Origin: a phage
Sequence record: OZ418233.1
Reading direction: 5' to 3' (one strand)
DNA length: 40,362 nt
Shown: piece by piece, positions 1-40,362 of the stretch
How positions within the stretch are numbered: position 1 is the stretch's first letter
Layout of the letters: each line of letters opens with the position of its first letter
Notes under the pieces: generated by a model
The model's database searches: none
Seen by the model: the letters and a program-made list of their open reading frames with translations, nothing else
Told to the model about the DNA's origin: nothing
Made by a program: the position numbers and the translations under genes

Positions 1-78
1 TTGAATACTGCCGCCAACTATGGCGGCTTTATTTTGCATGGTACTATTACCACAACGGTAACTATTACCACGGTGGTT

Positions 79-675
79 ATGATGCCTGCTGAACCTAAAA
101 CCTATAAACGCAAATCAACGCAATTTAAGCCGCTCACAGCAATGCAGGAGGCTTATTGCCAGTCATACATCAAAACGCCTGAAAACCAGACTCAGGCAGC
201 GATTAACGCAGGATTCTCCCCAAATACAGCGGCAGTTAAAGCCAGTGTCATGATGCGCGATGAACGCATTCAAAAACGGATTGCCGAGTTGATGGAGGAG
301 CGCAACAAACGAATGCGCGTCAGTGCCGATTACGTTCTCATGCGCCTGGTGGAGATCGACCAGATGGACGTGATTGATATCCTCAATGACGATGGGAGCC
401 TTAAGCCAATCCGCGAGTGGCCGAAAATCTGGCGCACTACGCTTAGTGGCTTTGATCTGTCATCGACCATCATGAACATGAACGAGGATTCGATAGAGAC
501 AATTCTCAAAAAAATTAAATGGCCTGACAAGGTGAAGAACCTCGAACTGATTGGTAAGCACGTCGACGTCAATGCATTCAAAGAACGCCTGGATGTTAAT
601 GTGAATGTGACAATTGCTGATCGCATAGCGGCAGCCAGGAAGCGACTCAAAGAACGTCAGGATGGTAATCAGTGA
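79..675 (+). CDS. terminase small subunit
   Basis: ORF is open from window start; first in-frame ATG at 79 gives about 198 aa. Translation has the layout I associate with Terminase_2-type small subunits (QEAYCQSYIKTPENQTQAAINAGFS...). Stop overlaps the GTG start of the next gene (GTGA at 672-675). Confidence 0.7.
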   Translation: MMPAEPKTYKRKSTQFKPLTAMQEAYCQSYIKTPENQTQAAINAGFSPNTAAVKASVMMRDERIQKRIAELMEERNKRMRVSADYVLMRLVEIDQMDVIDILNDDGSLKPIREWPKIWRTTLSGFDLSSTIMNMNEDSIETILKKIKWPDKVKNLELIGKHVDVNAFKERLDVNVNVTIADRIAAARKRLKERQDGNQ

Positions 676-2147
676 CAGATACAGCGTTATCTCCTGAAGA
701 GCAGTTGATCGAGGATATTGCAGGGTTCACTCACGATCCGCTTGGCTATGCCCTCTATGCGTTCCCGTGGGGGGAAGATGGGACTGAACTGGCACATGCC
801 ACCGGTCCACGTAAGTGGCAGGCTGATGCGTTCCGAGAGATACGTGATCACCTGCAGAATCCAGAGACGCGCTATCAGCCGCTTATGCTGGCACGCGCTT
901 CTGGTCACGGTATTGGTAAATCCGCATTCATCTCAATGCTGATCAACTGGGGCATGTCCACTTGCGAGGATTGTAAGGTCGTGGTGACCGCCAACACCGA
1001 CAACCAGCTACGAACGAAGACCTGGCCGGAAATTATCAAGTGGTCGAACCTTGCTATCACGAAAGACTGGTTCACCTGCACCGCTACCGCGATGTACAGC
1101 AATGATCCTGGGCACGACAAGCGGTGGCGCGCTGACGCAATCCCCTGGTCTGAGCACAACACTGAGGCGTTCGCCGGACTACACAACGAGCGCAAACGCA
1201 TCATCGTGGTATTCGATGAAGCGTCGAACATTGCGGATCTGGTGTGGGAAGTTGCTGAGGGTGCGCTTACGGACGAAGACACTGAGATTATCTGGGTGGC
1301 GTTCGGAAACCCTACACGTAACACCGGGCGTTTCCGCGAATGTTTCCGCAAATATAAACACCGCTGGAAAACTGCGCAGATTGACAGCCGAACGGTGGAA
1401 GGCACTAACAAACAGCAGTTGCAGAAATGGGTTGATGACTACGGGGAAGACAGCGACTTCGTTAAAATCCGTGTGCGCGGCATATTCCCTGATGCATCTG
1501 AATTGCAGTTTATCCCTACCGGTCTTACTGATGAGGCAATGAAACGGGTGGTGACCGCTGCGCAGGTGGCGCATGCTCCGGTGATAATCGGTGTTGACCC
1601 GGCATATTCAGGCGTTGATGACGCGGTGATATACCTGCGGCAGGGGCTACACAGTAAGGTGCTGTGGACTGGCAACAAGACTACCGACGATCTGATTATG
1701 GCGAAGCGTATCGCTGACTTTGAAGACCAGTATCAGGCTGACGCGGTGTTCATCGACTTCGGTTACGGAACCGGTTTGAAGTCAATCGGTGACGGCTGGG
1801 GTCGTACATGGCAACTTGTTCCGTTCGGTGGCGCGTCTACTGACCCGCAGATGCTCAACAAGCGTGGGGAGATGTTCAACTCATGCAAGACATGGCTGAG
1901 GCTGGGCGGCATGCTGGATGACCAGGAAACTGCAGACGACCTGTCGGCGGCAGAGTACAAAGTTCGAGTGGACGGTAAAGTCGTTATCGAACCGAAGGAA
2001 GATATCAAGGAGCGGCTTGGGCGTTCTCCGGGTAAAGGCGATGCGCTACTGCTGACGTTTGCTTTCCCTGTGTCGAAGCGTCTGCGAATTCCTGGGCAGC
2101 AGAACCAGCAAGGCAAGGCCATCACAGATTATGACCCGTATGCTTAA
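672..2147 (+). CDS. terminase large subunit
   Basis: 491-aa ORF directly downstream of and translationally coupled to the small terminase; P-loop-like segment GHGIGKS; size and position typical of large terminase. Confidence 0.8.
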   Translation: MTDTALSPEEQLIEDIAGFTHDPLGYALYAFPWGEDGTELAHATGPRKWQADAFREIRDHLQNPETRYQPLMLARASGHGIGKSAFISMLINWGMSTCEDCKVVVTANTDNQLRTKTWPEIIKWSNLAITKDWFTCTATAMYSNDPGHDKRWRADAIPWSEHNTEAFAGLHNERKRIIVVFDEASNIADLVWEVAEGALTDEDTEIIWVAFGNPTRNTGRFRECFRKYKHRWKTAQIDSRTVEGTNKQQLQKWVDDYGEDSDFVKIRVRGIFPDASELQFIPTGLTDEAMKRVVTAAQVAHAPVIIGVDPAYSGVDDAVIYLRQGLHSKVLWTGNKTTDDLIMAKRIADFEDQYQADAVFIDFGYGTGLKSIGDGWGRTWQLVPFGGASTDPQMLNKRGEMFNSCKTWLRLGGMLDDQETADDLSAAEYKVRVDGKVVIEPKEDIKERLGRSPGKGDALLLTFAFPVSKRLRIPGQQNQQGKAITDYDPYA

Positions 2148-2237
2148 TCCGCTGGTGGGGATAATGTCGTTGATATCCTCTGATGAGGATAAAACAAAGC
2201 CAGCTCATCGGCTGGCTGTTTGTGACATGTCACGGTG

Positions 2238-2609
2238 TTATTGCTCGCTTAGCTTCTGCTTCAGCAAGTAACCTTCGAGCATCCAGATTTTGTTTACAGC
2301 ATTCTGCCGGGCAATCTTCCGACCAATTTCTGCATCAAAGTTTTCCGGGCTTGCACAGGCGCTCTCTCCGGTGACGGTGAAGCCGTTGCGCAGCACCAGA
2401 ACGCAGAACGTCAGCAGAGAAAGTGATTCGTGCGGCTGGTAGTTTACCTCTCCGCCAGTATGTTTCGCTTTTATGGCTACGCCAAAGACACCATCTTCTG
2501 CTGTGAAATATGCCTCCTGAGCAATAATGCTCTCGATATGGTCTGGCGTAACGCGCGGCGCGGCTAAACCTTTAGCCTGAATTTCAGATTCAATGTCTTT
2601 GTCACTCAT
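2238..2609 (-). CDS. hypothetical phage protein (123 aa)
   Basis: Clean minus-strand ORF with RBS-like AAGGTGAGA upstream of ATG at 2609; possibly a widespread small phage family, not verified. Confidence 0.45.
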   Translation of the reverse strand: MSDKDIESEIQAKGLAAPRVTPDHIESIIAQEAYFTAEDGVFGVAIKAKHTGGEVNYQPHESLSLLTFCVLVLRNGFTVTGESACASPENFDAEIGRKIARQNAVNKIWMLEGYLLKQKLSEQ

Positions 2610-2625
2610 AGTCTAATCTCACCTT

Positions 2626-2650
2626 AAAAAAATGCCCGGCGAACCGGGCG
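2626..2650 (-). terminator. intrinsic terminator downstream of tRNA (minus strand)
   Basis: Plus strand reads AAAAAAA + GCCCGGCGAACCGGGC; on the minus strand this is a GC-rich hairpin followed by a U-run. Confidence 0.6.
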
Positions 2651-2812
2651 AACTGGAAGCAATGAGTTATGCCTTCCGTGGCTGTACTGGTTTACAGCAT
2701 GAAGTCATCGCAATGGCGTCCTGCTGTAAAAAGGGCGGTGATAGTCCTTCAAGGGAAACCATCACCGCCAAGCACCTGGAACTTCTGGCATCACGGTCCT
2801 TAGGCGTGATTC

Positions 2813-2889
2813 TGGCGTGGCATGCAGGATTCGAACCTGCGACCAACCGCTTAGAAGGCGGTTGCTCTGTCCGACTGAGCTAATGCCAC
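2813..2889 (-). tRNA. tRNA-Arg (anticodon TCT)
   Basis: Reverse complement reads GTGGCAT-TA-GCTC-AGTCGGACA-GAGC-A-ACCGC-CTTCTAA-GCGGT-TGGTC-GCAGG-TTCGAAT-CCTGC-ATGCCAC-G-CCA: 7-bp acceptor stem, D, anticodon and T arms all pair, anticodon loop CT-TCT-AA, encoded CCA. Confidence 0.85.
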
Positions 2890-3211
2890 AACGCTGAGAG
2901 CACTTAGCCTGTTAAGGCGCCACACTTTGTCGCGGCTCCATAAATGCTCTCATCGTTGTACCCTCGTCTCTTCCGAGGCGTCACACCGAATAGCCGGGAT
3001 GGTGAATCCCCGTGCGCGGAATAAAACCGCTCGACTTGCACATTCCGGCTACCTGGTTCGTTTGCCCGAGCAAGGGAGGGTGCCCCTTAAACGTATCCAG
3101 ACCGCTATCGTCGCATGTGCCATACGCCGTACTGCTCAAAATAAAAGCTCACTCCACCTGTTCAATTTAACGACAAGCCAGTCAGGTTAGTAACCGGAAT
3201 GAGCTCTTTAG

Positions 3212-3226
3212 TTACCTGAAAGGTAA
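3212..3226. promoter_or_regulatory. palindromic operator-like motif TTACC-TGAAA-GGTAA
   Basis: Perfect TTACC-N5-GGTAA inverted repeat, about 90 bp upstream of the first virion gene; one of 12 such sites in the window. Confidence 0.55.
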
Positions 3227-3316
3227 TAATTAACGCGTTAAATGTCAACCTTCTACGATAAATAAAACATATGTGGTTAAATTGGTAATAATTTAATTGC
3301 GTACGGAGTCATTGAT

Positions 3317-3523
3317 ATGTGCATGGGTAGCTCACCATCAGTGCCTGCAACACCAGAAGTTCAGGCAGCACCACAGGAGCAGGATGCCGCCGTTGTTGAT
3401 GCCCGCGACGAAGAAACACGTCGCCGTCGCGCTGCTGCTGGTCGTAGTTCTACGCTGCTTACCGGTTCTCAGGGCGACACATCAACCGCTAATACCAGCG
3501 GTAAAACGCTGCTTGGTCAGTAA
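3317..3523 (+). CDS. small virion protein, T7 gp6.7-like (68 aa)
   Basis: Begins Met-Cys like T7 gp6.7 as I recall it; sits immediately before the portal gene; RBS GGAGT with a translation initiation region nearly identical to the portal's. Confidence 0.45.
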   Translation: MCMGSSPSVPATPEVQAAPQEQDAAVVDARDEETRRRRAAAGRSSTLLTGSQGDTSTANTSGKTLLGQ

Positions 3524-3537
3524 CCGGAGTCATTGAA

Positions 3538-5217
3538 ATGGCGGAAACAACTAAAGAGCGATTGAACAAACAGTTCGCACAACTTGAAAGCGAGCGTCAG
3601 TCGTTCGAGCCGCACTGGCGCGAGTTGAGTGATTACATCAACCCGCGTGGTTCCCGCTTTCTGACTTCTGAGGTCAACCGTAACGATCGACGCAATACAC
3701 GCATTATTGATTCGACCGGGACTATGGCGGCGCGCACTCTCGCCAGCGGCATGATGTCAGGCATCACAAGCCCCGCGCGTCCGTGGTTTCGCCTGGCTAC
3801 GCCAGATCCTGAAATGATGGATTATGGCCCTGTTAAGTTGTGGCTTGAGGCGGTGCAGAACCGCATGAACGATATGTTCAATAAGTCGAATCTCTACCAG
3901 TCTCTTCCGCAGTTATACGGAAGCCTCGGCACATACAGCACTGGTGCAATGGCGGTGCTGGAGGATGACGAGGACATCATTCGCACAATGCCATTCCCGA
4001 TAGGCAGTTACTACCTGGCTAACTCACCTCGTGGCAGTGTGGACACCTGTTTTCGCAAGTTCTCTATGACTGTTCGTCAGCTTGTTCAGGAGTTCGGACT
4101 AAATAACGTCAGCGAATCCGTAAAAAGCATGTGGGAAAGCGGCGCCTACGAGAAGTGGATTGACGTGATGCATTCGGTTTACCCGAACATTGACCGCGAT
4201 ACATCGAAGCTGGATAGCAAGAACAAGCCATTCAAATCGGTTTATTACGAGGTTGGTGGCGATAACGACAAGTTGTTGCGTGAGTCCGGATTCGATGAGT
4301 TCCCAATTATGGCTCCGCGCTGGGAAGTTAACGGCGAAGATGTTTATGGATCATCATGCCCGGGTATGCTGGCGCTTGGACCTGTTAAGGCACTGCAGCT
4401 TCTCCAGAAGCGCAAGTCGCAGTTGATTGATAAAGCCACCAATCCGCCGATGGTTGCTCCGACTTCCCTCAAGAATCAGCGTGCCTCCCTTCTTCCTGGC
4501 GACATCACGTATATCGATCAGATTACTGGTCAGGATGGTTTCAGGCCTGCTTATCTGGTTAACCCCAGTACAGCAGATTTGGTGGCAGACATTCAGGACA
4601 CTCGTCAAATCATTAACAGCGCCTACTTTGTCGATCTGTTCATGATGTTGCAGAACATCAATACCCGCTCGATGCCTGTTGAAGCGGTGATCGAAATGAA
4701 AGAAGAAAAACTTCTGATGTTGGGGCCGGTTCTGGAGCGTCTGAACGACGAATGTCTTAATCCTCTCATTGACCGCGCTTTCTCGATGATGGTGCGTAAA
4801 AACATGCTGCCGCCACCGCCTGACGCGATGGAAGGTATGCCCCTGAAGGTCGAATACATTTCTGTCATGGCTCAGGCGCAGAAGTCTATCGGCCTGTCCA
4901 GTCTGGCGTCCACGGTTAACTTCATTGGTCAACTTGCGCAAGCGAAACCAGAAGCTCTCGACAAACTCAACGTTGATCAGGCGATCGATGCATTCGCTGA
5001 TATGTCCGGAGTGTCTCCAACCGTCATTGTTCCGCAGGAACAGGTTGAGCAGGCTCGCCAGCAACGGGCACAGCAACAACAGCAGCAACAAATGATGGCG
5101 ATGGGGATGGCGGCGGCACAGGGTGCCAAGACGCTAAGCGAAGCTAAAACTTCGGATCCGAGTGTTTTGTCAGCTATGGCGAATGCAGTTAGTGGTCAGG
5201 GTGGGCAATCACAATGA
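3538..5217 (+). CDS. portal (head-to-tail connector) protein, T7 gp8-like
   Basis: 559-aa ORF with Q-rich C-terminus (QQQQQQQMMAMGMAAAQG...) as in T7-type connectors; gene order portal-scaffold-capsid. Confidence 0.85.
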   Translation: MAETTKERLNKQFAQLESERQSFEPHWRELSDYINPRGSRFLTSEVNRNDRRNTRIIDSTGTMAARTLASGMMSGITSPARPWFRLATPDPEMMDYGPVKLWLEAVQNRMNDMFNKSNLYQSLPQLYGSLGTYSTGAMAVLEDDEDIIRTMPFPIGSYYLANSPRGSVDTCFRKFSMTVRQLVQEFGLNNVSESVKSMWESGAYEKWIDVMHSVYPNIDRDTSKLDSKNKPFKSVYYEVGGDNDKLLRESGFDEFPIMAPRWEVNGEDVYGSSCPGMLALGPVKALQLLQKRKSQLIDKATNPPMVAPTSLKNQRASLLPGDITYIDQITGQDGFRPAYLVNPSTADLVADIQDTRQIINSAYFVDLFMMLQNINTRSMPVEAVIEMKEEKLLMLGPVLERLNDECLNPLIDRAFSMMVRKNMLPPPPDAMEGMPLKVEYISVMAQAQKSIGLSSLASTVNFIGQLAQAKPEALDKLNVDQAIDAFADMSGVSPTVIVPQEQVEQARQQRAQQQQQQQMMAMGMAAAQGAKTLSEAKTSDPSVLSAMANAVSGQGGQSQ

Positions 5218-5510
5218 CAGATTACGAAGACGATCAACTGAAAGAAGAAAACGCCCGCAAGCAACGTGACATGGCACAGCGTGAAATTGATGACATTCGC
5301 TTTGTCATGAGCAGTGAACAGGGGCGTCGCGTTGTCTGGTCGGTGCTGGAGAAAGGCCGGGTGTTTTCCGCTATCTCTCCGATGGATGCTATGGCAATGG
5401 CATTTAATGAGGGGCAACGCAATCTGGCGCTGGAACTGTTTCAGCGCGTTATGGCGCATTGCCCTGAACAGTATTTGAAGATGGCCAAAGAGGCCAGTGA
5501 ACAGGAGTGA
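5214..5510 (+). CDS. hypothetical head-module protein (98 aa)
   Basis: ATG overlaps portal stop (ATGA); charged, helical-looking sequence between portal and scaffold genes. Confidence 0.45.
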   Translation: MTDYEDDQLKEENARKQRDMAQREIDDIRFVMSSEQGRRVVWSVLEKGRVFSAISPMDAMAMAFNEGQRNLALELFQRVMAHCPEQYLKMAKEASEQE

Positions 5511-5512
5511 TC

Positions 5513-6208
5513 ATGAGTTTATTTGAGCGTTTGCTGTATCGCCGTCTTTGCAATGAGCAACAAGTCGATGGTGGGGCAGCTCCGGCTGCGTCAGAACCGT
5601 CAGCGCATGCAGGTGATAACCCTGCTCCTGTTGGTGATCCATCACAACAGGAAGGTGATAAGCCACAACCTGTTTCTGATGGCGATAAACCTGCTGATGA
5701 CAAAAAGCCTGAAAACGATAAGCAGGATGAAAAAAAGGGCGGCGATAAACCAGAGGGTGCGCCTGAGAAGTACGAGTTTCAGGCTGCCGAAGGCGTAGAG
5801 CTGGATACAGAAGCGTTGAAGGAATTCGAGCCGGTGGCGCGAGAACTAAACCTGACCAACGAGCAAGCGCAAAAGCTGGTTGATGCTTATCCGAAGATTC
5901 TGGCAGGTGTGCAGCAGCGTCAGGCAGAAGCCTGGCAGAAAACAACCGAGCAGTGGGCTGCTGATGTAAAAGCTGACAAAGAAATCGGTGGCGACAAGTT
6001 GATTTCTAACCTTAGCGCCGCACAGCGTGCGCTTGACCAGTTCGGGACACCTGAACTCAAAGAATATCTGAACACCACCGGGCTGGGTAATCACCCTGAT
6101 CTGGTCAAAACGTTCGTGAAAATCGGAAAGGCGATGTCTGAAGATGGCATGGTCACCGGTGGTAATGAAGGCCAGCGTAGTGCGGCCGAAGTGCTCTATG
6201 GCAAATAA
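5513..6208 (+). CDS. scaffolding protein (putative)
   Basis: Highly acidic protein with a long D/E/K/P-rich low-complexity segment, located between portal and major capsid genes; RBS CAGGAG 5 nt before ATG 5513. Confidence 0.55.
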   Translation: MSLFERLLYRRLCNEQQVDGGAAPAASEPSAHAGDNPAPVGDPSQQEGDKPQPVSDGDKPADDKKPENDKQDEKKGGDKPEGAPEKYEFQAAEGVELDTEALKEFEPVARELNLTNEQAQKLVDAYPKILAGVQQRQAEAWQKTTEQWAADVKADKEIGGDKLISNLSAAQRALDQFGTPELKEYLNTTGLGNHPDLVKTFVKIGKAMSEDGMVTGGNEGQRSAAEVLYGK

Positions 6209-6222
6209 GAGAGGAAATGACA

Positions 6223-7209
6223 ATGGCTGTTAAAGGCTTAACTGCGCTAACGCTGGCTGACTGGGGTAAGCGCGTCGATCCAAACGGGAAAGTCGATAAG
6301 ATTATCGAGCTTCTCGGTCAAACTAACCCGATCCTTCAGGATATGCCTTTTGTCGAAGGGAACCTTCCTACCGGACACCGAACCACCATTCGTTCTGGTT
6401 TACCTTCAGCCACCTGGCGTTTGCTGAACTATGGCGTACAGCCAAGCAAATCAACCACAGTGCAGGTCACCGATTCCGTTGGAATGCTGGAAACCTATGC
6501 TGAAGTCGATAAGTCACTGGCTGATCTGAACGGTAATACCGCCGAATTCCGCCTGTCTGAAGACCGCGCATTTATTGAAGCGATGAATCAGCAGATGGCG
6601 CAGACGTTGTTTTATGGTGATTCCAGCGTTAACCCTCAGCAGTTTATGGGACTGTCCTCCCGCTATTCCAGCCTGTCTGCGGGTAATGCTCAGAACATCA
6701 TTGATGCTGGTGGCACGGGTACAGATAACACCTCAATCTGGTTAGTGGTGTGGGGCGAAAACACCGTGCATGGCATCTTCCCGAAAGGGCAGAAGGCTGG
6801 CATCCAGATGGAAGATAAAGGCCAGGTGACACTGGAAGATGCTGATGGCGGCAAGTACGAAGGCTACCGTACCCATTACAAATGGGACAACGGACTTGCT
6901 CTGCGTGACTGGCGTTATGTTGTTCGCATTGCAAACATCGATGTCAGCAATCTTTCAGAACCTTCCTCTGCCGCAAATATTGCGAAGTTGATGGTTAAAG
7001 CACTGCATCGCATTCCAAACCGTGGCATGGGTCGCCCGGTGTTCTACATGAACCGCACTGTAGGCCAGGCTCTTGATCTGCAATCTCTGGAGAAAACATC
7101 TCTGGCGATCAGCGTAAAAGAGACAGAAGGCGAGTGGTGGACTTCATTCCGTGGTGTACCAATCCGTGAAACTGATGCGCTTCTGGAAACAGAAGCCCGC
7201 GTGGTGTAA
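6223..7209 (+). CDS. major capsid protein
   Basis: About 328 aa, follows scaffold gene; RBS GAGAGG 10 nt upstream of ATG 6223; size and position fit T7-type/HK97-fold major capsid proteins. Confidence 0.8.
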   Translation: MAVKGLTALTLADWGKRVDPNGKVDKIIELLGQTNPILQDMPFVEGNLPTGHRTTIRSGLPSATWRLLNYGVQPSKSTTVQVTDSVGMLETYAEVDKSLADLNGNTAEFRLSEDRAFIEAMNQQMAQTLFYGDSSVNPQQFMGLSSRYSSLSAGNAQNIIDAGGTGTDNTSIWLVVWGENTVHGIFPKGQKAGIQMEDKGQVTLEDADGGKYEGYRTHYKWDNGLALRDWRYVVRIANIDVSNLSEPSSAANIAKLMVKALHRIPNRGMGRPVFYMNRTVGQALDLQSLEKTSLAISVKETEGEWWTSFRGVPIRETDALLETEARVV

Positions 7210-7260
7210 CGCCTGTTATTAACCTGTGTGTCGTAACAGACCCACTAATGGAGAAAGAAG

Positions 7261-7698
7261 ATGATCACCGACAAACTGTTGATGTTCTCCGAAGCTCAGG
7301 CGGTTACGAATACCGCGGCTTCTACTGACGTAATCGATCTCGGTCCAATTGACGGAAAACGTCGTGATATCGGCGTGGGTTACCCGCTTGAGTTTTGGGC
7401 GCTGGTTAACACAGCCGCCGCGGCAAGCGGTGATGCAACTGTAAACATCCAGTTGCAGACGAGTGAGAATAACAGCTCATGGACCACTATTTATGATAGT
7501 GGCGCACTGGCAAAGACCGCCCTGACAGCAGGTAAGCGAGTTGTTTCTGCAAAGGTGCCAGCCGGTGTTCAGCGATATCTGCGTGTTAACTACTCCGTCG
7601 CAACTGGCCCACTAACGGCCGGCAAATTCACTGCGGGTATCAGTCTGGATGTTGATGCCAATACGCCGTATCCGATCCGCTCAAAAGTAACTGGTTAA
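7261..7698 (+). CDS. putative capsid decoration or accessory head protein (145 aa)
   Basis: RBS GGAG upstream; position directly after major capsid gene; function is by position only. Confidence 0.4.
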   Translation: MITDKLLMFSEAQAVTNTAASTDVIDLGPIDGKRRDIGVGYPLEFWALVNTAAAASGDATVNIQLQTSENNSSWTTIYDSGALAKTALTAGKRVVSAKVPAGVQRYLRVNYSVATGPLTAGKFTAGISLDVDANTPYPIRSKVTG

Positions 7699-7708
7699 GG
7701 TGATATCG

Positions 7709-8044
7709 ATGTCAGGTGAGAAACCAAGATACCGCGTTCTGCGCCTCTCTCATATCCATAACACTCTGTGGCCGGAGGGGGCAGAAATCGAATACGAAGG
7801 TGAGCCTGGTAGCGCACTGGAACCTGTTAACGATGCAGCCAGACAGGCAAAAGCAAAAGTTGCAGGAAAGGTGTCAATGGCAGCAACCAGCACCAAAATC
7901 ATCAACGATGTGTCAGATGATGGTGAACTGGATAAGCTCCGTGAAGAGTACGAATTGCTCTTTAACGAGAAGCCACACCATAACGCCAAAGCCGAAACGC
8001 TCCGCGAGAAGATCGCAGATAAGCGTAAAGAACTGGGCGTGTAA
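7709..8044 (+). CDS. hypothetical head-module protein (about 111 aa)
   Basis: ATG at 7709 preceded by AAGGTGA; ORF also open from GTG 7700; followed by a terminator hairpin. Confidence 0.4.
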   Translation: MSGEKPRYRVLRLSHIHNTLWPEGAEIEYEGEPGSALEPVNDAARQAKAKVAGKVSMAATSTKIINDVSDDGELDKLREEYELLFNEKPHHNAKAETLREKIADKRKELGV

Positions 8045-8060
8045 GCCTCGCGAATCCGAC

Positions 8061-8082
8061 AAGGGGCTTCGGCCCCTTTACT
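8061..8082 (+). terminator. intrinsic terminator candidate
   Basis: AAGGGGC-TTCG-GCCCCTT hairpin followed by a short T tract. Confidence 0.5.
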
Positions 8083-8094
8083 GCAGGAGTGTAT

Positions 8095-8418
8095 ATGGAA
8101 CTCGTAAACCTCAAAACCGGCACTGACAGCTACCAGGATGAGAGCGGAGAAACCAGAACTCGCGATGAATACCCGTGGGGGCTGTGCATCACGCTGAATA
8201 ACGACACATTGAATAAGCTGAAGGCGCAACCTCAGGGCGTCGGAACAGAAGTGATGATAACTGCAAAGGCTGTTATTCGAGGCCTGTCTGCCAGAGAAAC
8301 TGACGATGGTGTTAATCGCAGCGCCGATCTGCAGATCACTGATATGGCGATCGCTCCTGTTTCCGGGGATGTAGAAAAATCAGCGGCTGAAACCCTGTAC
8401 GGCAATGGGGGTGAGTAA
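8095..8418 (+). CDS. hypothetical virion-module protein (107 aa)
   Basis: RBS AGGAG 5 nt upstream of ATG 8095; stop overlaps the next gene's start (TAATG). Confidence 0.45.
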   Translation: MELVNLKTGTDSYQDESGETRTRDEYPWGLCITLNNDTLNKLKAQPQGVGTEVMITAKAVIRGLSARETDDGVNRSADLQITDMAIAPVSGDVEKSAAETLYGNGGE

Positions 8419-9023
8419 TGGCCTCTGTAGTAGAGATCTGCAATCGTGCGCTGTCCAATATTGGCAATAGCCGCAGCATTAACAGCCTGACGGAAGCCAG
8501 CAAGGAAGCGGGGGAATGTTCGCTGCACTTTGAAGCCTGCCGTGATGCTGTGCTTTCTGATTTTGACTGGAACTTTGCTACCAAACGCGTGGCGCTTGCA
8601 GATACGAGCAATCCACCGCCTGACTGGGAATATGCGTACCAGTACCCGTCCGATTGTCTGCGCATTACTGAAATTATGCTTCCTGGTGTACGCAATCCAA
8701 CAGCAGCAATGCGCGTTCAGTACGAAGTTGGTGCAGACACCGACGGAACAGGAAAGTTGATCTACACAGACCAGCCTCAGGCATGGCTCAAGTATGTCTC
8801 TCGCGTTACAGATGTGAACATGTTTGATGCCATTTTTATGGAGGCGTTGGCCTGGCGTCTTGCGGCAGCTATTAACATGGCGCTGACTGGGAATGCAGAC
8901 CTCGGTACGTTTGCCCTCAATATGTACAATCGCGTGATTCTTAGTGCTGGCTCGCATAGCCAGAATGAATCACAGGAACCACAGCCACCGGTTGATGAGT
9001 TTACCATTGCGAGGTTGTCCTGA
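8418..9023 (+). CDS. tail tubular protein A-like (gp11-like adaptor)
   Basis: 201 aa, immediately upstream of a large gp12-like gene; translationally coupled to both neighbours. Confidence 0.5.
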   Translation: MASVVEICNRALSNIGNSRSINSLTEASKEAGECSLHFEACRDAVLSDFDWNFATKRVALADTSNPPPDWEYAYQYPSDCLRITEIMLPGVRNPTAAMRVQYEVGADTDGTGKLIYTDQPQAWLKYVSRVTDVNMFDAIFMEALAWRLAAAINMALTGNADLGTFALNMYNRVILSAGSHSQNESQEPQPPVDEFTIARLS

Positions 9024-11494
9024 TGGCTATCAGTTGGATCCAGCCCAGCTTTGCCGGTGGTGAGATTGGACCGTCGTTGTACGGGCGTATCGACATGGCG
9101 AAGTACCAGGTGGCATTGCGCAAGTGCGATAACTTTATCGTGCGGCAGTATGGCGGCGTTGAGAATCGACCTGGTACGCGTTTTGTCGGTGCCGCCAAAT
9201 ACCCAAATCGGAAATGCCGCCTGATCCCGTTCCAATTCTCGACGGTTCAGACTTATGCTCTGGAGTTCGGACACCAGTACATGCGCGTTATCAAAGATGG
9301 TGCGTTGGTGCTGAACAGCAGCAATGTTATTTATGAAATTGCCACGCCATATACTGAAGCCGATCTGTTCCGAATTAAATTCACGCAAAGCGCCGACGTG
9401 CTTACGCTGGTTCACCCGGCATACCCGCCGAAAGAGCTGCGCCGCTATGCGCATGACAACTGGCAACTGGTTGATGTGGTAACGAAGAACGGGCCATTTG
9501 AAGATATCAATATTGATGAGTCAGTGACGGTTTATGCCAGCGCCAGCACCGGGACAATTACGTTAACGGCAAGCGCCTCTATTTTTGGCGCGGAGCAGGT
9601 AGGCAAATTGTTCTATCTGGAACAGCCTGCAGTGGATTCTGTGCCGGTATGGGAAACCAGTAAGAGTACGTCGATTGGCGATATTCGCCGTGCAGACAGT
9701 AACTACTATCGCGCCGTTACAGCAGGAAAAACAGGTACTTTGCGCCCTTCGCATACAGAAGGCACATCATGGGATGGCTGGGGCGGATCCGGTGATGATG
9801 ATACCGGCATTGAGTGGGAGTATCTGCACAGTGGTTTTGGCATTGCCCGTATCTCTGCTGCAAATGGAACTACTGCAACTGCCGAGGTGATTTCCTATAT
9901 CCCTTCGCAGGTTGTTGGCGAGGATAATGCCAGCTATAAATGGGCTAAATATGCCTGGAACAGTGTTAATGGTTATCCTGGCACTGTTGTTTATTATCAA
10001 CAACGTCTTTACTTCGCCGCATCGACTGCGTTCCCTCAGACCATCTGGGCCAGCCGTACCGGGGATTATAAGGATTTTGGCAAAAGCAATCCTACGCAGG
10101 ATGACGACAGAATTATCTACACCTATGCCGGGCGTCAGGTTAATGAGATCCGTCACCTGATTGATGTTGGTTCTCTGGTGGCGCTGACTTCCGGAGGTGA
10201 GTACGTCATCACCGGCGACCAGAACAAAGTGTTAACCCCATCATCATTTGCATTCAGCTCTCAGGGATCAAATGGCTCGAGTAATGTCCCACCAATTGCC
10301 GTAGCGAATATTGCTCTGTTCGTCCAGGAGAAAGGCAGTGTTGTCCGTGATCTGGCCTACTCATTCGATGTTGACGGCTATCAGGGGAACGACCTGACCA
10401 TCCTTGCCAATCATCTTTTTCAGAAGCACAGCATTGTTGACTGGTGCTTCTCGATTGTCCCTTACTCCAGCGCCTTCTGCATCCGTGATGACGGTAAATT
10501 ACTGGTGATGACCTATTTGCGTGATCAACAGGTTTTTGCATGGGCACCACAGTCCAGTACCGGAAAATATGAAAGCACATGCAGTATCAGCGAAGGCAAT
10601 GAAGATGCGGTGTATTTCGTCGTTAACCGAACCGTTAACGGGCAAACAGTGAGATACATCGAGAGACTGTCCAGCCGTTTATTTACCAGCGATGAAGATG
10701 CTTTCTTTGTTGATTCTGGCCTTAGCTATGATGGAAGAAATACGTCTGACAGAACGATGACCATCACTGGTGGTTCTGGTGAATGGGATTACCGCGCGGA
10801 ATATACAATCAGTGTTTCTGGTGGTGCGTACTTCACCAGTAGTGATGTCGGTGCGCAACTACAGTTCCCTTATACCGGAACTGATCCTGATACTGGCGAT
10901 GAAGTGTCAAAAGAATTACGTTGCGACATTATTTCTGTAACCAGCAATACCGCTGTAGTGGTTCGTGCTAACAGGAACGTCCCGCCATCCCTCAGGAATG
11001 TGGCCACCACGAACTGGCAGATGGCGCGCCGGACATTTGGAGGCCTGTCTCATCTTGAAGGCCAGACCGTAAACATTCTTTCTGATGCGAATGTTGAGCC
11101 ACAGAAAGTTGTTTCCGGAGGTGCCGTCACACTGGAATCACCGGGGGCTGTAGTGCACATCGGCCTGCCAATAACTGCTGAATTCGAAACACTGGATATC
11201 AACATTAACGGACAGGAAACGCTGCTGGACAAAAAACAGGTGATCCCCTCCGTTACTCTGGTTGTGAATGCCAGCCGCGGCATCTGGGCGACTACGCCTG
11301 GCGGTAAATGGTACGAACATCCACAGCGTGAATTCGAGTTCTACGATGATCCTGTTGATGATGCTACCGGAAAAGTAGAAGTGAAACTGGACAGTAACTG
11401 GGGCAAAAACGGACGTGTAAAAATCCGTCAGCTTGACCCGTTGCCGCTGTCTGTTCTTGCCGTTATTCCTCGCCTTACTGTTGGGGGATTCTGA
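9023..11494 (+). CDS. tail tubular protein B-like (gp12-like tail hub/nozzle)
   Basis: 823-aa ORF in the position and size range of podovirus tail tubular protein B; overlapping start/stop coupling with flanking genes. Confidence 0.55.
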   Translation: MAISWIQPSFAGGEIGPSLYGRIDMAKYQVALRKCDNFIVRQYGGVENRPGTRFVGAAKYPNRKCRLIPFQFSTVQTYALEFGHQYMRVIKDGALVLNSSNVIYEIATPYTEADLFRIKFTQSADVLTLVHPAYPPKELRRYAHDNWQLVDVVTKNGPFEDINIDESVTVYASASTGTITLTASASIFGAEQVGKLFYLEQPAVDSVPVWETSKSTSIGDIRRADSNYYRAVTAGKTGTLRPSHTEGTSWDGWGGSGDDDTGIEWEYLHSGFGIARISAANGTTATAEVISYIPSQVVGEDNASYKWAKYAWNSVNGYPGTVVYYQQRLYFAASTAFPQTIWASRTGDYKDFGKSNPTQDDDRIIYTYAGRQVNEIRHLIDVGSLVALTSGGEYVITGDQNKVLTPSSFAFSSQGSNGSSNVPPIAVANIALFVQEKGSVVRDLAYSFDVDGYQGNDLTILANHLFQKHSIVDWCFSIVPYSSAFCIRDDGKLLVMTYLRDQQVFAWAPQSSTGKYESTCSISEGNEDAVYFVVNRTVNGQTVRYIERLSSRLFTSDEDAFFVDSGLSYDGRNTSDRTMTITGGSGEWDYRAEYTISVSGGAYFTSSDVGAQLQFPYTGTDPDTGDEVSKELRCDIISVTSNTAVVVRANRNVPPSLRNVATTNWQMARRTFGGLSHLEGQTVNILSDANVEPQKVVSGGAVTLESPGAVVHIGLPITAEFETLDININGQETLLDKKQVIPSVTLVVNASRGIWATTPGGKWYEHPQREFEFYDDPVDDATGKVEVKLDSNWGKNGRVKIRQLDPLPLSVLAVIPRLTVGGF

Positions 11495-11958
11495 TGATCG
11501 ATGTTCGAATTATTCCCGCTACCGAAGAGCATCTTCAGATGATTTTGCCGGATGTTCGTCAGGCTGATATTGACGAACTGTATGCGGTATCGCTGATGAC
11601 TACCGAAGATGCGCTGCGCGTTGGTCTGCGCACTGCGACTATGGCCTGGTCAGGGTTCGCGAACGGAGAACTGGTAACCATGTTTGGTGTATCTCCGGCG
11701 TCAATGATCGGTGGCAATGGTACACCCTGGCTGGTCGGAACCAGCCGTATTGAAAAATATCAGAAGACATTTCTGCGCCACTGCCGCCCTGTATTGCAGC
11801 AGATGCTGGCAGTTTATCCGCGCCTGGAAAACTACGTCGACGAGCGAAACTATGTTGCCAAAGCATGGCTGCACTGGCTTGGATTCAGGCTTGAAGAGGC
11901 CGCGCCTTATGGTGCTCTTGGTCTTAATTTCCACAGATTTCACATGGAGAGAAAATAA
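11494..11958 (+). CDS. hypothetical virion protein (154 aa)
   Basis: Coupled ORF between tail hub and internal virion protein genes. Confidence 0.4.
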   Translation: MIDVRIIPATEEHLQMILPDVRQADIDELYAVSLMTTEDALRVGLRTATMAWSGFANGELVTMFGVSPASMIGGNGTPWLVGTSRIEKYQKTFLRHCRPVLQQMLAVYPRLENYVDERNYVAKAWLHWLGFRLEEAAPYGALGLNFHRFHMERK

Positions 11959-12503
11959 TGTGCGATCCGGTTATTGCTGGTGGCGCAATGCTCGCCATGA
12001 GTGGCATTCAGGCATACACCCAGTACCAACAGGGAAAGTATGCCTCGAAGGTTGCAGAAGCGAACGCAGATATAGCCACTGCTCAGGCAAATGATGCAAT
12101 AAACATAGGTAACGCTGAAGCTGAGCAACGGCGCAGAGAGACCCGACAGCGGCTTGGTACACAGGCGGCGACAATGGGGGCTACCGGCGCTGATTTATCT
12201 ACAGGTAACGCGCTGGATATATTTGGCGACACTGCTCAGTTTGGCGCTCTTGATGCGCTGACGACGGTGAATAACGCGCAACGCGAGGCTTACGGTTATC
12301 AGGTTCAGGTTGCCAACTATAAAGCAGAAGCCAGTTCAGCCCGTAAACAGGGGAATGTAGGAGCAGCAACAACATTGCTCACTGCGCCTCTGAAGGCATA
12401 CGGTGCGTACCAGATGTTTGGTGGGACGTGGAGTCCGTTTACTCAAAGCACTCCTGCGCCAATCGGGGCAGCAGCAGGAACCAGATTACCCGGAGGATTA
12501 TAA
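11958..12503 (+). CDS. internal virion protein, T7 gp14-like
   Basis: Starts Met-Cys and ends with a Gly/Ala-rich basic tail (APIGAAAGTRLPGGL), resembling T7 gp14 as I recall it; stop overlaps next start (TAATG at 12501-12505). Confidence 0.55.
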   Translation: MCDPVIAGGAMLAMSGIQAYTQYQQGKYASKVAEANADIATAQANDAINIGNAEAEQRRRETRQRLGTQAATMGATGADLSTGNALDIFGDTAQFGALDALTTVNNAQREAYGYQVQVANYKAEASSARKQGNVGAATTLLTAPLKAYGAYQMFGGTWSPFTQSTPAPIGAAAGTRLPGGL

Positions 12504-14932
12504 TGCCAGTCGTACCAACAGTATCCGGACGTCAGGTTGAGAGTCGTGGAGTTCAGTCAGCAGGCTTGCAGACGTTTTCTCAGCCAGGTATTGGTGATGC
12601 TTTTGTTCGGGCAGGGACAGAGGCAATTGATGTTTTGGGGCAGGCAAAACAGCGTGCCAATATCGCTCTGGCTCAGGAGGCATCTCTTAACCTCAGTCAG
12701 ATAAGCAGCGATCTGCTGAATAATCCTGAAACAGGATTGCTTAACCTGAAAGGGAAAAATGCTATTGGAAAAGGCCATGAGTATACGCAGCAGTTTGATG
12801 CTCAGGTCGAACAACTGGCTATGTCGCTGCCGGATGAACAGGCTCGTAATGCTTTCATGCAGCAGGCGCAGCAGCAGCGTATTCAGTTCACTACGCAGGC
12901 CGGGCGGCACGAGATAGGGCAAATAAATGCCTACGAAGAAGGCCAGTTTCAGGCTACACTGCTGAACAATGGTAAAAATGCCGCAGCATTGTATGGCGAC
13001 AACGCCGCATACGTATTGGCTAACAAGCAAACTTTCCAGCAAATTGAGGAGTACGGTGTTGCACATGGCTGGAGCAACGAGCAAATCCAGGCCAAGAAAA
13101 TCGAGTTTAAAGAGAAGGTTGCTGATGCTGCATTGTCCCAGTGGTCGGCAAACAATGCGACCGCATTCATCCAAAGTAATGGCGAGTTAAGTGATACTGC
13201 TGCTGGAGCTCGCCGTGCTGTAGCAGATAGTGACTCTTCCGAGCGTGCCCGTGGCATACGCAACAATAACCCAGGAAATCTCGAATACAGCAAAACTAAT
13301 CCGTGGGTAGGCCAGACCGGTGATGATGGTCGATTTGCTAAATTCGAAACACCTGAACACGGGATTCGTGCATTAGGGCGGAACCTGATGTCGTATCAGA
13401 GGCAGGGTATTGATACCGTCAGCGAGATAATTAATCGCTGGGCACCGCCTACTGATAAAAATGACACTATGTCGTATATCAAAGCAGTGTGCGAACAACT
13501 TGGCGTTTCTGCTGATGAGCCTCTCGATGCATCTAATCCTGATACCCTGAAGGCGCTTTGTGCAGCCATTATCCATCATGAGAACGGTAGCCAGCCATAC
13601 AGTGATCAGCAGTTAACTGCTGGTGTCAGTGCAGCACTTGGTTTATCAACAATTCCAACCAACATCAAACGCTATACCGGTAATGCAGCATTCGATGCGG
13701 CATCTCCTGAGGCGCAGGCAAGTTTTATGCGACAGGCGGATCAACTGCGTCGGCAGCAGCAGGCTGAATATAAAACGATGATTGACAGCCAGGTTCGCGA
13801 TGCGACAGCTGCGTATATGCGTGGCGTTGAATTTCCTAACCCACCTGGTGAGGCTGATTTTATTGCAGCTTATGGAGTCAGAGAAGGAAACCTGCGATAT
13901 ACCGAGTTCAGAAATGCGCAAATCGCCGGACAGTATATAGGCTCTTTCCGCAACATGCCGACAAGCAGCATTACATCATATGTTGAGCAATTACGCCCGG
14001 ATACTGGTGAGACAGGGGAGGGTTATGCGGCACGAGCCGCTCTTTATGACAACGTTGTGTCGGCTGCAAGTCAGGTGATAAAGCAGCGACAGGCTGATCC
14101 TGTACAGTTCTCTCTTGCCGCCGGACAGGCAAAGCCTATCGACATGAGCAATAAGGATAACTTTGGACAGAGCGTTGCCTTGCGTGCCGCTCAGGTCAGT
14201 GACCTTGCTAAGTCATATGGCACTCCACTGACGTTCTTTTCCAAAGACGAGGCCAATCAGATCGGTGTTTTCTTTCGTGATGCGCCCGTTTCCCAACAGG
14301 CAGCATATCTCGATACCATCAGGCAGAGCACTGGTGGTGGGCAGGTGTATATGTCAGCACTACAGCAGATCAGTGCCAACGCTCCATCTGCTGCCGTTGC
14401 CGGGATACTGATGGATAAGCCAGGTGGTATTTTGGCAGAAAAAAACTGGTTTAATCCGGATGTTTCCGTGTCTCCTGAAACCGCTGCGCAGACAATTCTT
14501 GCTGGCGCGGCGGCTCGTAAAGGTACTGATGACGCGAAAGGTATTCCGATGCCTAAAGATGCTGATCTTCGCCTTGAGTTTTCTGACATGGTGAAGGATG
14601 CATTTGCTGGTGATGCTCAGGGGGCATCAATGGCATACGAGATCGCAAAGGACTATTACGCTGGTGTGATGGCGAAAAAAGGCGTGGTATCAGGCGAAAT
14701 TGACAATGATATCTGGAAACAGGCTGTTAACGTAGCTACAGGTGGCGTGCATGACTATAACGGAATGGGGAATGTTCTTTTGCCGTGGGGAATGTCTGCA
14801 GAGCAATTCGATAAGCAGGTTAATCAGGCTTGGAATGAACAAGTTGTTGGCACAGGGATAAAAACACCGCCTGGTCAGTATGGTGAACCGCCCCGGGAAT
14901 CCTGGAGACTAAACTTCCTGAGAAAGAGGTAA
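12503..14932 (+). pseudogene. large internal virion/ejection protein gene, 3' end disrupted by IS insertion
   Basis: Reading frame runs into the IS left end at 14884 and stops at an IS-internal TAA (14930-14932); the original reading frame resumes in frame after the IS (16197-16329). Contains motif RNNNPGNLEY, which may mark a cell-wall-hydrolase-like domain (unverified). Confidence 0.7.
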
Positions 14933-14937
14933 ACAGG

Positions 14938-15264
14938 ATGACTAAAAATACTCGTTTTTCCCCCGAAGTCCGTCAACGGGCAGTCCGTATGGTTCTGGAA
15001 AGTCAGAGCGAATATGACTCACAATGGGCGACAATTTGTTCCATTGCTCCAAAGATTGGCTGTACGCCGGAGACTCTGCGTGTCTGGGTTCGCCAGCATG
15101 AGCGGGATACCGGGGGCGGTGATGGAGGGCTCACCACCGCTGAACGTCAGCGTCTGAAAGAGCTGGAACGTGAAAATCGTGAACTGCGCCGCAGTAACGA
15201 TATCCTTCGCCAGGCTTCCGCTTATTTTGCGAAGGCGGAGTTCGACCGCCTCTGGAAAAAATGA
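14938..15264 (+). CDS. IS3-family transposase OrfA (HTH)
   Basis: 108 aa ending in a leucine-zipper-like segment ([25 protein letters not shown]); overlaps orfB in the -1 frame as in IS3 elements. Confidence 0.85.
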
Positions 15265-16151
15265 TGCCACTGCTGGATAAGCTGCGTGAGCAGTACGGGG
15301 TCGGACCGCTATGCAGCGAACTGCATATTGCCCCGTCAACGTATTACCACTGTCAGCAACAGCGACATCATCCGGATAAACGCAGTGCCCGTGCGCAGCG
15401 CGATGACTGGCTGAAGAAAGAGATACAGCGCGTATACGATGAAAATCACAAGGTATACGGTGTGCGTAAAGTCTGGCGTCAGTTGTTACGGGAAGGTATC
15501 AGAGTGGCCAGATGCACTGTGGCACGTCTCATGGCGGTTATGGGACTTGCCGGTGTTCTCCGGGGTAAAAAGGTCCGTACGACCATCAGCCGGAAAGCCG
15601 TTGCCGCAGGCGACCGCGTAAACCGTCAGTTCGTGGCAGAACGACCTGACCAGCTGTGGGTGGCTGATTTTACTTACGTCAGCACATGGCGGGGCTTCGT
15701 CTATGTGGCGTTCATCATTGATGTGTTTGCCGGATACATCGTGGGGTGGCGGGTCTCATCGTCCATGGAAACGACATTCGTGCTGGATGCACTGGAGCAG
15801 GCGTTATGGGCCCGTCGACCGTCCGGCACGGTCCATCACAGTGATAAAGGTTCTCAGTATGTATCGCTGGCCTACACACAGCGGCTTAAGGAAGCCGGAT
15901 TACTGGCATCAACAGGAAGTACAGGCGACTCGTATGACAACGCGATGGCGGAGAGCATCAATGGTCTTTACAAAGCGGAGGTAATACACCGTAAGAGCTG
16001 GAAAAACCGTGCAGAAGTGGAACTGGCCACACTCACGTGGGTGGACTGGTATAACAATCGACGATTGCTGGAAAGGCTGGGCCATACTCCTCCGGCAGAA
16101 GCAGAAAAAGCTTATTATGCTTCCATCGGAAACGATGATCTGGCAGCCTGA
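15261..16151 (+). CDS. IS3-family transposase OrfB (DDE integrase-like catalytic domain)
   Basis: 296 aa with rve-type features (WVADFTYV..., HSDKGSQY..., [15 protein letters not shown]); overlaps orfA, consistent with programmed frameshift expression. Confidence 0.85.
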
Positions 16152-16193
16152 GTTCACAGATAAAACACTCTCCAGGAAACCCGGGGCGGTTCA

Positions 16194-16329
16194 TGGTTTG
16201 CAAAGTTACGGCGATAGTCAGTACCTGGTGAAACTTGGTACTGGTTATCTGCTAAAAGATGATGGTTCTCCCGTTGTTCTTGATCTGACACAGAAGCGTC
16301 AGAGATTCTCCGGAGATATTCCGAAATGA
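16194..16329 (+). other. displaced 3' remnant of the IS-disrupted internal virion protein gene
   Basis: In-frame continuation (…GLQSYGDSQYLVKLGTGYLL…) whose stop TGA overlaps the ATG of the next gene at 16326 (ATGA), preserving the original translational coupling. Confidence 0.7.
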
Positions 16330-18128
16330 GTTACTTTGGCCTTAATCCAGTAAACCAGAATCAGCAGCTTGACGAAGCAGCATCAAATCCAGTTGGCTTT
16401 AACAGCGATGTTGGTTTTTTCGACAATGCTGTAGGAGCGGCATTGTCTGGTTTGTACTCCGGGCTGGTGGCAAAGCCTGATCAGTTGCTCTGGGCAGGGA
16501 TGGATAAAATCGTATCCCCGATTGCTCAGTTTGTTAACGAAAACACCTCGCTCAATGACACTTCAGTTTCATACATTGCCGAGCAGAGAAAACTAGCAGA
16601 GCAGCAGGTTAAGCGGCTGACGCCTGATGCCGCGACAACCGGAACCGCCGGGCAGGTTCTTTATGGGTTGTTCGATATGGGCGGGCAGGCTGTTATCGGT
16701 ACAACGCTCGGTGGTCCGGTCGGAGGTGCTGCGGCGGTAACTTCGCTACAGGGTTTTTCTGAGTTTGAACGGCTGACAGCACAGGGTGTTGATTTCAGGA
16801 CGGCGCAGGAAGCGGGATTAGTGCAGGGTATTACTGCTGGTGCCGGAACACTGATCCCTATGAGCCTCGGGTTACGTGCTGGTGGTGCGCTGGCGGAAGG
16901 TGTGGCGGCTCAGCTTGCGCGGACGGGTGAAAGTTCAGTGCGACGCGCCGCAGCAACAGCAGTACGTGCAACGCCAGATATTGCCTATGCCGCAGGTACA
17001 AATATTGCGTTCGGTATGGCACAGCGTGGGCTTACTGCAAAAACGCTTCGTGATGGTGGCTATAGCGAAATGGCTAACCAGTATGATGTGTTGGATCGAC
17101 AGGCAATTGCTATTGATGCTGTTCTTGGGGTGGCGTTTGGTGGTGTCGGCAGATTTATTAACTCTCGCGGCGAGTCTACAAGCGCACCAAATTTTTCACC
17201 AGTTGATATCGATGCTGCACTGGCGGCGAATGCCGCTCATCATGCTGAAATTGATATTGCTCCCGGCGTTCCGATCAACGTGCTTTCGCGTAATTCGCAC
17301 ATTCAGGCTCTGCGAAAAGCCATGTCTGATGTTAGCCAGGGGAGACCTGTAGACGTTGCCAGCATTGTTGAGTCTGCATCTTTCAGTGAAATTCCTGGGC
17401 GTAAGAGTCTGCTGTCTCAGGCAGTTAATGAGGCTCTGTCATCTGTAGATGATGGAGTAACGGCGCGCGCTATAGAAAATCGGTTGCTTGAAGAACAGGC
17501 CGCGCAGCTTTTGCCGCGTGGCGATAGACAGGTTTACCAGTCTGAAATCGCTAATAGCCAACGAATTATTGAAAATCTCACTGAACAGCGCGCACAAATT
17601 CTTGCAGAAGAGCCAACCGGTAGCGGTAAGGCTTTATCTCGTGCTCGATCAGATAAACAGGCCAGACTTCGCGATATTGACCAACGAATCCGGCAGGTAC
17701 AAGAACGCTTGGAATTTTCCCGTAACGCGTTGGCACCGCATGAGCCTGGCGGTCAGTTTTTTGAAGCTCGAGCAGAACTGGCACGGCGACAGCAGGCAGA
17801 AAGTGAACTTAATGCTCAGGCTGTTTCATTCTATAAAACAGCAGAGGTCAGGACGCCAGACGAAGTAGCTCCTTTTGAGCCCGGTAAGATATTGCAACAG
17901 ACAGAACAAAAAATGATGTCAGATCAGGCAGGAGATATTGATCTGCGCATAGCTGAAGACTCGCTGCTTGAATCACCTGACATGATAATCACCGTGCTGG
18001 ATGATGATGGTAATCCACAATCGCGCAGTGCGCGTGAAGTACTGGATGAAACGAACAGGGAAAGTGAGCAGGCAATACAGGATTCCAGCCTGTTTGATGT
18101 CGCTGTGGCGTGTTTCTTGAGAGGTTAA
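16326..18128 (+). CDS. internal virion/ejection protein (600 aa)
   Basis: Large Ala/Gly-rich protein in the ejection-protein block after the gp14/gp15-like genes. Confidence 0.45.
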   Translation: MSYFGLNPVNQNQQLDEAASNPVGFNSDVGFFDNAVGAALSGLYSGLVAKPDQLLWAGMDKIVSPIAQFVNENTSLNDTSVSYIAEQRKLAEQQVKRLTPDAATTGTAGQVLYGLFDMGGQAVIGTTLGGPVGGAAAVTSLQGFSEFERLTAQGVDFRTAQEAGLVQGITAGAGTLIPMSLGLRAGGALAEGVAAQLARTGESSVRRAAATAVRATPDIAYAAGTNIAFGMAQRGLTAKTLRDGGYSEMANQYDVLDRQAIAIDAVLGVAFGGVGRFINSRGESTSAPNFSPVDIDAALAANAAHHAEIDIAPGVPINVLSRNSHIQALRKAMSDVSQGRPVDVASIVESASFSEIPGRKSLLSQAVNEALSSVDDGVTARAIENRLLEEQAAQLLPRGDRQVYQSEIANSQRIIENLTEQRAQILAEEPTGSGKALSRARSDKQARLRDIDQRIRQVQERLEFSRNALAPHEPGGQFFEARAELARRQQAESELNAQAVSFYKTAEVRTPDEVAPFEPGKILQQTEQKMMSDQAGDIDLRIAEDSLLESPDMIITVLDDDGNPQSRSAREVLDETNRESEQAIQDSSLFDVAVACFLRG

Positions 18129-18133
18129 ATTAA

Positions 18134-20608
18134 ATGAGACAGGAATGTATACAAGCGGTCCAGCAGGCGGCGCAGCGCACGTTAACGGCGCGAGAAATAC
18201 AGAACATTGAAGACCGCATTTATCGCAATATGCGCTCCATTGCTCGTGATGACCCTATGTCGTGGCGACAACTTTCCGAGTCAGAGCGGCTGTATCGTGC
18301 AGCACAATTGGCATCTGAAGAATTACAGCGAGAAGCGGCATTAAAGAAACGTCGTGTGGCTCTTACTATAGCCGCACGTCAGAGATTGGATAAATTTATC
18401 AATAGCTATCAAGGGGCTGATGGGAAACTTGGCGCTCTTAACCGTACTATTGCTTTTAATGCAGACGGTAAATCGAATTTCCTCTCTGTTGAGTCCAGAA
18501 CAAAAGCCACTCGTGATTATGCATTGAGTCAATTGCAGGAGGCATTTGAAGCAGTTGATCCTCGCTTTTTTGGCCTGTTTGAAGATGAAGCTGGCGTGCG
18601 TGACCTGGTATATGAAATGCGAGGGCAAAATACTGGCAATGCTAAAGCAAGAAAAGGTGCTAAGGCGTGGAGAGAAGTGACAGATCTACTGCGCCGCCGG
18701 TTTAATGATGCTGGTGGGGACATTGGCTATCTCGAAAACTGGGGGATCCCTCAACATCATTCTATGGAAAAGGTTGGGACGGTATCAAAAGATAAATGGG
18801 TTAGCGATGTTATAGGTAAGCTGGATCGCAAATATTATACCCGAGCCGATGGACAACTGATGAACGATGCCGAGTTGTCTGCATTTCTTGGAGAGGCTTA
18901 TAACACGATCGCTACTGGTGGGCTGAATAAGCTTACTGATACCGGAATGCGAATTTCCGGCGCACGTGCTAACCGTGGTAATGCATCACGACAGATACAT
19001 TTCAAAGATGCAGATTCCTATCTGCAATATCAGCAACTTTATGGCGATCGCTCTCTATGGGAAATCATGGTCGGTCACCTTGAAGGTATCAGTAAAGATA
19101 TTGCACTGGTGGAAACATATGGCCCAAACCCCGATCATGTTTTCCGCTCTCTTCTTGATCAGGTGAAGGCAGAAACGGCAACAGCTAACCCGAGTAAAAC
19201 CGGTAAAGTCGAGCGGCTGGCGAACAACACAGAGAATCTGTACAACTTTATTTCCGGAAAGACACAGCCTGTAGCGAATCCGCACATCGCGCGATGGTCT
19301 GACAATATCCGCAACTGGCTGGTTGCCAGCAGACTCGGATCCGCGTTGCTGTCATCGTTCTCTGATCTTGGAACCATGTATCTGTCTGCGAAGGTTACCA
19401 ACCTTCCAATGAACCAGTTATTCCGCAACCAGCTTGAAGCTATGGACCCAACGAACCGTACAGAACTTGCGCGGGCGCGCCGCGCTGGTCTGGCGATGGA
19501 ATCTCTACTTGGCAGCGTTAACCGCTGGGCGATGGATAATATGGGGCCGTCTGTGTCTCGTTGGGCTGCAACGGCGGTGATGCGTGCCAGTGGGCTTACA
19601 GCATGGTCAGATGCGCACAAGCGCGCCTATGGCGTAACCATGATGGGAAGCCTGGGAGAAGTAGTGTCACGGACACCAGACCTTCGTAGCCTCGATGATT
19701 CTGATTTTCGTATCCTGAAAAGCAAAGGGATTACTGACACAGACTGGAGCGTATGGAAGCTGGCGCAACAGGAGGACTGGGGGAACGGCAATAATACGAT
19801 GCTGACACCGGAAAGCATTATGCGTATCCCTGATTCAGCAGTTAAACATCTTGGTGAGCCTGAACGCGTGAAATTTGAGGCAATGCGTAAACTGCTCGGT
19901 GCCGTAACTGAAGAAGTTGATATGGCTGTTATTACACCGGGAGCACGTGAGCAACTGATAACCGGTTCTGGTATTCAGCGTGGAACATGGAAAGGTGAAT
20001 TAACGAGAAGTGTTTTCCTGTTTAAATCGTTCCCTATCTCGGTGGTTATGCGTCACTGGTCACGCGCTATGGGTATGCCGTCTGCTGGTGGGCGTGCGGC
20101 ATATATTGCGACGTTTATTGCCAGTACGACCATTCTTGGCGCTTTGTCGCAGCAACTTAACGACCTTGCGTCTGGTCGTAATCCTCGCGAGATGACAGGA
20201 GAAGATGCTGCTAAATTTTGGCTTGGTGCTCTACTGAAAGGTGGTGGTCTTGGCCTTTACGGTGACTTTTTATTGTCAGATCACACTAGGTACGGAAGCG
20301 GCGCGCTGGCGTCGATGCTTGGCCCGGTAGCTGGTCTGGTTGATGACGTAGTGAAGATTGCTCAGGGCATACCGTTAAATGCTGTGGAAGGGAAGAATGA
20401 GCAGACTGGTGGTGATCTGGTTAAGCTGGGGAAAGGTCTGATGCCAGGTGCGAATCTCTGGTACTTAAAGGCGGCTCTCGATCACATGATCTTTAACCAG
20501 ATGCAGGAGTATTTTTCACCAGGTTATTTGCGTAAAATGGAGCAACGTTCGAAGAAAGAGTTTAACCAGACATACTGGTGGCGACCACAGGATGTCACTC
20601 CGCAATAA
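18134..20608 (+). CDS. large internal virion/ejection protein (824 aa)
   Basis: Last and largest gene of the virion core block; hydrophobic C-terminal segments; RBS GAGAGG upstream. Confidence 0.45.
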   Translation: MRQECIQAVQQAAQRTLTAREIQNIEDRIYRNMRSIARDDPMSWRQLSESERLYRAAQLASEELQREAALKKRRVALTIAARQRLDKFINSYQGADGKLGALNRTIAFNADGKSNFLSVESRTKATRDYALSQLQEAFEAVDPRFFGLFEDEAGVRDLVYEMRGQNTGNAKARKGAKAWREVTDLLRRRFNDAGGDIGYLENWGIPQHHSMEKVGTVSKDKWVSDVIGKLDRKYYTRADGQLMNDAELSAFLGEAYNTIATGGLNKLTDTGMRISGARANRGNASRQIHFKDADSYLQYQQLYGDRSLWEIMVGHLEGISKDIALVETYGPNPDHVFRSLLDQVKAETATANPSKTGKVERLANNTENLYNFISGKTQPVANPHIARWSDNIRNWLVASRLGSALLSSFSDLGTMYLSAKVTNLPMNQLFRNQLEAMDPTNRTELARARRAGLAMESLLGSVNRWAMDNMGPSVSRWAATAVMRASGLTAWSDAHKRAYGVTMMGSLGEVVSRTPDLRSLDDSDFRILKSKGITDTDWSVWKLAQQEDWGNGNNTMLTPESIMRIPDSAVKHLGEPERVKFEAMRKLLGAVTEEVDMAVITPGAREQLITGSGIQRGTWKGELTRSVFLFKSFPISVVMRHWSRAMGMPSAGGRAAYIATFIASTTILGALSQQLNDLASGRNPREMTGEDAAKFWLGALLKGGGLGLYGDFLLSDHTRYGSGALASMLGPVAGLVDDVVKIAQGIPLNAVEGKNEQTGGDLVKLGKGLMPGANLWYLKAALDHMIFNQMQEYFSPGYLRKMEQRSKKEFNQTYWWRPQDVTPQ

Positions 20609-20804
20609 GGAAGTGTTGTGTTTTTAATTATTTTGAGTGTGATAATTTCTGGTGGATTGTTATTTATTGACCGCTACAAATATTTTCTTAACCCTCAGAC
20701 TCAAGCTATTTGCTGGTTCATCTTTGTTGTGCAGGGAGTCGTTCTTGTTGCAAGCCTTATTGAGGGGAGGCCTCTTATTTTTACTGGGTAAATTAGGTGA
20801 CTAC

Positions 20805-21101
20805 ATGCAAGCTATAGGATTCATTGTTTATATCGTCGTTGGTCTTTTTCAGTTGGCAGCAATTATGGCTGGGCTTGAATCATGGTGGGGATTGCACTGG
20901 ATAATTGCAGCCCCCATTGCTTTCATCGTGAGCTATATTCCATTTGTTGGAGCGATTGTTGGTATGGTTGGCGCTGTGGATGTATGGCGGTGGGAGTGGT
21001 GGCAGGCTGGCCTTCTCTTCTTTGGTGGGATCATCTTTGCTATTGTCTGCGGTGGAATGTCATCATTTTTCGAATGGCTAGCATTCAGAAAAGGAACGTG
21101 A
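20805..21101 (+). CDS. small integral membrane protein (99 aa)
   Basis: ATG 20805 preceded by AGGTGA; about three hydrophobic helices; followed by a strong terminator. The longer ORF from 20652 lacks an RBS. Confidence 0.5.
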   Translation: MQAIGFIVYIVVGLFQLAAIMAGLESWWGLHWIIAAPIAFIVSYIPFVGAIVGMVGAVDVWRWEWWQAGLLFFGGIIFAIVCGGMSSFFEWLAFRKGT

Positions 21102-21110
21102 CATGTCACA

Positions 21111-21134
21111 GGCCGCTTTCGCGGCCTTGTTTTT
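21111..21134 (+). terminator. intrinsic terminator
   Basis: GGCCGC-TTTC-GCGGCC hairpin followed by TTGTTTTT. Confidence 0.65.
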
Positions 21135-21294
21135 AACGAATGCCACCGCCTCCCGGGCGGGAATCCGCAGAACGCCCACCGCAGCGGGAGCCGTCAGCGG
21201 CAGTATCGCTGTCGTGCTGACAACGACCGGCAAAGGCCTGAGTTGAAGCTACCAGAGACAACAAAACGAACAGTGCAGCAAATGCTTTTTTCAT
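21133..21294 (-). CDS. small secreted/lipoprotein-like peptide (53 aa)
   Basis: Internal Met of the 77-aa ORF gives MKKAFAALFVLLSLVASTQAFAG..., a signal-peptide-like N-terminus; weak RBS; uncertain gene. Confidence 0.3.
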   Translation of the reverse strand: MKKAFAALFVLLSLVASTQAFAGRCQHDSDTAADGSRCGGRSADSRPGGGGIR

Positions 21295-21387
21295 TGTGAA
21301 ATTTCCATCTATAAGCCACCTCAATGTGGCGTCAATGAGTGTAGCACTGACTTTTGTTTCGTCCACAAAAAATCCCGCAGCGCGGGC

Positions 21388-21831
21388 TTATTCTTCTTCT
21401 TCATCATTAAAAAGCGGATTGTTGTTTCCATCTGATGAAAGGAAAGGTATGTGTTCTCTTGAAAATCCAACAATGACAATTTCATTATCATTTTTTGCAT
21501 AATGAATGCATTCATTAGAATGCATTCCGCCAGGGTTGAAATTTAAGTTAATGGTATAATTCTTAAATGTGTTTGGATACCATGTTGGCCCACAATGATA
21601 ATGCCAATAATTCTCTTGCTCATAATTGTCTGAGCCGGGAATTTTATCATGGTTATCATCAACCCACGAGGGCTTGTTTTTTCCAACAAGCGCCCTTCCA
21701 TTGGCAACATCCTCTAAAAACCTTTGTATGATTTTTATTTCATCATCAGTAAGGAAAGGTCCGTCTACAGCGAAAGGGGTGTTGCTTTCCCCATGTAGAA
21801 AACTATTAGATATTCTAATGTTAAACTTCAA
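21388..21831 (-). CDS. hypothetical acidic protein (147 aa), AT-rich
   Basis: TTG start with RBS CAGGAG 7 nt upstream; visibly low GC versus flanks; strongly acidic (poly-E C-terminus); clustered His/Cys (HYHCGP, NECIHY); no family recognised. Confidence 0.5.
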   Translation of the reverse strand: MKFNIRISNSFLHGESNTPFAVDGPFLTDDEIKIIQRFLEDVANGRALVGKNKPSWVDDNHDKIPGSDNYEQENYWHYHCGPTWYPNTFKNYTINLNFNPGGMHSNECIHYAKNDNEIVIVGFSREHIPFLSSDGNNNPLFNDEEEE

Positions 21832-21851
21832 GGAAAACTCCTGATGTGCTT

Positions 21852-22019
21852 CTATTTGGAGCGAAATGCCGCCTTGAAGTCGCTAAAAGATGTTCCTGTC
21901 TGGTAAACCATATCCTTGTCGCGCTCTTTGCTTGCGCGACCAAGCATAACTTTTCCAATGACATCCCAGCATTGCTTGGCTTGTTCATTGTGCTGAGTAC
22001 GATTTTTCAACGCTGTCAT
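21852..22019 (-). CDS. hypothetical small protein (55 aa)
   Basis: Not in the supplied ORF track (below 60 aa); found by reading the minus strand: ATG with strong RBS AAGGAGG, translation MTALKNRTQHNEQAKQCWDVIGKVMLGRASKERDKDMVYQTGTSFSDFKAAFRSK, stop 21 bp upstream of the 147-aa gene. Confidence 0.35.
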   Translation of the reverse strand: MTALKNRTQHNEQAKQCWDVIGKVMLGRASKERDKDMVYQTGTSFSDFKAAFRSK

Positions 22020-22031
22020 ATCGCGCCTCCT

Positions 22032-22046
22032 TTACCTTTAAGGTAA
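22032..22046. promoter_or_regulatory. operator-like motif TTACC-TTTAA-GGTAA
   Basis: Perfect copy of the shared palindrome, 13 bp upstream of the 55-aa gene start, directly after a -10-like TAATAT on the minus strand. Confidence 0.55.
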
Positions 22047-22112
22047 TATTACGCGAATCTACATCACATCGCCAATGATTATTTTAAAGGCACATCCCTG
22101 TGCCGCCGCCCG

Positions 22113-22799
22113 TCAGAAGAACCCTGCTTTGTCGTTGATGTACTCCGCGTGGGTCTGGATATCACGCAGGCATTTGCTCACACCAACGATGTAGCAGAAC
22201 ATGGTGGTCAGCTCCGCCGCCGCTCCCGATACGTCGTGCCCGTCGTCCTGTAACTGGTTCAGCAGATTCATCAGCAGTGAGTTCTCCGTCAGGCCGAGAA
22301 CACCAGACGGCGAATGAATCAGGCTACGGTAGCCGGGCTTCAGTGGGGCGCTGTAGGTTTTGTTCTCTATCTTCATTGCCTGCATCACTGCTGACGCCGT
22401 GGCGTTGGCTACCTGGTCGGCAACCATCTTTATGCGTTCTTCTTGCGGGAGCGAGTTTTTAATGTAACTTCCGGTGCGGCGGATCTGAGGAAGAACCTCA
22501 CCTGTAACCCATTTACGAAAGCGGTATGGGATAGTGCCTGGTGTCACCGCATCGCGGCAGCGGAGGATCAGTGTGTAGAGGCCTGACTCGTTGATAATAT
22601 TGGTTTCGCCTTGACGGCCTAAGTTAAATTTAGCCCTTTCATCATCATCAAGAGATTTTATTGACATAGTGGGGTTTGTCAGTTGAAGAGCTTTAATAAC
22701 GTCTTTGGCAACAAACCAAGGATTTCCATCAATAACAATGGCTCGAATGGTTGCTTCTGATTCAAAATGAAAAACAGATGGGGTTACGTTAGCAGTCAT
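22113..22799 (-). CDS. Bro-N domain protein (antirepressor-like), 228 aa
   Basis: From internal ATG with RBS AGGTGA: MTANVTPSVFHFESEATIRAIVIDGNPWFVAKDVIKALQL... is a Bro-N-type N-terminal domain; C-terminal about 65 aa is paralogous to the small protein at 23945-24217. Confidence 0.7.
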   Translation of the reverse strand: MTANVTPSVFHFESEATIRAIVIDGNPWFVAKDVIKALQLTNPTMSIKSLDDDERAKFNLGRQGETNIINESGLYTLILRCRDAVTPGTIPYRFRKWVTGEVLPQIRRTGSYIKNSLPQEERIKMVADQVANATASAVMQAMKIENKTYSAPLKPGYRSLIHSPSGVLGLTENSLLMNLLNQLQDDGHDVSGAAAELTTMFCYIVGVSKCLRDIQTHAEYINDKAGFF

Positions 22800-22952
22800 A
22801 GTGATCACCTTTGTAGTTAGGTTAATCACCACTACCGACGCCAATCGGTTGGTGGTGAACTGTGCAGGGTTGGCGTAACCGGCTACAAAGGACCCGGCGC
22901 ACCTTTCGGTGCCCCCACACAGCCCACCATAGAATAGGTGCGCTTTACACAT

Positions 22953-22971
22953 AAAAAAACCGCTTATGCGG
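22953..22971 (-). terminator. candidate terminator/attenuator in the leader upstream of the Bro-N gene
   Basis: On the minus strand: GCCGCATAAGCGG hairpin followed by TTTTTTTA; lies between the operator/promoter region (about 23060-23080) and the Bro-N start. Confidence 0.3.
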
Positions 22972-23065
22972 CATATGTGCCTCTGTAGTAATCCGGGACG
23001 CCAATCCCGGCACTGGATTTTGCCAGTGCCCGATTACTATGGCACAAGAGGAGTGCGATGTAAAT

Positions 23066-23080
23066 TTACCGTAAAGGTAA
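23066..23080. promoter_or_regulatory. operator-like motif TTACC-GTAAA-GGTAA
   Basis: Perfect palindrome; on the minus strand it follows a -35/-10-like pair (TTGATT, 18 bp, TATCAT). Confidence 0.55.
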
Positions 23081-23158
23081 TGATAAGCGCGAAGAAACAT
23101 TAAAATCAACCGTATTTGGTTGATTGCGTTTAACGCTTGATCACCTGAAAGCAAGATA

Positions 23159-23173
23159 TTACCTTTAAGGTAA
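23159..23173. promoter_or_regulatory. operator-like motif TTACC-TTTAA-GGTAA
   Basis: Perfect palindrome 20 bp upstream of the ATG of the 242-aa gene. Confidence 0.55.
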
Positions 23174-23193
23174 TGTTATTGTGAGGAAAAGCA

Positions 23194-23922
23194 ATGGAAG
23201 TTTTCTGGATAGTTGTTGGTGTGGTTGCGGTGATTATTTACGTTATCAACCAGAACAAGACTAAGATCTCTGATCGTACGGTCGTTAATCATAACAAAAC
23301 GATAAAGACCGAAGATGGGGAGATAACGATTAATCGTACACAGGTGATAGAACACACCTCTACTCAGTTTCAAAAAACTGGAGGTAATGCGCCTAATATT
23401 TCCGCACCTCCTGCTTATGATAGTGCGGTAATCCAGACATATTATAAACAGCAGGAGTTAGCAAAAGAGAGGCAACTGATTCAGCCAAAGCCGTTTACAG
23501 CTGAGATTCCACCTGGAGTGTCAACGCGTCCGGCATATCATGGAAGATTCCCTGGTGATGACATATCGTCTCAGTCATCTAAAAAAGCACCTCAGGCAAT
23601 ATCAGAGCCAGCAAGAATACCTTCTGTATCGCCGCCAAAAGAAGAATCAGCTAACAGAGTTTCAAGTGGTAGCAAGCAGTGCTTGCGATGCAGAATAAAC
23701 CTTCCATATGAAAAATTCAGGAAATCGTCAAAAAATCCAGATGGATTGACTAAATGGTGTGCAAGGTGTCTCGATGGCCCAAAGAATACACGCCATATGA
23801 AGTGGTGCCCAATTTGTAATGTCCGCAGAAAACGAACCAGCTTTTACCCTAATAATCAAAATGCGGACGGCTTAATGGCATGGTGCAAAACGTGCTGGGA
23901 TGAGCACAAAGCGAAACGATAG
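23194..23922 (+). CDS. membrane-anchored protein with two CxxC zinc-ribbon-like pairs (242 aa)
   Basis: RBS GAGGAAAA; N-terminal hydrophobic helix followed by basic residues; Pro/Ser-rich linker; C-terminal C-x2-C repeats (CLRC, CARC, CPIC, CKTC). Confidence 0.55.
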   Translation: MEVFWIVVGVVAVIIYVINQNKTKISDRTVVNHNKTIKTEDGEITINRTQVIEHTSTQFQKTGGNAPNISAPPAYDSAVIQTYYKQQELAKERQLIQPKPFTAEIPPGVSTRPAYHGRFPGDDISSQSSKKAPQAISEPARIPSVSPPKEESANRVSSGSKQCLRCRINLPYEKFRKSSKNPDGLTKWCARCLDGPKNTRHMKWCPICNVRRKRTSFYPNNQNADGLMAWCKTCWDEHKAKR

Positions 23923-23944
23923 GCCGCTCTTGCGGCCTTTAAAT

Positions 23945-24217
23945 TTACCGGGTTTGTTTTCGTAATTGTTCGGCACAATAGTCGAGATGTGTTTGCAGAT
24001 CCCGCATAGACATCTGTGAGCTGGTGACGTAGTTAATCAGTGCAGTCAGTTCGGCAAGTGGGCCATCGACATTAAATCCATCCTTATCGAGATCCCGGAG
24101 TAATTTCATCAAGTGCGATCCCTCCACCAGTGACTTGACGCCTCCCGGCGTGTGAATCCTTTCGGTAAATCCGTCTTCCAGTGGATAGTGATACTGCTGC
24201 ATCTTAATCTTCTCCAT
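23945..24217 (-). CDS. small antirepressor-like protein (Bro C-terminal-domain paralog), 85-90 aa
   Basis: About 45% identical by eye over 60 aa to the C-terminus of the Bro-N protein (…LAELT…RD[IL]QTH…); second ATG at 24202 has RBS GGAGAAG; LexA-box-like palindrome immediately upstream. Confidence 0.55.
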   Translation of the reverse strand: MEKIKMQQYHYPLEDGFTERIHTPGGVKSLVEGSHLMKLLRDLDKDGFNVDGPLAELTALINYVTSSQMSMRDLQTHLDYCAEQLRKQTR

Positions 24218-24221
24218 GCAA

Positions 24222-24243
24222 TAACTGTATATTTATACAGTAT
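24222..24243. promoter_or_regulatory. LexA (SOS) box candidate
   Basis: TAACTGTATATTTATACAGTAT contains CTGT-N8-ACAG with AT-rich spacer, one mismatch from the E. coli consensus TACTGTATATATATACAGTA as I recall it; located just upstream of the small antirepressor-like gene. Confidence 0.65.
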
Positions 24244-24279
24244 CAAATAATTTGTTTGCTATCCAGCACGTTTTGCAAA

Positions 24280-24294
24280 TTACCTAAAAGGTAA
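24280..24294. promoter_or_regulatory. operator-like motif TTACC-TAAAA-GGTAA
   Basis: Perfect palindrome in the divergent intergenic region between the small antirepressor-like gene and the tailspike gene. Confidence 0.55.
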
Positions 24295-24398
24295 TATCTA
24301 TTTATATTCACAGTATTTCTATCCATATGTGGTTTTTCAGGTAATAGAATAACCAGATATGCGGCGCAACGGGTGCTGCGACTATCTGGAGATTTAAC

Positions 24399-26588
24399 AT
24401 GACGGTCTCAACCGAAGTTGACCACAACGAATACACCGGTAACGGCGTTACGACATCATTTCCGTATACCTTCCGTATTTTCAAAAAAACCGACCTGGTT
24501 GTTCAGGTGTCTGACCTGAACGGGAACGTAACAGAATTGGTTCTGGATACCGGTTATAAGGTAACTGGAGCGGGCACTTATAGTGGCGGTGAAGTGGTTC
24601 TCCCGTCGCCGCTTGCTGCTGGCTGGCGAATTACGATAGAGCGTGTGCTTGATGTGGTGCAGGAGACTGATCTTCGCAATCAGGGAAAATTTTTCCCCGA
24701 AGTTCATGAAGATGCATTTGACTACCTGACGATGCTGATCCAGCGATGTTTTGGGTGGTTCAGACGTGCATTGATGAAACCATCTTTGCTTGCAAAATAT
24801 TACGATGCAAAGCAAAACAAAATTTCTAACCTTGCAGATCCATCATTTGAGCAGGACGCTGTAAATAATCGCTCAATGCGTAATTATGTCGATGCTGCAA
24901 TCGCCGGGGTTGTTGGTGGTTTTGGTTGGTTTATACCGTCAGGAAGCGGGGCAAGACAACGAACATTTCAAAGCAAAATGAGGGATATAATTTCTCCTTG
25001 TGATTACGAAGATAATATTTTTATGATTAAGGAGTTGATATCCAAAGGCAAAAATGCCGCTGTTTTTAACTCATATTATACTTTTGTTATTACTGTTGGC
25101 GAATGGGGTGATTACCCTACACTCAAAGATGCAATCATTGCAGCCCAGTCAATGAGACCTATGTGGGATGGTGGTAATGCTTTCTGCGAAATAAGAATTA
25201 AGACCGGGCATATTATCAACTATCAAATTGAATTCAGTTCAGGTGTTGATTTGTCTTGGATTAAAATAACATCAGAAGACTCAGTGGTTTTCTCTGATAC
25301 TCGTTTGTTTACTAAAATCGTTAGAACGTATTACGAATACAAGTATTTATTTTACATTTGCGATGCAGCAAAAAGTCCTGTATTTGCTATTCAGATCGAA
25401 GAAAATAGAGATGATAGCGATGTTTGTGCATTTATTGTAACTCAAAAAGCTGAACTTAATTTCTATCCGTATTCAGGTGCTCGAAAGTTCTACGTTGGAA
25501 TTCATGGTAGTTTTGGTGCAAAAATTAGTGCATATCATACCGGATGTGCTCCTGATGAGGAAAGTGTTGCTGCATATATGCCAGAAGGGTATTACGTATG
25601 TGATTTTTCTTATAGCAGATACTCTTCCCTGCAACTGGTAAATAATGTCAAGGCATCAATGCCTGTAAGCAAGTTTGAACGGTGCACAGAGAGTACGGTT
25701 GCGTCAGTTAATTGTATTTATAATGTTAAAGCAGATTTTCAGGGGTCAAGTGCAAGCTATTGTTATATAGGATGGAATGTAAGAGATGGTTCAAATGTTA
25801 ATATACGCGACCATAAAACTATACATTGCTCATATCGTGGATTAACCTGCATTCATACAGCATATGTTGATGCAAGACGACATGACGTTGAAGAAAGTGA
25901 TGCAGAAACAAGTGGTAAAGTCCTTGAACCAAATATTGAAAAAGGTTTTTATGGATGTGCACTTGGTGTGCGTATTGATGGTGCGGGTTGCGTTGATGTT
26001 GCTGGTAATGATATGCGCAATTGTGGAACAGCCGTTAATGCAGACACTGGTGCTGTTATTTCAGGAAAGGCTGTAGATATCTCAGGGGCTGAGCTGGGAT
26101 TTGATTGCCATGCAGGAGCATCTGTTAATTTTCCAAGGCTATGGGGTACAGATATAAAAAAATTAATGCACCTCCAAGATGGTGTAAGGTTTAACTCTAA
26201 TATTTGTCATGTATTTGGTGCAAATCCCACAAAAGATATTAGATGGATTGATGTAGAGAGATCTGAAGCTTCTTTTATGAATGCAACGCTGGATGCAGAT
26301 TCAGGATTTATTGCCGACTGTGGTAGTAGGATAACCATTGAAGGAAGTAAAGTTAAAAACCAAACAATAAGAAGTTTTTTTGGATCATATGTGGCTATAA
26401 ATAATACTGTTGCTGACAGAACTTATTCAGATATAGCCGATGTTCCGCAGTTGACTATTAGTGGAGGATCTTTTATTTCTGCTACAGGATATTCTAATTC
26501 TGACTCCAGCCCTCTGAGGTTGAGCACAACACGAAATACACTTGGCGTTGGAGGAGCCATATTTTCAACCAATGGGGAAGTTTCATGA
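24399..26588 (+). CDS. tailspike / receptor-binding depolymerase (729 aa)
   Basis: N-terminal about 130 aa resembles the conserved particle-binding module of podovirus tailspikes (from memory); the remaining body is visibly AT-rich; RBS GGAG. Confidence 0.75.
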   Translation: MTVSTEVDHNEYTGNGVTTSFPYTFRIFKKTDLVVQVSDLNGNVTELVLDTGYKVTGAGTYSGGEVVLPSPLAAGWRITIERVLDVVQETDLRNQGKFFPEVHEDAFDYLTMLIQRCFGWFRRALMKPSLLAKYYDAKQNKISNLADPSFEQDAVNNRSMRNYVDAAIAGVVGGFGWFIPSGSGARQRTFQSKMRDIISPCDYEDNIFMIKELISKGKNAAVFNSYYTFVITVGEWGDYPTLKDAIIAAQSMRPMWDGGNAFCEIRIKTGHIINYQIEFSSGVDLSWIKITSEDSVVFSDTRLFTKIVRTYYEYKYLFYICDAAKSPVFAIQIEENRDDSDVCAFIVTQKAELNFYPYSGARKFYVGIHGSFGAKISAYHTGCAPDEESVAAYMPEGYYVCDFSYSRYSSLQLVNNVKASMPVSKFERCTESTVASVNCIYNVKADFQGSSASYCYIGWNVRDGSNVNIRDHKTIHCSYRGLTCIHTAYVDARRHDVEESDAETSGKVLEPNIEKGFYGCALGVRIDGAGCVDVAGNDMRNCGTAVNADTGAVISGKAVDISGAELGFDCHAGASVNFPRLWGTDIKKLMHLQDGVRFNSNICHVFGANPTKDIRWIDVERSEASFMNATLDADSGFIADCGSRITIEGSKVKNQTIRSFFGSYVAINNTVADRTYSDIADVPQLTISGGSFISATGYSNSDSSPLRLSTTRNTLGVGGAIFSTNGEVS

Positions 26589-26881
26589 TTAAGAGCATTG
26601 ATGTCACTCCATTTCTTCACTCGCTTTGCGCTTTTGCGGCTCAGGTACTGGTTGGTATTTTTACCGGAAACTGGGCTTACGGTGCGATAGCCGGTTGTAC
26701 GTTCTTCATTGCGCGTGAACACACCCAGGCAGAATATCGCTGGATAGAAAAGTTTGGGAAAGGGAAACGTATCAACATGCCGTGGTGGGGAGGTTTTGAT
26801 CCACGCGTGTGGGATGTGGGAAGTCTGTTGGATTTTGCTGTTCCTGTTGTTTTTTGTTTTTGTGTTTATTTCTCTATTTGA
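26585..26881 (+). CDS. membrane protein, possible holin-class lysis protein (98 aa)
   Basis: ATG overlaps tailspike stop (ATGA); two or three hydrophobic helices; first gene of the lysis cassette block. Confidence 0.4.
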   Translation: MIKSIDVTPFLHSLCAFAAQVLVGIFTGNWAYGAIAGCTFFIAREHTQAEYRWIEKFGKGKRINMPWWGGFDPRVWDVGSLLDFAVPVVFCFCVYFSI

Positions 26882-27083
26882 CTGCTACCGCGCCATTAAA
26901 TGGTGCGGTATTCAACCTGCTCTTCACTGTTTGTTTCTTCAGAGTCATGTAAAAGGTGAGCTTTATTCTCGGCATGAAAAACAGGGAATTGACGATGTTA
27001 AAGTAACAAAAAACCATAAATGGTTTATTATGCGTAATGCTTTACTGTTCAGGAGGTTGTTATGCATATAAACGGTGGAAAAC

Positions 27084-27488
27084 ATGTCAGCTCAACTAAC
27101 CAGTGAAACTTTAAATCAGTGGCTTAGCATGAGTTCTCTGGCGGCGGTGATAGCAGGAGTTCCTCCTGAGGTTGCTTTGGGTGCTTTGGCTGGAGCGGTA
27201 ATTTTTGTTACCTCTGCAGTAGAGTACCCCATCCGTCGCCGGGTGCTCCTGTCGATGCTCAGCTTTCTTTGCGGCCTTCTCTTTTACAAACCAGCAGCAT
27301 CAATTCTTATCGGCATAGCCAGCCTGATCCCTACCATCACGCAGGACTCTTTTGAAAAAGGGATTGTTTTCTCTGCAGGCGCATTCGTGTCAGCAATTGT
27401 CGCTGTGCGTATTGGTATATGGCTCTATCACCGTTCCGATAATCCACGCGAGTTAATTCCGGGGAGAAAAGACGATGGTAACGCATGA
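27084..27488 (+). CDS. membrane protein, possible holin/antiholin (134 aa)
   Basis: ATG 27084 preceded by GGTGG; multiple hydrophobic helices; located before the endolysin gene. Confidence 0.4.
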   Translation: MSAQLTSETLNQWLSMSSLAAVIAGVPPEVALGALAGAVIFVTSAVEYPIRRRVLLSMLSFLCGLLFYKPAASILIGIASLIPTITQDSFEKGIVFSAGAFVSAIVAVRIGIWLYHRSDNPRELIPGRKDDGNA

Positions 27489-27783
27489 GTTTTTTTTGCT
27501 TATCACCAATGCAGTTATTTGCACTGGCATAGCAATTCGCGTTGTCACATTCCGGCGTAACGGCTCTCAACACCGAAGGTGGGGAGGATGGCTTGCTTAT
27601 TTCCTGATTGTTGCTGCGGCCAGTATTCCTGTTCGTGTCGCCTATGCAATCTGGTTACGTACGCCAATGGCTGTGGATTTATCTGAGGTCATTATCAACG
27701 CTGTCATGCTAGCTGCGGTTATTAAAACGCGCGGTAACGTCGTTCAAATTTTCAAAGTATCGAGGTCTAAACATGGAGATTAA
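27475..27783 (+). CDS. membrane protein, possible holin (102 aa)
   Basis: Overlaps previous and next genes; three hydrophobic segments; immediately upstream of endolysin. Confidence 0.45.
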
Positions 27784-28402
27784 ACAATTCCAGCGAGCTG
27801 CTGGTATCAGCGAGGCACTGGCCGCACGCTGGTTCTCGCATATAACTTCTGCGATGAAAGAGTTTGGTATCAGCAAACCAGAAGATCAGGCTATGTTTAT
27901 TGCTCAGGTCGGGCATGAGTCTGGAGGCTTCACCCGGTTGCAGGAGAATTTCAACTACAGCGTCAGCGGACTGGCTAACTTTGTTCGGGCTGGGCGTCTC
28001 ACTCAGGGACAGGCCAACGCATTGGGGCGACGTGCAGGCGAACCACCATTGCCACTTGAGCGCCAGAGAGCGATTGCCAATCTGGTGTACAGCAAACGCA
28101 TGGGGAACAATGCCCCTGGTGATGGCTGGAACTACCGTGGGCGCGGGCTTATCCAGGTTACCGGTTTGAATAACTATCGTGACTGTGGAAACGGTCTTAA
28201 GGTTGACCTGCTGGAGAGTCCTGAACTGCTGGCGCAGGACGAATACGCGGCTCGTAGCGCGGCGTGGTTCTTTGCCAGCAAAGGATGCATGAAGTATACC
28301 GGCGATATTGCACGTGTAACTCTGATTATCAATGGTGGCCGGAACGGCATCGACGACCGGCGCGCGCGATACATCAATGCCAGTAAGGTGCTGGCGGTAT
28401 GA
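27773..28402 (+). CDS. endolysin, glycoside hydrolase family 19-type lysozyme
   Basis: Motifs as I recall them for GH19 phage endolysins ([30 protein letters not shown]); followed by overlapping spanin genes. Confidence 0.8.
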
Positions 28403-28896
28403 TCTGGGCATTCGTAAAAGCATACCGGAAACAGTTGATTATCATGGCGGTGCTTGCTGTTCTGGTCATATCAGGAGTTGTTGCCTGGAATGTGCACGGC
28501 ATCCGTCAGTACGATGCCGGGTATGCGCAGGCGAAGGAAGATCAGAAACAGGCTGATGATAAGTTAAGGTCACAGCGTGAGCAGGAGAAAACACAAATTG
28601 AACGTGAAGCACAATCCCGTATCGATGCGGCGCGTGCTGATGCTGAGTATGCTAATTCCGCTGCTGACAGCATGCGCGCCGAGCTTGACAAAACCAGGCG
28701 GCTCGCCGAACACTATACCGGATCTTTCCCCCCTGGCACGCCAGCCAGCAAGGTCATCGGTGTGCTCGCCGACATGCTTGAAGAAAGCAACCGAGTTTAC
28801 AACGCAACAGCAGCTGAGGCTGAAAAGTATCGTATCGCAGGGGAATTCTGCGAGCAGCAATACGATTCACTGAAGAAGCAAAAATCGTGGCACTGA
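28399..28896 (+). CDS. i-spanin (Rz-like)
   Basis: ATG overlaps endolysin stop (ATGA); N-terminal transmembrane helix then a charged coiled-coil-like region; o-spanin ORF embedded in the +1 frame. Confidence 0.7.
28625..28873 (+). CDS. o-spanin (Rz1-like lipoprotein), embedded
   Basis: Embedded in the i-spanin gene in another frame; signal peptide with lipobox LLTAC then Pro-rich mature region; start chosen at MRRVL. Confidence 0.55.
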   Translation: MRRVLMLSMLIPLLTACAPSLTKPGGSPNTIPDLSPLARQPARSSVCSPTCLKKATEFTTQQQLRLKSIVSQGNSASSNTIH

Positions 28897-29046
28897 TTTC
28901 CGGTGACGGTATATAAAACGGTACGGTGAAAATCAGGTTACAGAAAGTTGTTACCAGTCAATTGGTTATGCGTGCCGTAAATAATTGAGTGGGAATGATT
29001 AACAGCTAACTCATAGCAAGTCATTCCTATTCAGATACTAATTTAA

Positions 29047-29078
29047 CCCTCTGTTTTTACAGAGGGTTTTTGTTTTTG
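29047..29078 (+). terminator. intrinsic terminator after lysis operon
   Basis: CCCTCTG-TTTTTA-CAGAGGG hairpin followed by TTTTTGTTTTTG. Confidence 0.7.
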
Positions 29079-29133
29079 TGTATTCATTTCTATTCACTCT
29101 ACACCATATTTTTAGGCGGTACAGGTGACGGTA

Positions 29134-29148
29134 TTACCTTAAAGGTAT
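29134..29148. promoter_or_regulatory. operator-like motif TTACC-TTAAA-GGTAT (one mismatch)
   Basis: Copy of the shared palindrome 43 bp upstream of the integrase start. Confidence 0.45.
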
Positions 29149-29190
29149 ACTCTCATACCGTCATGAAAATGGTTTCTATACGGGTGAATT

Positions 29191-30438
29191 GTGCTTACCG
29201 ATACAAAATTAAAAAACCTCAAGCCGCAGGACAAACTGTACAAGGTCTCCGATCGTGACGGGCTGTATGTAGCTGTACTTACGTCAGGCACGGTCTCGTT
29301 TCGCTATGACTACCGTATCAACGGTCGCCGCGAAACACTGGTAATCGGGCAGTATGGGCGTGACGGTATCAGCCTGGCAGAAGCGCGGGAAGAACTGATT
29401 GCTGCAAAGAAGCTGCTTAAAGCAGGCCAGTCACCGGCTGCGGCTAAACGTGACGGTATCAAAAAGATTCGTGGTGCTGAGACGTTTGCGGTACATACCG
29501 ACAGTTATATGAAACACGTCATCCTGGCTGACAGTACCCGCGCAATGAAGCAGGCGGTGATCGACCGTGACATACTTCCGGTTCTTGGCAACAAAATGAT
29601 GGCTGAAATTACCACATCGATGGTTCGTGATTTGTGTGACCGGATTGTCGAACGCGGTGGTCGGGCAACAGCAGTACAGGCCAGGGAGATCATCAGCAGC
29701 GTATACCGTCACGCCAATGATCGTGGTCATGGTTTGTTTAATCCTGCGGCTGACATTAAACCTTCGTCTATCGCCATATTTAAACCACGAGAGCGAACAC
29801 TGACACCAGAAGAAATTGGCCTGTTCTTCCGCACGCTGGATGCCATTGGTGCTATGGGCACTATGAAAATGGCTTTAAAGCTGGTGCTTATCACTATGGT
29901 TCGTAAAGGCGAATTCACCAACGCAACGTGGGATGAAATAGATTTTAAAAAATGGACATGGACAATTCCTTCAGACCGCATGAAGGGAAGCCGGGCGCAC
30001 GTTATTTACCTGCCTAAACAGGCTCAGGATATATTGGTCGGGTTGCAGATGTGCGCTGGTGGAAGTGAATATCTGGTTCCTGGTCGTTACAATTTCCGGA
30101 AGCCATTATCTAATGCCGCGCTGAACTCTCTGATCGACAGAACGGTGAAAATAATAAATGAAGATGGTGAGCATATTCAGGGCTTCACCGTACACGATAT
30201 GCGCCGTACAGCAAGTACGTTGTTGCATGAGGCTGGTTATCCTTCAGACTGGATTGAAAAGGCTCTGGCACATGAGCAGAAAGGTGTGCGCGCCGTATAT
30301 AACAAAGCGGAATACGCCAGACAGCGCGCCTACATGTTGCAGCAGTGGGCCGATATGATTGATTCCTGGATTGACGGGGAGCATACGGATCTGATTCCGT
30401 TCTCCCCGTCGAAGTTTGAGAAGTGGATGGCGGGATAA
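29191..30438 (+). CDS. int: tyrosine integrase (P4-like, N-terminal arm-binding domain)
   Basis: GTG start; N-terminus LTDTKLKNLKPQDKLYKVSDRDGLYVAV typical of P4-family integrases; C-terminal region has R...H-x-x-R...Y-type catalytic features (HDMRRTASTLL, AVYNKAEY). Confidence 0.85.
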   Translation: MLTDTKLKNLKPQDKLYKVSDRDGLYVAVLTSGTVSFRYDYRINGRRETLVIGQYGRDGISLAEAREELIAAKKLLKAGQSPAAAKRDGIKKIRGAETFAVHTDSYMKHVILADSTRAMKQAVIDRDILPVLGNKMMAEITTSMVRDLCDRIVERGGRATAVQAREIISSVYRHANDRGHGLFNPAADIKPSSIAIFKPRERTLTPEEIGLFFRTLDAIGAMGTMKMALKLVLITMVRKGEFTNATWDEIDFKKWTWTIPSDRMKGSRAHVIYLPKQAQDILVGLQMCAGGSEYLVPGRYNFRKPLSNAALNSLIDRTVKIINEDGEHIQGFTVHDMRRTASTLLHEAGYPSDWIEKALAHEQKGVRAVYNKAEYARQRAYMLQQWADMIDSWIDGEHTDLIPFSPSKFEKWMAG

Positions 30439-30444
30439 TAACGT

Positions 30445-30639
30445 TTAATAGTTCTGCTGATTTTCTTCCATCTCGGCTTCTGCTGCCAGTGATTCAATTT
30501 TGTTTGCGAATATTGCTGACAGCGTTGCAAATTCAGCATCAGTGACAGCGGGAATTGGAACAAACCTGATCCCGCTGTGTGCAAGCATGTTTGCAGTTTC
30601 AAGGCATTTCCTTAAATCTGCTGGTGATGCCCTGTTCAT
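30445..30639 (-). CDS. hypothetical small protein (64 aa)
   Basis: ATG overlaps the stop of the upstream methyltransferase gene; last gene of the leftward operon, convergent with int. Confidence 0.35.
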   Translation of the reverse strand: MNRASPADLRKCLETANMLAHSGIRFVPIPAVTDAEFATLSAIFANKIESLAAEAEMEENQQNY

Positions 30640-31298
30640 GCTGCACGCTCCCGCCCCTGGTTGTCTGTTGGTGACAGCGGAGCATTGCTGAATGCATTTG
30701 TTAATCCGCCAATATCCAACGCGTATCCAGGGTGTAGTTGCACTGCCGGGTCTTCGCACTGATTACCCCAAACATCGAAGCCATGAGACGTCTGGCGGGC
30801 GAACAGTTCAATGCGAGAAACATCGCCTAACAATTGCACAAGTTTTTCACGAACGACATCTGGTTTTCTTGAATGCTCAAGCCGCGGTGCGGTAAATGAC
30901 TGAACGATCCCTGCATTAATGCGTGGAGGTAGTTTTCCCTTTACTGCAAACAGGCAATCTTCACTATTGGCGCGAGTCATGTGTCCCATACCCATAACCA
31001 GTTTATCTGGTTGTCGACTACCACATTTTATCCACGTGAAGCCCTTCATGGTCATCAGACGGAATCCCCAGGCTTCAACAACTTTTAGTGCTTCGAGTGG
31101 TTGTGTTGGCACCCACCACATGGCCAACAGACAGTTTTCATCGGCCAAATCCCACACAGGAAGGCGGCAGATATCCAGCACACTCATAACCGGATATTTA
31201 AAACCGGCACCGCGATTACCATCTGCGGCTTTGTCCCGGTATACCCAGGGTGGATCTGCATAGATTAGTGTGTATTTCTTAGTCATAAACCACCCCAC
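30636..31298 (-). CDS. MT-A70-family N6-adenine DNA methyltransferase (orphan)
   Basis: YADPPW motif at the N-terminus (catalytic DPPW); no adjacent restriction endonuclease gene. Confidence 0.75.
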   Translation of the reverse strand: MGWFMTKKYTLIYADPPWVYRDKAADGNRGAGFKYPVMSVLDICRLPVWDLADENCLLAMWWVPTQPLEALKVVEAWGFRLMTMKGFTWIKCGSRQPDKLVMGMGHMTRANSEDCLFAVKGKLPPRINAGIVQSFTAPRLEHSRKPDVVREKLVQLLGDVSRIELFARQTSHGFDVWGNQCEDPAVQLHPGYALDIGGLTNAFSNAPLSPTDNQGRERAA

Positions 31299-31578
31299 AA
31301 CATCCTATGCCGCTATAGTCGCCACGGCGAAGGCCGTTACCTTTTGTGATACATTGGTCCCTGCGAACCGCGATCCTTGCACGTTCAACATCACCAGAAG
31401 CAACATCCATACACTGAAGCCAAAGGTGAGCGGCAATGCGGAACTGCCCTTTTTTCTCTCTTTCAATCGCGCGTTTTTCGATCTCTATCGCCGCAGGAGT
31501 AACGGCGACAATCTTTGACGGACTGCGCATTGAAACCTTATTCATGTGATATTTTTCAAGTCGGCTTAACTTTCTCAC
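31279..31578 (-). CDS. hypothetical protein (88-99 aa)
   Basis: Minus-strand ORF in the early-left operon; start uncertain (M1 or M12). Confidence 0.35.
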   Translation of the reverse strand: MRKLSRLEKYHMNKVSMRSPSKIVAVTPAAIEIEKRAIEREKKGQFRIAAHLWLQCMDVASGDVERARIAVRRDQCITKGNGLRRGDYSGIGCCGVVYD

Positions 31579-31687
31579 TTAATCCAACCCTCTCTGAAAA
31601 TTAATGCCAGCAGATAAAGCCATGCTGAAACAGAGGCCAGGAATAAGTACCATCCTGACCATTTGCTCCAGTGCCTTAGCAGCGCAC

Positions 31688-31936
31688 TCATGCAGCGTTG
31701 CTCACGGGACGATATACACGTTGCTGAACAGGAGGTTTTTTACCCTGGTACTCTGCCGGGCTTGCTGCCTGACGTTCATCAAGCCAACGCTCAACTTCGT
31801 CACGGTTCCATGCGCAGCGTTTGTCAGTGATATACCAGCGTTTAGGAAATTCCCCTGCGCGCTCCATACGGTCGATAGTGCTCCATGACAGTGGCACCAC
31901 CGCTAGGAGTTCCTTCTTACCTAATGCACCTTTCAT
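31688..31936 (-). CDS. AlpA-family DNA-binding protein (excisionase/regulator candidate)
   Basis: 82 aa, LAVVPLSWSTIDRMERAGEFPKRWYITDKRCAWNRDEVERW fits the AlpA/Xis-type HTH pattern. Confidence 0.65.
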   Translation of the reverse strand: MKGALGKKELLAVVPLSWSTIDRMERAGEFPKRWYITDKRCAWNRDEVERWLDERQAASPAEYQGKKPPVQQRVYRPVSNAA

Positions 31937-31985
31937 AAATACCTCTCTTGGTTGCAGTGCGGCGCGTGTGGCGCCGCGGTGGTGG

Positions 31986-32927
31986 TTACATAGATGTTTC
32001 GTTTAATTCTTCCCGACGAACGCTGTAAACGTCGGTGGCTTTTGCCAGCAGTTCGTCATCATCTGAAAGTTTTTGTGCAATGTATTTGTAAGCCTTATCC
32101 AGTTCGGAGACAGTGCTGTAATTCATCGCTGCGCTGGTAAAGGCCATCAGCATTTCTTCTGGATCACGGCTATCCGCTTTACGAGTTTGCTCATCAGGCT
32201 TTTTCACTGGTTTAGCGTTGATCAGACTGTTCATTCCCGCAGCAGTGGTCGTTTGCGGAGTAATGTCTCGCTCAACGCGCGGTGCCGTTTCCTGTAATTC
32301 GTCTGGTGTGTAGACGCCCATGATTACGTCAGGACAGTGCAAGCGAGACCAGCGTTTTGTCGCAAGGTATGCGAGTTGTTGTTTCGGATCACTGGCCCAA
32401 AGTGTGGAGTTTCTTACCTGTGCTTGAGACAGCATTAACTCAAGCACTCGAGGTTGATCCTCGCCCTTCATGGTTGCCCATACGCGAACACCGCAGCCTT
32501 CTTCGTCTTTTAGAGTCCAGCCTGGTGCGATATATGGATTGCCGTTTTTGGATTTTTTCTCAACAAACTTACCGATCACGCGTTCCCACGGCCCGAACCA
32601 CTCGTAGTTGATGCGATCTTTTGTTGGCGACATCGTTGAGATAACTGCGTTTACTAATTGGGCTTCATAACCTAGCGTGCCGTTCACAACATGGGTTTTC
32701 TGAGCCACGGCAAACGGGTTCATTCCCCACTGCGCAGCCTGCATTGCCACGGCCATGCAATCAGCTGGTTTCCCGGCGAGGTGCGCCGGTACCGTTACGC
32801 GGCTTTGCGCCATTACCTCGGCGAATTTCATCAGTTGGTTCAAGCCGTCTGGGCTGAAAATAGTTGCAGCAGTTCCAGCGATTGCTGTGTCTACTGGTGC
32901 GTTGATGTTTGCGATGTCGTTGCTCAT
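31986..32927 (-). CDS. recT: RecT-family single-strand annealing recombinase
   Basis: About 313 aa from ATG 32927 (ATGA overlap with upstream exonuclease stop, RBS AGGAT); paired with an upstream exonuclease gene as in RecE/RecT-type modules. Confidence 0.7.
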   Translation of the reverse strand: MSNDIANINAPVDTAIAGTAATIFSPDGLNQLMKFAEVMAQSRVTVPAHLAGKPADCMAVAMQAAQWGMNPFAVAQKTHVVNGTLGYEAQLVNAVISTMSPTKDRINYEWFGPWERVIGKFVEKKSKNGNPYIAPGWTLKDEEGCGVRVWATMKGEDQPRVLELMLSQAQVRNSTLWASDPKQQLAYLATKRWSRLHCPDVIMGVYTPDELQETAPRVERDITPQTTTAAGMNSLINAKPVKKPDEQTRKADSRDPEEMLMAFTSAAMNYSTVSELDKAYKYIAQKLSDDDELLAKATDVYSVRREELNETSM

Positions 32928-33745
32928 ATGTACATATCCTGTTTGCGTGCCCACTCAGGGCGTTTAATGATTTCCACACCGCCCCATTCATCATTTATGC
33001 GGCATTCGTGATAGGTATTCAGATCCCGGCGGAACAGAGCGTGCCCGGCATCGACATCCGGCGCATCCAGCTCGAACACGCGTACCGGATACCGACCACA
33101 ATCAATGCTTTCGCTCACGGCAAGAAAGAAAAAACCATGCGGCTGACCAGTAACCCTCATTGCGCCTTCGCGGTACATTGCGTCCTGCACGTGGTAGCGG
33201 AATTCCTCGATGTGGCGTGCAAAACGGTCCATATCTGCAACCTTTTTCACGTCGACGATCACGTTGTGCTCGTTCAGCCATTTGTCTGGACGAATGCGGC
33301 ACAACTCACCAGTCTCTTCATCATTCCAGTACATTGATGCTTCGCAGTAACCAGGTGCTTCCAGCATCCAGCGTGCCGCCGGGTGAGCCATTGCGCTATC
33401 ACGCATCAGCTCCAGTTTCCGCCACTGCTCGGCATCAAGTACCGTAATCCCCATATCCGCTACATCACGAAGAAATGCTTCTTCGTCAGCTTTACCTTGT
33501 TTCGTCCGACGATCGAACTTCGGTGAAACAATGAAGCGTTTGTCGAATTCTCCAGGCTCCAGAAGCAGACAGTGCAATGCGGTTCCAATATCCAGTGCAG
33601 ACTTTTTCTCTTCGTCTTCTGGTGCTGCCTGGACCCATTTAAGAAGCGCCGGATTCTTGGCAACCATGTCCAGTTGCGACTTACTCACGCCGTCACCGGC
33701 GTGGTAGTCTTCGTTGCTGATGTCGAAATAAATTCCCGGTTTCAT
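32924..33745 (-). CDS. PD-(D/E)XK-type exonuclease (RecE C-terminal-domain/YqaJ-like)
   Basis: 273 aa immediately upstream of and coupled to recT; acidic/lysine catalytic-like residues (…IVDVKKV…); call rests mainly on gene context. Confidence 0.6.
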   Translation of the reverse strand: MKPGIYFDISNEDYHAGDGVSKSQLDMVAKNPALLKWVQAAPEDEEKKSALDIGTALHCLLLEPGEFDKRFIVSPKFDRRTKQGKADEEAFLRDVADMGITVLDAEQWRKLELMRDSAMAHPAARWMLEAPGYCEASMYWNDEETGELCRIRPDKWLNEHNVIVDVKKVADMDRFARHIEEFRYHVQDAMYREGAMRVTGQPHGFFFLAVSESIDCGRYPVRVFELDAPDVDAGHALFRRDLNTYHECRINDEWGGVEIIKRPEWARKQDMYI

Positions 33746-34041
33746 GCCGCGTCCCTCTGTCCATCAAGCTGATCCGCCAGATCCCAGCGGGCGATAATTG
33801 CCATTGCCTCTCGCCGATAGGCATCCATCAGTTCTTCGAACTCAGGGCTGTCTTTAGCAGCCTCCAGTACTTCCTGACGAACGCCTTTGCCTGTTACAAC
33901 GTCAAAAGTTGAGGACAGTTGATGAAGTCGGATGCTCTCAATCAGTTCAACTTGTCGGTCATATAGCTGTTCTGACAGGCGGTAGTCCTTGTCGAATGCC
34001 AGCATGATTTTTTGAAGATTTTTCTGCTGATTAACGTTCAT
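33742..34041 (-). CDS. hypothetical early protein (99 aa)
   Basis: Start at MNVNQQ with RBS GGGAGGG; stop overlaps the exonuclease start. Confidence 0.4.
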   Translation of the reverse strand: MNVNQQKNLQKIMLAFDKDYRLSEQLYDRQVELIESIRLHQLSSTFDVVTGKGVRQEVLEAAKDSPEFEELMDAYRREAMAIIARWDLADQLDGQRDAA

Positions 34042-34043
34042 TA

Positions 34044-34196
34044 TCAGCCCTCCCATATCTCGTTATCGTTGGCTACATCGCGAGCTTCTTTGCTGACGAA
34101 AGCCCACTTAATGCCTTCCTGTAAGGTGCGGAACTTCCAGCTCATGAATCCGCATGCAGTAACGCAGTACCAACCGTTGATGATTTTCCACTGCAT
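34044..34196 (-). CDS. hypothetical small early protein (50 aa)
   Basis: Not in ORF track; read manually: ATG with RBS GAGGT, MQWKIINGWYCVTACGFMSWKFRTLQEGIKWAFVSKEARDVANDNEIWEG; first gene after the leftward promoter/operators. Confidence 0.3.
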   Translation of the reverse strand: MQWKIINGWYCVTACGFMSWKFRTLQEGIKWAFVSKEARDVANDNEIWEG

Positions 34197-34215
34197 AACT
34201 TGTTACCTCGGTCTG

Positions 34216-34230
34216 TTACCGTTGAGGTAA
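34216..34230. promoter_or_regulatory. operator-like motif TTACC-GTTGA-GGTAA
   Basis: Perfect palindrome at the head of the leftward early operon. Confidence 0.55.
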
Positions 34231-34277
34231 TAATTATGCGTATCTGGTTTGATGTCAATAGATATGAGTTAAAAAAA

Positions 34278-34292
34278 TTACCCGTTAGGTAA
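34278..34292. promoter_or_regulatory. operator-like motif TTACC-CGTTA-GGTAA
   Basis: Perfect palindrome 62 bp from the previous site. Confidence 0.55.
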
Positions 34293-34302
34293 TCGAATAG
34301 GC

Positions 34303-34328
34303 AATAAAAAAGCCGCCATAAGGCGGCT
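34303..34328 (-). terminator. intrinsic terminator after the repressor gene (minus strand)
   Basis: On the minus strand AGCCGCC-TTAT-GGCGGCT hairpin followed by TTTTTTATT. Confidence 0.7.
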
Positions 34329-34349
34329 TACTTACTGAAAAATATGATT

Positions 34350-34934
34350 TTATTGTTTGTTTTTTTCGTTCTGGTTGATGACAAATTCAATGTAACTTTC
34401 GATCTTTGCCTTCTCTGTTTCAGGTAGCAATGCGTAGCGCGAGCGGTCATAGTTGATAGTCGCGGGGTCGTGCGGGTGAATCAGTAATTCATATCCGTGA
34501 CGCCCAAATGCGGATGCAACATTCTCCAGGGTGGAAATGGAAACGCTGACCTCATTGTTTAACAGGCGGCTGATTGTTACCTGGGCGACGCCGGATGCGC
34601 GGTGAAGTTTTCCCTGCGTTGAAAGGTCGCGGCTTTCGCTCATCCAGCGTTCCAGGTTGTGAGCCGCCAGTTGACCAATGTCGCTTGGTCCGACAGGCTG
34701 AAAACCTTCCTGAGAAAGCGAGCGATCGATATCAAGCCAGTTACGGGGTTTATTGGCGGCAGCTTCAATTTTTCGCGCAACCTGGTCGCCGATAACCTTC
34801 TTGCCAAGAGCCCAGCGGTTTACCAGATTTGCCTGAGTTCCAAGTTTTTCAGCCATCCGCGTCTGAACACCATTGAATTCACGGTCGATCAAGTCGTTGA
34901 GATTTTGCCTGCGGACGTCCTGGATACTTTTCAT
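34350..34934 (-). CDS. prophage repressor candidate with two HTH (XRE-like) domains, no peptidase domain
   Basis: 194 aa; two HTH-like segments (…TRMAEKLGTQANLVNRWALGK… and …SGVAQVTISRLLNNEVSVSISTLENVASAFG…); divergent from a Cro-like gene with two palindromic operators between them; no Ala-Gly/Ser...Lys S24-type self-cleavage module seen. Confidence 0.55.
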   Translation of the reverse strand: MKSIQDVRRQNLNDLIDREFNGVQTRMAEKLGTQANLVNRWALGKKVIGDQVARKIEAAANKPRNWLDIDRSLSQEGFQPVGPSDIGQLAAHNLERWMSESRDLSTQGKLHRASGVAQVTISRLLNNEVSVSISTLENVASAFGRHGYELLIHPHDPATINYDRSRYALLPETEKAKIESYIEFVINQNEKNKQ

Positions 34935-34989
34935 TTTCTGGAAAATCGCCTCATATCTGAATCAGAAGATGATTCAATTTAAAGCAATA

Positions 34990-35004
34990 TTACCCAACAG
35001 GTAA
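34990..35004. promoter_or_regulatory. operator-like motif TTACC-CAACA-GGTAA (immunity region)
   Basis: Perfect palindrome in the repressor/Cro-like divergent intergenic region. Confidence 0.6.
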
Positions 35005-35037
35005 ATGCACCTCATGGGTAACTATCCTTGATTTTTG

Positions 35038-35052
35038 TTACCTTATAGGTGA
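35038..35052. promoter_or_regulatory. operator-like motif TTACC-TTATA-GGTGA (one mismatch) overlapping a rightward promoter
   Basis: Sits between a -35-like TTGTTA (35035-35040) and a -10-like TATTAT (35058-35063, 17-bp spacing) upstream of the Cro-like gene. Confidence 0.55.
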
Positions 35053-35088
35053 ATATTTATTATCTGAAATAAATATCAGGCAATAGCT

Positions 35089-35319
35089 ATGAGCGATAAC
35101 GGACATTTCGATTTCAAAAAGCACTGGCTTGCACTTACTCCGGATGAGCGTGAAGCCTTCGCACAGGAAGCCGGAACGACGAGTCACTATATCCAGACTC
35201 ACTTAACAGGTAAGCGCAAAATGCCAGGTAAGGTATTGATGAATGGGCTTTTTAAAGCCTGTAAATCAAGACAATGGCTGCGCTCAAAAGCAGAACTGGC
35301 ATACTTCTTCTACTCATGA
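35089..35319 (+). CDS. Cro-like small HTH regulator (76 aa)
   Basis: Small basic protein with an HTH-like segment (EREAFAQEAGTTSHYIQTHLTG), first gene of the rightward operon, divergent from the repressor. Confidence 0.5.
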   Translation: MSDNGHFDFKKHWLALTPDEREAFAQEAGTTSHYIQTHLTGKRKMPGKVLMNGLFKACKSRQWLRSKAELAYFFYS

Positions 35320-35340
35320 TATCCAGCCACAACCCTCTGT

Positions 35341-35364
35341 AGACCGCCATCCGGCGGTCTTTTC
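35341..35364 (+). terminator. intrinsic terminator candidate after the Cro-like gene
   Basis: AGACCGCC-ATCC-GGCGGTCT 8-bp stem followed by TTTC; followed by a partial operator GCACC-TCAAA-GGTAA at 35375-35389. Confidence 0.5.
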
Positions 35365-35469
35365 ATATCTATTCGCACCTCAAAGGTAATAAAAAACCAA
35401 ATCTGGTTGATCTTTTTTTTGTGTCAGCACAAAATGACCGTAATCCCAATGCTAATAACAGGGCTTACC

Positions 35470-35670
35470 ATGGAAATCATTACACGTATTGATGCCGCAA
35501 AGCGCGGACTTAAACGCTACTACACCGGAAAACCATGTAAGCACGGACATGACAGTGAACGCTGGGTTTACAACGGACACTGTGTTGAGTGCACCATGGA
35601 ATCAAACCGTCGCATCAGGGCAGAGATTAAGCAGATCATGATTAATTCCTCCCCACAACATTCAAGCTGA
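35470..35670 (+). CDS. hypothetical small protein with Cys/His cluster (66 aa)
   Basis: CKHGHDSERWVYNGHCVEC suggests a metal-binding knuckle; start uncertain (weak RBS). Confidence 0.35.
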   Translation: MEIITRIDAAKRGLKRYYTGKPCKHGHDSERWVYNGHCVECTMESNRRIRAEIKQIMINSSPQHSS

Positions 35671-35685
35671 TAGCGGAGATTAATC

Positions 35686-36525
35686 ATGAGCAGACATGCA
35701 ACAGATTGGGCCTGGGAGACAGATCCAGGTAGCTCGTCATTAAAGCTCATACTGCTCTCGATGGCTGACAGAGCCGATGAATATAACCTCTGCTACCCCA
35801 GCATAGAACGCCTCGTTAAAGACACTTGCCTGAATAAAAAAACCGTGCAGGCCGGGCTTATATCGCTCATGAAAATGGGGCTTATTTCAGATACCGGAGA
35901 GAGAAAGGGAGCGACAAAAAGAGTGCGGGTTTTCTCTCTTAATATAACCAAAAACGGGAACATTAAAGGCAACCGGGAGGGGGGCAATGAACCCGAAAAC
36001 GGTAATGTTACCGAAAACGGGAATATACCCAAAAACGGGATGTTGAATGATCCCAAAAACGGGATGTTGAATGATCCCAAAAACGGGATGTTGAATGATC
36101 CCAAAAACGGGATCCAGAACCAGTCATATAACCAGTCATTTAACCAAGAGAGGGAGAGCAGGACAAAAAACGGGGATTCTGTGCCTCATGACCCTGGCGC
36201 AAACAACGCCGTGATGAATAACTTTGTTCCTCCTGGTGGGCCAGGGCAATTAGGCAAATTTGTCATGCATGAACAATGGCAACCATCAGATGACTTTCTT
36301 CGGAAAAGCTCATTGCAGGGGATCTACCTGGACAGTCTGCCAACGGCACAGGAACTTGCAGAGTTCAGAATTTACTGGATGGCTGAGGGTAAGGCATACC
36401 ATCAGGCACAGTGGGAGCAGAAGCTGGCAAGGCGGCTGCAGATTAGCAGACAGAAGCAATCAACATTACCTGATAACAACGTTCCGCACTGGAACAGCCC
36501 TGAAGCATGGGAGGATTTCTTGTGA
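35686..36525 (+). CDS. replication initiator (lambda O-like, N-terminal HTH) containing origin iterons
   Basis: RBS GGAG; N-terminal HTH-type region (…SSSLKLILLSMADRADEYNLCYPSIERLVKDT…); central coding region made of direct DNA repeats (translated NGMLNDPK x3); followed by a P-like gene. Confidence 0.7.
   Translation: MSRHATDWAWETDPGSSSLKLILLSMADRADEYNLCYPSIERLVKDTCLNKKTVQAGLISLMKMGLISDTGERKGATKRVRVFSLNITKNGNIKGNREGGNEPENGNVTENGNIPKNGMLNDPKNGMLNDPKNGMLNDPKNGIQNQSYNQSFNQERESRTKNGDSVPHDPGANNAVMNNFVPPGGPGQLGKFVMHEQWQPSDDFLRKSSLQGIYLDSLPTAQELAEFRIYWMAEGKAYHQAQWEQKLARRLQISRQKQSTLPDNNVPHWNSPEAWEDFL
36028..36113. repeat. iteron array (3.5 copies of a 24-bp direct repeat CCCAAAAACGGGATGTTGAATGAT), putative origin
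   Basis: Direct repeats at 36028, 36052, 36076 and partial at 36100; additional degenerate AAAACGG(G/T)AA units at about 35949, 35993 and 36011; in lambda the ori iterons lie inside the O gene. Confidence 0.7.
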
Positions 36526-37307
36526 ACAACGTTTTTACCGCGATACAAAACCGTGACGGAGAAGCCCTTTCTCGCATGTCAGGTTATGAGCATCAGTACG
36601 TCAACAATGACAATGTGGTTAACATGTCAGCAGAGAGGCTTGTTGATGCCCTTTTCAAACAGCTGAAACAACTGTTTCCGGCGGCAGTGGTAACCAACCT
36701 GAAGACGCCAGAGCAGGAAGTAGCTGCAAAACAGCAGTGGATTGCTGCGTTTGCCGAAGGGGGGATCCGAACCCGTGAACAGGTTTCTGCTGGTATGCGC
36801 CACGCCCGCGCCAGTGAATCTCCGTTCTGGCCGTCGCCTGGGCAATTCATCAAGTGGTGTAAAGACAGCAAGATGGTTCTTGGCGTCACCATTGACGATG
36901 TGATGGCGGAGTTTCACCGGTACAGCAAGGAAAAAAGTTTATATCCTGGTGGTCCCGAAAGATTCCCGTGGCGACATCCGGTTATGTACTGGGTCGTATG
37001 TGATACCCGCCGTGCAATGTATCAGCGCCAGCTTAGCGAGATTGAGGTTGAGAAACACGCGCGCAGGCTGCTCGATGATTGGGCGAAAAAGGTGGCTTCC
37101 GGACAGCAGATACCGGATCCGGTGATCAGCATACAGGCAAAGCCAGAACCCATGAGTACGCCTCCGGACACAGGGAGAGACGTTTACCATCCACCAGGGC
37201 GAAGTTTCGGGTGCATGCCTAACGCCGCCACCCTTGGGGGAATAACACCGGCGCAGTGGCTGATGGAGGAATACAGGCGGGGAAAGGCGGCAGGATTTAT
37301 CAAGTAA
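36522..37307 (+). CDS. replication protein P-like (helicase loader)
   Basis: Aligns by eye with lambda P as I recall it (NGITTMEQVNAGMRVARRQNRPFLPSPGQFVAWC versus GGIRTREQVSAGMRHARASESPFWPSPGQFIKWC here); GTG start overlapping the O stop with RBS GGGAGGA. Confidence 0.75.
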   Translation: MNNVFTAIQNRDGEALSRMSGYEHQYVNNDNVVNMSAERLVDALFKQLKQLFPAAVVTNLKTPEQEVAAKQQWIAAFAEGGIRTREQVSAGMRHARASESPFWPSPGQFIKWCKDSKMVLGVTIDDVMAEFHRYSKEKSLYPGGPERFPWRHPVMYWVVCDTRRAMYQRQLSEIEVEKHARRLLDDWAKKVASGQQIPDPVISIQAKPEPMSTPPDTGRDVYHPPGRSFGCMPNAATLGGITPAQWLMEEYRRGKAAGFIK

Positions 37308-37344
37308 TACCAGCGCGATAGCGCATTTTTTTACGCCTCGATAG

Positions 37345-37359
37345 TTACCTATTGGGTAA
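37345..37359. promoter_or_regulatory. operator-like motif TTACC-TATTG-GGTAA
   Basis: Perfect palindrome downstream of the P-like gene. Confidence 0.55.
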
Positions 37360-37406
37360 CAAAATATTCTAAATTCTATTGATTTCGTGTCTTATGTGGT
37401 TTTTAA

Positions 37407-37421
37407 TTACCTAAGAGGTAA
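37407..37421. promoter_or_regulatory. operator-like motif TTACC-TAAGA-GGTAA overlapping an RBS
   Basis: Perfect palindrome ending 3 nt before ATG 37425; its right half doubles as the SD (GAGGT). Confidence 0.55.
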
Positions 37422-37424
37422 ATC

Positions 37425-37769
37425 ATGAGAAAACAGATACAGGCTCTTGGTCGACTCAAAACAGGCCAGATGAACAAAACAGAATCTGCGTATTGCCAGC
37501 ACCTTGAGCAGCGTAAACGTGCAGGGGAAATCGCCTGGTATCGATTCGAGGGTATCAAGCTGCGGTTAGCTGATAACACGTTTTATACGCCCGATTTCGC
37601 TGTGATGCTCGCCACCGGCGAGATGGAACTGCACGAAGTGAAAGGTTTCTGGACCGAAGACGCCAGGGTGAAAACCAAAGTCGCCGCAGATCAGTATCCG
37701 TTCCGAATCATCGGGGTAACGGTTAAACCAAAGAAAGCAGGTGGTGGCTGGAAAATCGAAGAGTTCTGA
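37425..37769 (+). CDS. hypothetical protein (114 aa), possibly a small nuclease-fold protein
   Basis: Position after replication genes; acidic/Lys pattern (…YTPDFAVML…ELHEVKG…) could be a PD-(D/E)XK-like core; unverified. Confidence 0.35.
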   Translation: MRKQIQALGRLKTGQMNKTESAYCQHLEQRKRAGEIAWYRFEGIKLRLADNTFYTPDFAVMLATGEMELHEVKGFWTEDARVKTKVAADQYPFRIIGVTVKPKKAGGGWKIEEF

Positions 37770-37830
37770 ATCGACGATCTTTTTAGTTATCAATGTAATC
37801 AATAAGTTATGTGGATAAGCGAGGGTAAAG

Positions 37831-38457
37831 ATGGAAAGTAATATCAAAGGGTTAGTTGCCGCCGGGCATGAGATGGCTTCGGAACTGAAAGCAGAATGTG
37901 GTGCCGTTGATATGCGCAGTGTGGCAAAGCTGATCAGCGATTTGGCAACGCAACTGGAAGTGCAACTGGTGCGTGCTAATGCGCTGGCCGAAGACCAGCA
38001 GAAAGCGATTGAGTCAATTAAGCAGGCTGATTCGGCTGTTAAGTTGGCGCACGAGAAGTTTTCGGCGCTGGCAGCGGAGAATGCGGGGCTGAAACACGCA
38101 ATGGCCGTAACTCTTGAGCATGTGTCGGTCACGGATGCAGGGCAGGCCGGAGTTGCTGCAATGATTATCAACGATGCCCTGCACCACAGCGAAACCCCAG
38201 CCACCGATGCTTTCCTGGCTGAAGTGAAGACTGAAGCACGCAAGGAGGGCGCTTACTTTGTGGCGAACACAATGCTGGCTGCCTGGGAAGCTGGTTTTAT
38301 TGATGATACTGCGAAGAACGCCGCGGATATTGCCCGGATGATTCTTACCTCTACTGAGTTTATGGCTAATGCGCCGGAAGGCGATTTTGACCGCTCATTC
38401 TCTGATGGCGTTCTCGAAGATATCGCCGCCCAGCTTCGCAAAGGAGGCAACCAGTGA
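37831..38457 (+). CDS. hypothetical nin-region protein (208 aa)
   Basis: Ala-rich helical protein with RBS GAGGG upstream; possibly Ea22-like, unverified. Confidence 0.35.
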   Translation: MESNIKGLVAAGHEMASELKAECGAVDMRSVAKLISDLATQLEVQLVRANALAEDQQKAIESIKQADSAVKLAHEKFSALAAENAGLKHAMAVTLEHVSVTDAGQAGVAAMIINDALHHSETPATDAFLAEVKTEARKEGAYFVANTMLAAWEAGFIDDTAKNAADIARMILTSTEFMANAPEGDFDRSFSDGVLEDIAAQLRKGGNQ

Positions 38458-38879
38458 GCAAGATTGACTATCAGGTACTGCGTGAGGCAGCAGTAGCAAT
38501 TGAAACAGTAGCAACGCCTCAAAAATTGCTGGCATTTCGTATGAAAGTCACACCTCAGGTTGTGCTGGCACTACTGGATGAACGGGAAGCAGACAAAAAG
38601 CGCATTGCAGAACTGGAAGCACGGGAAATAAAACCAGCCAAAGGTGAAGTTCTTGTCGTTGTTTCTGGTTTTACTGGTTGCGGAAAAAGCGCCATCGCCG
38701 GGGAAATAGAAATCGCGATGCAGGCTATTGGTGTACCGGTTCAGTGGACTAATGGCGATGCGGAAAAGCGCATGACAGGAGCTGACTGGCTGACAGCGAT
38801 TGAGATGTACAAACCAACAGTGCGCATCGTGGAAGTTAATGTGCCACGCGCCCCTGGCATTCGCATCAAAGGAGAGTGA
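38454..38879 (+). CDS. hypothetical nin-region protein, Ead/Ea22-like (141 aa)
   Basis: GTG start overlapping the upstream stop with RBS AAAGGAGG; N-terminus MSKIDYQVLREAA resembles Ea22-like prophage proteins as I recall them. Confidence 0.4.
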   Translation: MSKIDYQVLREAAVAIETVATPQKLLAFRMKVTPQVVLALLDEREADKKRIAELEAREIKPAKGEVLVVVSGFTGCGKSAIAGEIEIAMQAIGVPVQWTNGDAEKRMTGADWLTAIEMYKPTVRIVEVNVPRAPGIRIKGE

Positions 38880-38880
38880 T

Positions 38881-39453
38881 ATGACCACTATTACCAATAA
38901 GAAACAGTATCCCAGCGAGCAATATCTTAATGAGCTGATCACCAACATGGAGTTTGCCGCAAGGGCACCAGTTGAAGTCGTGAGAGCGATGGCAGCAGAG
39001 CTACAGAAGCGGCGCGAAGCTGATAGTGCAGAACCTGTAAGCCAAACTTACAAGTCACAACACACGCAGTTTGAACAAGTTGCTGACCTCTACGAAATGC
39101 AATTTGATGACGGTCGCACTTGTGCCTTTCACACTGATGCGCAAAAGGCTGCGCAATGGCTTCAGGCATGCGACGGAAACAGGGTTCAGGAATACGTGAA
39201 GCTGGAGCGATTGCGTAATGCGCTATCGGGCAACTATCCGGTAATTCCGGATGGTTGGATAAGCTGTAGTGAGCGAATGCCGGAAGAAACGGGTGACATT
39301 ATTGTTGTTTCTGATGGCATTGTAATGTCAGGGATTTCTTATTCTCGTCGTGACGGGTTCTATATAGCCGCATTGGAGTACGACGACGATGAGCCAATTG
39401 GCGGTGTAACCCACTGGATGCCGCTACCAGAACCGCCGCAGGAGGCGAAATGA
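38881..39453 (+). CDS. hypothetical protein, DUF551-like C-terminus (190 aa)
   Basis: RBS AAAGGAG; C-terminal DGWISCSERMPEE…WMPLPEPP resembles the DUF551 pattern seen in lambdoid prophages. Confidence 0.45.
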   Translation: MTTITNKKQYPSEQYLNELITNMEFAARAPVEVVRAMAAELQKRREADSAEPVSQTYKSQHTQFEQVADLYEMQFDDGRTCAFHTDAQKAAQWLQACDGNRVQEYVKLERLRNALSGNYPVIPDGWISCSERMPEETGDIIVVSDGIVMSGISYSRRDGFYIAALEYDDDEPIGGVTHWMPLPEPPQEAK

Positions 39454-39710
39454 TGGATGTAAAAGAGAAGGTTTTGCAGGTGATGCGTTCCCGGGCTGCC
39501 CTGCAAGATAAAGCTCTCGGCGGGGAATATCCATTCACGATAGCAACCTGGAATCTGCGGTTGGCAATGGAGAAGGAATTTCCTGATGAAGAATGGCGTT
39601 CGGCAGATTTGCGCAAAATTCTTATGGAAATGGCTAAAGACGGAACAGTATCCAAAGATACCTATGCCAGCCGGATTGGTCAGGCGGTATGGAGACTGGA
39701 GGTGCGGTAA
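39450..39710 (+). CDS. hypothetical small protein (86 aa)
   Basis: ATG overlaps upstream stop (ATGA) with RBS GGAGG. Confidence 0.35.
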   Translation: MMDVKEKVLQVMRSRAALQDKALGGEYPFTIATWNLRLAMEKEFPDEEWRSADLRKILMEMAKDGTVSKDTYASRIGQAVWRLEVR

Positions 39711-39991
39711 TGGCTAACCTACAGCTTGCTGTCAAAGGTGAATACTTCGATGCCATGATTCGCGGAGAGAAAACGGAGGAGTATCGCCTGTGTAATGACT
39801 ATTGGAATAAGCGAATTATGTTCCGGGAATATGACCGCCTGATTATCACAAAGGGATATCCGAAGCGCGACGATTCCAGTCGCAGAATAGACGTCCCGTA
39901 TGACGGATATGAAATCAAGACAATCACACATCCGCACTTCGGCGATAAACCGGTAAAGGTGTTCGCGATAAAGGTGAATATTGATGGCTAA
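39710..39991 (+). CDS. ASCH/PUA-like small protein (93 aa)
   Basis: Start overlaps upstream stop (TAATG); MANLQLAVKGEYFDAMIRGEKTEEYR fits the N-terminal pattern of ASCH-type domains; unverified. Confidence 0.4.
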   Translation: MANLQLAVKGEYFDAMIRGEKTEEYRLCNDYWNKRIMFREYDRLIITKGYPKRDDSSRRIDVPYDGYEIKTITHPHFGDKPVKVFAIKVNIDG

Positions 39992-40322
39992 ATCAGCAGC
40001 AGAGCGCAAAGCCGCTCAGAGAGCCAGACAAGCTGCATCTGGTGTGCGTAAGCTGGAAATTGTGCTTGATGCTCAGGAAATTGAAATGCTGGAGCGTAAC
40101 TGTGCCACGCGTCGCCCCGGGCGTGCGTCTTACGAATTTGGTGAGTATATAGCGTTATTGATCCGCCAGGATGATGCACGCGTGCACGGGCGTATAAAAT
40201 CGATCAGCAGAAAACGTTGCGGTAAGTGCGGCGAGAGAGTTCCAGTTAATTCATGCCCGTGTAATGGTGACTCGCAATGCTGGGTGACTAAAGGCTGGCA
40301 TGAAACGAAATTAATAGTGTGA
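39984..40322 (+). CDS. hypothetical basic protein with C-terminal zinc-ribbon-like CxxC pairs (112 aa)
   Basis: ATG 39984; basic N-terminus with a ribbon-helix-helix-like segment; C-terminal CGKCG…CPC cysteine cluster. Confidence 0.35.
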   Translation: MAKSAAERKAAQRARQAASGVRKLEIVLDAQEIEMLERNCATRRPGRASYEFGEYIALLIRQDDARVHGRIKSISRKRCGKCGERVPVNSCPCNGDSQCWVTKGWHETKLIV

Positions 40323-40362
40323 CATGTTACGAGTAGATTATGCATGATGAATTTGATGGGTT

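Follow-up and report, generated by a model that had tools for sequence, protein, structure and literature searches.

The Bro-N gene of this prophage is preceded on the minus strand by a long leader with several GC-rich hairpins, and the question raised by the locus is whether this leader is a regulatory RNA and how it could act on the gene that follows it. The window (the whole stretch of DNA that was analysed, 40,362 nucleotides) is an epsilon15/phiV10-like (Uetakevirus-type) E. coli prophage. A previous reading of the letters alone (the sequence-only reading) had proposed a regulatory RNA or an attenuator, with the C4 RNA of P1 and P7 as the precedent. The family searches agree with this proposal: judged by its Rfam matches, the leader carries two regulatory RNAs of phages that are already catalogued, namely IsrK and the C4 antisense RNA. 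We assign a probability of roughly 0.8 to the reading that the interval serves as the RNA control region for an antirepressor (immI-like) operon, which would follow the plan of P1 immI and Gifsy-1 isrK and the mechanism proposed below. The coordinates of the features are collected in Table 1.

Table 1. Features of the Bro-N gene and its leader, in the order in which the minus strand is read; positions are those of the window.
Feature	Position	Strand	Remark
Upstream promoter candidate	23080..23109	-	TTGATT 23109-23104, 18 nt, TATCAT 23085-23080; 9/12 consensus positions
Operator-like palindrome TTACC-N5-GGTAA, here TTACCTTTACGGTAA	23066..23080		11 copies in window
Conserved promoter	23036..23064	-	-35 TTTACA 23064-23059, 17 nt, -10 CATAGT 23041-23036; kept in relatives
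IsrK-family small RNA, 77 nt	22953..23029	-	RF01394, 76.8 bits, gathering score 50
IsrK hairpin 1, GCACUGG-CAAAAU-CCAGUGC	23029-23010	-	from the sequence
IsrK hairpin 2, CGGGA-UUGGCG-UCCCG	23009-22994	-	from the sequence
a1, UUGGCGU	22998..23004	-	IsrK hairpin 2 loop; complement of a'
b1, CUACAGAGG	22980..22988	-	single-stranded IsrK; complement of b', one G-U pair
IsrK terminator stem, GCCGC-AUAA-GCGGU	22972-22959	-	terminator scan
IsrK terminator U-run (U7)	22959-22953	-	terminator scan
C4 antisense RNA homologue, 87 nt	22848..22934	-	RF01695, 79.5 bits, gathering score 45
b', CCUUUGUAG	22883..22891	-	loop of third C4 helix
a', ACGCCAA	22870..22876	-	C4 junction strand
ACCA, tRNA-like 3' end after acceptor-like closing stem	22850..22853	-	from the sequence
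a2, UUGGCGU	22838..22844	-	loop of small hairpin CCGA-UUGGCG-UCGG, downstream of C4
b2, CUACAAAGG	22808..22816	-	perfect complement of b'; 4-nt overlap with Shine-Dalgarno
Shine-Dalgarno of Bro-N gene, AAGGUGAU	22804..22811	-	read from the sequence
Bro-N antirepressor gene, 228 aa	22113..22799	-	regulated gene; ATG at 22799

The regulated gene can be described with some detail. The start given for it in the sequence-only reading was correct, as an ATG stands at that position and is also the CDS start in RefSeq, and its 228-aa product contains a Bro-N domain (Pfam E = 5e-20). The product also matches PHROG 130, 'anti-repressor Ant' (E = 5e-56), and the homologues of the gene in TL-2011b, Tyrion and phiV10 are annotated as an anti-repressor or anti-immunity protein. 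The antirepressor module is placed among injection and tail genes, beside the tailspike, and its upstream neighbour is a divergent gene of unknown function.

The Rfam scan, which had been put forward as a check on the minus strand and was run on the whole window, gave two full-length matches above their gathering scores in the leader, both of them on the minus strand only. The isrK match is complete (model positions 1-77 of 77), and so is the C4 match (positions 1-87 of 87, E = 4e-14). The two RNAs are separated by a gap of 18 nt, and the Bro-N ATG lies 48 nt past the C4 match, with no gene between. The isrK element therefore stands upstream of an antirepressor gene and, as predicted from the sequence, it has a promoter directly upstream and an intrinsic terminator at its 3' end.

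Concerning the structure of IsrK, the GC-rich hairpins and the minus-strand hairpin followed by a U-run that had been noticed earlier are all present, and they are the hairpins 1 and 2 and the terminator of this RNA. A single-stranded stretch lies between hairpin 2 and the intrinsic terminator. The minimum free energy (MFE) fold of this part is the family structure (z = -2.5 against dinucleotide shuffles), and in 52 distinct relatives the 12 pairs of hairpins 1 and 2 are kept as pairs in 97% of cases, with compensatory changes at 8 of the 12. Furthermore, in a permissive scan the family c4-a1b1 (RF03163) matched at 23042-22990 with 45.1 bits, 1.6 bits short of its threshold of 46.7. This sub-threshold match spans the same two hairpins as the isrK match. 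The c4-a1b1 threshold is passed by P1 (51.0 bits), phi296 (50.1) and Gifsy-1 (48.1).

The C4 part folds as a three-way junction with a 17-bp closing stem, a hairpin capped by GAAA and a hairpin that presents b'. Its MFE is -45.2 kcal/mol, the fold is the family structure and z is -3.6 against dinucleotide shuffles. Across 61 distinct relatives 99% of the cells of its 25 pairs are paired and 12 of the 25 show compensatory changes, in a sample where the search pattern itself fixed part of the closing stem. This 87-nt junction is the largest structure of the region and was missed by the earlier reading. The closing stem resembles an acceptor stem and is followed by ACCA, a feature found in 82 of 100 distinct loci and likely to be an RNase P determinant. 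Hartmann et al. are said to have described RNase P processing of the P1 and P7 C4 RNAs in 1995, and the ACCA after the closing stem fits such processing.

Structure beyond shuffled controls had been set as a test of the proposal, and besides the two RNAs the leader as a whole also passed it: for the 240-nt minus-strand leader z is -5.3 against dinucleotide shuffles, and none of 200 shuffles folds as well. However, the plus strand of the leader folds equally well (z = -5.8), so that a strand call from folding energy was rejected, with z around -5 to -6 on both strands. The leader was assigned to the minus strand because of the U-run, the Rfam matches on that strand only and the G-U pairs in the closing stem of C4.

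The way in which these RNAs could act on the Bro-N gene is suggested by their complementary segments. Both b' and a' have two targets each, one inside IsrK and one a short way upstream of the Bro-N gene. Exactly three copies of the bipartite motif TTGGCG-N(5-35)-CTACARAGG exist in the 40-kb window, with 0.00 expected, namely a1-b1, a2-b2 and, as the complement, one within C4. A search of the window for further bipartite C4 targets found none; isolated copies of CTACAGAGG at 8422 and 35334 have no TTGGCG nearby.

The comparison with relatives was used to look at these segments together. An unbiased search pattern for the closing stem of C4 brought up over 120 viral contigs, from which 97 distinct loci were parsed, carrying 36 b' loops and 14 a' junctions in 45 combinations. 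A complement of at least 7 nt was taken as the criterion, and cognate pairs were compared with non-cognate ones. The b1 site was complementary to b' in 93% of cognate versus 23% of non-cognate pairs, and b2 in 91% versus 21%. The figures for a' were 91% (44 distinct combinations) versus 9% with a1, and 100% versus 6% with a2. All three copies (the IsrK site, the C4 segment and the downstream site) vary jointly across the 97 loci, which supports RNA-RNA pairing. Moreover, the difference between b1 and b2 is often a transition that leaves pairing intact through G-U, as in the window (CUACAGAGG versus CUACAAAGG), and differences of this kind point to selection on RNA pairing and not to a repeated protein site. 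In phiV10 the b' segment is CCUUUUAG.

Energy calculations on the single sequence gave another picture. RNAcofold returned a binding energy of about 0 for a mature-like C4 with either the translation start region or IsrK, because loop-loop contacts lie outside what nested folding can model as long as the stable C4 fold is kept. With Duplexfold, the b' and a' segments were not clearly ahead of shuffled queries on their targets, as 31, 77, 42 and 3 of 300 shuffles equalled them. Both results indicate that single-sequence energy is uninformative here, and the argument is carried by the covariation.

Regarding the promoter of the small RNA, the sequence-only reading had proposed the TTGATT-18-TATCAT pair. 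This pair is present on the minus strand, but it is probably not the promoter in question, since the pair conserved in the family is TTTACA-17-CATAGT. The latter, which the earlier reading missed, has a -10 element of the extended type (TG-C-CATAGT) and ends 6 nt before the first base of isrK, with a predicted start at about 23029. The relatives were aligned on the loop of hairpin 1; about one quarter of the sequences were misplaced by this anchor and only the correctly anchored rows were used. Dozens of relatives present TTGACx or TTTACA, a spacer of 17 nt and TATAGT, TATATT or CATAGT, 6 nt before the 5' end of IsrK. The promoter P1c4 (formerly P51b) has the equivalent position in the P1 record. 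Judging by this conservation, TTTACA/CATAGT is most likely the promoter of the small RNA, with the first base near 23029. Promoter-like sites as such are no more frequent in the region than expected (4 against 4.9). The TTGATT/TATCAT pair is present in TL-2011b and is not kept across the wider family; by analogy with P1 it may be the counterpart of P2c4/P51a, a second promoter controlled by the repressor.

The palindrome that had been named as an operator was also found at its place. It adjoins the -35 element of the conserved promoter and touches the -10 (TATCAT) of the upstream candidate. The 11 copies of TTACC-N5-GGTAA in the window compare with 0.03 expected, and three of them flank a repressor-like HTH_3 ORF (34350-34934). 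In Uetakevirus-type relatives the half-sites of the palindrome are kept and the spacer is variable. From this arrangement we infer that the palindrome is the operator of the prophage repressor, which would be the HTH_3 protein. Its centre lies at about -44 relative to the conserved promoter. Immunity in trans by C4 would need this promoter to be active in lysogens, a point that the position of the operator leaves in question.

Taking the homologous systems as a guide, the module could work as follows. Transcription would start at about 23029 from the TTTACA-17-CATAGT promoter, with the putative operator of the prophage repressor alongside, and the intrinsic terminator at 22972-22953 would stop most transcripts, giving the 77-nt IsrK with a1 and b1. 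The RNA that reads through would include C4, which RNase P probably frees at the 5' end of the acceptor-like stem. The b' and a' segments of C4 would then pair with b2 and a2 on the antirepressor mRNA, so that the Shine-Dalgarno would be covered, the translation of the antirepressor blocked and the repression of the prophage protected. IsrK, on the other hand, could titrate C4 in trans through a1/b1 and thus switch the antirepressor on. Alternatively, the IsrK segment could pair with C4 in cis within the unprocessed read-through transcript.

Experiments on the homologues bear on several of these steps. In Gifsy-1, IsrK ends at its own terminator, the read-through mRNA is translationally silent, and the middle of IsrK has been shown experimentally to pair with a downstream segment in the so-called 'structure A' (PMC4825925). 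The MFE fold of the 240-nt read-through leader studied here (-105.3 kcal/mol) has the a1-b1 segment paired in cis with b'-a', and this pairing matches 'structure A' of Gifsy-1 (PMC4825925). IsrK provided in trans activates translation of the Gifsy-1 antirepressor 139-fold, and the segment downstream of IsrK yields STnc1160, a stable RNA of about 80 nt made by processing (PMC4825925). Both IsrK and STnc1160 are highly transcribed and abundant in lysogens (PMC7067206). P1 C4 represses ant by binding around the ribosome-binding site, and the P1 a1/b1 sites have been proposed to compete with a2/b2 (PMC12197685; supplement of PMC2864571). The Gifsy-1 authors credit the activation to the translation of orf45, which overlaps the C4 region, and not to C4 (PMC4825925).

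A different purpose could be served by a1 and b1, that is, autoregulation: C4 would bind the nascent leader and promote the termination of IsrK, limiting its own synthesis and the transcription downstream. Both sites lie directly 5' of the terminator hairpin, their covariation with C4 is as strong as that of a2/b2, and the idea was raised by the Gifsy-1 authors with the P4 CI RNA at seqA/seqC as the analogy (PMC4825925). Nevertheless, constitutive co-expression of STnc1160 in Gifsy-1 made the growth arrest caused by IsrK more pronounced, and the 139-fold activation in trans fits titration (PMC4825925). The same co-expression test gave no support for STnc1160 as a termination factor that is inactivated by IsrK (PMC4825925). 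Autoregulation is considered rather unlikely as the explanation of a1 and b1, although it and the decoy role of IsrK are not mutually exclusive.

The main function could also lie in a translated upstream ORF, with the RNA structures only gating its translation. An ATG at 22952 opens a frame (22113-22952) that runs across C4 and in frame into Bro-N, so that the product would be a 279-aa isoform, or the frame would be a coupling device like orf45. In Gifsy-1, mutations of the start codons or an early stop in the 45-codon ORF lowered the IsrK-dependent translation of anrP (PMC4825925), and an ATG ORF that starts in the spacer and has 40 codons or more was found in 48 of 100 distinct relatives. 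However, the remaining relatives have 20-39 codons (25/100) or fewer than 20 or none at all (27/100), and in Tyrion there is a stop at codon 5. No Shine-Dalgarno precedes the ATG at 22952, which abuts the U-run, whereas Bro-N has a strong Shine-Dalgarno of its own and its RefSeq start is 22799. What is conserved is the pattern of a base-paired RNA with compensatory changes. A leader peptide or upstream ORF as the primary function was rejected, as the frame is not kept in relatives, and the wider idea is held to be improbable.

Finally, the leader could act in cis alone, as a structured 5' UTR or a constitutive attenuator from which no trans-acting RNA is made. Such an element would account for the terminator inside the leader and for the single long-range fold of its MFE structure, but it would need neither the three covarying copies of the bipartite motif nor the tRNA-like ACCA end, and the homologous RNAs of P1 and Gifsy-1 are discrete stable species that act in trans (PMC12197685, PMC4825925, PMC7067206), which makes it very improbable.

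The preferred reading, an immI-like control region with IsrK and C4, can be compared with the systems on which it is modelled. The P1 record gives, in this order, the P2c4/P1c4 promoters, the C1 operator Oc4, a1, b1, the 77-nt C4, a2, b2, icd and ant; a1, b1, a2 and b2 are annotated there, and Rfam finds c4-a1b1 followed by C4. The same order of promoter, a1, b1, C4 (with b' in a loop and a' in the junction), a2, b2 and ribosome site is found in the window. The spacing between a1 and b1 is 7 nt in P1 and 9 nt here, and that between a2 and b2 is 22 and 21 nt, respectively. In both phages b2 lies on a Shine-Dalgarno (that of icd in P1 and that of Bro-N here), a hairpin with a U-run stands between b1 and C4 (judged by eye in P1), and a repressor operator accompanies the promoter, Oc4/Op51 in P1 and the putative one here. 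Unlike P1, the window has neither icd nor the translational coupling of icd to ant, and C4 would be aimed at the ribosome site of the antirepressor itself instead of that of an upstream gene coupled to ant. In place of Ant1/Ant2 there is a Bro-N protein of 228 aa. The specificity segments also differ, b' being CCUUUGUAG here and UCACUAAC in P1, and a' ACGCCAA here and CUGUCAA in P1. The isrK gathering score is reached by this leader and not by that of P1, and the host element is an integrated epsilon15-like podovirus, whereas P1 is a plasmid prophage. Going by this layout, the module would work like immI, yet it is not a c4-icd-ant operon.

The Gifsy-1 locus isrK-orf45(STnc1160)-anrP (Hershko-Shalev et al. 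2016, PMC4825925) shares the succession of isrK, C4 and an antirepressor gene. Its C4, as found by Rfam (L011 34131-34214, 69 bits), falls exactly on the orf45/STnc1160 segment. By analogy, the IsrK terminator of the window would permit read-through as in Gifsy-1, and in both the middle of IsrK is predicted to pair in cis with a downstream segment. The differences concern mainly the reading frames: Gifsy-1 has a separate 45-codon ORF coupled to anrP, whereas the equivalent frame here is fused to Bro-N, has no Shine-Dalgarno and in roughly half of the relatives is missing or short. There is also no antQ upstream of the module, and the operator palindrome is confined to the epsilon15-like lineage.

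A precedent for the combination with a BRO gene comes from the APSE phages of Hamiltonella, where a match upstream of the BRO gene was noted (Rouil et al. 2020, PMC7313666). The APSE record LR794147 carries, like the window, an isrK-family sRNA, a C4-family sRNA with a'/b' and a gene with a BRO N-terminal domain, all of them annotated. The DNA identity is about 69%, its a'/b' sequences are others and it lacks the TTACC-N5-GGTAA operator. Moreover, the APSE records label the hairpin loop as a' and the junction as b', which is the reverse of P1 usage.

Two further systems are more distant. The P4 CI RNA is likewise a small RNA processed from a leader with complementary sites on both sides of itself (PMC4825925), but it terminates transcription ahead of the replication genes. 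P22 immI (mnt, arc, ant, sar) resembles the locus in the position of its antirepressor module among late, tail and injection genes beside the tailspike, and in joining operator control to RNA control (PMC12197685). The analogy with sar drawn by the sequence-only reading does not hold: sar comes from the strand opposite to ant and runs across its start, whereas the regulator here lies upstream on the same strand. Consistent with this, no plus-strand pair of promoter and terminator and no Rfam match was found opposite approximately 22780-22850, and Pfam detected no Arc/Mnt-type repressor near the module, which again differs from P22.

As for novelty, the trio of isrK, C4 and BRO is already known, since it is annotated in the APSE records and discussed in PMC7313666, and both RNAs are curated Rfam families. 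What is new here is, on the evidence of the sequence, the set of specificity segments that belongs to this module. Beyond the putative specificity code there is nothing new in kind, and a specialist would not be surprised. One point is mildly new, namely that the literatures on IsrK and C4 may describe a single device, with the Gifsy-1 isrK locus equivalent to P1 immI. Rfam lists the two RNAs as distinct families, and they are also discussed apart from each other in the Gifsy-1 paper (PMC4825925), where P1 c4 is nowhere mentioned, and in a 2025 review (PMC12197685). In the unified form, IsrK and C4 would generally belong to a single immunity module, each contributing one half: the terminated leader with the a1/b1 copies of the C4 target would be IsrK, orf45/STnc1160 of Gifsy-1 would be a C4 RNA, and the activation by IsrK in trans would be an anti-antisense titration of C4. 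We hold this generalisation to be about as likely as not.

In a family of prophages that is common in E. coli, the module probably sets the threshold at which the antirepressor is made, and thereby that of induction and of immunity to superinfection. The covarying variants (36 b' and 14 a', a small sample) look like an immunity-specificity code of the kind that distinguishes P1 from P7; if the unified form is true, the a'/b' variants would define immunity specificities, and the module would be a tunable RNA switch for prophage induction.

The distribution of the leader is wide. The leaders of TL-2011b, phiV10 and related phages of Escherichia are 82-98% identical to it, those of the Enterobacter phage Tyrion and of Klebsiella phages 73-79%, and in Stx, Hafnia, Moraxella and APSE phages the relationship can still be recognised. 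In nine of nine related phage loci isrK is followed by C4 with a gap of 17-24 nt, and most of these nine stand upstream of genes annotated as antirepressor, Bro-N or Rha. An identical locus is carried by E. coli 118UI, ML35 and ECO_2_R. The RefSeq annotation, in the one record inspected, has the BRO-N gene and no RNA gene. Of 5426 complete E. coli genomes, 950 contain a leader related to this one in DNA sequence, and in at least six of them it is 100% identical.

The window holds 11 copies of the TTACC-N5-GGTAA palindrome, against 0.03 expected, and these copies are probably the prophage repressor's set of operators. Three of them flank the pair made up of the HTH_3 repressor-like ORF and the divergent 76-aa ORF. 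The copies are scattered along the window, much as the C1 operators are in P1. The coordinates of these and the other features are collected in the table.

Features located in the window
Feature	Position	Strand	Match
Palindrome copies 1-4	47-61, 3212-3226, 22032-22046, 23066-23080
Palindrome copies 5-8	23159-23173, 24280-24294, 34216-34230, 34278-34292
Palindrome copies 9-11	34990-35004, 37345-37359, 37407-37421
tRNA-Arg (anticodon TCT)	2813-2889	minus
ALIL pseudoknot	15219-15335	plus	RF01497, full-length, 120 bits
55-aa ORF	21852-22019	minus	phrog_8607
279-aa ORF	22113-22952	minus
GUGGUGAU box	22825-22832	minus
242-aa ORF	23194-23922	plus	phrog_6762 (unknown function)
90-aa ORF	23945-24217	minus	phrog_450, E = 6e-48
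HTH_3 repressor-like ORF	34350-34934	minus
76-aa ORF	35089-35319

Regarding the genes around the antirepressor, the 55-aa ORF just downstream of Bro-N has putative operator copy 3 overlapping its ribosome site region, which suggests a separately repressed small operon below this gene, comprising the 55-aa ORF and a 147-aa ORF, both of unknown function. On the other side, the C-terminal domain of the antirepressor recurs as a free-standing copy in the 90-aa ORF adjoining the tailspike gene, since phrog_450 also spans Bro-N residues 145-226. The divergent 242-aa ORF has a hydrophobic N-terminus and, at its C-terminal end, CxxC repeats resembling endonuclease VII/Lar-like zinc motifs; a further putative operator copy precedes its start by about 20 nt.

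In Gifsy-1 (NC_010392), the Rfam C4 model matched 34131-34214 on the minus strand with 69 bits. This match coincides exactly with the segment described as 'orf45' and the processed RNA STnc1160 in the Gifsy-1 IsrK paper (PMC4825925). As P1 c4 is not cited in that paper, the IsrK and P1 c4 literatures appear to be unconnected. In P1 itself, a hairpin followed by a U-run (CCGCA...UGCGG UAUUUUU, about 3284-3310 of the P1 record) is located between b1 and c4 and resembles the IsrK terminator; the isrK model remained below threshold in P1.

In the leader segment 22941-22952 (minus strand), an ATG directly 3' of the terminator U-run starts a frame that reads across C4 and joins Bro-N in frame, giving the 279-aa ORF. 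This ATG has no Shine-Dalgarno sequence, and the frame is not conserved among relatives. Almost all relatives keep the GUGGUGAU box, which lies just past the C4 target site a2, in the form GGTGGTGA(T). Its complement (UCACCACC) is the 3' strand of the stem that closes C4. The box could form an alternative hairpin with a2 in its loop, or, in the precursor, it could compete with the folding of C4.

Elsewhere, the ALIL pseudoknot is the frameshift element of IS3-family transposases and suggests that an insertion sequence lies within the prophage. The tRNA-Arg gene may be carried by the phage, or its position may be that of the attachment site.

Follow-up and report, generated by a model that had tools for sequence, protein, structure and literature searches.

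The gene at positions 23,194 to 23,922 of a phage DNA of 40,362 nucleotides (OZ418233.1; the whole stretch is hereafter called the window) encodes a protein that is probably a membrane-tethered zinc-finger binder of nucleic acids. The biological role of such a protein is a matter of more caution. We tentatively propose that it is a DNA-binding protein acting in phage-versus-phage exclusion or abortive infection. The source of the window is an epsilon15/phiV10-like (Uetakevirus) temperate phage or E. coli prophage. The features on which the analysis is based are collected in Table 1.

Table 1. Positions of the gene, its control elements and the predicted parts of its product in the window
Feature	Position	Strand	Basis or remark
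Whole accessory cassette (hairpin, promoter/operator, gene, terminator)	23092..23944	+	Window aligned with phiV10 and TL-2011b; two-piece phage matches
Inverted repeat AATCAACCGTATTTGGTTGATT, left cassette edge	23104..23125	.	Scores terminator-like on the minus strand
Candidate -35 hexamer TTGATC	23137..23142	+	Conservation of TTGAnn-17 nt-TA(A)CCnT upstream of homologues
Perfect 17-bp palindromic operator ATTACCTTTAAGGTAAT	23158..23174	.	Motif enrichment; ends 20 nt before the ATG
Candidate -10 element TACCTT	23160-23165		Within the left arm of the operator
Shine-Dalgarno GAGGA	23183-23187	+	From sequence; 6 nt before the ATG
CDS	23194..23922	+	242 aa; ATG start; PHROG 6762 member
Signal-anchor transmembrane helix, residues 3-20	23200..23253	+	AF2 helix, hydropathy, family flanks; predicted N-out/C-in
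Juxtamembrane beta-hairpin (T-I-K-T-E-D-G-E-I turn), residues 26-55	23269..23358	+	Sequence conservation
Disordered P/S/Q-rich tether, residues 57-158	23362..23667	+	Length and sequence vary
Zinc module 1, residues 161-196 (C163, C166, C189, C192; S-S-K..D-G-L-T-K-W-C)	23674..23781	+	
Zinc module 2 and basic C-terminal helix, residues 203-242 (C205, C208, C231, C234)	23800..23919	+	AF2; Cys conservation; PHROG EndoVII, HNH and Lar-like N-terminal finger matches
GC-rich stem-loop AGGCCGCTCTTGCGGCCT	23921..23938	+	Overlaps the stop codon 23920-23922

Results

A self-contained accessory cassette

The gene lies in a self-contained cassette of about 850 bp, which is missing from phiV10 and most Uetakevirus relatives. 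Among the 18 phage records that matched, 14, including phiV10 and ZX5, matched the flanks only (two pieces, 42-44% coverage), and the whole query was covered only by two TL-2011b records. The limits of the insertion given in Table 1 are approximate. These facts bear out the accessory island in which an initial annotation, made from the sequence alone, had placed the gene. The cassette behaves as a moron: it occurs in either orientation, and copies are carried by podophages, by a lambda-like siphophage (L010) and by a small integrative element (L006). The stem-loop at its right end is likely a bidirectional terminator common to the gene and the convergent gene at 23945..24217.

The open reading frame is a real gene, and it was carried by 133 of 5426 complete E. 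coli genomes (~2.5%). Comparison with TL-2011b gave 5 synonymous and 0 non-synonymous changes in the finger domain, which indicates that the fingers are under strong purifying selection. The linker differed by 2 synonymous and 8 non-synonymous changes.

Architecture and predicted topology

Residues 1-19 have a mean Kyte-Doolittle hydropathy of 2.33, and the AF2 model has a helix at residues 3-20 with a pLDDT of ~90; K22, K24 and R28 come after it. Among 37 family members, 36 have 0-3 residues ahead of the helix and 32 have an acidic residue at positions 2-4; the mean charge of the C-terminal flank of the helix is +1.7. From these features we infer a bitopic inner-membrane protein with nearly nothing outside the membrane and with a cytoplasmic C-terminus. 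The initial annotation had read the single hydrophobic helix, the basic residues behind it and the predicted cytoplasmic location of the C-terminal domain in the same way. Its suggestion of a membrane sensor, on the other hand, found no support, because the outer side is left with only about two residues ahead of the helix. The possibility that the C-terminal domain is periplasmic was dismissed in view of the positive-inside rule, the domain charge of +14 and the eight cysteines, which would need a reducing compartment.

Next to the helix, a hairpin with strands at residues 26-39 and 42-55 was modelled at low pLDDT. A search with the profile of the N-terminal helix-hairpin returned only truncated copies of the same family and no fusions to other domains. 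The linker, already recognised as Pro/Ser-rich, contains 14 P, 13 S and 9 Q; its pLDDT in the AF2 model is below 50 and its length differs among homologues.

Two Cys4 modules related to nuclease-associated fingers

The eight cysteines listed in Table 1 were all invariant in 37 diverse family members, and both Cys4 modules were modelled at pLDDT >90. In the AF2 models, the second CxxC of each module is located at the end of a strand and the N-terminus of a helix (E185-189/H190-194 and E227-231/H232-241). The models suggest that the units, initially read as zinc-ribbon-like, are treble-clef or beta4-alpha2-like and not classic zinc ribbons.

The net charge of the finger domain is +14, and ranges from +10 to +19 (median +14) across 37 family members. 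As the initial annotation had stated, there is no obvious enzymatic motif: the position of the HNH D-H is occupied by an invariant D-G (D183-G184 and D225-G226), and no His was found to be conserved family-wide. A Pfam search with the protein gave neither an HNH nor an Endonuclease_7 match, and the matches to HNH/EndoVII nucleases fall on the non-catalytic N-terminal fingers of those enzymes. With the catalytic residues missing, the possibility of a cryptic HNH nuclease was dismissed. The domains that occur together with the finger among 98 multi-repeat relatives are HNH, HNH_5, Endonuclease_7, Bro-N, KilA-N, T5orf172 and helicase domains.

Against the Pfam Stc1 domain (PF12898), the full protein scores 21.1 bits and the C-terminal domain alone 23.3 bits, both short of the gathering threshold of 24.8 bits. 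The two units both align to positions 51-83 of the Stc1 profile, and the tandem CxxC...CxxC pair of this domain is present. Stc1 was matched by 55 of the 98 multi-repeat relatives at E<=0.001, and a soluble variant (P0034) passes the cut-off with 26.6 bits. Stc1 itself is a fungal RNAi/chromatin adaptor whose tandem fingers bind a protein, Ago1. For the present fingers, we infer zinc binding and DNA binding, the latter being suggested by homology, domain association and charge.

Operator and promoter

The perfect operator that had been noted 20 bp before the ATG was confirmed. Its core, TTACC-N5-GGTAA, is present at 14 places in the window, where 0.69 would be expected and 0 of 100 shuffles reach this count, and sites of this kind flank the repressor gene at 34350..34934. 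The arrangement TTGAnn-17 nt-TA(A)CCnT is kept upstream of the homologue in all five epsilon15-like lineages, whose spacers differ, and matching operators lie ahead of the homologues in L003, L004/5, L008/9 and L012. No promoter ahead of the gene emerged from a generic sigma-70 scan, because the -10 element is weak; the proposed promoter is based on the comparison of the five lineages. No LexA box was found at the gene's own promoter. The only strong LexA box, at 24223-24242, is ahead of the neighbouring gene.

Since the operator covers the -10 element, the gene should be off in an established lysogen. It would then be silent in a lysogen of this phage and be expressed without repressor, that is, early in infection or after induction. 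Silence in the lysogen, which the initial annotation had left unconsidered, complicates a simple role in exclusion that protects the lysogen.

Family and genomic contexts

The protein matched PHROG 6762, the label of which carries no function, from end to end (E 5.7e-150), its residues 1-242 aligning with all 242 positions of the profile. The whole architecture was found in ~45 clusters (50% identity) from phages of Gamma- and Betaproteobacteria, and is kept from Enterobacterales, with 33 homologue clusters, to Acinetobacter, Kingella and marine Gammaproteobacteria; the family also reaches Pasteurellaceae and Neisseriaceae. This breadth was obtained by exhaustive HMM search; a word-indexed search with the finger profile gave only two new proteins. 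PADLOC (PADLOC-DB 2.0.0), NCBIfam and Pfam gave no functional assignment, with no match in PADLOC and noise only in NCBIfam, and a literature search found no paper on this family.

A cI-type repressor gene has the gene directly at its 3' end in roughly half of the lineages that were sampled. It lies on the same strand 15-25 nt downstream of a cI-like HTH repressor gene, mostly Peptidase_S24-bearing, in L019-26, L029/30/33/48, L038 and L039/40/53, and 54-593 nt downstream in L007, L027, L046 and L047; in L028, L035/52 and L049 it is convergent with the repressor gene, the 3' end of which it faces. In epsilon15-like phages, the gene adjoins the antirepressor (ant) operon, with the ejection-protein genes on one side and the tailspike gene on the other, and has its -10 element inside the repressor operator. 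The copy in the window is in this ant/tailspike accessory region and does not adjoin cI. A C4-type antisense RNA is present before ant in the window. The homologue in the lambda-like siphophage L010 sits within the tail operon, apart from the immunity genes, and the L006 copy in its small element.

Discussion

Proposed function

The architecture would place, from the membrane inward, an inner-membrane anchor, a juxtamembrane hairpin, a flexible tether of ~100 residues and two tandem Cys4 fingers, all of the latter parts being cytoplasmic. Fingers of this type are found with phage HNH/EndoVII nucleases, but those of the present protein have no catalytic residues and carry a strong positive charge. 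Its activity would most likely be to bind DNA, or some other nucleic acid, independently of sequence on the cytoplasmic side of the inner membrane, and its role would most likely be in phage-versus-phage competition. The protein may capture or block DNA coming through the membrane. Alternatively, it may sense foreign phage DNA and perturb the membrane via clustered helix-hairpin modules. Its own weak sigma-70 promoter, with the -10 element within the operator of the prophage repressor, would keep the gene off in the lysogen and on without repressor.

The genomic positions beside cI or ant support an exclusion role circumstantially, the locus being a mosaic hotspot. The position downstream of cI is that of rexAB and bstA, a known hotspot of prophage abortive-infection genes (PMC8585504). 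Of the three functions initially suggested, superinfection exclusion is thus the one that gains support from the context, through cI-downstream copies and adjacency to ant, whereas the membrane sensor and the anti-sigma-like factor do not. It should be noted that an operator over the -10 element, and the silence it implies, is opposite to the cI-operon context of other family members and to sieA, rexAB and bstA. The regulatory logic of the family is therefore not unified.

A bolder form of the hypothesis, which we consider rather improbable as a whole, is that the gene is the founding example of a widespread, often cI-linked family of single-protein exclusion or abortive-infection factors in temperate phages of Proteobacteria. 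Tethered non-catalytic fingers would capture DNA at the inner face, and the helix-hairpin would either keep genomes from entering or depolarise the membrane by clustering, so that one chain would do the work of RexA and RexB; epsilon15-like phages would have rewired the gene for lytic growth via repressor control. If the exclusion reading proposed above holds, a new family, easily recognised by its N-terminal anchor, hairpin, tether and pair of Stc1/HNH-type fingers, would join the few membrane-anchored nucleic-acid-binding phage-exclusion proteins, and an accessory finger of nucleases would have been reused without the nuclease. Since the same gene is transcribed together with cI in some phages and controlled by the repressor's operator in others, it would also be a natural case in which to study the timing of competition genes in temperate phages. 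In practice, genes of this kind influence the host range of phages, which matters for phage typing and for the therapy of pathogenic E. coli.

Alternative interpretations

There is another possible interpretation of the same architecture and basic finger domain. The protein may be a membrane anchor or organiser of DNA for the phage's own lytic programme, holding at the membrane the host nucleoid, or phage DNA that is being replicated or has just entered, to organise replication or packaging or to block host segregation or division. The model for such a function is p16.7 of phi29, which is made early, is not essential and joins an N-terminal membrane helix to a C-terminal domain that binds DNA non-specifically. 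An anchor, a P/Q linker and a globular head, as in ZipA, is a typical tether design, and a repressor-controlled early promoter would suit a lytic or toxic host-takeover function kept off in lysogens. However, the gene is dispensable, near-identical phages differ in whether they carry it, the cassette moves independently between unrelated phage types with no linkage to replication modules, and many homologues are in the cI operon, where they are presumably expressed in lysogens without phage replication. We consider this interpretation unlikely.

Still less probable, in our judgement, is that the protein regulates the immunity circuit by sequestration at the membrane, with the fingers binding a protein such as the repressor, the antirepressor, a sigma factor or another host factor. 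This is a broader form of the anti-sigma-like factor suggested initially, for which none of the ZAS features was found: there is no HxxxCxxC, the zinc domain is C-terminal and an extracytoplasmic domain is missing. A Pfam search gave no anti-sigma match; the helix is at residues 3-20, with only two residues ahead of it, and the Cys motifs are C-terminal CxxC pairs. In addition, the closest relatives in sequence and fold are accessory fingers of DNA enzymes, the high positive charge is conserved, and the gene also occurs away from immunity genes, as in the L010 tail operon and the L006 element.

It is very unlikely that the protein is an early anti-defence factor, for example one of the Lar kind that alleviates restriction, or one that inhibits a membrane-associated host nuclease or serves it as a decoy. 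Early repressor-controlled expression fits the timing, finger 2 matches PHROG 5558 ('Lar-like restriction alleviation protein', E 2.7e-9), and two relatives match the Pfam family Lar_restr_allev (PF14354). The protein itself, however, gave no match to PF14354 in the Pfam search, and the label of PHROG 5558 is an annotation and not a test. Many homologues lie in the cI operon, a context ill-suited to a factor needed in infection only, and the membrane anchor is left unexplained.

Finally, a periplasmic or envelope signal sensor, in keeping with the membrane location, or a decaying, functionless remnant of an HNH nuclease, in keeping with fingers homologous to nuclease-associated ones, can hardly be entertained: the few residues outside the helix leave no sensing domain, the fingers are under purifying selection, and conservation of the full architecture across the family effectively refutes both.

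Comparison with known systems

Returning to membrane-tethered binding of nucleic acid in exclusion, close parallels are PdpSau of S. aureus prophages and AbiP of Lactococcus, which combine an N-terminal membrane helix with a basic cytoplasmic nucleic-acid-binding domain and act in abortive infection (PMC10127798). Like them, the present protein is a single chain with an N-terminal membrane helix and a basic domain, for which nucleic-acid binding is predicted, and PdpSau is likewise a prophage accessory gene (PMC10127798). The binding domain is OB-fold-like in AbiP and PdpSau, whereas here it consists of tandem Cys4 fingers on a long disordered tether, with no homology in sequence or fold. Moreover, PdpSau is expressed from the prophage, in contrast to a gene with a repressor operator over its -10 element.

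The likeness to lambda RexAB and BstA of BTP1 is one of position: about half of the lineages sampled have the gene where a cI-type gene ends, several of them closely downstream on the same strand (PMC8585504). BstA also has a DNA-binding module (KilA-N). There is, however, no homology to either system, RexAB has two components, and the copy in the window is in the ant/tailspike accessory region.

For SieA of P22 and Sim of P1, the likeness is the position next to the antirepressor operon; in P22, sieA lies in the interval from the ejection-protein genes to the tailspike gene. Neither SieA nor Sim is similar in sequence to the window protein. SieA is polytopic, Sim is a processed, exported protein, and neither is known to contain zinc fingers. 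P1 has sim next to c4-icd-ant, the ImmI region comprising sim, c4, icd and ant1/2 (PMC6906374).

The N-terminal membrane helix with a cytoplasmic C-terminal binding domain is shared with phi29 p16.7 and E. coli ZipA, the latter having a P/Q-rich flexible tether. Their folds are unrelated to that of the fingers, and both are fixed parts of their systems, not mobile cassettes.

With Stc1, the protein shares the eight-cysteine tandem finger, but its scores stay at 21-23 bits. The best structural and sequence relatives are the Cys4 beta4-alpha2 repeats of Hpy99I, the N-terminal zinc motif of PacI and the N-terminal fingers of phage HNH/EndoVII enzymes. Unlike Hpy99I and PacI, which are beta-beta-alpha-Me restriction enzymes, the window protein has neither a catalytic His/Asn nor a nuclease domain, and its fingers are the sole globular domain and are tethered to the membrane. 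The tandem CxxC...CxxC modules are common to Hpy99I and the window protein, and the non-catalytic repeat of Hpy99I contacts DNA bases.

Gene and protein architecture

The open reading frame 23194..23922 (+), of 242 codons, exists as the initial annotation described it. It is a genuine gene, since its product matches PHROG 6762 from end to end (E 5.7e-150), since full-length homologues fall into 33 clusters (E. coli, Superficieibacter, Enterobacter, Citrobacter, Salmonella, Serratia, Providencia, Pectobacterium and Buttiauxella), and since its substitutions relative to Escherichia phage TL-2011b show selection. Codons 1-99 are unchanged between the two phages; the linker carries 2 synonymous and 8 non-synonymous changes, and the finger domain 5 synonymous and 0 non-synonymous. 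The anatomy of the protein was concordant between the family alignment and the AlphaFold2 model (table).

Among 37 diverse family members, 36 have only 0-3 residues before the helix and 32 have an acidic residue at positions 2-4. The mean net charge of the 15 residues C-terminal of the helix is +1.7. From the positive-inside rule, these helix flanks, the net charge of the finger domain (+14) and its eight cysteines, the bitopic protein would be oriented N-out/C-in, with essentially nil periplasmic exposure.

The fingers resemble non-catalytic parts of nucleases

The Pfam search returned Stc1 alone, below the cut-off of 24.8 bits (21.1 bits for the full protein, 23.3 bits for the domain alone). 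Single finger units matched PHROG endonuclease VII, HNH endonuclease, 'Lar-like' and other profiles (E 2e-11 to 2e-5), always in the N-terminal, non-catalytic parts of the profiles, and a profile search of PDB sequences reached the N-terminus of PacI (E 0.085). Hpy99I is built of two beta4-alpha2 repeats in tandem, each with a structural zinc held by two CxxC motifs, and its non-catalytic first repeat enters the DNA major groove (PMC2699513). Among viral models, Foldseek found 43 matches (E<=1e-3); most are phage and giant-virus proteins of the HNH, beta-beta-alpha-Me, EndoVII, 'Stc1 domain' or 'Zn-finger' types. An exhaustive profile search collected 3046 representative proteins at E<=1e-3 (228 at E<=1e-10). 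In 98 multi-repeat relatives, 55 of which match Stc1, the unit co-occurs with HNH, HNH_5, Endonuclease_7, HNH_4, Bro-N, KilA-N, T5orf172 and helicase domains.

Nuclease activity would not be expected, since an invariant D-G stands where HNH enzymes have D-H and the family has no conserved histidine. The high positive charge of the finger domain is conserved (+10 to +19). Considered together, the relatives, the domain partners, the absent catalytic residues and the charge favour a reading of the tandem Cys4 fingers as a nucleic-acid-binding module without catalytic function. The initial structural reading was essentially right, although its 'zinc ribbon' is better described as a treble-clef/beta4-alpha2 Stc1-like finger.

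A mobile gene associated with immunity loci

By gene content (table), the window fits an epsilon15/phiV10-like (Uetakevirus) temperate podophage. TL-2011b matches 22900-24400 over its full length at 95% identity; in 14 of the 16 other phage records, phiV10, ZX5, phiv142-3 and O157 typing phages 9 and 10 included, only the flanks match, on both sides. Alignment with phiV10 delimits the insertion. The E. coli 118UI chromosome carries 23100-23925 in identical form, and the gene was found in 133 of 5426 complete E. coli genomes, in every case chromosomal.

Homologues were found at further loci (numbered L; their proteins, P). In epsilon15-like prophages of Enterobacter (L003), Serratia (L004/5) and Providencia (L008/9, L012), they occupy the same accessory region, from the ejection-protein genes to the tailspike, adjoining Bro-N/KilA-N/ORF6N antirepressor-type genes and often in the opposite orientation to the window's. 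Elsewhere the homologue lies antisense within a lambda-like siphophage tail operon (L010) or belongs to a small Buttiauxella integrative element (L006). The insertion cassette and these varied contexts indicate that the gene behaves as a moron. The complete architecture (anchor, hairpin, linker and two fingers; 180-240 aa) was present in about 45 of the best 150 representatives (50%-identity clusters), with Edwardsiella and Kingella among the named members; genome matches added Acinetobacter, Marinobacterium, Oceanobacter, Pseudoalteromonas, Neptunomonas, Aggregatibacter, Haemophilus and Neisseria. In variants P0034, P0035 and P0060 the helix gives way to a short amphipathic N-terminal segment and a linker rich in P and Q. 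All annotations are hypothetical or Stc1-derived names, and the family is uncharacterised.

In the epsilon15-like phages the gene adjoins the ant operon, beside which P22 sieA is also located. P1 sim is placed likewise, the ImmI order being sim, c4, icd, ant1/2 (PMC6906374). To read the contexts in viral and genomic contigs, ORFs were called by a simple method and compared with Pfam and with a CI profile built for the purpose. A gap of 15-25 nt separates the stop codon of a cI-like repressor gene (HTH-type, mostly with Peptidase_S24) from the start of the homologue, downstream on the same strand, at L019-26, L029/30/33/48, L038 and L039/40/53; at L007, L027, L046 and L047 the homologue is again downstream in the same direction, at a distance of 54-593 nt, and at L028, L035/52 and L049 it converges on the repressor gene 3' end. 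One or other of these placements was seen in roughly half of the lineages sampled, about a dozen distinct ones. Lambda rexAB and BTP1 bstA have the same position relative to cI, described as a hotspot where abortive-infection genes of prophages share the repressor's highly active promoter (PMC8585504).

A candidate operator-controlled promoter

The operator noted initially before the ATG was found as a palindrome (table). The window contains 14 copies of its core, TTACC-N5-GGTAA, where shuffling predicts 0.69. The repressor gene has a pair of sites on each side, and a third pair precedes a RusA-like gene; single sites lie 5' of int and of each accessory transcription unit. The site at 37407 extends over the following gene's Shine-Dalgarno. 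From the position of the sites, the repressor would recognise this motif; it seems to have direct control over many separate transcription units. Over-expression of the equivalent repressor of a related phage blocks lytic growth (PMC9782041).

In all five epsilon15-like lineages, TTGAnn and TA(A)CCnT precede the gene, 17 nt apart, and the sequence between them is unrelated from lineage to lineage. The latter hexamer is the left operator arm, of the TTACC-N5-GGTAA type in four lineages and TTAACC-N5-GGTTAA in Providencia. Such a layout, with the -35 at a fixed distance from a TA...T hexamer inside the operator, would be expected for repression by promoter occlusion. Since the candidate -10 is thus buried, the gene would be off once this phage has established lysogeny and expressed in the absence of repressor. 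A generic promoter scan missed this promoter, the -10 of which is weak.

Features of the protein and of the window
Feature	Position	Strand	Remarks
Helix	residues 3-20		family alignment and AlphaFold2
Beta-hairpin	residues 26-55		conserved in sequence; low-confidence model
Weak helix	residues 77-93		alignment and AlphaFold2
P/S/Q-rich disordered stretch	up to residue 158		length varies; alignment and AlphaFold2
Two compact Cys4 units	residues 160-242		pLDDT >90; mean 88 when modelled alone
Cassette	~23092-23944		inverted repeat, promoter and operator, gene, GC-rich stem-loop overlapping stop codon
Operator palindrome ATTACCTTTAAGGTAAT	23158-23174		20 nt 5' of ATG
TTACC-N5-GGTAA operators (14)	47, 65, 3212, 22032, 23066, 23159, 24280, 29134, 34216, 34278, 34990, 35038, 37345, 37407		
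C4 antisense RNA	22848-22934	-	Rfam, 79.5 bits
isrK	22953-23029	-	Rfam, 76.8 bits
c4 a1/b1 target element	22990-23042	-	Rfam, 45.1 bits, just below cut-off
ant promoter	-10 at 23085..23080; operator 23066-23080		operator-controlled
LexA box AACTGTATATTTATACAGTA	24223-24242		near-consensus; 5 nt 5' of start of 90-aa gene 23945..24217 (-)
Terminase, portal, large internal/ejection proteins			gene content
Tailspike	24399..26588		
Lysis cassette			before integrase
Integrase	29191..30438		after lysis cassette
HTH repressor	34350..34934	-	replication genes next

Possible function

It is possible, though far from assured, that the protein is a membrane-tethered DNA binder serving phage-phage competition. 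The fingers would bind DNA, and the tether would allow them to reach DNA near the membrane; incoming genomes might be blocked or trapped at the entry site, or foreign DNA might be sensed and the membrane then disturbed. The helix-hairpin module may be more than an anchor, because its conservation exceeds the need of a plain anchor and it was never found joined to another domain. Precedents are AbiP and PdpSau, in which an N-terminal membrane helix precedes a basic nucleic-acid-binding domain and which halt replication and depolarise the membrane (PMC10127798). The protein would belong to the membrane-anchored nucleic-acid-binding prophage competition proteins. Superinfection exclusion is the best supported of the functions initially proposed.

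The main tension is regulatory: family members in cI operons should be on in lysogens, whereas the window copy would be repressed there. Exclusion acting in lytic growth is known from T4 Imm and Sp and, speculatively, would reconcile the two arrangements. That the family is a single-chain, Rex-like one linked to cI seems doubtful.

It is rather unlikely that the tethered protein instead anchors or organises the phage's own DNA or tethers the host nucleoid, like phi29 p16.7. A regulatory protein sequestered at the membrane is more unlikely still, and the anti-sigma factor initially suggested finds no support in that form. Lar-type anti-restriction, which the 'Lar-like' profile matches bring to mind, is improbable. 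An envelope sensor or a decaying nuclease remnant is scarcely credible; with essentially nothing on the periplasmic side, a conventional envelope sensor is ruled out, and the membrane sensor of the initial annotation is rejected.

Neighbouring elements and further observations

The C4 RNA, isrK and the c4 target element (22848-23042) lie between the ant promoter and the Bro-N antirepressor ORF, and on sequence grounds a P1/P7-type immI antisense circuit is present in this epsilon15-like podophage. Because these elements are located there, the true start of the listed 279-aa ORF 22113..22952 is probably an internal Met near 22799, in agreement with the TL-2011b annotation. Since the 90-aa product of 23945..24217 (-) and the neighbouring Bro-N antirepressor both match phrog_450 and phrog_15539, the former is a free-standing copy of the latter's C-terminal domain. 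It is a candidate SOS-controlled small antirepressor for the repressor, which is without an S24 self-cleavage domain.

In a marine Gammaproteobacterial prophage lineage (L029 6654-7307; also L030, L033 and L048), a gene for a protein with staphylococcal-nuclease (SNase) and Excalibur domains comes after the homologue and overlaps it by 34 nt, forming an apparent cI-homologue-nuclease operon. In a viral-contig lineage (L031/L032 6547-7272 (-), L036/L037 6326-7057 (-)), the N-terminal helix of the homologue differs, and a convergent neighbour of about 240 aa has a weak DnaJ-type CxxCxGxG zinc motif; no recognisable cI was present. Aggregatibacter and Haemophilus genomes (L050, L051) have homologues related to these. 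The TL-2011b GenBank record (L001 5940-7028) has only a misc_feature 'similar to hypothetical protein', with the 242-aa ORF intact. Truncated or frameshifted copies of the E. coli gene are numerous in public assemblies (P0007, P0008, P0017, P0036-P0049; 31-167 aa, 92-100% identical over the aligned part), reflecting either assembly artefacts or frequent inactivation.

Follow-up and report, generated by a model that had tools for sequence, protein, structure and literature searches.

The 40,362-bp window analyzed here (the whole stretch of phage DNA, end to end) has the size of a complete genome and represents a phiV10/epsilon15-like podophage that belongs to the genus Uetakevirus. A small minus-strand gene of this phage, together with the LexA operator (SOS box) in front of it, very probably forms the part of an E. 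coli prophage's lytic switch that senses the SOS response, orthologous to the LexA-Ant-Rep switch of Salmonella phage SPC32H (Kim and Ryu 2013, J Virol 87:11775; Kim et al. 2016, PNAS 113:E2480; PDB 5D50, 5D4Z). This reading is based on sequence features, on the orthology of all three components, and on the position and conservation of the operator (Table 1). Every feature of an SPC32H-type switch that can be checked in a sequence was found in the window, which would place the element within that type.

Table 1. Features of the ant switch, the repressor region and the neighboring Bro-N module (positions in the window).
Feature	Position	Strand	Basis
ant, 85-aa antirepressor, SPC32H Ant ortholog	23945-24202	-	PDB 5D50 chain E match, tblastn, start alignment
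Shine-Dalgarno of ant, GGAG	24215-24212	-	9 nt before ATG; invariant in 9-phage alignment
LexA operator (SOS box), AACTGTATATTTATACAGTA	24223-24242	.	2 mismatches vs 20-mer consensus TACTGTATATATATACAGTA
Predicted extended -10 of ant promoter, TG-a-TACTGT	24237-24245	-	invariant alignment columns
Predicted -35 of ant promoter, TGGATA, 17 nt upstream of TACTGT	24260-24265	-	CTGGA.A invariant in 9/9 phages
Palindrome between ant and tailspike gene, probable Rep operator	24280-24294	.	invariant half-sites in 9-phage alignment
GC-rich terminator-like hairpin between convergent ant and 242-aa gene	23921-23938	.	called on + strand
rep, 194-aa prophage repressor, two HTH-type domains	34350-34934	-	5D50 chain A match; Pfam
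cro-like early gene, divergent from rep	35089-35319	+	phrog_35, transcriptional repressor
Candidate operator palindromes in rep/cro-like intergenic region	34990-35004 and 35038-35052	.	pattern scan
Candidate operator palindromes upstream of isrK/C4/Bro-N module	23066-23080 and 23159-23173	.	pattern scan
TTACC-N5-GGTAA 15-mers, all starts	47, 65, 3212, 22032, 23066, 23159, 24280, 29134, 34216, 34278, 34990, 35038, 37345, 37407		pattern scan, <=1 mismatch
Second antirepressor candidate, Bro-N + Ant-like C-terminal domain, 228 aa	22113-22799	-	Bro-N E=5e-20; phrog_130 'anti-repressor Ant' + phrog_450
C4-type antisense RNA, directly upstream of Bro-N::Ant-like gene	22848-22934	-	Rfam RF01695, 79.5 bits
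isrK-type Hfq-binding RNA with own terminator (22972-22959)	22953-23029	-	Rfam RF01394, 76.8 bits

The identity of the small gene comes from its product, which matches chain E of PDB entry 5D50 ('Anti-repressor protein', E=4.6e-46) over 83 of its 85 residues and is 85.5% identical to the ant product of SPC32H (KC911856, tblastn). The first-pass annotation of this DNA had proposed a novel small antirepressor, and the novelty does not hold, since the protein is 85% identical to the 5D50 Ant chain and its ortholog is already named 'ant: anti-repressor protein' in the GenBank records of SPC32H and SPC32N. Its apparent newness reflects a gap in annotation: RefSeq labels the E. coli orthologs 'hypothetical protein', PHROGs places the protein in phrog_450 ('unknown function'), and Pfam has no family for the 85-aa Ant. 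The ant-tailspike segment is 95-98% identical to that of E. coli phages phiV10, vB_EcoP_PAS61, phiv142-3, ZX5 and TL-2011b, and 100% identical to prophages of several E. coli chromosomes. More broadly, an exhaustive profile search for the Ant-like domain returned just 64 cluster representatives, either stand-alone proteins of ~85-95 aa or C-terminal modules behind Bro-N, AntA, Rha (Phage_pRha) or ORF6N heads (fused forms: P0122, P0123, P0130, P0144, P0172, P0174, P0175). These fused forms surfaced in the exhaustive search, whereas an ordinary homologue search returned only close stand-alone homologues. The two kinds of architecture suggest that the ~85-aa domain may be a portable, repressor-binding effector module.

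The predicted target of Ant, the product of rep, aligns over its full length (residues 1 to 190) with 5D50 chain A ('Repressor', E=4e-42), is 42% identical to SPC32H Rep and is 100% identical to the phiV10 repressor. Pfam recognizes an HTH_3 domain at residues 106-147 and a weak HTH at 21-61, with no match to Peptidase_S24, and the C-terminal domain can be aligned to that of 5D4Z, which is an HTH-type tetramerisation domain. Rep is therefore as first described, a protein with two HTH domains and no recognizable peptidase module, and it is without the defining feature of lambda/P22-type repressors that undergo RecA-stimulated self-cleavage, namely a C-terminal S24 peptidase (Ser/Lys dyad). Homologues of Ant and Rep co-occur in the same ~35 phage records, all of them Uetakevirus-like.

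Besides the 85% identical Ant and the full-length Rep homology, the window and SPC32H (both Uetakevirus) share their gene order, with ant divergent from the tailspike gene and rep divergent from a cro-like gene, an identical position of the LexA box, and TTACC-N5-GGTAA palindromes at equivalent intergenic sites. They differ in the sequence of Rep, whose identity of only 42% probably denotes a different immunity type, and in gene content, as SPC32H is without the isrK/C4/Bro-N::Ant-like module and the 242-aa zinc-ribbon-like gene that lie here between the tail genes and ant. In phiV10 (PhiV10p24, PhiV10p23, repressor), Ant is 97.6% identical, the box has the same position and Rep is the same protein, although its Bro-N gene is split into two ORFs. 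The phiV10 and epsilon15 records differ from those of SPC32H in calling the Ant ortholog a 'hypothetical protein' and in annotating no LexA site.

The SPC32H system also comes with a natural operator mutant. Exactly two bases in the whole genome distinguish SPC32H from SPC32N (both 38,689 bp). One of these changes, at position 19960, converts CTGT to CTTT in the LexA box, while the other falls in the tailspike gene. In agreement with this, the two phages have reportedly been described as differing by two nucleotides, of which a single change, in a LexA-binding site overlapping the ant promoter, is said to make Ant constitutive. Rep is likewise said to stay uncleaved during the SOS response and to be inactivated by Ant, and the SPC32H authors reportedly regard Ant as structurally distinct. 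According to secondary descriptions, synthesis of SPC32H Ant depends on LexA self-cleavage (PMC7380047), and the Rep tetramer that binds DNA is broken up by an Ant tetramer, which takes hold of two Rep dimers (PMC9638917). Small LexA-repressed antirepressors that act on an uncleaved repressor are known also as Tum of phage 186, the antirepressors of Gifsy-1/-3 and AntC of N15 (PMC3121763, PMC7380047), but these are functional analogues, as Pfam, PDB and PHROG searches of Ant returned just the SPC32H-type family. Hence the first-pass logic of a LexA-repressed antirepressor directed against a non-cleavable repressor is retained, by orthology to the SPC32H Ant/Rep/LexA system; 186 Tum and the Gifsy antirepressors are not its closest relatives.

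A second protein in the window carries the same domain. The Bro-N protein ends in a stretch of ~85 residues that shows 41% identity to Ant (82 aa, E=6e-17) and retains the invariant residues of the Ant family, in agreement with the paralogy suggested at first pass; the gene is found in the E. coli, Enterobacter and Klebsiella members of the group and is missing in SPC32H and epsilon15. Two small RNAs that had gone unnoticed in the first-pass annotation appear to control it. The predicted hairpin loop of the C4-type RNA, CCTTTGTAG (22891-22883), is complementary over 9 nt to CTACAAAGG (22816-22808), which covers the Shine-Dalgarno of the Bro-N::Ant-like gene, with another pairing element, of 7 nt, lying a few bases upstream; further up, a promoter-like TTTACA-17-CATAGT ends 7 nt before the isrK-type RNA. 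For this gene only, the arrangement is like that of P1/P7 immI (c4-icd-ant) and Gifsy-1 isrK-orf45-anrP, both in having C4-family and isrK-family RNAs directly upstream (PMC4825925, PMC7313666) and in the complementarity of the C4 loop to the ribosome-binding site. It differs in that the effector domain here is SPC32H-Ant-like and that the leader ORF icd/orf45 is missing, the 48 nt between the 3' end of C4 (22848) and the Bro-N ATG (22799) containing no ORF. Since isrK and C4 antisense RNAs precede it, the Bro-N::Ant-like gene is, judged by its sequence, a separate RNA-gated antirepressor module of the P1-immI-like kind.

It is tempting to speculate, though we hold this to be rather doubtful, that two antirepressors with one shared effector domain respond to different signals (LexA and so DNA damage vs. 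C4/isrK RNAs, with Rep operators flanking the Bro-N::Ant-like gene) and converge on Rep, the SPC32H-type Ant being a repressor-binding C-terminal module that occurs on its own and that other phages carry fused to interchangeable Bro-N, AntA, Rha or ORF6N heads. If true, the pair could act as a feed-forward lock or provide a superinfection/anti-immunity input, and a free-standing Ant module would explain what the uncharacterised C-termini of some 'Bro/Ant' proteins do. SOS-gated and RNA-gated antirepressors with one common domain are in any case a modest lead.

The same paralog bears on the best-surviving alternative to the SPC32H-type switch, in which the box does control ant but Ant no longer targets the resident Rep, or not only that protein, and instead acts in trans on the repressors of other prophages or is redundant with the Bro-N::Ant-like protein. 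Such a shift of target would fit the presence of a second Ant-domain protein, the divergence of Rep to 42% identity while Ant holds 85%, and the crosstalk through trans-acting antirepressors documented for Gifsy phages (PMC3121763). However, Ant and Rep pair one-to-one across the genus, the Rep homology spans both domains over the full length, and the Salmonella members, which are without the Bro-N paralog, nonetheless use Ant alone. We therefore consider a changed target unlikely, and take the resident Rep as the probable partner of Ant.

Turning to the operator, AACTGTATATTTATACAGTA matches the E. coli LexA consensus TACTGTATATATATACAGTA except at two positions, both outside the core, and is flanked on the + strand by ccatgcaat on the left and tcaaat on the right. 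No other site within three mismatches of the 20-mer consensus occurs in the window, against a chance expectation of 0.00 (dinucleotide-preserving shuffles of the window), which bears out the first-pass view of a single near-consensus box in front of the small gene. The CTGT-N8-ACAG core by itself is not significant in the window (17 occurrences at <=1 mismatch vs. 15 expected), and the two exact cores other than that of the box, at 2682 and 7224, are without an AT-rich spacer. We also computed an approximate heterology index (HI, Berg-von Hippel/Lewis-type) with a matrix compiled from 28 E. coli operators, which is distinct from the canonical Lewis matrix and gives absolute values that are not comparable with published HI tables: the box scored 1.21, below every training operator (umuDC and dinD included), compared with 2.6-3.6 for the SPC32H box, which is less near consensus, 10.86 for the runner-up in the window, and a poor ~13.4 for the core at 2682. 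A degenerate LexA-like site 54 bp from the main box (ATCTATTTATATTCACAGTA, 24296-24315, approximate HI 10.9 on the same scale) is conserved in no relative and is probably a chance occurrence.

Across an alignment of nine Uetakevirus phages from E. coli, Salmonella, Enterobacter and Klebsiella hosts, the box is kept while its flanks diverge, with the Klebsiella phages having ATGT where the others have CTGT, and in the ant-tailspike intergenic region it coincides in every alignment column with the SPC32H box TACTGTATGTTTATACAGTG. Altogether, four elements are conserved in this alignment, with drift between them: the box, the Shine-Dalgarno, the motif CTGGA.A, which precedes TACTGT by 17 nt, and a TG separated from TACTGT by one base. 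They suggest a weak promoter of the extended -10 type (TGGATA-17-TGaTACTGT) whose TACTGT hexamer coincides with the left half of the LexA box. This promoter stays a prediction because a strict sigma-70 scan does not call it, and the scan found no promoter over the box on the + strand either. Another candidate for the ant promoter, TTGATA-17-TATTGC, was discarded as it is unconserved in SPC32H and epsilon15.

On the minus strand, ATTGCATGGAGAAGATTAAG separates the box from the ATG of ant at 24202. The first-pass annotation had drawn a gene of 85-90 aa at 23945-24217; the gene is real and its end correct, but the start has to be moved to 24202, because this is where the annotated and crystallised SPC32H start aligns, and in SPC32H the ATG further up is not in frame. 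That upstream ATG (24217, 90-aa version) also lies only 5 nt from the box and within the conserved Shine-Dalgarno region. At its other end, ant presumably uses the hairpin listed in Table 1 as its terminator.

Position and orientation also argue against a role of the box primarily, or additionally, in regulating the divergent tailspike gene (24399-26588). The 196-bp intergenic region that holds the box is common to both genes, but the box ends 20 nt from the ATG of ant vs. 157 nt from that of the tailspike gene, the conserved promoter-like elements around it face ant, and no + strand promoter overlaps it. Moreover, Kim and Ryu reportedly found that the box mutation of SPC32N acts through Ant, and we regard control of the tailspike gene as very unlikely. 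Another alternative, in which the palindrome arose by chance or serves some other regulator and the small ORF encodes no antirepressor, is effectively refuted: the core alone is indeed unenriched, but the full 20-mer has a chance expectation of zero, the site is kept across genera, and the protein matches a crystallised antirepressor.

The operators through which Rep would act are probably the TTACC-N5-GGTAA palindromes, which are dispersed over the genome. At <=1 mismatch these number 14 in the window vs. 0.69 expected, nearly all intergenic and promoter-proximal, and SPC32H has 18 vs. 0.48 expected at equivalent positions. Such an operator is not new, since the GenBank record of epsilon15 (gp19, gp38) already annotates the same palindromes, as 17-mers, as 'repressor' binding sites. 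Near rep, two copies (34216 and 34278) lie just downstream of the gene, and the one at 35038-35052 sits within the spacer of a promoter-like TTGATT-18-AATATT that, as read by eye, would face the cro-like gene. The copy between ant and the tailspike gene, which the first-pass annotation did not mention, is 37 bp from the LexA box, and the equivalent site of epsilon15 is annotated as a 'repressor' protein_bind. Dispersed palindromes of this kind would explain how a genome made up of several divergent transcription units can be kept silent by a single repressor. In the same intergenic region, GGTAATAGAAT (24340-24350, + strand), ~50 nt upstream of the tailspike ATG, is invariant in 9/9 aligned phages and consists of a lone operator half-site abutting TAGAAT, a -10-like hexamer; together these may represent a Rep-sensitive tailspike promoter.

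Taken together with the published SPC32H model, these elements suggest the following sequence of events. In the lysogen, host LexA would sit on the box at 24223-24242, overlapping the predicted -10 and start site of the ant promoter, and keep ant silent; since the left arm of the box doubles as the predicted -10 hexamer, bound LexA would occlude RNA polymerase. Rep would meanwhile hold the lytic/early promoters off via its TTACC-N5-GGTAA operators. Upon DNA damage, active RecA would lead to self-cleavage of LexA, and the ant promoter would be freed and ant transcribed. Ant would then accumulate, bind Rep and take apart its DNA-binding oligomer, so that Rep leaves its operators and the lytic genes are turned on, with Rep itself staying uncleaved throughout (in the SPC32H model, an Ant tetramer captures two Rep dimers). 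The main uncertainty lies in the Ant-Rep interface, the conservation of which is assumed, Rep being only 42% identical to its SPC32H counterpart although Ant is 85% identical.

As a discovery the switch is of small value, since it is already known: mechanism, structure and a natural operator mutant have been published for another Uetakevirus phage. Its practical value is in annotation, as the ant/LexA-box segment was found in 531 of 5426 complete E. coli genomes (~10%), including O157:H7-associated phiV10-like prophages. Transfer of the SPC32H annotation would explain how phiV10-like prophages sense SOS-inducing antibiotics.

Beyond the switch, the window contains an IS3-family insertion sequence of 1310 bp (14884-16193), with 25-bp terminal inverted repeats TGAACCGCCCCGGGAATCCTGGAGA, a TGG flanking duplication, an ALIL frameshift pseudoknot (15219-15335), an orfA with HTH_Tnp_1 and an orfB with rve, which we take to resemble IS629. 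The element interrupts the 3' part of a large tail/injection-protein gene (12428-14932; the SPC32H homologue has 937 aa), and the prophage may thus have lost the ability to form infectious particles. The product of the 242-aa gene that lies between the two antirepressor modules (23194-23922, + strand; phrog_6762, unknown function) has a hydrophobic segment at its N-terminus and repeated CxxC motifs of a zinc-ribbon-like kind at its C-terminus, with weak Stc1, endonuclease VII and Lar-like matches. The gene is a possible moron, as it is missing in SPC32H and has an operator palindrome (23159) ahead of it. Finally, a tRNA-Arg gene (anticodon TCT) is located at 2813-2889 on the minus strand, and SPC32H likewise has one.

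Follow-up and report, generated by a model that had tools for sequence, protein, structure and literature searches.

A mosaic tailspike in a phiV10-like phage: a swapped beta-helix body whose carriers suggest the K52/K116 capsule as receptor

INTRODUCTION

What does the tailspike of a phiV10-like phage recognize on the bacterial surface? Tailspikes of Uetakevirus and Lederbergvirus are typically specific for O antigens, and the subtype of a prophage tailspike usually tracks the serogroup of its host (PMC10408124). Tailspikes are also modular, and the swapping of bodies among Uetake-, Lederberg- and other phages is well documented (PMC10408124). The gene studied here lies in a phage genome (sequence record OZ418233.1) whose 40,362 nucleotides, analysed as a whole, we call the window. 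A preliminary description of the window, made from its letters, read the gene as a mosaic: a conserved particle-binding adaptor followed by an AT-rich, recently swapped body, perhaps a beta-helix depolymerase, directed at 'O-antigen or capsule'.

This reading raises two questions. How was the gene put together, and which surface polymer is its body made for? The mosaic architecture proves to be of a kind already known; this locus contributes a case in which the junctions are unusually clean and the downstream arm is conserved. What is new here is the distribution of the body among its bacterial carriers, which suggests the K52/K116 capsule as the target. We consider it fairly probable that the spike is an anchor joined to a swapped beta-helix cassette, that its receptor is the K52/K116 capsule and not an O antigen, and that it most likely cleaves that polymer.

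RESULTS

A modular tailspike with a conserved anchor

By its sequence relatives, the gene is an ordinary modular tailspike of a phiV10-like (Uetakevirus) phage. The phage backbone shows 97-98% identity to phiV10, phiv142-3 and HEMP4, and the match to Escherichia phage HEMP4 extends across 100% of the tailspike gene at 99.5% identity. PHROG 5662, annotated 'tail fiber protein', aligns over 729 of 729 residues (1636 bits), and a Pfam search with the full tailspike gave a sole sub-threshold match, to the T7 tail fibre N-terminal domain (E 0.33). As in the Uetakevirus backbone, the gene lies 3' of the antirepressor block and 5' of the holin, endolysin and Rz genes. Around it no promoter scored above the shuffled expectation, and a terminator scan gave nothing interpretable. 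The reading frame is exactly the one described earlier; its parts and neighbours, in positions of the window, are as follows.

24399..26588, + strand: tailspike gene, 729 residues plus stop, ATG start (open reading frame call)
24399..24934, + strand: N-terminal particle-binding anchor, residues 1-179 (DNA conserved among Uetakeviruses)
24935..26597, + strand: segment replaced relative to other Uetakevirus backbones (blastn against phiv142-3)
24935..25215, + strand: first part of the receptor-binding domain, residues 180-272, helical cap and first rungs
24951..25007, + strand: junction zone, residues 185-203, RQRTFQSKMRDIISPCDYE (where protein alignments end or start)
25216..26588, + strand: beta-helix body and C-terminal part, residues 273-729, horizontally exchanged segment
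26585..26881, + strand: small hydrophobic open reading frame of 98 residues, phrog_1443, overlapping the tailspike stop codon

The anchor is shared widely. Nucleotides 1-536 of the gene are 94-96% identical in DNA to the tailspikes of ZX5, phiv142-3 and EC.W1-9; these three phages and several hundred E. coli prophages match nucleotides 1-536 only (94-99%), and the bodies behind the shared anchors vary, some GH28-related, some of K1 type, others different again. More than 20 PHROG families likewise match nothing but residues 1 to about 166-206. In protein comparisons the similarity reaches a little further: the ZX5 and phiv142-3 tailspikes cover residues 1-203 at 91-93% (blastp), and a sequence search of the PDB aligned residues 1-202 with the Dpo31/Dpo36 tailspikes (28lx, 8ck1; E 2e-31). 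The preliminary description was right that a conserved particle-binding adaptor, matching the anchors of phiV10/epsilon15 type, stands at the N terminus, but its estimate of about 130 residues was too short: the conserved module spans about 180 residues by DNA and about 203 by protein.

Base composition changes where the anchor ends. The anchor (nucleotides 1-536) has a GC content of 0.463 and a GC3 of 0.444; the body (24935-26588) drops to 0.380 and 0.241, against a window mean GC of 0.492. The lowest-GC 1,654-nucleotide stretch of the whole 40-kb window begins at 24961, and the GC of the body has z = -5.6 when set against stretches wholly outside the tailspike gene. The composition break claimed at about 24950 is therefore real, GC being far from uniform across the gene; the DNA breakpoint falls at 24934/24935, and the maximum-likelihood change point from composition only at 24769.

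The body is itself a mosaic

Three recombination junctions were found, at 24934/24935, 25216 and 26844. Likeness to other Uetakeviruses stops at the first and starts again at 26598: when positions 21500-29000 were compared with phiv142-3 by blastn, matches covered 23945-24934 (96%) and 26598-27891 (92%), with nothing between them. Some residual DNA similarity is seen just 3' of the 24934/24935 breakpoint. In protein, the junction zone carries a motif common to the ends of Uetakevirus anchors and to the starts of all members of the body family. Alignments to JEP4, 92CQ, P0002, P0003 and P0006 begin at residues 185-188, and the family consensus at the junction is RTQHDKNxExxSPxDF.

The second junction divides the body. 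From 25216 to 26588 (GC 0.379, GC3 0.225) the DNA is 97.7-98.0% identical to JEP4 (a Lederbergvirus), 92CQ, HZ41 and five E. coli prophages, in which the gene is annotated 'phage head-binding domain-containing protein'. The phage 92CQ is 130 kb long and has baseplate genes, and the flanks of its copy of the body are unrelated. An assembly artefact behind the similarity to JEP4 and 92CQ is very unlikely, because the similarity recurs in five independent chromosomes. The stretch before the junction, 24935..25215 (GC 0.384), gave no DNA match to JEP4, 92CQ, ZX5 or phiv142-3, even with a blastn word size of 7. Its protein does align with JEP4 and 92CQ from residue 185, visibly divergent within residues 180-272, and identity to these two over residues 185-729 is 89% overall. 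Residues 180-272 thus read as a divergent allele of the same body family.

A recent swap had been proposed, and the body that is 98% identical in DNA in JEP4 and 92CQ, with relatives behind at least five kinds of adaptor, bears it out. The single-swap view can be refined in that the body, as its alignments indicate, is a two-piece mosaic.

The third junction lies beyond the gene. Similarity to JEP4 (98%) runs on to 26844 and ends inside the small open reading frame, which matches phrog_1443 (E 2.5e-55; annotated as function unknown) and has no match in Pfam. This frame is kept 3' of the tailspike gene in Uetakevirus and Lederbergvirus alike, and it likely serves as the downstream homology arm for cassette exchange.

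A beta-helix of a rare family

The AlphaFold model (pLDDT 93, pTM 0.89) is a right-handed beta-helix. It has helices at residues 206-219 and 242-250 and strands afterwards, about 45 short ones in all, the counterpart of the beta-strand-like repeats remarked on in the sequence; over residues 273-729 pLDDT is mostly 94-98. Every significant Foldseek match is to a right-handed beta-helix protein, phage tailspikes among them, as expected from the fold first suggested. The closest fold in the PDB is 8egr_A, the receptor-binding protein of Staphylococcus phage Andhra (E 2.5e-14, TM 0.55), a modest match with 15% identity and an rmsd of 8 A. Pertactin and the tailspikes of P22, HK620, Sf6 and CBA120 come next.

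By sequence the body has few relatives. It matches no Pfam family up to E = 1, including the curated beta-helix families PF13229 and PF12708; PF13229 is reached only by remote relatives of the body (25-30% identity). A single-sequence search of the PDB matched the anchor only and found no relative of the body, and with a family profile the matches were restricted to the foreign adaptors of homologues and never touched the body. The family is rare; 24 homologues at 37-100% identity stand behind at least five kinds of adaptor (PF09008, PF18668, PF12571, PF03906 and the Uetakevirus anchor). Two close relatives end in a C-terminal SGNH esterase, one remote relative in a C-terminal GDPD phosphodiesterase domain. 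In the family alignment 55 columns are invariant, 10 of them Arg, Lys or His. Invariant residues include D284, D294, E335, R337, R362, K363, D402, R462, D463, R470, H486, R493, D538, R540 and R580.

Does the helix cut its ligand or simply hold it? It might be a non-catalytic capsule-binding adhesin that binds reversibly and depolymerizes nothing. The lack of a Pfam or catalytic-family signature and of a recognizable active site in the body would fit such a role, as would the separate SGNH esterase and GDPD domains of relatives, which suggest that the helix may be mainly a binding scaffold. We nevertheless think an adhesin unlikely. Nearly all podophage beta-helix tailspikes studied so far are enzymes; many Asp, Glu, Arg and His residues are invariant across the family, as expected for an active site; and a podophage with one short spike must cross the capsule layer. 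The body is more probably a depolymerase.

Nearly all carriers have one of two related capsule loci

Even a search at blastn sensitivity places the body in exactly 16 of the 5,426 complete E. coli genomes. O15 was an early candidate for the receptor, 118UI, the lysogen inspected first, being an O15 strain. On that view the body would be an O-antigen-specific tailspike of the classical sort, perhaps an endoglycosidase acting on O15, and any association with capsule a by-product of the lineages in which O15 is found. Such specificity would be the usual one in both phage genera, as would a tailspike subtype that follows host serogroup (PMC10408124). O15 is indeed enriched, being found in 6 of 16 carriers and in 100 of 5,426 genomes overall (p = 2e-7), and in one of the six O15 carriers the prophage is of P22 type and the O15 allele a different one. 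However, bodies that are 99.9-100% identical are found in hosts whose O-antigen clusters are O15 (118UI), O11 (MS 198-1) and O83 (PD23), at least 8 of the 10 carriers that are left have an O type other than O15, and the carriers show no correspondence of one body subtype to one host O serogroup. O15 was rejected as the main explanation on account of the identical tailspikes in O11 and O83 strains, and since it covers 6 of 16 carriers whereas K52/K116 covers 15. An O-antigen target is, in our judgement, improbable.

The capsule loci give a different picture. The kps region 2 of 118UI type (K52) is present in 10 of 16 carriers and in 40 of 5,426 genomes overall; a related locus (K116) is present in 5 carriers and 9 genomes. 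One or the other is thus found in 15 of 16 carriers, as against 49 of 5,426 genomes in total (Fisher test, 15/16 vs 34/5,410: p = 3e-31). Six carriers are near-identical ST69-like lysogens of one clone, with gene and K locus 100% identical; when the carriers are reduced to about 10 lineage events, of which 9 are positive, p is still 4e-18. Body alleles of Uetakevirus type and of P22 type are each found with both K52 and K116. Since 15 of 16 carriers have K52 or K116 and their O types differ, the likely receptor is a TagF-type group-2 capsule. Host distribution, a correlative measure, suggests specificity for K52/K116; of the two targets named at the outset, it favours the capsule and speaks against the O antigen. 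Strains with K52 and K116 could also share another surface feature, such as LPS core type.

It is very improbable that the co-occurrence comes from common descent or from the niche of the prophages (phylogroup D/F ExPEC lineages, integration site), with some other receptor. In favour of this view, the carriers are few, six belong to one clone and one, EC332, has neither locus and no kps genes in the 85 kb around the usual site. Against it, two unrelated prophage backbones bring the same body into hosts that differ in capsule type (two) and in O type (at least three) and were obtained on several continents, from humans, pig, chicken and seawater.

Literature on JEP4, HEMP4, HZ41 and the lysogen strains gave taxonomy and the ST of 118UI, with no serotype or receptor data, and JEP4 is absent from the accessible part of the supplement tables of Pas et al. 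The chromosome of ECCNB12-2 is rearranged relative to K-12.

The K52 and K116 loci

The two capsule loci correspond, by sequence comparison, to those that the 2026 catalogue names K52 and K116. Protein lengths agree with it (K52_10, 829; K52_12, 1248; K52_13, 330; K116_7, 262 aa), and the identities between the loci are 71.3, 47.1 and 63.11% here and 68.5, 48.4 and 63.11% as published (PMC13171606 supplements). Common to both loci are an acyltransferase, a glycosyltransferase and a TagF-like polymerase. In CC69 no K locus is more frequent than K52, and 118UI belongs to ST69. The K52 polymer is reported, in work attributed to Hofmann et al. in 1985, to have a galactose phosphate backbone with fructose and O-acyl groups.

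Both types are associated with invasive disease. K52 is reported to have, of the K types, the highest estimated invasive potential in bloodstream infection and to be the capsule that predominates in CC69, a multidrug-resistant lineage (PMC13171598); the newly defined K116 is likewise associated with invasiveness (PMC13171606). Searches of the accessible literature for an E. coli K52 phage depolymerase gave nothing usable, and the accessible part of a review that lists the E. coli K types for which phage depolymerases are known (PMC12488582) does not name K52.

DISCUSSION

How might such a spike be built and used? The gene encodes the only tailspike of its phage, a temperate podophage of phiV10/epsilon15-like kind. 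From residue 1 to about 180-203 runs the anchor, conserved in the genus, that fixes the spike to the tail, and residues from about 185 to 729 form a right-handed parallel beta-helix as receptor-binding domain. This domain probably entered as a cassette through homologous recombination, with the conserved anchor/body junction motif as the upstream arm and the conserved small open reading frame right after the tailspike gene as the downstream one. The present cassette is composite, its first 90 or so residues coming from a divergent allele and the remainder being nearly identical to tailspike bodies found in P22-like phages and in one large phage. On the cell, the spike would bind an anionic, probably phosphodiester-linked, O-acylated capsule polymer and most likely cleave it, giving the virion access to the outer membrane.

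Wall teichoic acid is a phosphodiester-linked polymer, and the TagF-type K52 locus suggests a capsule linked in the same way. An anionic, phosphodiester-type substrate is consistent with the GDPD and SGNH domains of relatives, with the invariant Arg, Lys and His columns and, by structural analogy, with the Andhra fold match. According to the Andhra paper, staphylococcal phages usually have wall teichoic acid as their primary receptor, and gp15, the Andhra protein in question (PDB 8egr), is related to gp12 of phi29, its pre-neck appendage. This best structural match nonetheless belongs to a phage with a Gram-positive host and a different virion architecture, and shares no detectable sequence homology with the body.

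A bolder proposal is that the body family is the first phage receptor-binding enzyme against K52/K116, reading or cleaving a phosphodiester-linked backbone that the two capsules share, with a structure akin to that of receptor-binding proteins from Gram-positive podophages. We offer it tentatively and regard it as doubtful. If true, recognition of a shared backbone would explain how two K types can be served by one body, and the movement of that body between three phage architectures.

Found on three kinds of anchor, the body would be a candidate for capsule typing or depolymerase therapy, and for engineering phages or tailocins to attack ST69 and strains related to it. For these prophages, the O type of the host can mislead predictions of tailspike specificity.

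Several known spikes resemble this one in part. The tailspikes of P22, Sf6 and HK620 are also right-handed beta-helices, but their solved structures match the fold weakly (TM 0.17-0.34), with no match in sequence, and they are O-antigen endoglycosidases whereas the body here is probably directed at capsule. JEP4 and the five E. coli prophages join the same body, at 98% DNA identity, to a P22 head-binding domain. CUS-3, phiv205-1 and ZX5, which are specific for K1, embody the same concept, the spike of a temperate podophage set against a group-2 capsule; the K1 type of ZX5 and phiv205-1 is given in PMC10408124. Their fold family is another one, however, and the body here is not an endosialidase, its probable target being K52/K116. 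The Klebsiella proteins Dpo31 and Dpo36 (PDB 28lx, 28mg, 8ck1) are homologous over the N-terminal 200 residues, with unrelated bodies.

Closest in architecture are the tailspikes of phiV10/epsilon15 type, which have a homologous anchor, the same genome position and the same backbone, and act as a single spike. The bodies of O157-specific phiV10 and of epsilon15 are unrelated to the one described here. Unlike in those phages, no O-antigen modification gene follows the tailspike gene, and the target is probably capsule. The epsilon15-like Salmonella phages VB_ST_E15 and VB_ST_SPNIS2 retain 73-75% DNA identity over nucleotides 1-346 of the gene.

A replaced cassette in the tailspike gene

Judged by its sequence, the window is the genome of a phiV10-like Uetakevirus in its virion form: its first 24.4 kb is 97-98% identical over 84-89% of the length to HEMP4, phiv142-3 and phiV10. 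The tailspike ORF (24399..26588, plus strand, ATG start, 729 aa) was found exactly as first described. Ahead of it lie genes for virion structure and an antirepressor block on the minus strand; downstream come a small ORF and genes for two holins, a GH19 endolysin, an Rz-like spanin and the integrase. Directly upstream of the tailspike region, a 242-aa plus-strand ORF (23194-23922, phrog_6762) ends in zinc-ribbon repeats of endonuclease VII- or Lar-like type. It looks like an inserted accessory gene, since the surrounding stretch, 23089-23944, has no counterpart in phiv142-3 or ZX5.

The tailspike product matches PHROG 5662 ('tail fiber protein') over its full length. More than 20 further tail-fibre and tailspike PHROGs match it only from residue 1 to about 166-206, the signature of a common adaptor joined to variable bodies. 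Where does the adaptor end? The preliminary description put it at about 130 aa; the conserved part is instead about 180-203 aa long. In the PDB, its sequence similarity is confined to the N-terminal parts of the Dpo31 and Dpo36 tailspikes. Three sharp breakpoints (J1-J3) bound the mosaic.

Breakpoints of the tailspike mosaic and the adjoining ORF
24934/24935: J1, aa 179/180, after GFGWF; DNA similarity to ZX5 and phiv142-3 is lost beyond this point
25215/25216: J2, aa 272/273, in the motif DLSWIKI; the DNA match to JEP4, HZ41 and 92CQ begins
About 26844: J3, inside the 98-aa ORF; JEP4 similarity ends
26585-26881, plus strand: small hydrophobic ORF of 98 aa (phrog_1443), overlapping the tailspike stop codon

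Up to J1 the DNA is 94-96% identical to that of the Uetakeviruses ZX5 and phiv142-3. Similarity to the phiv142-3 backbone is back only from 26598, at 92%, so the cassette replaced relative to other Uetakeviruses spans 24935-26597. From J2 to the stop codon the gene shares 97.7-98.0% DNA identity with the tailspike genes of JEP4, a Lederbergvirus whose tailspike has a P22-type head-binding N-terminus, HZ41, and 92CQ, a 130-kb phage with baseplate genes. Apart from this match, which in JEP4 extends to J3, these phages have no local similarity to the window, as expected of the swapped body that had been proposed. In 92CQ (PV682554 59042-65939) three large tail-protein genes in a row precede the baseplate genes, and the last of the three carries the body; this position suggests a multi-spike phage in which the body was gained as one host-range module among several.

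The segment between J1 and J2 (aa 180-272) has no DNA similarity to ZX5, phiv142-3, JEP4, HZ41 or 92CQ. The protein can nevertheless be aligned to JEP4 and 92CQ from aa 185, visibly more diverged up to aa 272 than in the remaining body, which places the start of the receptor-binding domain near aa 185. As read from these alignments, the domain is a composite of two alleles from one family. Residues 185-203 (RQRTFQSKMRDIISPCDYE) are conserved where Uetakevirus anchors end and likewise where every member of the body family starts; they and the conserved ORF downstream are plausible homology arms for cassette exchange. This ORF is probably the downstream arm because JEP4 similarity stops within it. 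A phrog_1443 ORF also follows the tailspike gene in phiv142-3 (92% DNA identity) and JEP4 (98%); the protein has no match in Pfam.

Base composition also changes within the gene. GC is 0.463 and GC3 0.444 over nucleotides 1-536 of the gene, falling to 0.380 and 0.241 over 24935-26588 (mean of the window, 0.492). The lowest-GC stretch of 1,654 nt in the entire window starts at 24961, confirming an AT-rich body from about 24950, and GC in the body lies 5.6 standard deviations below that of stretches that do not overlap the tailspike gene.

A rare beta-helix family with interchangeable adaptors

When aa 170-729 were searched against 5.8 billion proteins, 24 homologues (37-100% identity) were returned, and in none does the body match a Pfam domain. 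At the N-terminus they carry a P22 head-binding (PF09008), TSP1/Gp66 N-terminal (PF18668), tail-collar (PF12571) or T7 fibre (PF03906) domain; counting the Uetakevirus anchor, five kinds of adaptor are joined to this family. The family is rare: exhaustive phmmer of 1.84 billion cluster representatives gave 36 matches at E <= 1e-10, of which only 16 reach E <= 1e-30.

An AlphaFold2 model built from the 24-sequence alignment (pLDDT 93, pTM 0.89) shows some 45 short strands after a short helical cap. Its Foldseek neighbours in the PDB are right-handed beta-helix proteins, in keeping with the fold first suggested. The top match is the receptor-binding protein of the Staphylococcus phage Andhra (8egr_A, E 2.5e-14, TM 0.55), followed by pertactin and, weakly, by the P22, HK620, Sf6, CBA120 and Det7 tailspikes, alginate lyases and epimerases; a viral library gave the same picture. 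A profile of the family found no relative of the body among PDB sequences. The predicted fold class suggests that the body may be a depolymerase.

Some relatives pair the helix with differing catalytic add-ons. P0015 and P0018, 47-50% identical over the whole body, carry a C-terminal SGNH esterase domain; P0034, a remote relative of 831 aa (28% identity over the body's first 300 residues), ends in a glycerophosphodiester phosphodiesterase (GDPD) domain, PF03009.

The body appears to track capsule type, not O serogroup

Which surface polymer might the body recognize? Among 5,426 complete E. coli genomes, exactly 16 carry it even at blastn sensitivity, 11 in Uetakevirus prophages (>= 99.9% identity) and five in P22-type prophages (97.7-98.0%). 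The O-antigen clusters of three lysogens, found through RefSeq annotation, are O15 (118UI), O11 (MS 198-1) and O83 (PD23). The O15 wzy is present in 100 genomes, among them six of the 16 carriers; of the other 10, at least eight are not O15.

Group-2 capsule genes give a very different result. Only 40 genomes have the K-specific genes of 118UI; they include 10 carriers, the O11 strain and two P22-type lysogens among them. Querying with the TagF-like polymerase gene revealed a diverged version (74% over 1.4 kb) in nine more genomes, five of them carriers (PD23, GN02461, GPEC1186, FORC_082 and PCP07083). Thus 15 of the 16 carriers fall within the 49 of 5,426 genomes that have either locus (Fisher p = 3e-31); counted as about 10 independent lineage events, nine of them positive, p = 4e-18. 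The association is correlative and drawn from genome sequences: the swapped body appears to track these capsules, not O serogroup.

By gene order, protein lengths (K52_10, 829 aa; K52_12, 1248; K52_13, 330; K116_7, 262) and inter-locus identities (71.3, 47.1 and 63.11% measured; 68.5, 48.4 and 63.11% published), the 118UI and PD23 loci are K52 and K116 of the 2026 capsule catalogue (PMC13171606). We counted as independent support for K52 that 118UI is ST69, K52 being the commonest K locus in CC69 (PMC13171598). In 118UI (NZ_CP032515 3551944-3573366) the TagF-like and glycosyltransferase genes lie between kpsT and kpsM, and an IS3 remnant follows kpsS; K52 is listed among loci with rearranged kpsM/kpsT, the arrangement seen here. 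In the PD23 locus kpsM and kpsT are in their usual order, and the K-specific genes number just three, homologues of the 118UI acyltransferase, TagF-like protein and glycosyltransferase; the other three are absent.

Both body alleles are found in both capsule types, so K52 and K116 probably share the feature recognized. Only one carrier, EC332, has neither locus. At its usual capsule site (NZ_AP039429 4085001-4170000) we found no kps genes; where kpsF follows a DUF4942 gene in other strains there are integrases and a type I restriction-modification system. Its capsule locus may have been lost or lie elsewhere.

The prophage tailspikes of 118UI (O15 cluster, NZ_CP032515 2347514-2355876) and MS 198-1 (O11 cluster, NZ_CP146687 2077482-2090046) are 100% and 99.9-100% identical to that of the window, and the K52 region-2 genes of the two strains are alike (100% over 5.2-kb and 4.8-kb queries). 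The pair looks like an O-antigen switch inside one clone and cautions against reading the specificity of a tailspike off the O type of its host. The O15 alleles at loci L007 (118UI) and L009 both have ISAs1-family transposase genes between galF and wzx. In another genome, ECCNB12-2 (NZ_CP033635 1700001-1750000), colinearity with K-12 breaks down around the prophage, with the ompF-ompA region about 0.55 Mb past the yfgI-side prophage; this indicates a large rearrangement or an assembly problem.

A candidate substrate

It is established that tailspikes have this architecture and that Uetake-, Lederberg- and other phages exchange bodies; for K1, these temperate genera are already known to include spikes specific to a capsule (PMC10408124). 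The mosaic interpretation, supported overall, is therefore not itself new; what is new is a swapped body with a correlative K52/K116 association. A literature search found no phage protein directed against K52 or K116, and this body family has neither a curated domain nor a solved structure.

We propose that the spike would bind the K52/K116 polymer and probably cleave it. Both loci encode a TagF-like polymerase and acyltransferases, which point to an O-acylated chain with phosphodiester linkages; the published K52 structure reportedly agrees with this. Three observations fit an anionic, teichoic-acid-like substrate, compatible with it but not proof. The closest fold belongs to the Andhra receptor-binding protein; according to the paper describing Andhra, staphylococcal phages usually have wall teichoic acid as their primary receptor, and gp15 is related to phi29 gp12. 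The C-terminal add-ons are GDPD in P0034 and SGNH esterase in P0015 and P0018. Finally, the alignment has 55 invariant columns, 10 of which hold Arg, Lys or His.

Follow-up and report, generated by a model that had tools for sequence, protein, structure and literature searches.

The closest studied relatives of the methylase described here come from Shiga toxin (Stx) phages. The Stx2a prophage phiPA8 encodes an MT-A70 protein, M.EcoPA8orf6770P, as gp5. Spontaneous induction and virulence are both increased by this gene, and the effect depends on DPPW (PMC10810198, Gong, Chakraborty & Koudelka 2023). Function was lost when DPPW was mutated to APPA (PMC10810198). The purified protein alone was essentially inactive on RNA and DNA in vitro, including dam- or dam-/dcm- DNA (PMC10810198). 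It forms a 1:1 complex with PNB-2, the product of the upstream gene gp6 (PMC10810198). [quoted passage not shown] The phiPA8 pair has a separate stationary-phase promoter (PMC10810198).

M.EcoGV, from E. coli O104:H4, is highly similar to M.EcoPA8orf6770P. In two papers (PMC10810198; PMC6602927, Forde et al. 2019), it is described as methylating GATC in vivo when overproduced. Both are citing papers, and the specificity is given second-hand; the primary report is Fang 2012. Whether these enzymes target GATC in DNA or 16S rRNA is disputed. The term "Dam homolog" used for M.EcoGV in PMC6602927 refers to function and not to ancestry.

The same catalytic fold and DPPW motif occur in two eukaryotic systems. 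METTL3-METTL14 makes m6A in mRNA, and the ciliate MTA1/AMT1 complex makes 6mA in DNA at ApT. METTL3 and MTA1 are about 20 to 25% identical to the phage protein described here, which consists of the catalytic domain only (216 aa) and has neither zinc fingers, nor a paralogous inactive partner, nor known accessory DNA-binding subunits.

Phages also carry orphan methylases of the Dam type (T4 Dam, P1 Dam, and M.EcoVT2Dam from Stx phages; D12 class, PF02086). These share the orphan, phage-borne lifestyle and possibly the same product, G-m6A-TC. They differ in class: our phage protein has no PF02086 match, matches only PF05063, and has the class-beta motif order, whereas the D12 enzymes are of the alpha-class DPPY type. 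The same Pfam search recognized a true D12 enzyme in one relative (L118). In lambdoid phages, Dam-type methylases tend to lie in the nin region. The non-specific enzyme M.EcoGII is a larger protein of the N6_N4_Mtase family, whereas our phage protein matches only MT-A70 in Pfam. M.EcoGII is likewise a prophage-borne orphan class-beta N6-adenine methylase, and it acts on several nucleic-acid types (PMC7544214). M.EcoGIX was ruled out as a relative; in the literature it is an unrelated, plasmid-borne, single-strand-specific enzyme.

The window analyzed here, the whole stretch of 40,362 nt from record OZ418233.1, represents a temperate E. coli phage of the phiV10/epsilon15 type (Uetakevirus). Identity to phiV10 and TL-2011b was 98.6 to 98.9% over positions 30400-31600. 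In the second half of the window, about 62% could be aligned to phiV10, at 96.6% identity. The methylase ORF lies at 30636..31298 on the minus strand and encodes 220 aa if the GTG start at 31298 is used. The original prediction gave the gene these ends. The ORF holds, but the start is likely the ATG at 31286 (MTKKYTLIYADPPW, 216 aa), a correction of 12 nt. We prefer this ATG because it is preceded by GGGGTGG and because phiV10p33, the RefSeq models, and the N termini of homologues agree with it. The CDS is thus placed at 30636..31286 (minus strand). It encodes an N6-adenine methyltransferase of the MT-A70 family (class beta) and is the orthologue of phiV10 gp33.

The gene was already known and annotated (phiV10 gp33, PhiV10p33, YP_512288; RefSeq), and it is an ordinary phage gene. 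The phiV10 protein and the RefSeq entries from E. coli prophages represent the same gene, with 98 to 100% identity. The methylase was 98% identical to phiV10p33, and the gene had 100% nucleotide identity to E. coli 118UI. The same neighbors are present in phiV10 (PerC-like, DUF1382, int, and RecT/exonuclease), which is of the same Uetakevirus type. In phiV10 a single fused CDS is annotated for the RecE and RecT parts, whereas they form two ORFs in the window.

The assignment to the MT-A70 family, made originally from the DPPW motif, is borne out. The Pfam MT-A70 profile (PF05063) matched the protein over its full length (positions 1-172 of 172) with an E value of 6e-22 and 78.8 bits (cutoff, 23.9). 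Catalytic motif IV, DPPW, was read from the sequence at residues 11-14 (31245..31256, minus strand). It is nearly invariant in an alignment of 30 sequences and aligns with the DPPW of MTA1. It lies at the N-terminal end of the domain, which is the permuted (class-beta) motif order. The protein matched the PADLOC MTase_II model for type II methyltransferases (E = 6e-77) and PHROG 359, "DNA methyltransferase" (E = 5e-120). A PDB sequence search returned Tetrahymena MTA1 (E = 4e-13) and human METTL3 (E = 4e-6). An AF2 model made with 30 homologues had a mean pLDDT of 61.7 and a pTM of 0.59, which is low-to-moderate confidence. With this model, the top Foldseek matches were METTL3 (E = 1e-10, TM 0.58 to 0.64) and MTA1, in keeping with a METTL3-like catalytic fold of the Rossmann type.

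The gene is widespread and conserved. It was present at 95% identity or more in 538 of 5,426 complete E. coli genomes (about 10%). Among the matches listed, those of full length were all annotated as "MT-A70 family methyltransferase" beside a "PerC family transcriptional regulator." The wider family contains about 12,000 representative clusters at E values of 1e-3 or lower. In the alignment of 30 homologues (61 to 84% identity), 46 columns were invariant and the catalytic residues were kept. This conservation bears on whether the gene is an inert or decaying passenger, which we consider extremely unlikely. The slot is variable and both gains and loses genes, one variant lacks the methylase through a deletion (P0221), and the Stx orthologue alone was nearly inactive in vitro (PMC10810198). 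Against this, the ORF and its DPPW are intact, the invariant columns persist across the 30 homologues, the gene is kept at 95% identity or more in the 538 genomes, and its start and stop overlap the neighboring genes. The in vivo phenotype of the orthologue also depends on DPPW (PMC10810198).

The methylase is the penultimate gene of a leftward array. From upstream to downstream, the array contains a promoter candidate, a 104-aa ORF, a RecE-like exonuclease, RecT, an AlpA-like protein, a 38-aa peptide, a PerC-like protein, the methylase, and a DUF1382 protein, all on the minus strand. The promoter candidate is sigma-70-like (TTGACA-17-AATTAT, 34230..34258), a match from a consensus scan only. 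It lies just downstream of a terminator-like hairpin (34310..34329) that is itself 3' of the repressor gene. The exonuclease (32924..33745) is of the RecE C-terminal, PD-(D/E)XK type and matched region 606-873 of NCBIfam NF007259 (E = 9e-93) and Pfam DUF3799. The RecT single-strand annealing protein (31986..32954) matched PF03837 (E = 1e-44). The AlpA-family excisionase/regulator-like protein (31688..31936) matched PF05930 and PHROG 66, "excisionase and transcriptional regulator." A predicted membrane peptide of 38 aa follows (31575..31691), known from its translation and from the phiV10 annotation as the equivalent of phiV10p35. It overlaps each neighbor by 4 nt.

The gene directly upstream of the methylase (31279..31578) encodes a small PerC-family protein of 99 aa from a GTG, annotated with 88 aa in phiV10. 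It matched Pfam PerC with 30.1 bits (cutoff, 22.6) and PHROG 868 (E = 1e-54), and its N-terminal 11 residues are conserved in homologues of 99 aa. It ends 8 nt inside the methylase gene (ATGACTAA). Downstream, a DUF1382 protein of 64 aa (30445..30639; PF07131, E = 6e-30) begins within the methylase stop (ATGA). The last five ORFs are thus chained by overlaps of 4 to 8 nt (ATGA, GTGA, ATGACTAA, and ATGA). A scan of the minus strand from 34230 to 30445 found no terminator-like sites, and the GC content of the region resembles that of the remainder of the phage. A P4-type tyrosine integrase (29191..30438, plus strand; Pfam Arm-DNA-bind_3, Phage_int_M, and Phage_integrase) is convergent with the array. 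The earlier description of an early-left operon shared with RecT and the exonuclease is a fair one for this tightly packed, same-strand arrangement; the coexpression that it asserted is what we infer from the arrangement.

The methylase is an orphan, as first proposed. Searches of the six flanking ORFs against Pfam and PADLOC found no restriction nuclease and no PADLOC defense protein. The same held for the nine ORFs of the regulatory and replication region (33.7-39.5 kb) that were scanned. With no such gene adjoining the methylase or in that region, it is an orphan; a type II restriction-modification system would have an endonuclease gene beside the methylase, and this locus does not. A scan of the whole window for the pattern [DNS]PP[YFWH], covering frames with 80 codons or more between stops, gave the DPPW of this protein as the sole genuine motif IV of an N6/N4-methylase. 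Two further matches were both in spurious antisense frames.

For comparison with the Stx enzyme we used the Stx phage P13803. The gp7/gp6 terminator of phiPA8 is present there in exact form, and the published mutagenic primer has a near match. Its ORF08 and ORF07 were taken as the PNB-2/methylase pair because these phiPA8 sequences were found there. The window methylase was 83% identical to ORF07 over residues 1-187 by BLASTP, with the same DPPW context. In both phages the methylase lies at the int-proximal end and is followed by a DUF1382 gene; the two DUF1382 proteins are 50% identical.

The two loci differ in three respects. The first is the C terminus of the methylase. BLASTP similarity ends at residue 187, and the last 29 residues of the window protein are unrelated to the Stx tail. 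The tail of the window methylase (residues 187-216, GYALDIGGLTNAFSNAPLSPTDNQGRERAA, 30639..30728, minus strand) is conserved in a Salmonella relative (P0007) and an Enterobacter relative (P0072) and has low pLDDT in the AF2 model. The C-terminal segment of about 27 residues in the STEC type, proposed to hold PNB-2, is absent from the window methylase. The second is the gene that overlaps the methylase upstream, which encodes a PerC-family protein in the window and the winged-helix protein PNB-2 in the Stx phage. The two have no BLASTP match to each other, and hhalign gave a probability of 0.5%. No PNB-2 homologue was found anywhere in the window. The third is transcriptional. A terminator precedes the PNB-2/methylase pair in the Stx phage, whereas the window has continuous coding sequence there.

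The two enzymes share a sequence class. In the 30-sequence alignment, a variable loop (residues 86-104, IKCGSRQPDKLVMGMGHMT, 30975..31031, minus strand) covaries with a segment at residues 124-130 (AGIVQSF in the window). Two classes result. The class A segments are restricted to the window, phiV10, the Stx phage, and two relatives from two other genera (L083 and L084). Class B is the majority and includes the Salmonella relative that shares the C-terminal tail of the window methylase. The window and Stx enzymes thus both have the minority class A loop and the segment AGI[VI]QSF. These segments have a putative function in target recognition. Since both enzymes carry them, the window methylase probably has the same specificity as the Stx enzyme.

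One reading of this homology is that the protein is the catalytic subunit of a partner-directed 16S rRNA methyltransferase, in which the PerC-like protein would replace PNB-2 and the complex would modify host ribosomes and tune induction or translation. By analogy with the Stx pair this is conceivable, but we consider it unlikely. It is consistent with the 83% core identity to M.EcoPA8orf6770P and the shared class A segments. The layout also agrees: the start of the methylase is overlapped by a small gene, DUF1382 follows, and int is adjacent. The nearest structural relatives, METTL3 and MTA1, act as heteromers. Against this reading, the window has no PNB-2 homologue and PerC-like proteins are unrelated to PNB-2. 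The published claim itself comes from a SAM-consumption assay with the site unmapped, and the preference for 16S rRNA is reported for the Stx enzyme only (PMC10810198).

The pairing of PerC and methylase was followed across 40 species-level genome loci that contain the methylase. In 13 of the 40 loci, a PerC-domain ORF was present upstream, on the same strand and within 0 to 1.6 kb; at no other position in the loci was one found. These occurrences come from two unrelated operon contexts, which counts toward the rRNA reading. In the early-left operon of epsilon15-like phages, PerC and methylase show simple synteny, with frequent insertions between them (DUF1317, PDDEXK_5, phiTE_015, an HNH/NUMOD4 endonuclease, or DndB). 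Such frequent inserts argue that coupling is not required. The second context is found in prophages of Buttiauxella, Dryocola, Lonsdalea, and Acerihabitans. There, a PerC-domain protein about 30% identical to that of the window overlaps or abuts the methylase start in 5 of 6 loci, and the direct stop/start overlap also speaks for a partnership. Four of these six proteins scored above the Pfam threshold. In the five such loci whose flanks were scanned, the pair follows O/P-like replication genes and lies upstream of RusA, with a LexA-like gene between in some. The recurrence is suggestive of a two-gene module, though not an obligatory one. The remaining 27 of the 40 loci have no PerC-like gene, and most family members have no candidate partner.

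In-frame PerC::MT-A70 fusions also exist, which fits a partner-directed enzyme. They were found only in P0003 and P0001 and are rare and near-identical. They were rejected as Rosetta-stone evidence, as a 1-nt deletion (P0003) or an internal deletion would explain them. No PerC::methylase fusion was found among 124 PerC-like homologues. An AF2 model of the P0003 fusion had a pTM of 0.41 and a linker pLDDT of about 30. The PerC part was a confident three-helix bundle, and no confident interface with the methylase was seen, which counts against the partner-directed reading. The model was set aside as a stand-in for a complex, as the junction and the methylase were poorly modeled and there was no confident docking. 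The long C-terminal tail was considered as a mark of PerC pairing and rejected. The Salmonella and Enterobacter relatives have the tail with DUF1317 or PDDEXK_5 intervening, and the PerC-adjacent methylases of other genera carry short unrelated tails.

A broader form of the same idea is that phage MT-A70 methylases are modular cores with interchangeable small partners, the PerC-like protein here replacing PNB-2 and directing the enzyme to an RNA or DNA target. The PerC-domain gene upstream of the methylase in two unrelated contexts speaks for it; against it, the pairing is not obligatory, insertions are frequent, and no confident interface was predicted. We consider this broader idea highly doubtful. 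The PerC/Pch family is best known for activators of virulence genes in EPEC and EHEC. If the idea were true, it would tie this family to nucleic-acid methylation.

The methylase occupies several slots among its relatives. It is found in the int-proximal early-left operon, in the nin region (NinB-MTase-NinD or beside RusA), directly after replication genes, and as a stand-alone gene past the lysis cassette. Its neighbors include a D12 Dam-class methylase, C5 cytosine methylases, DndB, NinB, RusA, and replication initiators. Such DNA-metabolism neighbors, and the absence of a recurrent partner in 27 of the 40 loci, favor an autonomous DNA-directed enzyme. PDDEXK_5 and HNH genes upstream of some relatives were considered as cognate nucleases and rejected. 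Their families (PDDEXK_5, and HNH_3 with NUMOD4) and sporadic presence are more in keeping with mobile homing-type endonucleases.

Our preferred reading, to which we give about an even chance, is that the gene encodes an autonomous orphan class-beta N6-adenine methyltransferase, made after induction or infection, that acts mainly on DNA and probably on GATC, like M.EcoGV. The protein would be an active stand-alone SAM-dependent enzyme with the MT-A70/class-beta fold and with no separate target-recognition domain. It is probably dimeric, as are other class-beta enzymes. As the penultimate gene of a leftward early operon with its promoter candidate at about 34.25 kb, it would be expressed after infection or induction and not in the repressed lysogen. 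DNA is the likeliest substrate, and the specificity would be the Dam-like one for GATC that is reported for M.EcoGV. Two published results go against this reading: the purified Stx orthologue was inactive on dam- DNA, and its complex with PNB-2 favors RNA (PMC10810198). The GATC content of the window speaks neither for nor against it, with an observed/expected ratio of 0.74 (mildly underrepresented). GATC statistics were dropped as evidence, and a tandem iteron accounts for the one cluster. Within the initiator gene, each putative origin iteron contains a GATC; a single repeated unit accounts for this, and we give it no weight.

The original prediction suggested two roles, protection of phage DNA from host restriction or an epigenetic regulatory function. 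In the first, a classical orphan methylase with a short or relaxed motif overlapping host restriction sites would shield progeny DNA in new hosts. We consider this quite unlikely. The PADLOC class of the protein, which is that of type II methyltransferases, is compatible with it. Some relatives lie in multi-methylase clusters (Dam-class and C5), which are typical of phage anti-restriction cassettes. A small core with no recognition domain fits relaxed specificity, and two classes of putative recognition segments would be expected for diversifying specificity. The known biochemistry argues the other way. The sole specificity reported for a class A enzyme is GATC, a site already methylated by host Dam (PMC10810198, PMC6602927). 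In Dam+ E. coli, an enzyme with this specificity would protect against almost nothing. The closest studied relative, with 83% core identity and of class A, is reported to be GATC-specific in vivo when overproduced, which in such hosts duplicates Dam, and the purified orthologue was inactive on DNA in vitro (PMC10810198). The allele is also present in about 10% of complete E. coli genomes, yet the literature searched links no new motif to it. Anti-restriction is the weaker of the two suggested roles.

The second suggestion is nearer to what has been published: with PNB-2, the Stx relative preferred 16S rRNA and altered prophage induction (PMC10810198). We consider a regulatory or recombination-related role more likely than anti-restriction. 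In a Dam+ host, the predicted GATC methylase would defeat no restriction; it would keep fast-replicating, recombining phage DNA fully methylated. Possible consequences of full methylation are changes in origin use, in gene expression, or in the MutH-directed repair of mismatches during RecET recombination. Dam overproduction relieves mismatch-repair interference in recombineering (PMC4770203). A speculative benefit to the phage is that removing the hemimethylated GATC signal for MutH would lessen interference of mismatch repair with RecET recombination. The check proposed earlier was to express the gene and look for a new methylated motif. A GATC enzyme in a Dam+ host would give no new motif and an RNA enzyme would give none in DNA, so this test cannot separate the two.

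Our search of the literature found nothing relevant in the way of experimental work on the phiV10/epsilon15 methylases or on phage MT-A70 methylomes. The points of interest here are the true substrate of this methylase clade and whether PerC-like proteins are its functional partners. A sister allele is present in many Shiga-toxin phages, where it is reported to raise induction of the toxin phage. The true substrate of the enzyme bears on prophage biology and on the reading of E. coli methylomes. The phiV10-type allele is a natural variant that has the same catalytic core and no PNB-2. Set side by side with the Stx enzyme, it would be informative on whether the core methylates DNA (at GATC) unaided and on whether small upstream proteins redirect it.

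The orphan MT-A70 family methylase contains two segments, residues 86-100 (window 30975-31031) and 124-130 (window 30897-30917), that fall into two co-varying sequence classes in alignment A3, a 30-sequence alignment of its homologues. These classes split methylases that are otherwise similar. The Salmonella homologue P0007 has the C-terminal tail of the window methylase but carries the opposite segment class in the same alignment. The class split and this mismatch suggest recombination inside the methylase gene and possibly two methylase specificities.

The junction between the methylase and the upstream PerC-like gene (window 31279-31286) also varies among natural homologues. One variant is an in-frame PerC-methylase fusion, in which one T was lost from the TTT preceding the ATG. 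In another, the methylase is fused to half of PerC, and in a third the methylase is deleted and PerC is joined to the downstream DUF1382 gene. These variants (proteins P0003, P0001, and P0221) may be assembly errors, each being supported by a single contig or a very small number of contigs.

The window encodes a RecE-like exonuclease and RecT in two ORFs with a 31-nt overlap (31986-33745). The phiV10 RefSeq record instead gives this region as a single fused RecE-RecT CDS of 1,761 nt (PhiV10p37). The discrepancy is a frameshift in one of the two sequences or an annotation difference.

The replication-initiator gene (ORF 35686..36525, + strand) encodes HTH_36 and DnaT domains. It contains a putative origin array (35991-36146) that resembles the lambda-O type. 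The array holds 3.6 copies of a 24-bp iteron, CCCAAAAACGGGATGTTGAATGAT, which are 100% identical. Degenerate repeats of 18 bp flank this iteron, as does a 12-bp repeat, AACCAGTCATAT, in 2.4 copies. Each iteron unit contains GATC (sites 36049, 36073, 36097, and 36111). Across the whole window, the observed/expected ratio of GATC against a Markov expectation was 0.74. By the same measure the palindromes CTAG (0.20), GGCC (0.59), and AGCT (0.68) were strongly depleted.

The protein encoded upstream of the methylase in prophages of Dryocola and Buttiauxella (L099:2567-3010, L101:2546-3004, and L103:2492-3004) has its PerC-like part at the C-terminus, preceded by about 80 additional N-terminal residues. 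The PNB-2 protein, encoded upstream of a related methylase in Stx phages, is a winged-helix protein according to the literature and is unrelated in sequence to the PerC-like protein.

Extra genes recur between the PerC-like and MT-A70 genes in relatives. They encode PDDEXK_5 (L133:1998-2525, L086:2417-2995, and L091), HNH_3 with NUMOD4 (L089:2513-3004), DndB (L090:1937-3004), DUF1317 (L131/L133), and phiTE_015 (L134). Among these products are free-standing endonucleases of the homing type and a protein resembling DndB. Because it is filled repeatedly, this slot is a gene-insertion hot spot of epsilon15-like prophages.

What the first reader, a model, noticed from the sequence alone, without database searches (positions are those of the whole stretch)
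34350..35089. Immunity region: two-HTH repressor without peptidase domain, divergent promoters, two operators and an extra inverted repeat
The 194-aa repressor candidate has two HTH-like segments and no self-cleavage module. The 154-bp intergenic region to the Cro-like gene contains two palindromic operator sites 48 bp apart, the rightward one embedded between -35-like TTGTTA and -10-like TATTAT. Immediately downstream is a separate 8-bp inverted repeat ATATTTAT-N8-ATAAATAT (35053-35076), which could be a second regulator's site, perhaps for the Cro-like protein.
Basis: partly seen in the sequence, partly recalled or inferred. Interest (0 to 1): 0.55.

Follow-up and report, generated by a model that had tools for sequence, protein, structure and literature searches.

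The report
Known antirepressor-controlled phage repressor switch
This is the lysogeny switch of a phiV10/epsilon15-type E. coli prophage, whose repressor has no self-cleavage domain because a separate LexA-controlled antirepressor switches it off; this system has already been described, and the "extra" inverted repeat is probably incidental.

Summary
The window is a phiV10-like Uetakevirus genome, about 98% identical to phiV10. The 194-aa protein (34350-34934, minus strand) is 100% identical to the phiV10 and vB_EcoP_ZX5 repressor, which was shown to repress by overexpression. It aligns over its full length to the solved Salmonella phage SPC32H Rep (PDB 5D50_A, E 4e-42).

Rep has no S24 peptidase domain. 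The window also encodes the cognate antirepressor Ant (23945-24217, E 4.6e-46 to 5D50_E) behind a perfect LexA box.

The operator is (A)TTACC-N5-GGTAA(T).
- OR holds three copies, not two: 34990, 35007 and 35038.
- OL holds two copies: 34216 and 34278.
- The motif occurs 14 times in the window at one mismatch or fewer, against 0.7 expected.
- Copies sit at matching positions in six related phages, and the epsilon15 RefSeq record already labels such sites as repressor-binding.

The inverted repeat at 35053-35076 is real (9-bp arms). It decays without compensating changes in close relatives. It is absent from epsilon15-type phages even though their Cro-like protein keeps an identical helix-turn-helix.

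Verdict: a correct reading of an already known system, of low novelty.

The parts
34350..34934 (-). Rep, the prophage master repressor (194 aa). Domains are an N-terminal HTH DNA-binding domain (~1-75), a middle HTH_3-like dimerisation domain (~90-150) and a C-terminal tetramerisation/Ant-binding domain (~155-190).
   Evidence: Full-length match to SPC32H Rep 5D50_A, E 4e-42, residues 1-190. Pfam finds HTH_3 in two stretches and no S24. 100% identical to the phiV10/ZX5 repressor, which was tested by overexpression (PMC9782041). Domain names come from PMC9986798.
34310..34329 (-). Intrinsic terminator after rep
   Evidence: 8-bp stem with 6 GC pairs plus a T-run. Conserved in close relatives.
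34216..34230 (.). OL1 operator TTACCGTTGAGGTAA, covering about -7 to +8 of PL
34278..34292 (.). OL2 operator TTACCCGTTAGGTAA, 62 bp from OL1 and upstream of the PL -35
   Evidence: The 62-63 bp spacing recurs in phiV10, Tyrion, eps15, SPC32H and BUCT711.
34230..34258 (-). PL, the early-left promoter: TTGACA-17-AATTAT
   Evidence: 10 of 12 in the scan. The -35 TTGACA is invariant in 8 aligned relatives.
34990..35004 (.). OR1 operator TTACCCAACAGGTAA. It overlaps the candidate leftward -10 TAATAT (34987-34992, minus strand).
   Evidence: The leftward -10 is inferred from invariant columns only.
35007..35021 (.). OR2 operator GCACCTCATGGGTAA (2 mismatches), 17 bp from OR1.
   Evidence: Its position is conserved in all 12 aligned relatives, and it is a perfect TTACC site in eps15 types.
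35038..35052 (.). OR3 operator TTACCTTATAGGTGA, inside the PR spacer and overlapping the -10
35028..35056 (+). PR as supported by conservation: -35 TTGATT (35028-33), 17 bp, -10 GAATAT (35051-56).
   Evidence: TTGATT and -10 positions A2, A5 and T6 are invariant in 12 sequences. The alternative scores 9 of 12 but is not conserved.
35053..35076 (.). Inverted repeat ATATTTATT-N6-AATAAATAT over the PR -10/+1 region. Probably incidental.
35089..35319 (+). gp39-like small HTH protein, Cro-like by position (76 aa)
   Evidence: phrog_35 'transcriptional repressor', E 8.7e-13. AF2 five-helix model, pLDDT 82. Best folds are YdaS, 434 and C-protein HTH domains at TM 0.56-0.62, with non-significant E-values. 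No Pfam hit.
35341..35360 (+). Intrinsic terminator directly after the Cro-like gene
35375..35389 (.). Degenerate operator GCACCTCAAAGGTAA after that terminator
   Evidence: A 1-mismatch site sits at the matching position in phiV10 and Tyrion.
23945..24217 (-). Ant, the antirepressor (probable start 24202)
   Evidence: E 4.6e-46 to SPC32H Ant 5D50_E. Maps to phiV10 p24.
24225..24240 (.). LexA box CTGTATATTTATACAG just upstream of ant
24280..24294 (.). Rep operator between ant and the tail-fibre gene
   Evidence: Matching position in eps15 (where the record annotates it as repressor-binding), SPC32H and Tyrion.
22113..22952 (-). Bro-N::Ant fusion protein, a second putative antirepressor
   Evidence: Bro-N E 7.8e-20. 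C-terminal residues 198-274 match Ant at E 2.7e-13.
23066..23080 (.). Rep operator abutting the -10 of the Bro-N::Ant promoter (TTGATT-18-TATCAT, 23109..23080)
23159..23173 (.). Rep operator upstream of ORF 23194-23922
22032..22046 (.). Rep operator upstream of leftward accessory ORFs
47..79 (.). Pair of Rep operators (47-61 and 65-79, 18 bp apart) between the early-right terminator and terS
   Evidence: The same pair occurs in phiV10, eps15 and Tyrion.
3212..3226 (.). Rep operator upstream of the head-gene operon
   Evidence: The matching eps15 site is annotated as repressor-binding.
29134..29148 (.). Rep operator variant (GGTAT) upstream of int
   Evidence: The same GGTAT variant occurs in phiV10, eps15, Tyrion and SPC32H.
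37345..37421 (.). Operator pair 37345-37359 and 37407-37421, 62 bp apart, bracketing promoter TTGATT (37379-84)-17-TTTAAT (37402-07) of the DUF1064 gene
   Evidence: The 62-bp pair recurs in five relatives.

Best explanation
The region is the lysis-lysogeny switch of a phiV10/epsilon15-type podovirus (Uetakevirus), of the SPC32H Rep-Ant kind.

Repression. Rep binds 15-17-bp palindromes (A)TTACC-N5-GGTAA(T) through its N-terminal HTH. By homology it does so as a tetramer.
- At OR there are three sites. OR3 sits in the PR spacer and -10 and blocks transcription of the Cro-like gene and the replication genes. OR1 overlaps the likely -10 of the rep promoter and would give autoregulation. OR2 lies between them.
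- At OL two sites 62 bp apart bracket the strong PL promoter.
- Further sites sit at almost every other transcription unit: terS/late genes, head genes, ant/tail fibre, int, the Bro-N::Ant fusion and the post-replication genes. Rep therefore silences the prophage globally.

Induction. Rep has no S24 domain and is not cleaved. DNA damage removes LexA from the box in front of ant. Ant then binds the Rep C-terminal domain and takes the tetramer off the DNA.

The second 'HTH'. It is the middle dimerisation domain, not a DNA reader.

The inverted repeat. The 9-bp repeat over the PR -10/+1 region is a lineage-specific, probably incidental feature of AT-rich promoter DNA.

Shown here: the homologies, the motif statistics, the matching positions across genomes, the spacing, the conserved promoter elements, and the presence of Ant and the LexA box.

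Inferred: actual binding, the oligomeric state, looping, autoregulation and the transcription start sites.
For: Rep, Ant and the induction route:
- Rep aligns to 5D50_A over residues 1-190 (E 4e-42) and has no S24 domain.
- The identical protein represses lysis genes and blocks lytic growth when overexpressed (PMC9782041).
- Ant matches 5D50_E at E 4.6e-46, and a perfect LexA box lies 24225-24240.
- Secondary literature describes SPC32H Rep as a tetramer that binds palindromic sites and is disassembled by tetrameric Ant. It gives the domain order as DBD, then MDD, then CAD.

The operator motif:
- The motif occurs 14 times in the window against 0.69 expected.
- It occurs 13-18 times in each of phiV10, eps15, Tyrion, BUCT711 and SPC32H, against fewer than 1 expected, at matching positions.
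- The eps15 RefSeq record annotates seven such sites as protein_bind 'repressor'.
- The Rep recognition helix NLVNRW is invariant across Reps that are only 42-78% identical, which fits the shared half-site.
- An unrelated Pseudomonas phage cI has a homologous N-terminal domain (39% identity) joined to an S24 C-terminal domain. Four TTACC-N4-GGTAA sites flank its gene, against 0.04 expected.

Architecture:
- The three-site OR layout and the invariant TTGATT and A2/A5/T6 positions hold in 12 relatives.
- The PL -35 TTGACA is invariant.
- The 62-bp operator pairs are conserved at two loci.
Against: - No binding, footprint or transcript-mapping data were available to me for this phage.
- The three primary papers on epsilon15 and SPC32H are not in the held library. 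I therefore could not confirm the experimentally defined SPC32H operator sequence. The epsilon15 site annotation may be purely predictive.
- The Cro-like protein is even more conserved than Rep. It could bind the same sites, so conservation alone does not assign the motif to Rep.
- The window Rep is only 42% identical to SPC32H Rep, so tetramer geometry and the Ant interface are extrapolated.
- No convincing -35 exists for a leftward rep promoter in the intergenic region.
Confidence: 0.85

Rival explanations
1. The inverted repeat ATATTTATT-N6-AATAAATAT (35053-35076) is a genuine operator for a second regulator, either the Cro-like gp39 homologue or a host factor. From its position over the -10/+1 region it would shut PR independently of Rep.
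For: - The arms are a perfect 9 bp, and only 6% of shuffles of the intergenic region give arms of 8 bp or more.
- The repeat is unique in the genome apart from one 3-mismatch hit inside a coding region.
- It is identical in phiV10 and in 80 prophage copies.
- Its position over the promoter core is ideal for repression.
Against: - All 81 identical copies are near-clonal, so they carry little information.
- In the four informative relatives the arms change without compensation. Tyrion loses both outer pairs. Superficieibacter has A to G in the left arm only. BUCT554 and Erwinia dacicola have two unpaired changes.
- The repeat is absent from eps15, SPC32H, Citrobacter, Klebsiella and Scandinavium relatives, although the gp39 HTH is invariant.
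- No second copy lies at PL or any other promoter.
- The region is 27% GC, where A/T palindromes arise easily.
Confidence: 0.08
2. The dispersed TTACC-N5-GGTAA palindromes are bound mainly by a protein other than Rep. Candidates are the highly conserved Cro-like gp39 and the N15 gp46-like regulator at 39984-40322. Rep would then use some other site.
For: - The motif is identical across phages whose Reps are only 42% identical, whereas gp39 is 59-86% identical with an invariant HTH.
- Many sites precede late or lytic operons.
Against: - The Rep recognition helix NLVNRW is also invariant.
- The sites flank rep on both sides in the classic OL/OR arrangement and overlap promoter cores in repressor-type positions.
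- The PseuP_224 cI, which has a Rep-like N-terminal domain, is flanked by the same half-sites.
- The eps15 record assigns the sites to the repressor.
- SPC32H Rep is reported to bind palindromic sites as a tetramer.
- Cro sharing the same operators, as in lambda, would be compatible with the main explanation.
Confidence: 0.06
3. The protein is a lambda-CI/LexA-type repressor inactivated by RecA-stimulated self-cleavage, with a divergent peptidase module that Pfam does not recognise.
For: None beyond its position in the genome.
Against: - No S24 hit appears even at E up to 1.
- The whole C-terminal part aligns to the solved non-peptidase MDD and CAD domains of SPC32H Rep.
- A cognate antirepressor with a LexA box is present.
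Confidence: 0.01

Closest known systems
Salmonella phage SPC32H Rep-Ant lytic switch (PDB 5D4Z, 5D50; Kim & Ryu 2013 J Virol; Kim et al. 2016 PNAS)
   Same: - Same genus (Uetakevirus) and the same gene order.
- Rep is homologous over its full length (E 4e-42).
- Ant is about 88% identical by my count from the alignment.
- A LexA box precedes ant.
- There is no S24 domain.
- The TTACC-N5-GGTAA sites lie at the same genome positions.
   Different: - Rep is only about 42% identical, with most divergence in the linker and the MDD/CAD region.
- OR2 is degenerate (GCACC) here.
- OL has two sites here against three in SPC32H.
- This phage also carries a Bro-N::Ant fusion under a Rep operator.
- I could not read the primary papers, so the operator comparison rests on the genome sequences.
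Salmonella phage epsilon15 gp38 major repressor and its annotated 'repressor' binding sites (NC_004775.2; Kropinski et al. 2007)
   Same: - Homologous repressor.
- Same half-site and the same dispersed distribution of sites: terS, gp3, tail fibre, OL and post-replication.
   Different: - The eps15 record does not annotate the three OR sites, which are nevertheless present.
- eps15 has no inverted repeat downstream of OR3.
Escherichia phages phiV10 and vB_EcoP_ZX5 (repressor ORF40 / ORF21)
   Same: - The repressor protein is identical.
- The immunity-region DNA is about 98% identical.
- ZX5 ORF21 overexpression blocks lytic growth, and a Bro-N antirepressor promotes it (PMC9782041).
   Different: - No operators or promoters were mapped in those studies.
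- This window carries extra accessory ORFs near ant and an IS element in a virion gene.
Lambda CI/Cro with tripartite OR
   Same: - Divergent repressor and cro genes.
- Three operators between them.
- A PL/OL on the other side of the repressor gene.
- A terminator after cro.
   Different: - No S24 self-cleavage.
- A different fold for oligomerisation.
- Different operator spacing (17 and 31 bp).
- Operators also sit at late, lysis, int and accessory promoters.
Phage P1 C1 repressor, and antirepressor-controlled repressors (186 CI-Tum, Gifsy phages)
   Same: - Many operators dispersed over the genome, as with P1 C1 (my own knowledge).
- SOS induction through a LexA-controlled antirepressor rather than cleavage, as with 186 Tum and the Gifsy phages (my own knowledge; cited in PMC9782041 and PMC7380047).
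   Different: - The proteins are unrelated.
- P1 operators are asymmetric, whereas these are palindromes.
Pseudomonas phage PseuP_224 cI (OP795451.1)
   Same: - The N-terminal HTH is homologous (39% identity over 71 aa).
- The TTACC/GGTAA half-sites flank the repressor gene on both sides.
   Different: - It carries an S24 peptidase-type C-terminus; I judged this by eye from the translation and ran no domain search on it.
- The half-site spacer is N4, not N5.

Membership tests
SPC32H/epsilon15-type Rep (antirepressor-inactivated tetrameric phage repressor) | Full-length sequence homology to Rep, covering the DBD, the middle dimerisation domain and the C-terminal Ant-binding/tetramerisation domain | tested here: met
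   phmmer to 5D50_A gives E 4e-42 over query residues 1-190 of 194. The match to 5D4Z_A (Rep 92-198) gives E 4.1e-20.
SPC32H/epsilon15-type Rep (antirepressor-inactivated tetrameric phage repressor) | No S24/LexA-type autocleavage domain | tested here: met
   Pfam scan at E up to 1 returns only HTH families.
SPC32H/epsilon15-type Rep (antirepressor-inactivated tetrameric phage repressor) | Cognate small antirepressor Ant encoded in the same genome | tested here: met
   ORF 23945-24217 (minus strand) matches 5D50_E at E 4.6e-46.
SPC32H/epsilon15-type Rep (antirepressor-inactivated tetrameric phage repressor) | ant under LexA control (SOS box at its promoter) | tested here: met
   CTGTATATTTATACAG lies at 24225-24240, 8-23 nt upstream of the ant start. 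The sequence is present; regulation itself was not tested.
SPC32H/epsilon15-type Rep (antirepressor-inactivated tetrameric phage repressor) | Palindromic operators at OL and OR, shared with the type phages | tested here: met
   TTACC-N5-GGTAA lies at matching OL and OR positions in the window, SPC32H and eps15.
SPC32H/epsilon15-type Rep (antirepressor-inactivated tetrameric phage repressor) | Tetramer with 'trans' pairing of DNA-binding domains, disassembled by tetrameric Ant | not testable with these tools
   Known for SPC32H from secondary sources. It needs SEC-MALS or a structure for this protein.
Lambda CI / LexA-like self-cleaving repressors (S24 family) | C-terminal S24 peptidase domain with a Ser-Lys dyad and an Ala-Gly cleavage site | tested here: not met
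   There is no S24 hit, and the C-terminal half aligns to a non-peptidase solved structure.
Cro-type small HTH repressor (for the 76-aa gene 35089-35319) | Small HTH protein, first gene of PR, divergent from the repressor gene | tested here: met
   The position is clear. The AF2 model is a five-helix bundle with pLDDT 82. The top structural neighbours are YdaS, 434 and C-protein HTH domains at TM 0.56-0.62.
Cro-type small HTH repressor (for the 76-aa gene 35089-35319) | Significant sequence or fold homology to a characterised Cro, and binding to the switch operators | tested here: inconclusive
   There is no Pfam or NCBIfam hit. The PDB profile search gives only E 0.21. All Foldseek E-values are 1.2 or higher. 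The protein matches phrog_35 'transcriptional repressor' at E 8.7e-13. Binding was not tested.

The most novel reading that the evidence does not exclude
Rep is a genome-wide repressor that works through short DNA loops. A single tetramer would bridge operator pairs held at a strictly conserved 62-bp spacing, about six helical turns. These pairs bracket PL and the post-replication promoter. At side-by-side pairs the spacing is 17-18 bp. The Rep-repressed Bro-N::Ant fusion would add a positive-feedback latch. LexA-controlled Ant would lift repression first, and Rep-controlled Ant-fusion synthesis would then make induction irreversible. As far as I could check, neither the looping geometry nor the latch has been described for this family.
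Probability: 0.35. Interest if true: 0.4.

Novelty: already known. Interest (0 to 1): 0.15.

Why it matters
It matters little as a discovery. The repressor protein is identical to one already annotated in phiV10 in 2009 and functionally tested in vB_EcoP_ZX5 in 2022. Its family has crystal structures and a worked-out antirepressor mechanism from SPC32H.

The useful output is a consistent, comparatively supported operator and promoter map for the phiV10 immunity type:
- three sites at OR;
- two sites at OL;
- about ten further sites elsewhere in the genome;
- PR and PL core elements.

This prophage type is very common in E. coli, with at least 80 identical copies in IMG/VR, and phiV10 is used as a reporter phage. 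An explicit operator map and the Ant/LexA wiring would help in engineering or curing it.

Tried and rejected
- Primary papers. I tried to read Kropinski 2007 (PMC2698709), Kim & Ryu 2013 (PMC3807360) and Kim 2016 (PMC4983836). None is held, so the mechanism comes from papers that cite them and from memory.
- Viral-contig scan with Rep. It returned 80 loci that all carry the identical protein, and the inverted repeat is identical in every one of them. They say nothing about conservation. The genome-contig scan with the Rep alignment gave the useful intermediates.
- Python access to most fetched loci failed because the files were not synced. I used the DNA search on each locus instead.
- Inverted repeat as an RNA hairpin. 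Rejected, because with either candidate -10 the transcript starts inside the loop or the right arm.
- Inverted repeat as a gp39 site. Rejected on comparative grounds.
- TTGTTA/TATTAT as the PR hexamers. Downgraded in favour of the invariant TTGATT/GAATAT.
- Leftward sigma-70 promoter for rep in the intergenic region. The scan found none. Only a conserved -10-like TAATAT with no -35 could be proposed. A leftward promoter-like site at 35343..35316 might act like lambda PRE, but I did not pursue it.
The single-sequence model gave an HTH-like fold, but the fold matches were not significant.
Full report
**What the window is.** Megablast of 33700-36600 and of 1-25000 shows a phiV10-like podovirus (genus Uetakevirus, the epsilon15 group) at about 97-99% identity. 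Mapping the phiV10 genes onto the window gives collinear gene order from terS (position 1) to the last early-right gene (39984-40322).

**Checking the observation.**
- The repressor ORF is 34350-34934 (minus strand, 194 aa), and a 76-aa ORF lies at 35089-35319.
- The intergenic region between them is 154 bp.
- The palindromes are TTACCCAACAGGTAA at 34990 and TTACCTTATAGGTGA at 35038, 48 bp apart.
- TTGTTA-17-TATTAT lies at 35035-35063.
- The inverted repeat at 35053-35076 extends to 9-bp arms, ATATTTATT-N6-AATAAATAT.
- Pfam finds HTH_3 in two stretches and no S24 peptidase.

**Identity of the repressor.**
- The protein is 100% identical to the repressor of phiV10, vB_EcoP_ZX5 and a dozen other E. 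coli phages. It is 75-78% identical to the Enterobacter phage homologues and 42-45% identical to those of Klebsiella phages, epsilon15 and SPC32H.
- Against solved structures it aligns from residue 1 to 190 with the SPC32H repressor (5D50_A, E 4e-42) and with the Rep 92-198 fragment (5D4Z, E 4e-20).
- Papers that discuss those structures describe Rep as an N-terminal DNA-binding domain, a middle dimerisation domain (MDD) and a C-terminal tetramerisation/Ant-binding domain (CAD) (PMC9986798).
- They also describe a tetramer that binds palindromic sites and is dismantled by a tetrameric antirepressor (PMC9638917).
- The stronger Pfam HTH_3 hit (106-147) therefore falls in the MDD.
- For the identical ZX5 protein, overexpression abolished free phage and cut lysis-gene transcripts by more than 99.9%. 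A Bro-N 'anti-repressor' favoured lytic growth. No operators were mapped (PMC9782041).

**Why there is no peptidase domain.**
- The window encodes the cognate antirepressor. ORF 23945-24217 (minus strand) matches SPC32H Ant (5D50_E) at E 4.6e-46.
- A perfect LexA box, CTGTATATTTATACAG, lies at 24225-24240 directly upstream.
- From my own knowledge of Kim & Ryu 2013, ant in SPC32H is LexA-controlled and Rep is not cleaved. The wiring seen here matches that.
- A second protein (22113-22952, minus strand) has a Bro-N domain fused to an Ant-like C-terminus (E 2.7e-13).

**The operators.**
- TTACC-N5-GGTAA at one mismatch or fewer occurs 14 times in the window, against 0.69 expected and never more than 3 in shuffles.
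- The same holds in phiV10 (14), epsilon15 (15), Tyrion (15), BUCT711 (13) and SPC32H (18), each with fewer than 1 expected.
- The sites sit at matching positions across these genomes:
  - a pair 18 bp apart before terS;
  - one before the head operon;
  - one between ant and the tail-fibre gene;
  - a GGTAT variant before int;
  - two or three at OL;
  - three at OR;
  - a pair 62 bp apart after the replication genes.
- The epsilon15 RefSeq record already labels seven of these as protein_bind 'repressor'.
- The Rep recognition helix NLVNRW is invariant across all six Reps aligned, which fits a shared half-site.
- Independent support comes from Pseudomonas phage PseuP_224. Its cI has a Rep-like N-terminal domain (39% identity) and what looks by eye like an S24-type C-terminus. 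Its gene is flanked by four TTACC-N4-GGTAA sites, against 0.04 expected.

**Architecture of the switch.**
- Twelve OR regions were aligned. All have three operators.
- Outside the operators, the invariant columns spell TTGATT (35028-35033) and positions 2, 5 and 6 of a hexamer 17 bp downstream (GAATAT, 35051-35056).
Either way, OR3 lies inside the core promoter.
- Leftward, the only conserved promoter-like element is TAATAT (34987-34992, minus strand). It overlaps OR1 and has no -35. A rep promoter there, autoregulated through OR1, is an inference.
- On the other side of rep, PL (TTGACA-17-AATTAT, 34258..34230) scores 10 of 12, and its -35 is invariant in eight relatives.
- OL1 (34216-34230) begins at the last base of the PL -10. 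OL2 (34278-34292) lies 62 bp upstream.
- The same geometry recurs at the DUF1064 promoter, with TTGATT-17-TTTAAT and sites at 37345 and 37407. The Bro-N::Ant promoter shares only the operator-abuts--10 arrangement, at site 23066.
- The 62-63-bp spacing is conserved in every genome examined. It suggests, but does not prove, that one tetramer bridges the two sites.

**The extra inverted repeat.**
- It is real, but the statistics are weak. In shuffles of this 32%-GC region, 6% contain a repeat with arms of 8 bp or more.
- It is unique in the genome. It is identical in 81 near-clonal copies, which carry no information about conservation.
- The four informative relatives all break the symmetry without compensation:
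  - Tyrion changes both outer positions;
  - Superficieibacter changes one left-arm base;
  - BUCT554 and Erwinia dacicola change one base in each arm at non-pairing positions.
- The epsilon15, SPC32H, Citrobacter, Klebsiella and Scandinavium relatives have no such repeat.
- Yet the Cro-like protein is 59-86% identical across the genus, with an invariant AGTTSHYIQTHLTG helix-turn-helix.
- With either candidate -10, transcription would start inside the repeat, so it cannot form an RNA hairpin.
- I rate it as incidental, with about 8% for a lineage-specific function.

**The Cro-like gene.**
- It matches phrog_35 ('transcriptional repressor', E 8.7e-13) but no Pfam or NCBIfam family.
- A single-sequence AlphaFold model (pLDDT 82) is a five-helix bundle. 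Its nearest solved folds are YdaS, 434-repressor and C-protein HTH domains (TM 0.56-0.62), with non-significant E-values.
- 'Cro-like' is reasonable by position and fold class, but it is unproven.

**Comparison and verdict.**
- The locus passes every membership feature of the SPC32H/epsilon15 Rep-Ant family that can be tested in silico. It fails the defining feature of lambda-CI/LexA-type repressors.
- It is incomplete on operator number, probably offset on the promoter hexamers, and unsupported on the inverted repeat.
- The exact protein is already annotated and functionally tested, and its family is structurally characterised. Novelty is nil to low.
- The residual interest lies in the conserved 62-bp operator pairs and the Rep-controlled Bro-N::Ant fusion.

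Noticed in passing
window 14884-16193: An IS3-family insertion sequence interrupts the phiV10 p18-like virion/ejection protein gene. It has 25-bp terminal inverted repeats (TGAACCGCCCCGGGAATCCTGGAGA) and an rve transposase ORF at 15261-16151. The prophage is probably defective for making infectious particles.
   Followed up: partly
window 22113-22952 (-), with operator 23066-23080: This is a Bro-N domain fused to an Ant-like C-terminus (E 2.7e-13 to SPC32H Ant). Its promoter, TTGATT-18-TATCAT, abuts a Rep operator and has no LexA box. It may act as a Rep-controlled second antirepressor giving positive feedback during induction.
   Followed up: partly
window 34216/34278 and 37345/37407; same loci in L001, L002, L003, L084, L085: Operator pairs that bracket a promoter keep a centre-to-centre spacing of 62 bp (63 in one case) in every Uetakevirus examined. 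In each case the proximal operator begins at the last base of the -10. This suggests looping by a single Rep tetramer.
   Followed up: partly
window 36028-36113: There are 3.6 perfect tandem copies of a 24-bp unit inside the DnaT-like replication initiator gene. They encode the repeated PKNGMLND motif and probably serve as origin iterons.
   Followed up: no
window 35341-35389: A strong intrinsic terminator lies directly after the Cro-like gene. It is followed by a degenerate operator (GCACCTCAAAGGTAA) ahead of the replication genes. How PR transcription reaches the replication genes is unclear; it could be by antitermination or from a second promoter.
   Followed up: no
window 29134-29148; L001 26870, L002 26882, L003 28568, L084 26960: The operator upstream of int carries the same single mismatch (GGTAT) in all five genomes. 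This suggests a deliberately weaker site near attP.
   Followed up: no
window 1-90; L001 41-120: The start annotated for phiV10 terS (its position 41, which is window position 1) places a terminator and two Rep operators inside the coding sequence. The epsilon15-equivalent start is the ATG at window 84, so the phiV10 annotation is probably too long.
   Followed up: partly
L087 (Pseudomonas phage PseuP_224) 2422-3336: Its cI repressor combines a Rep-like N-terminal HTH with what looks by eye like an S24-type C-terminus. Four TTACC-N4-GGTAA sites flank the gene. The same DNA-binding module is therefore paired with a self-cleavage module here and with an antirepressor-docking module in the Uetakeviruses.
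   Followed up: partly
window 20609-22112 and 22953-23944: These are accessory ORFs absent from phiV10: a 147-aa ORF at 21388-21831 (minus strand) with no family, and a 242-aa ORF at 23194-23922 with a weak Stc1-like Cys-rich hit. Each is preceded by a perfect Rep operator (22032 and 23159). They are predicted to be silent in the lysogen and expressed on induction.
   Followed up: no
alignments A2: Ant is about 88% identical between this phage and SPC32H (my count from the alignment), whereas their Reps are only about 42% identical. The operator half-site and the Rep recognition helix are invariant across the genus. It is therefore unclear what determines immunity specificity among these phages.
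   Followed up: no
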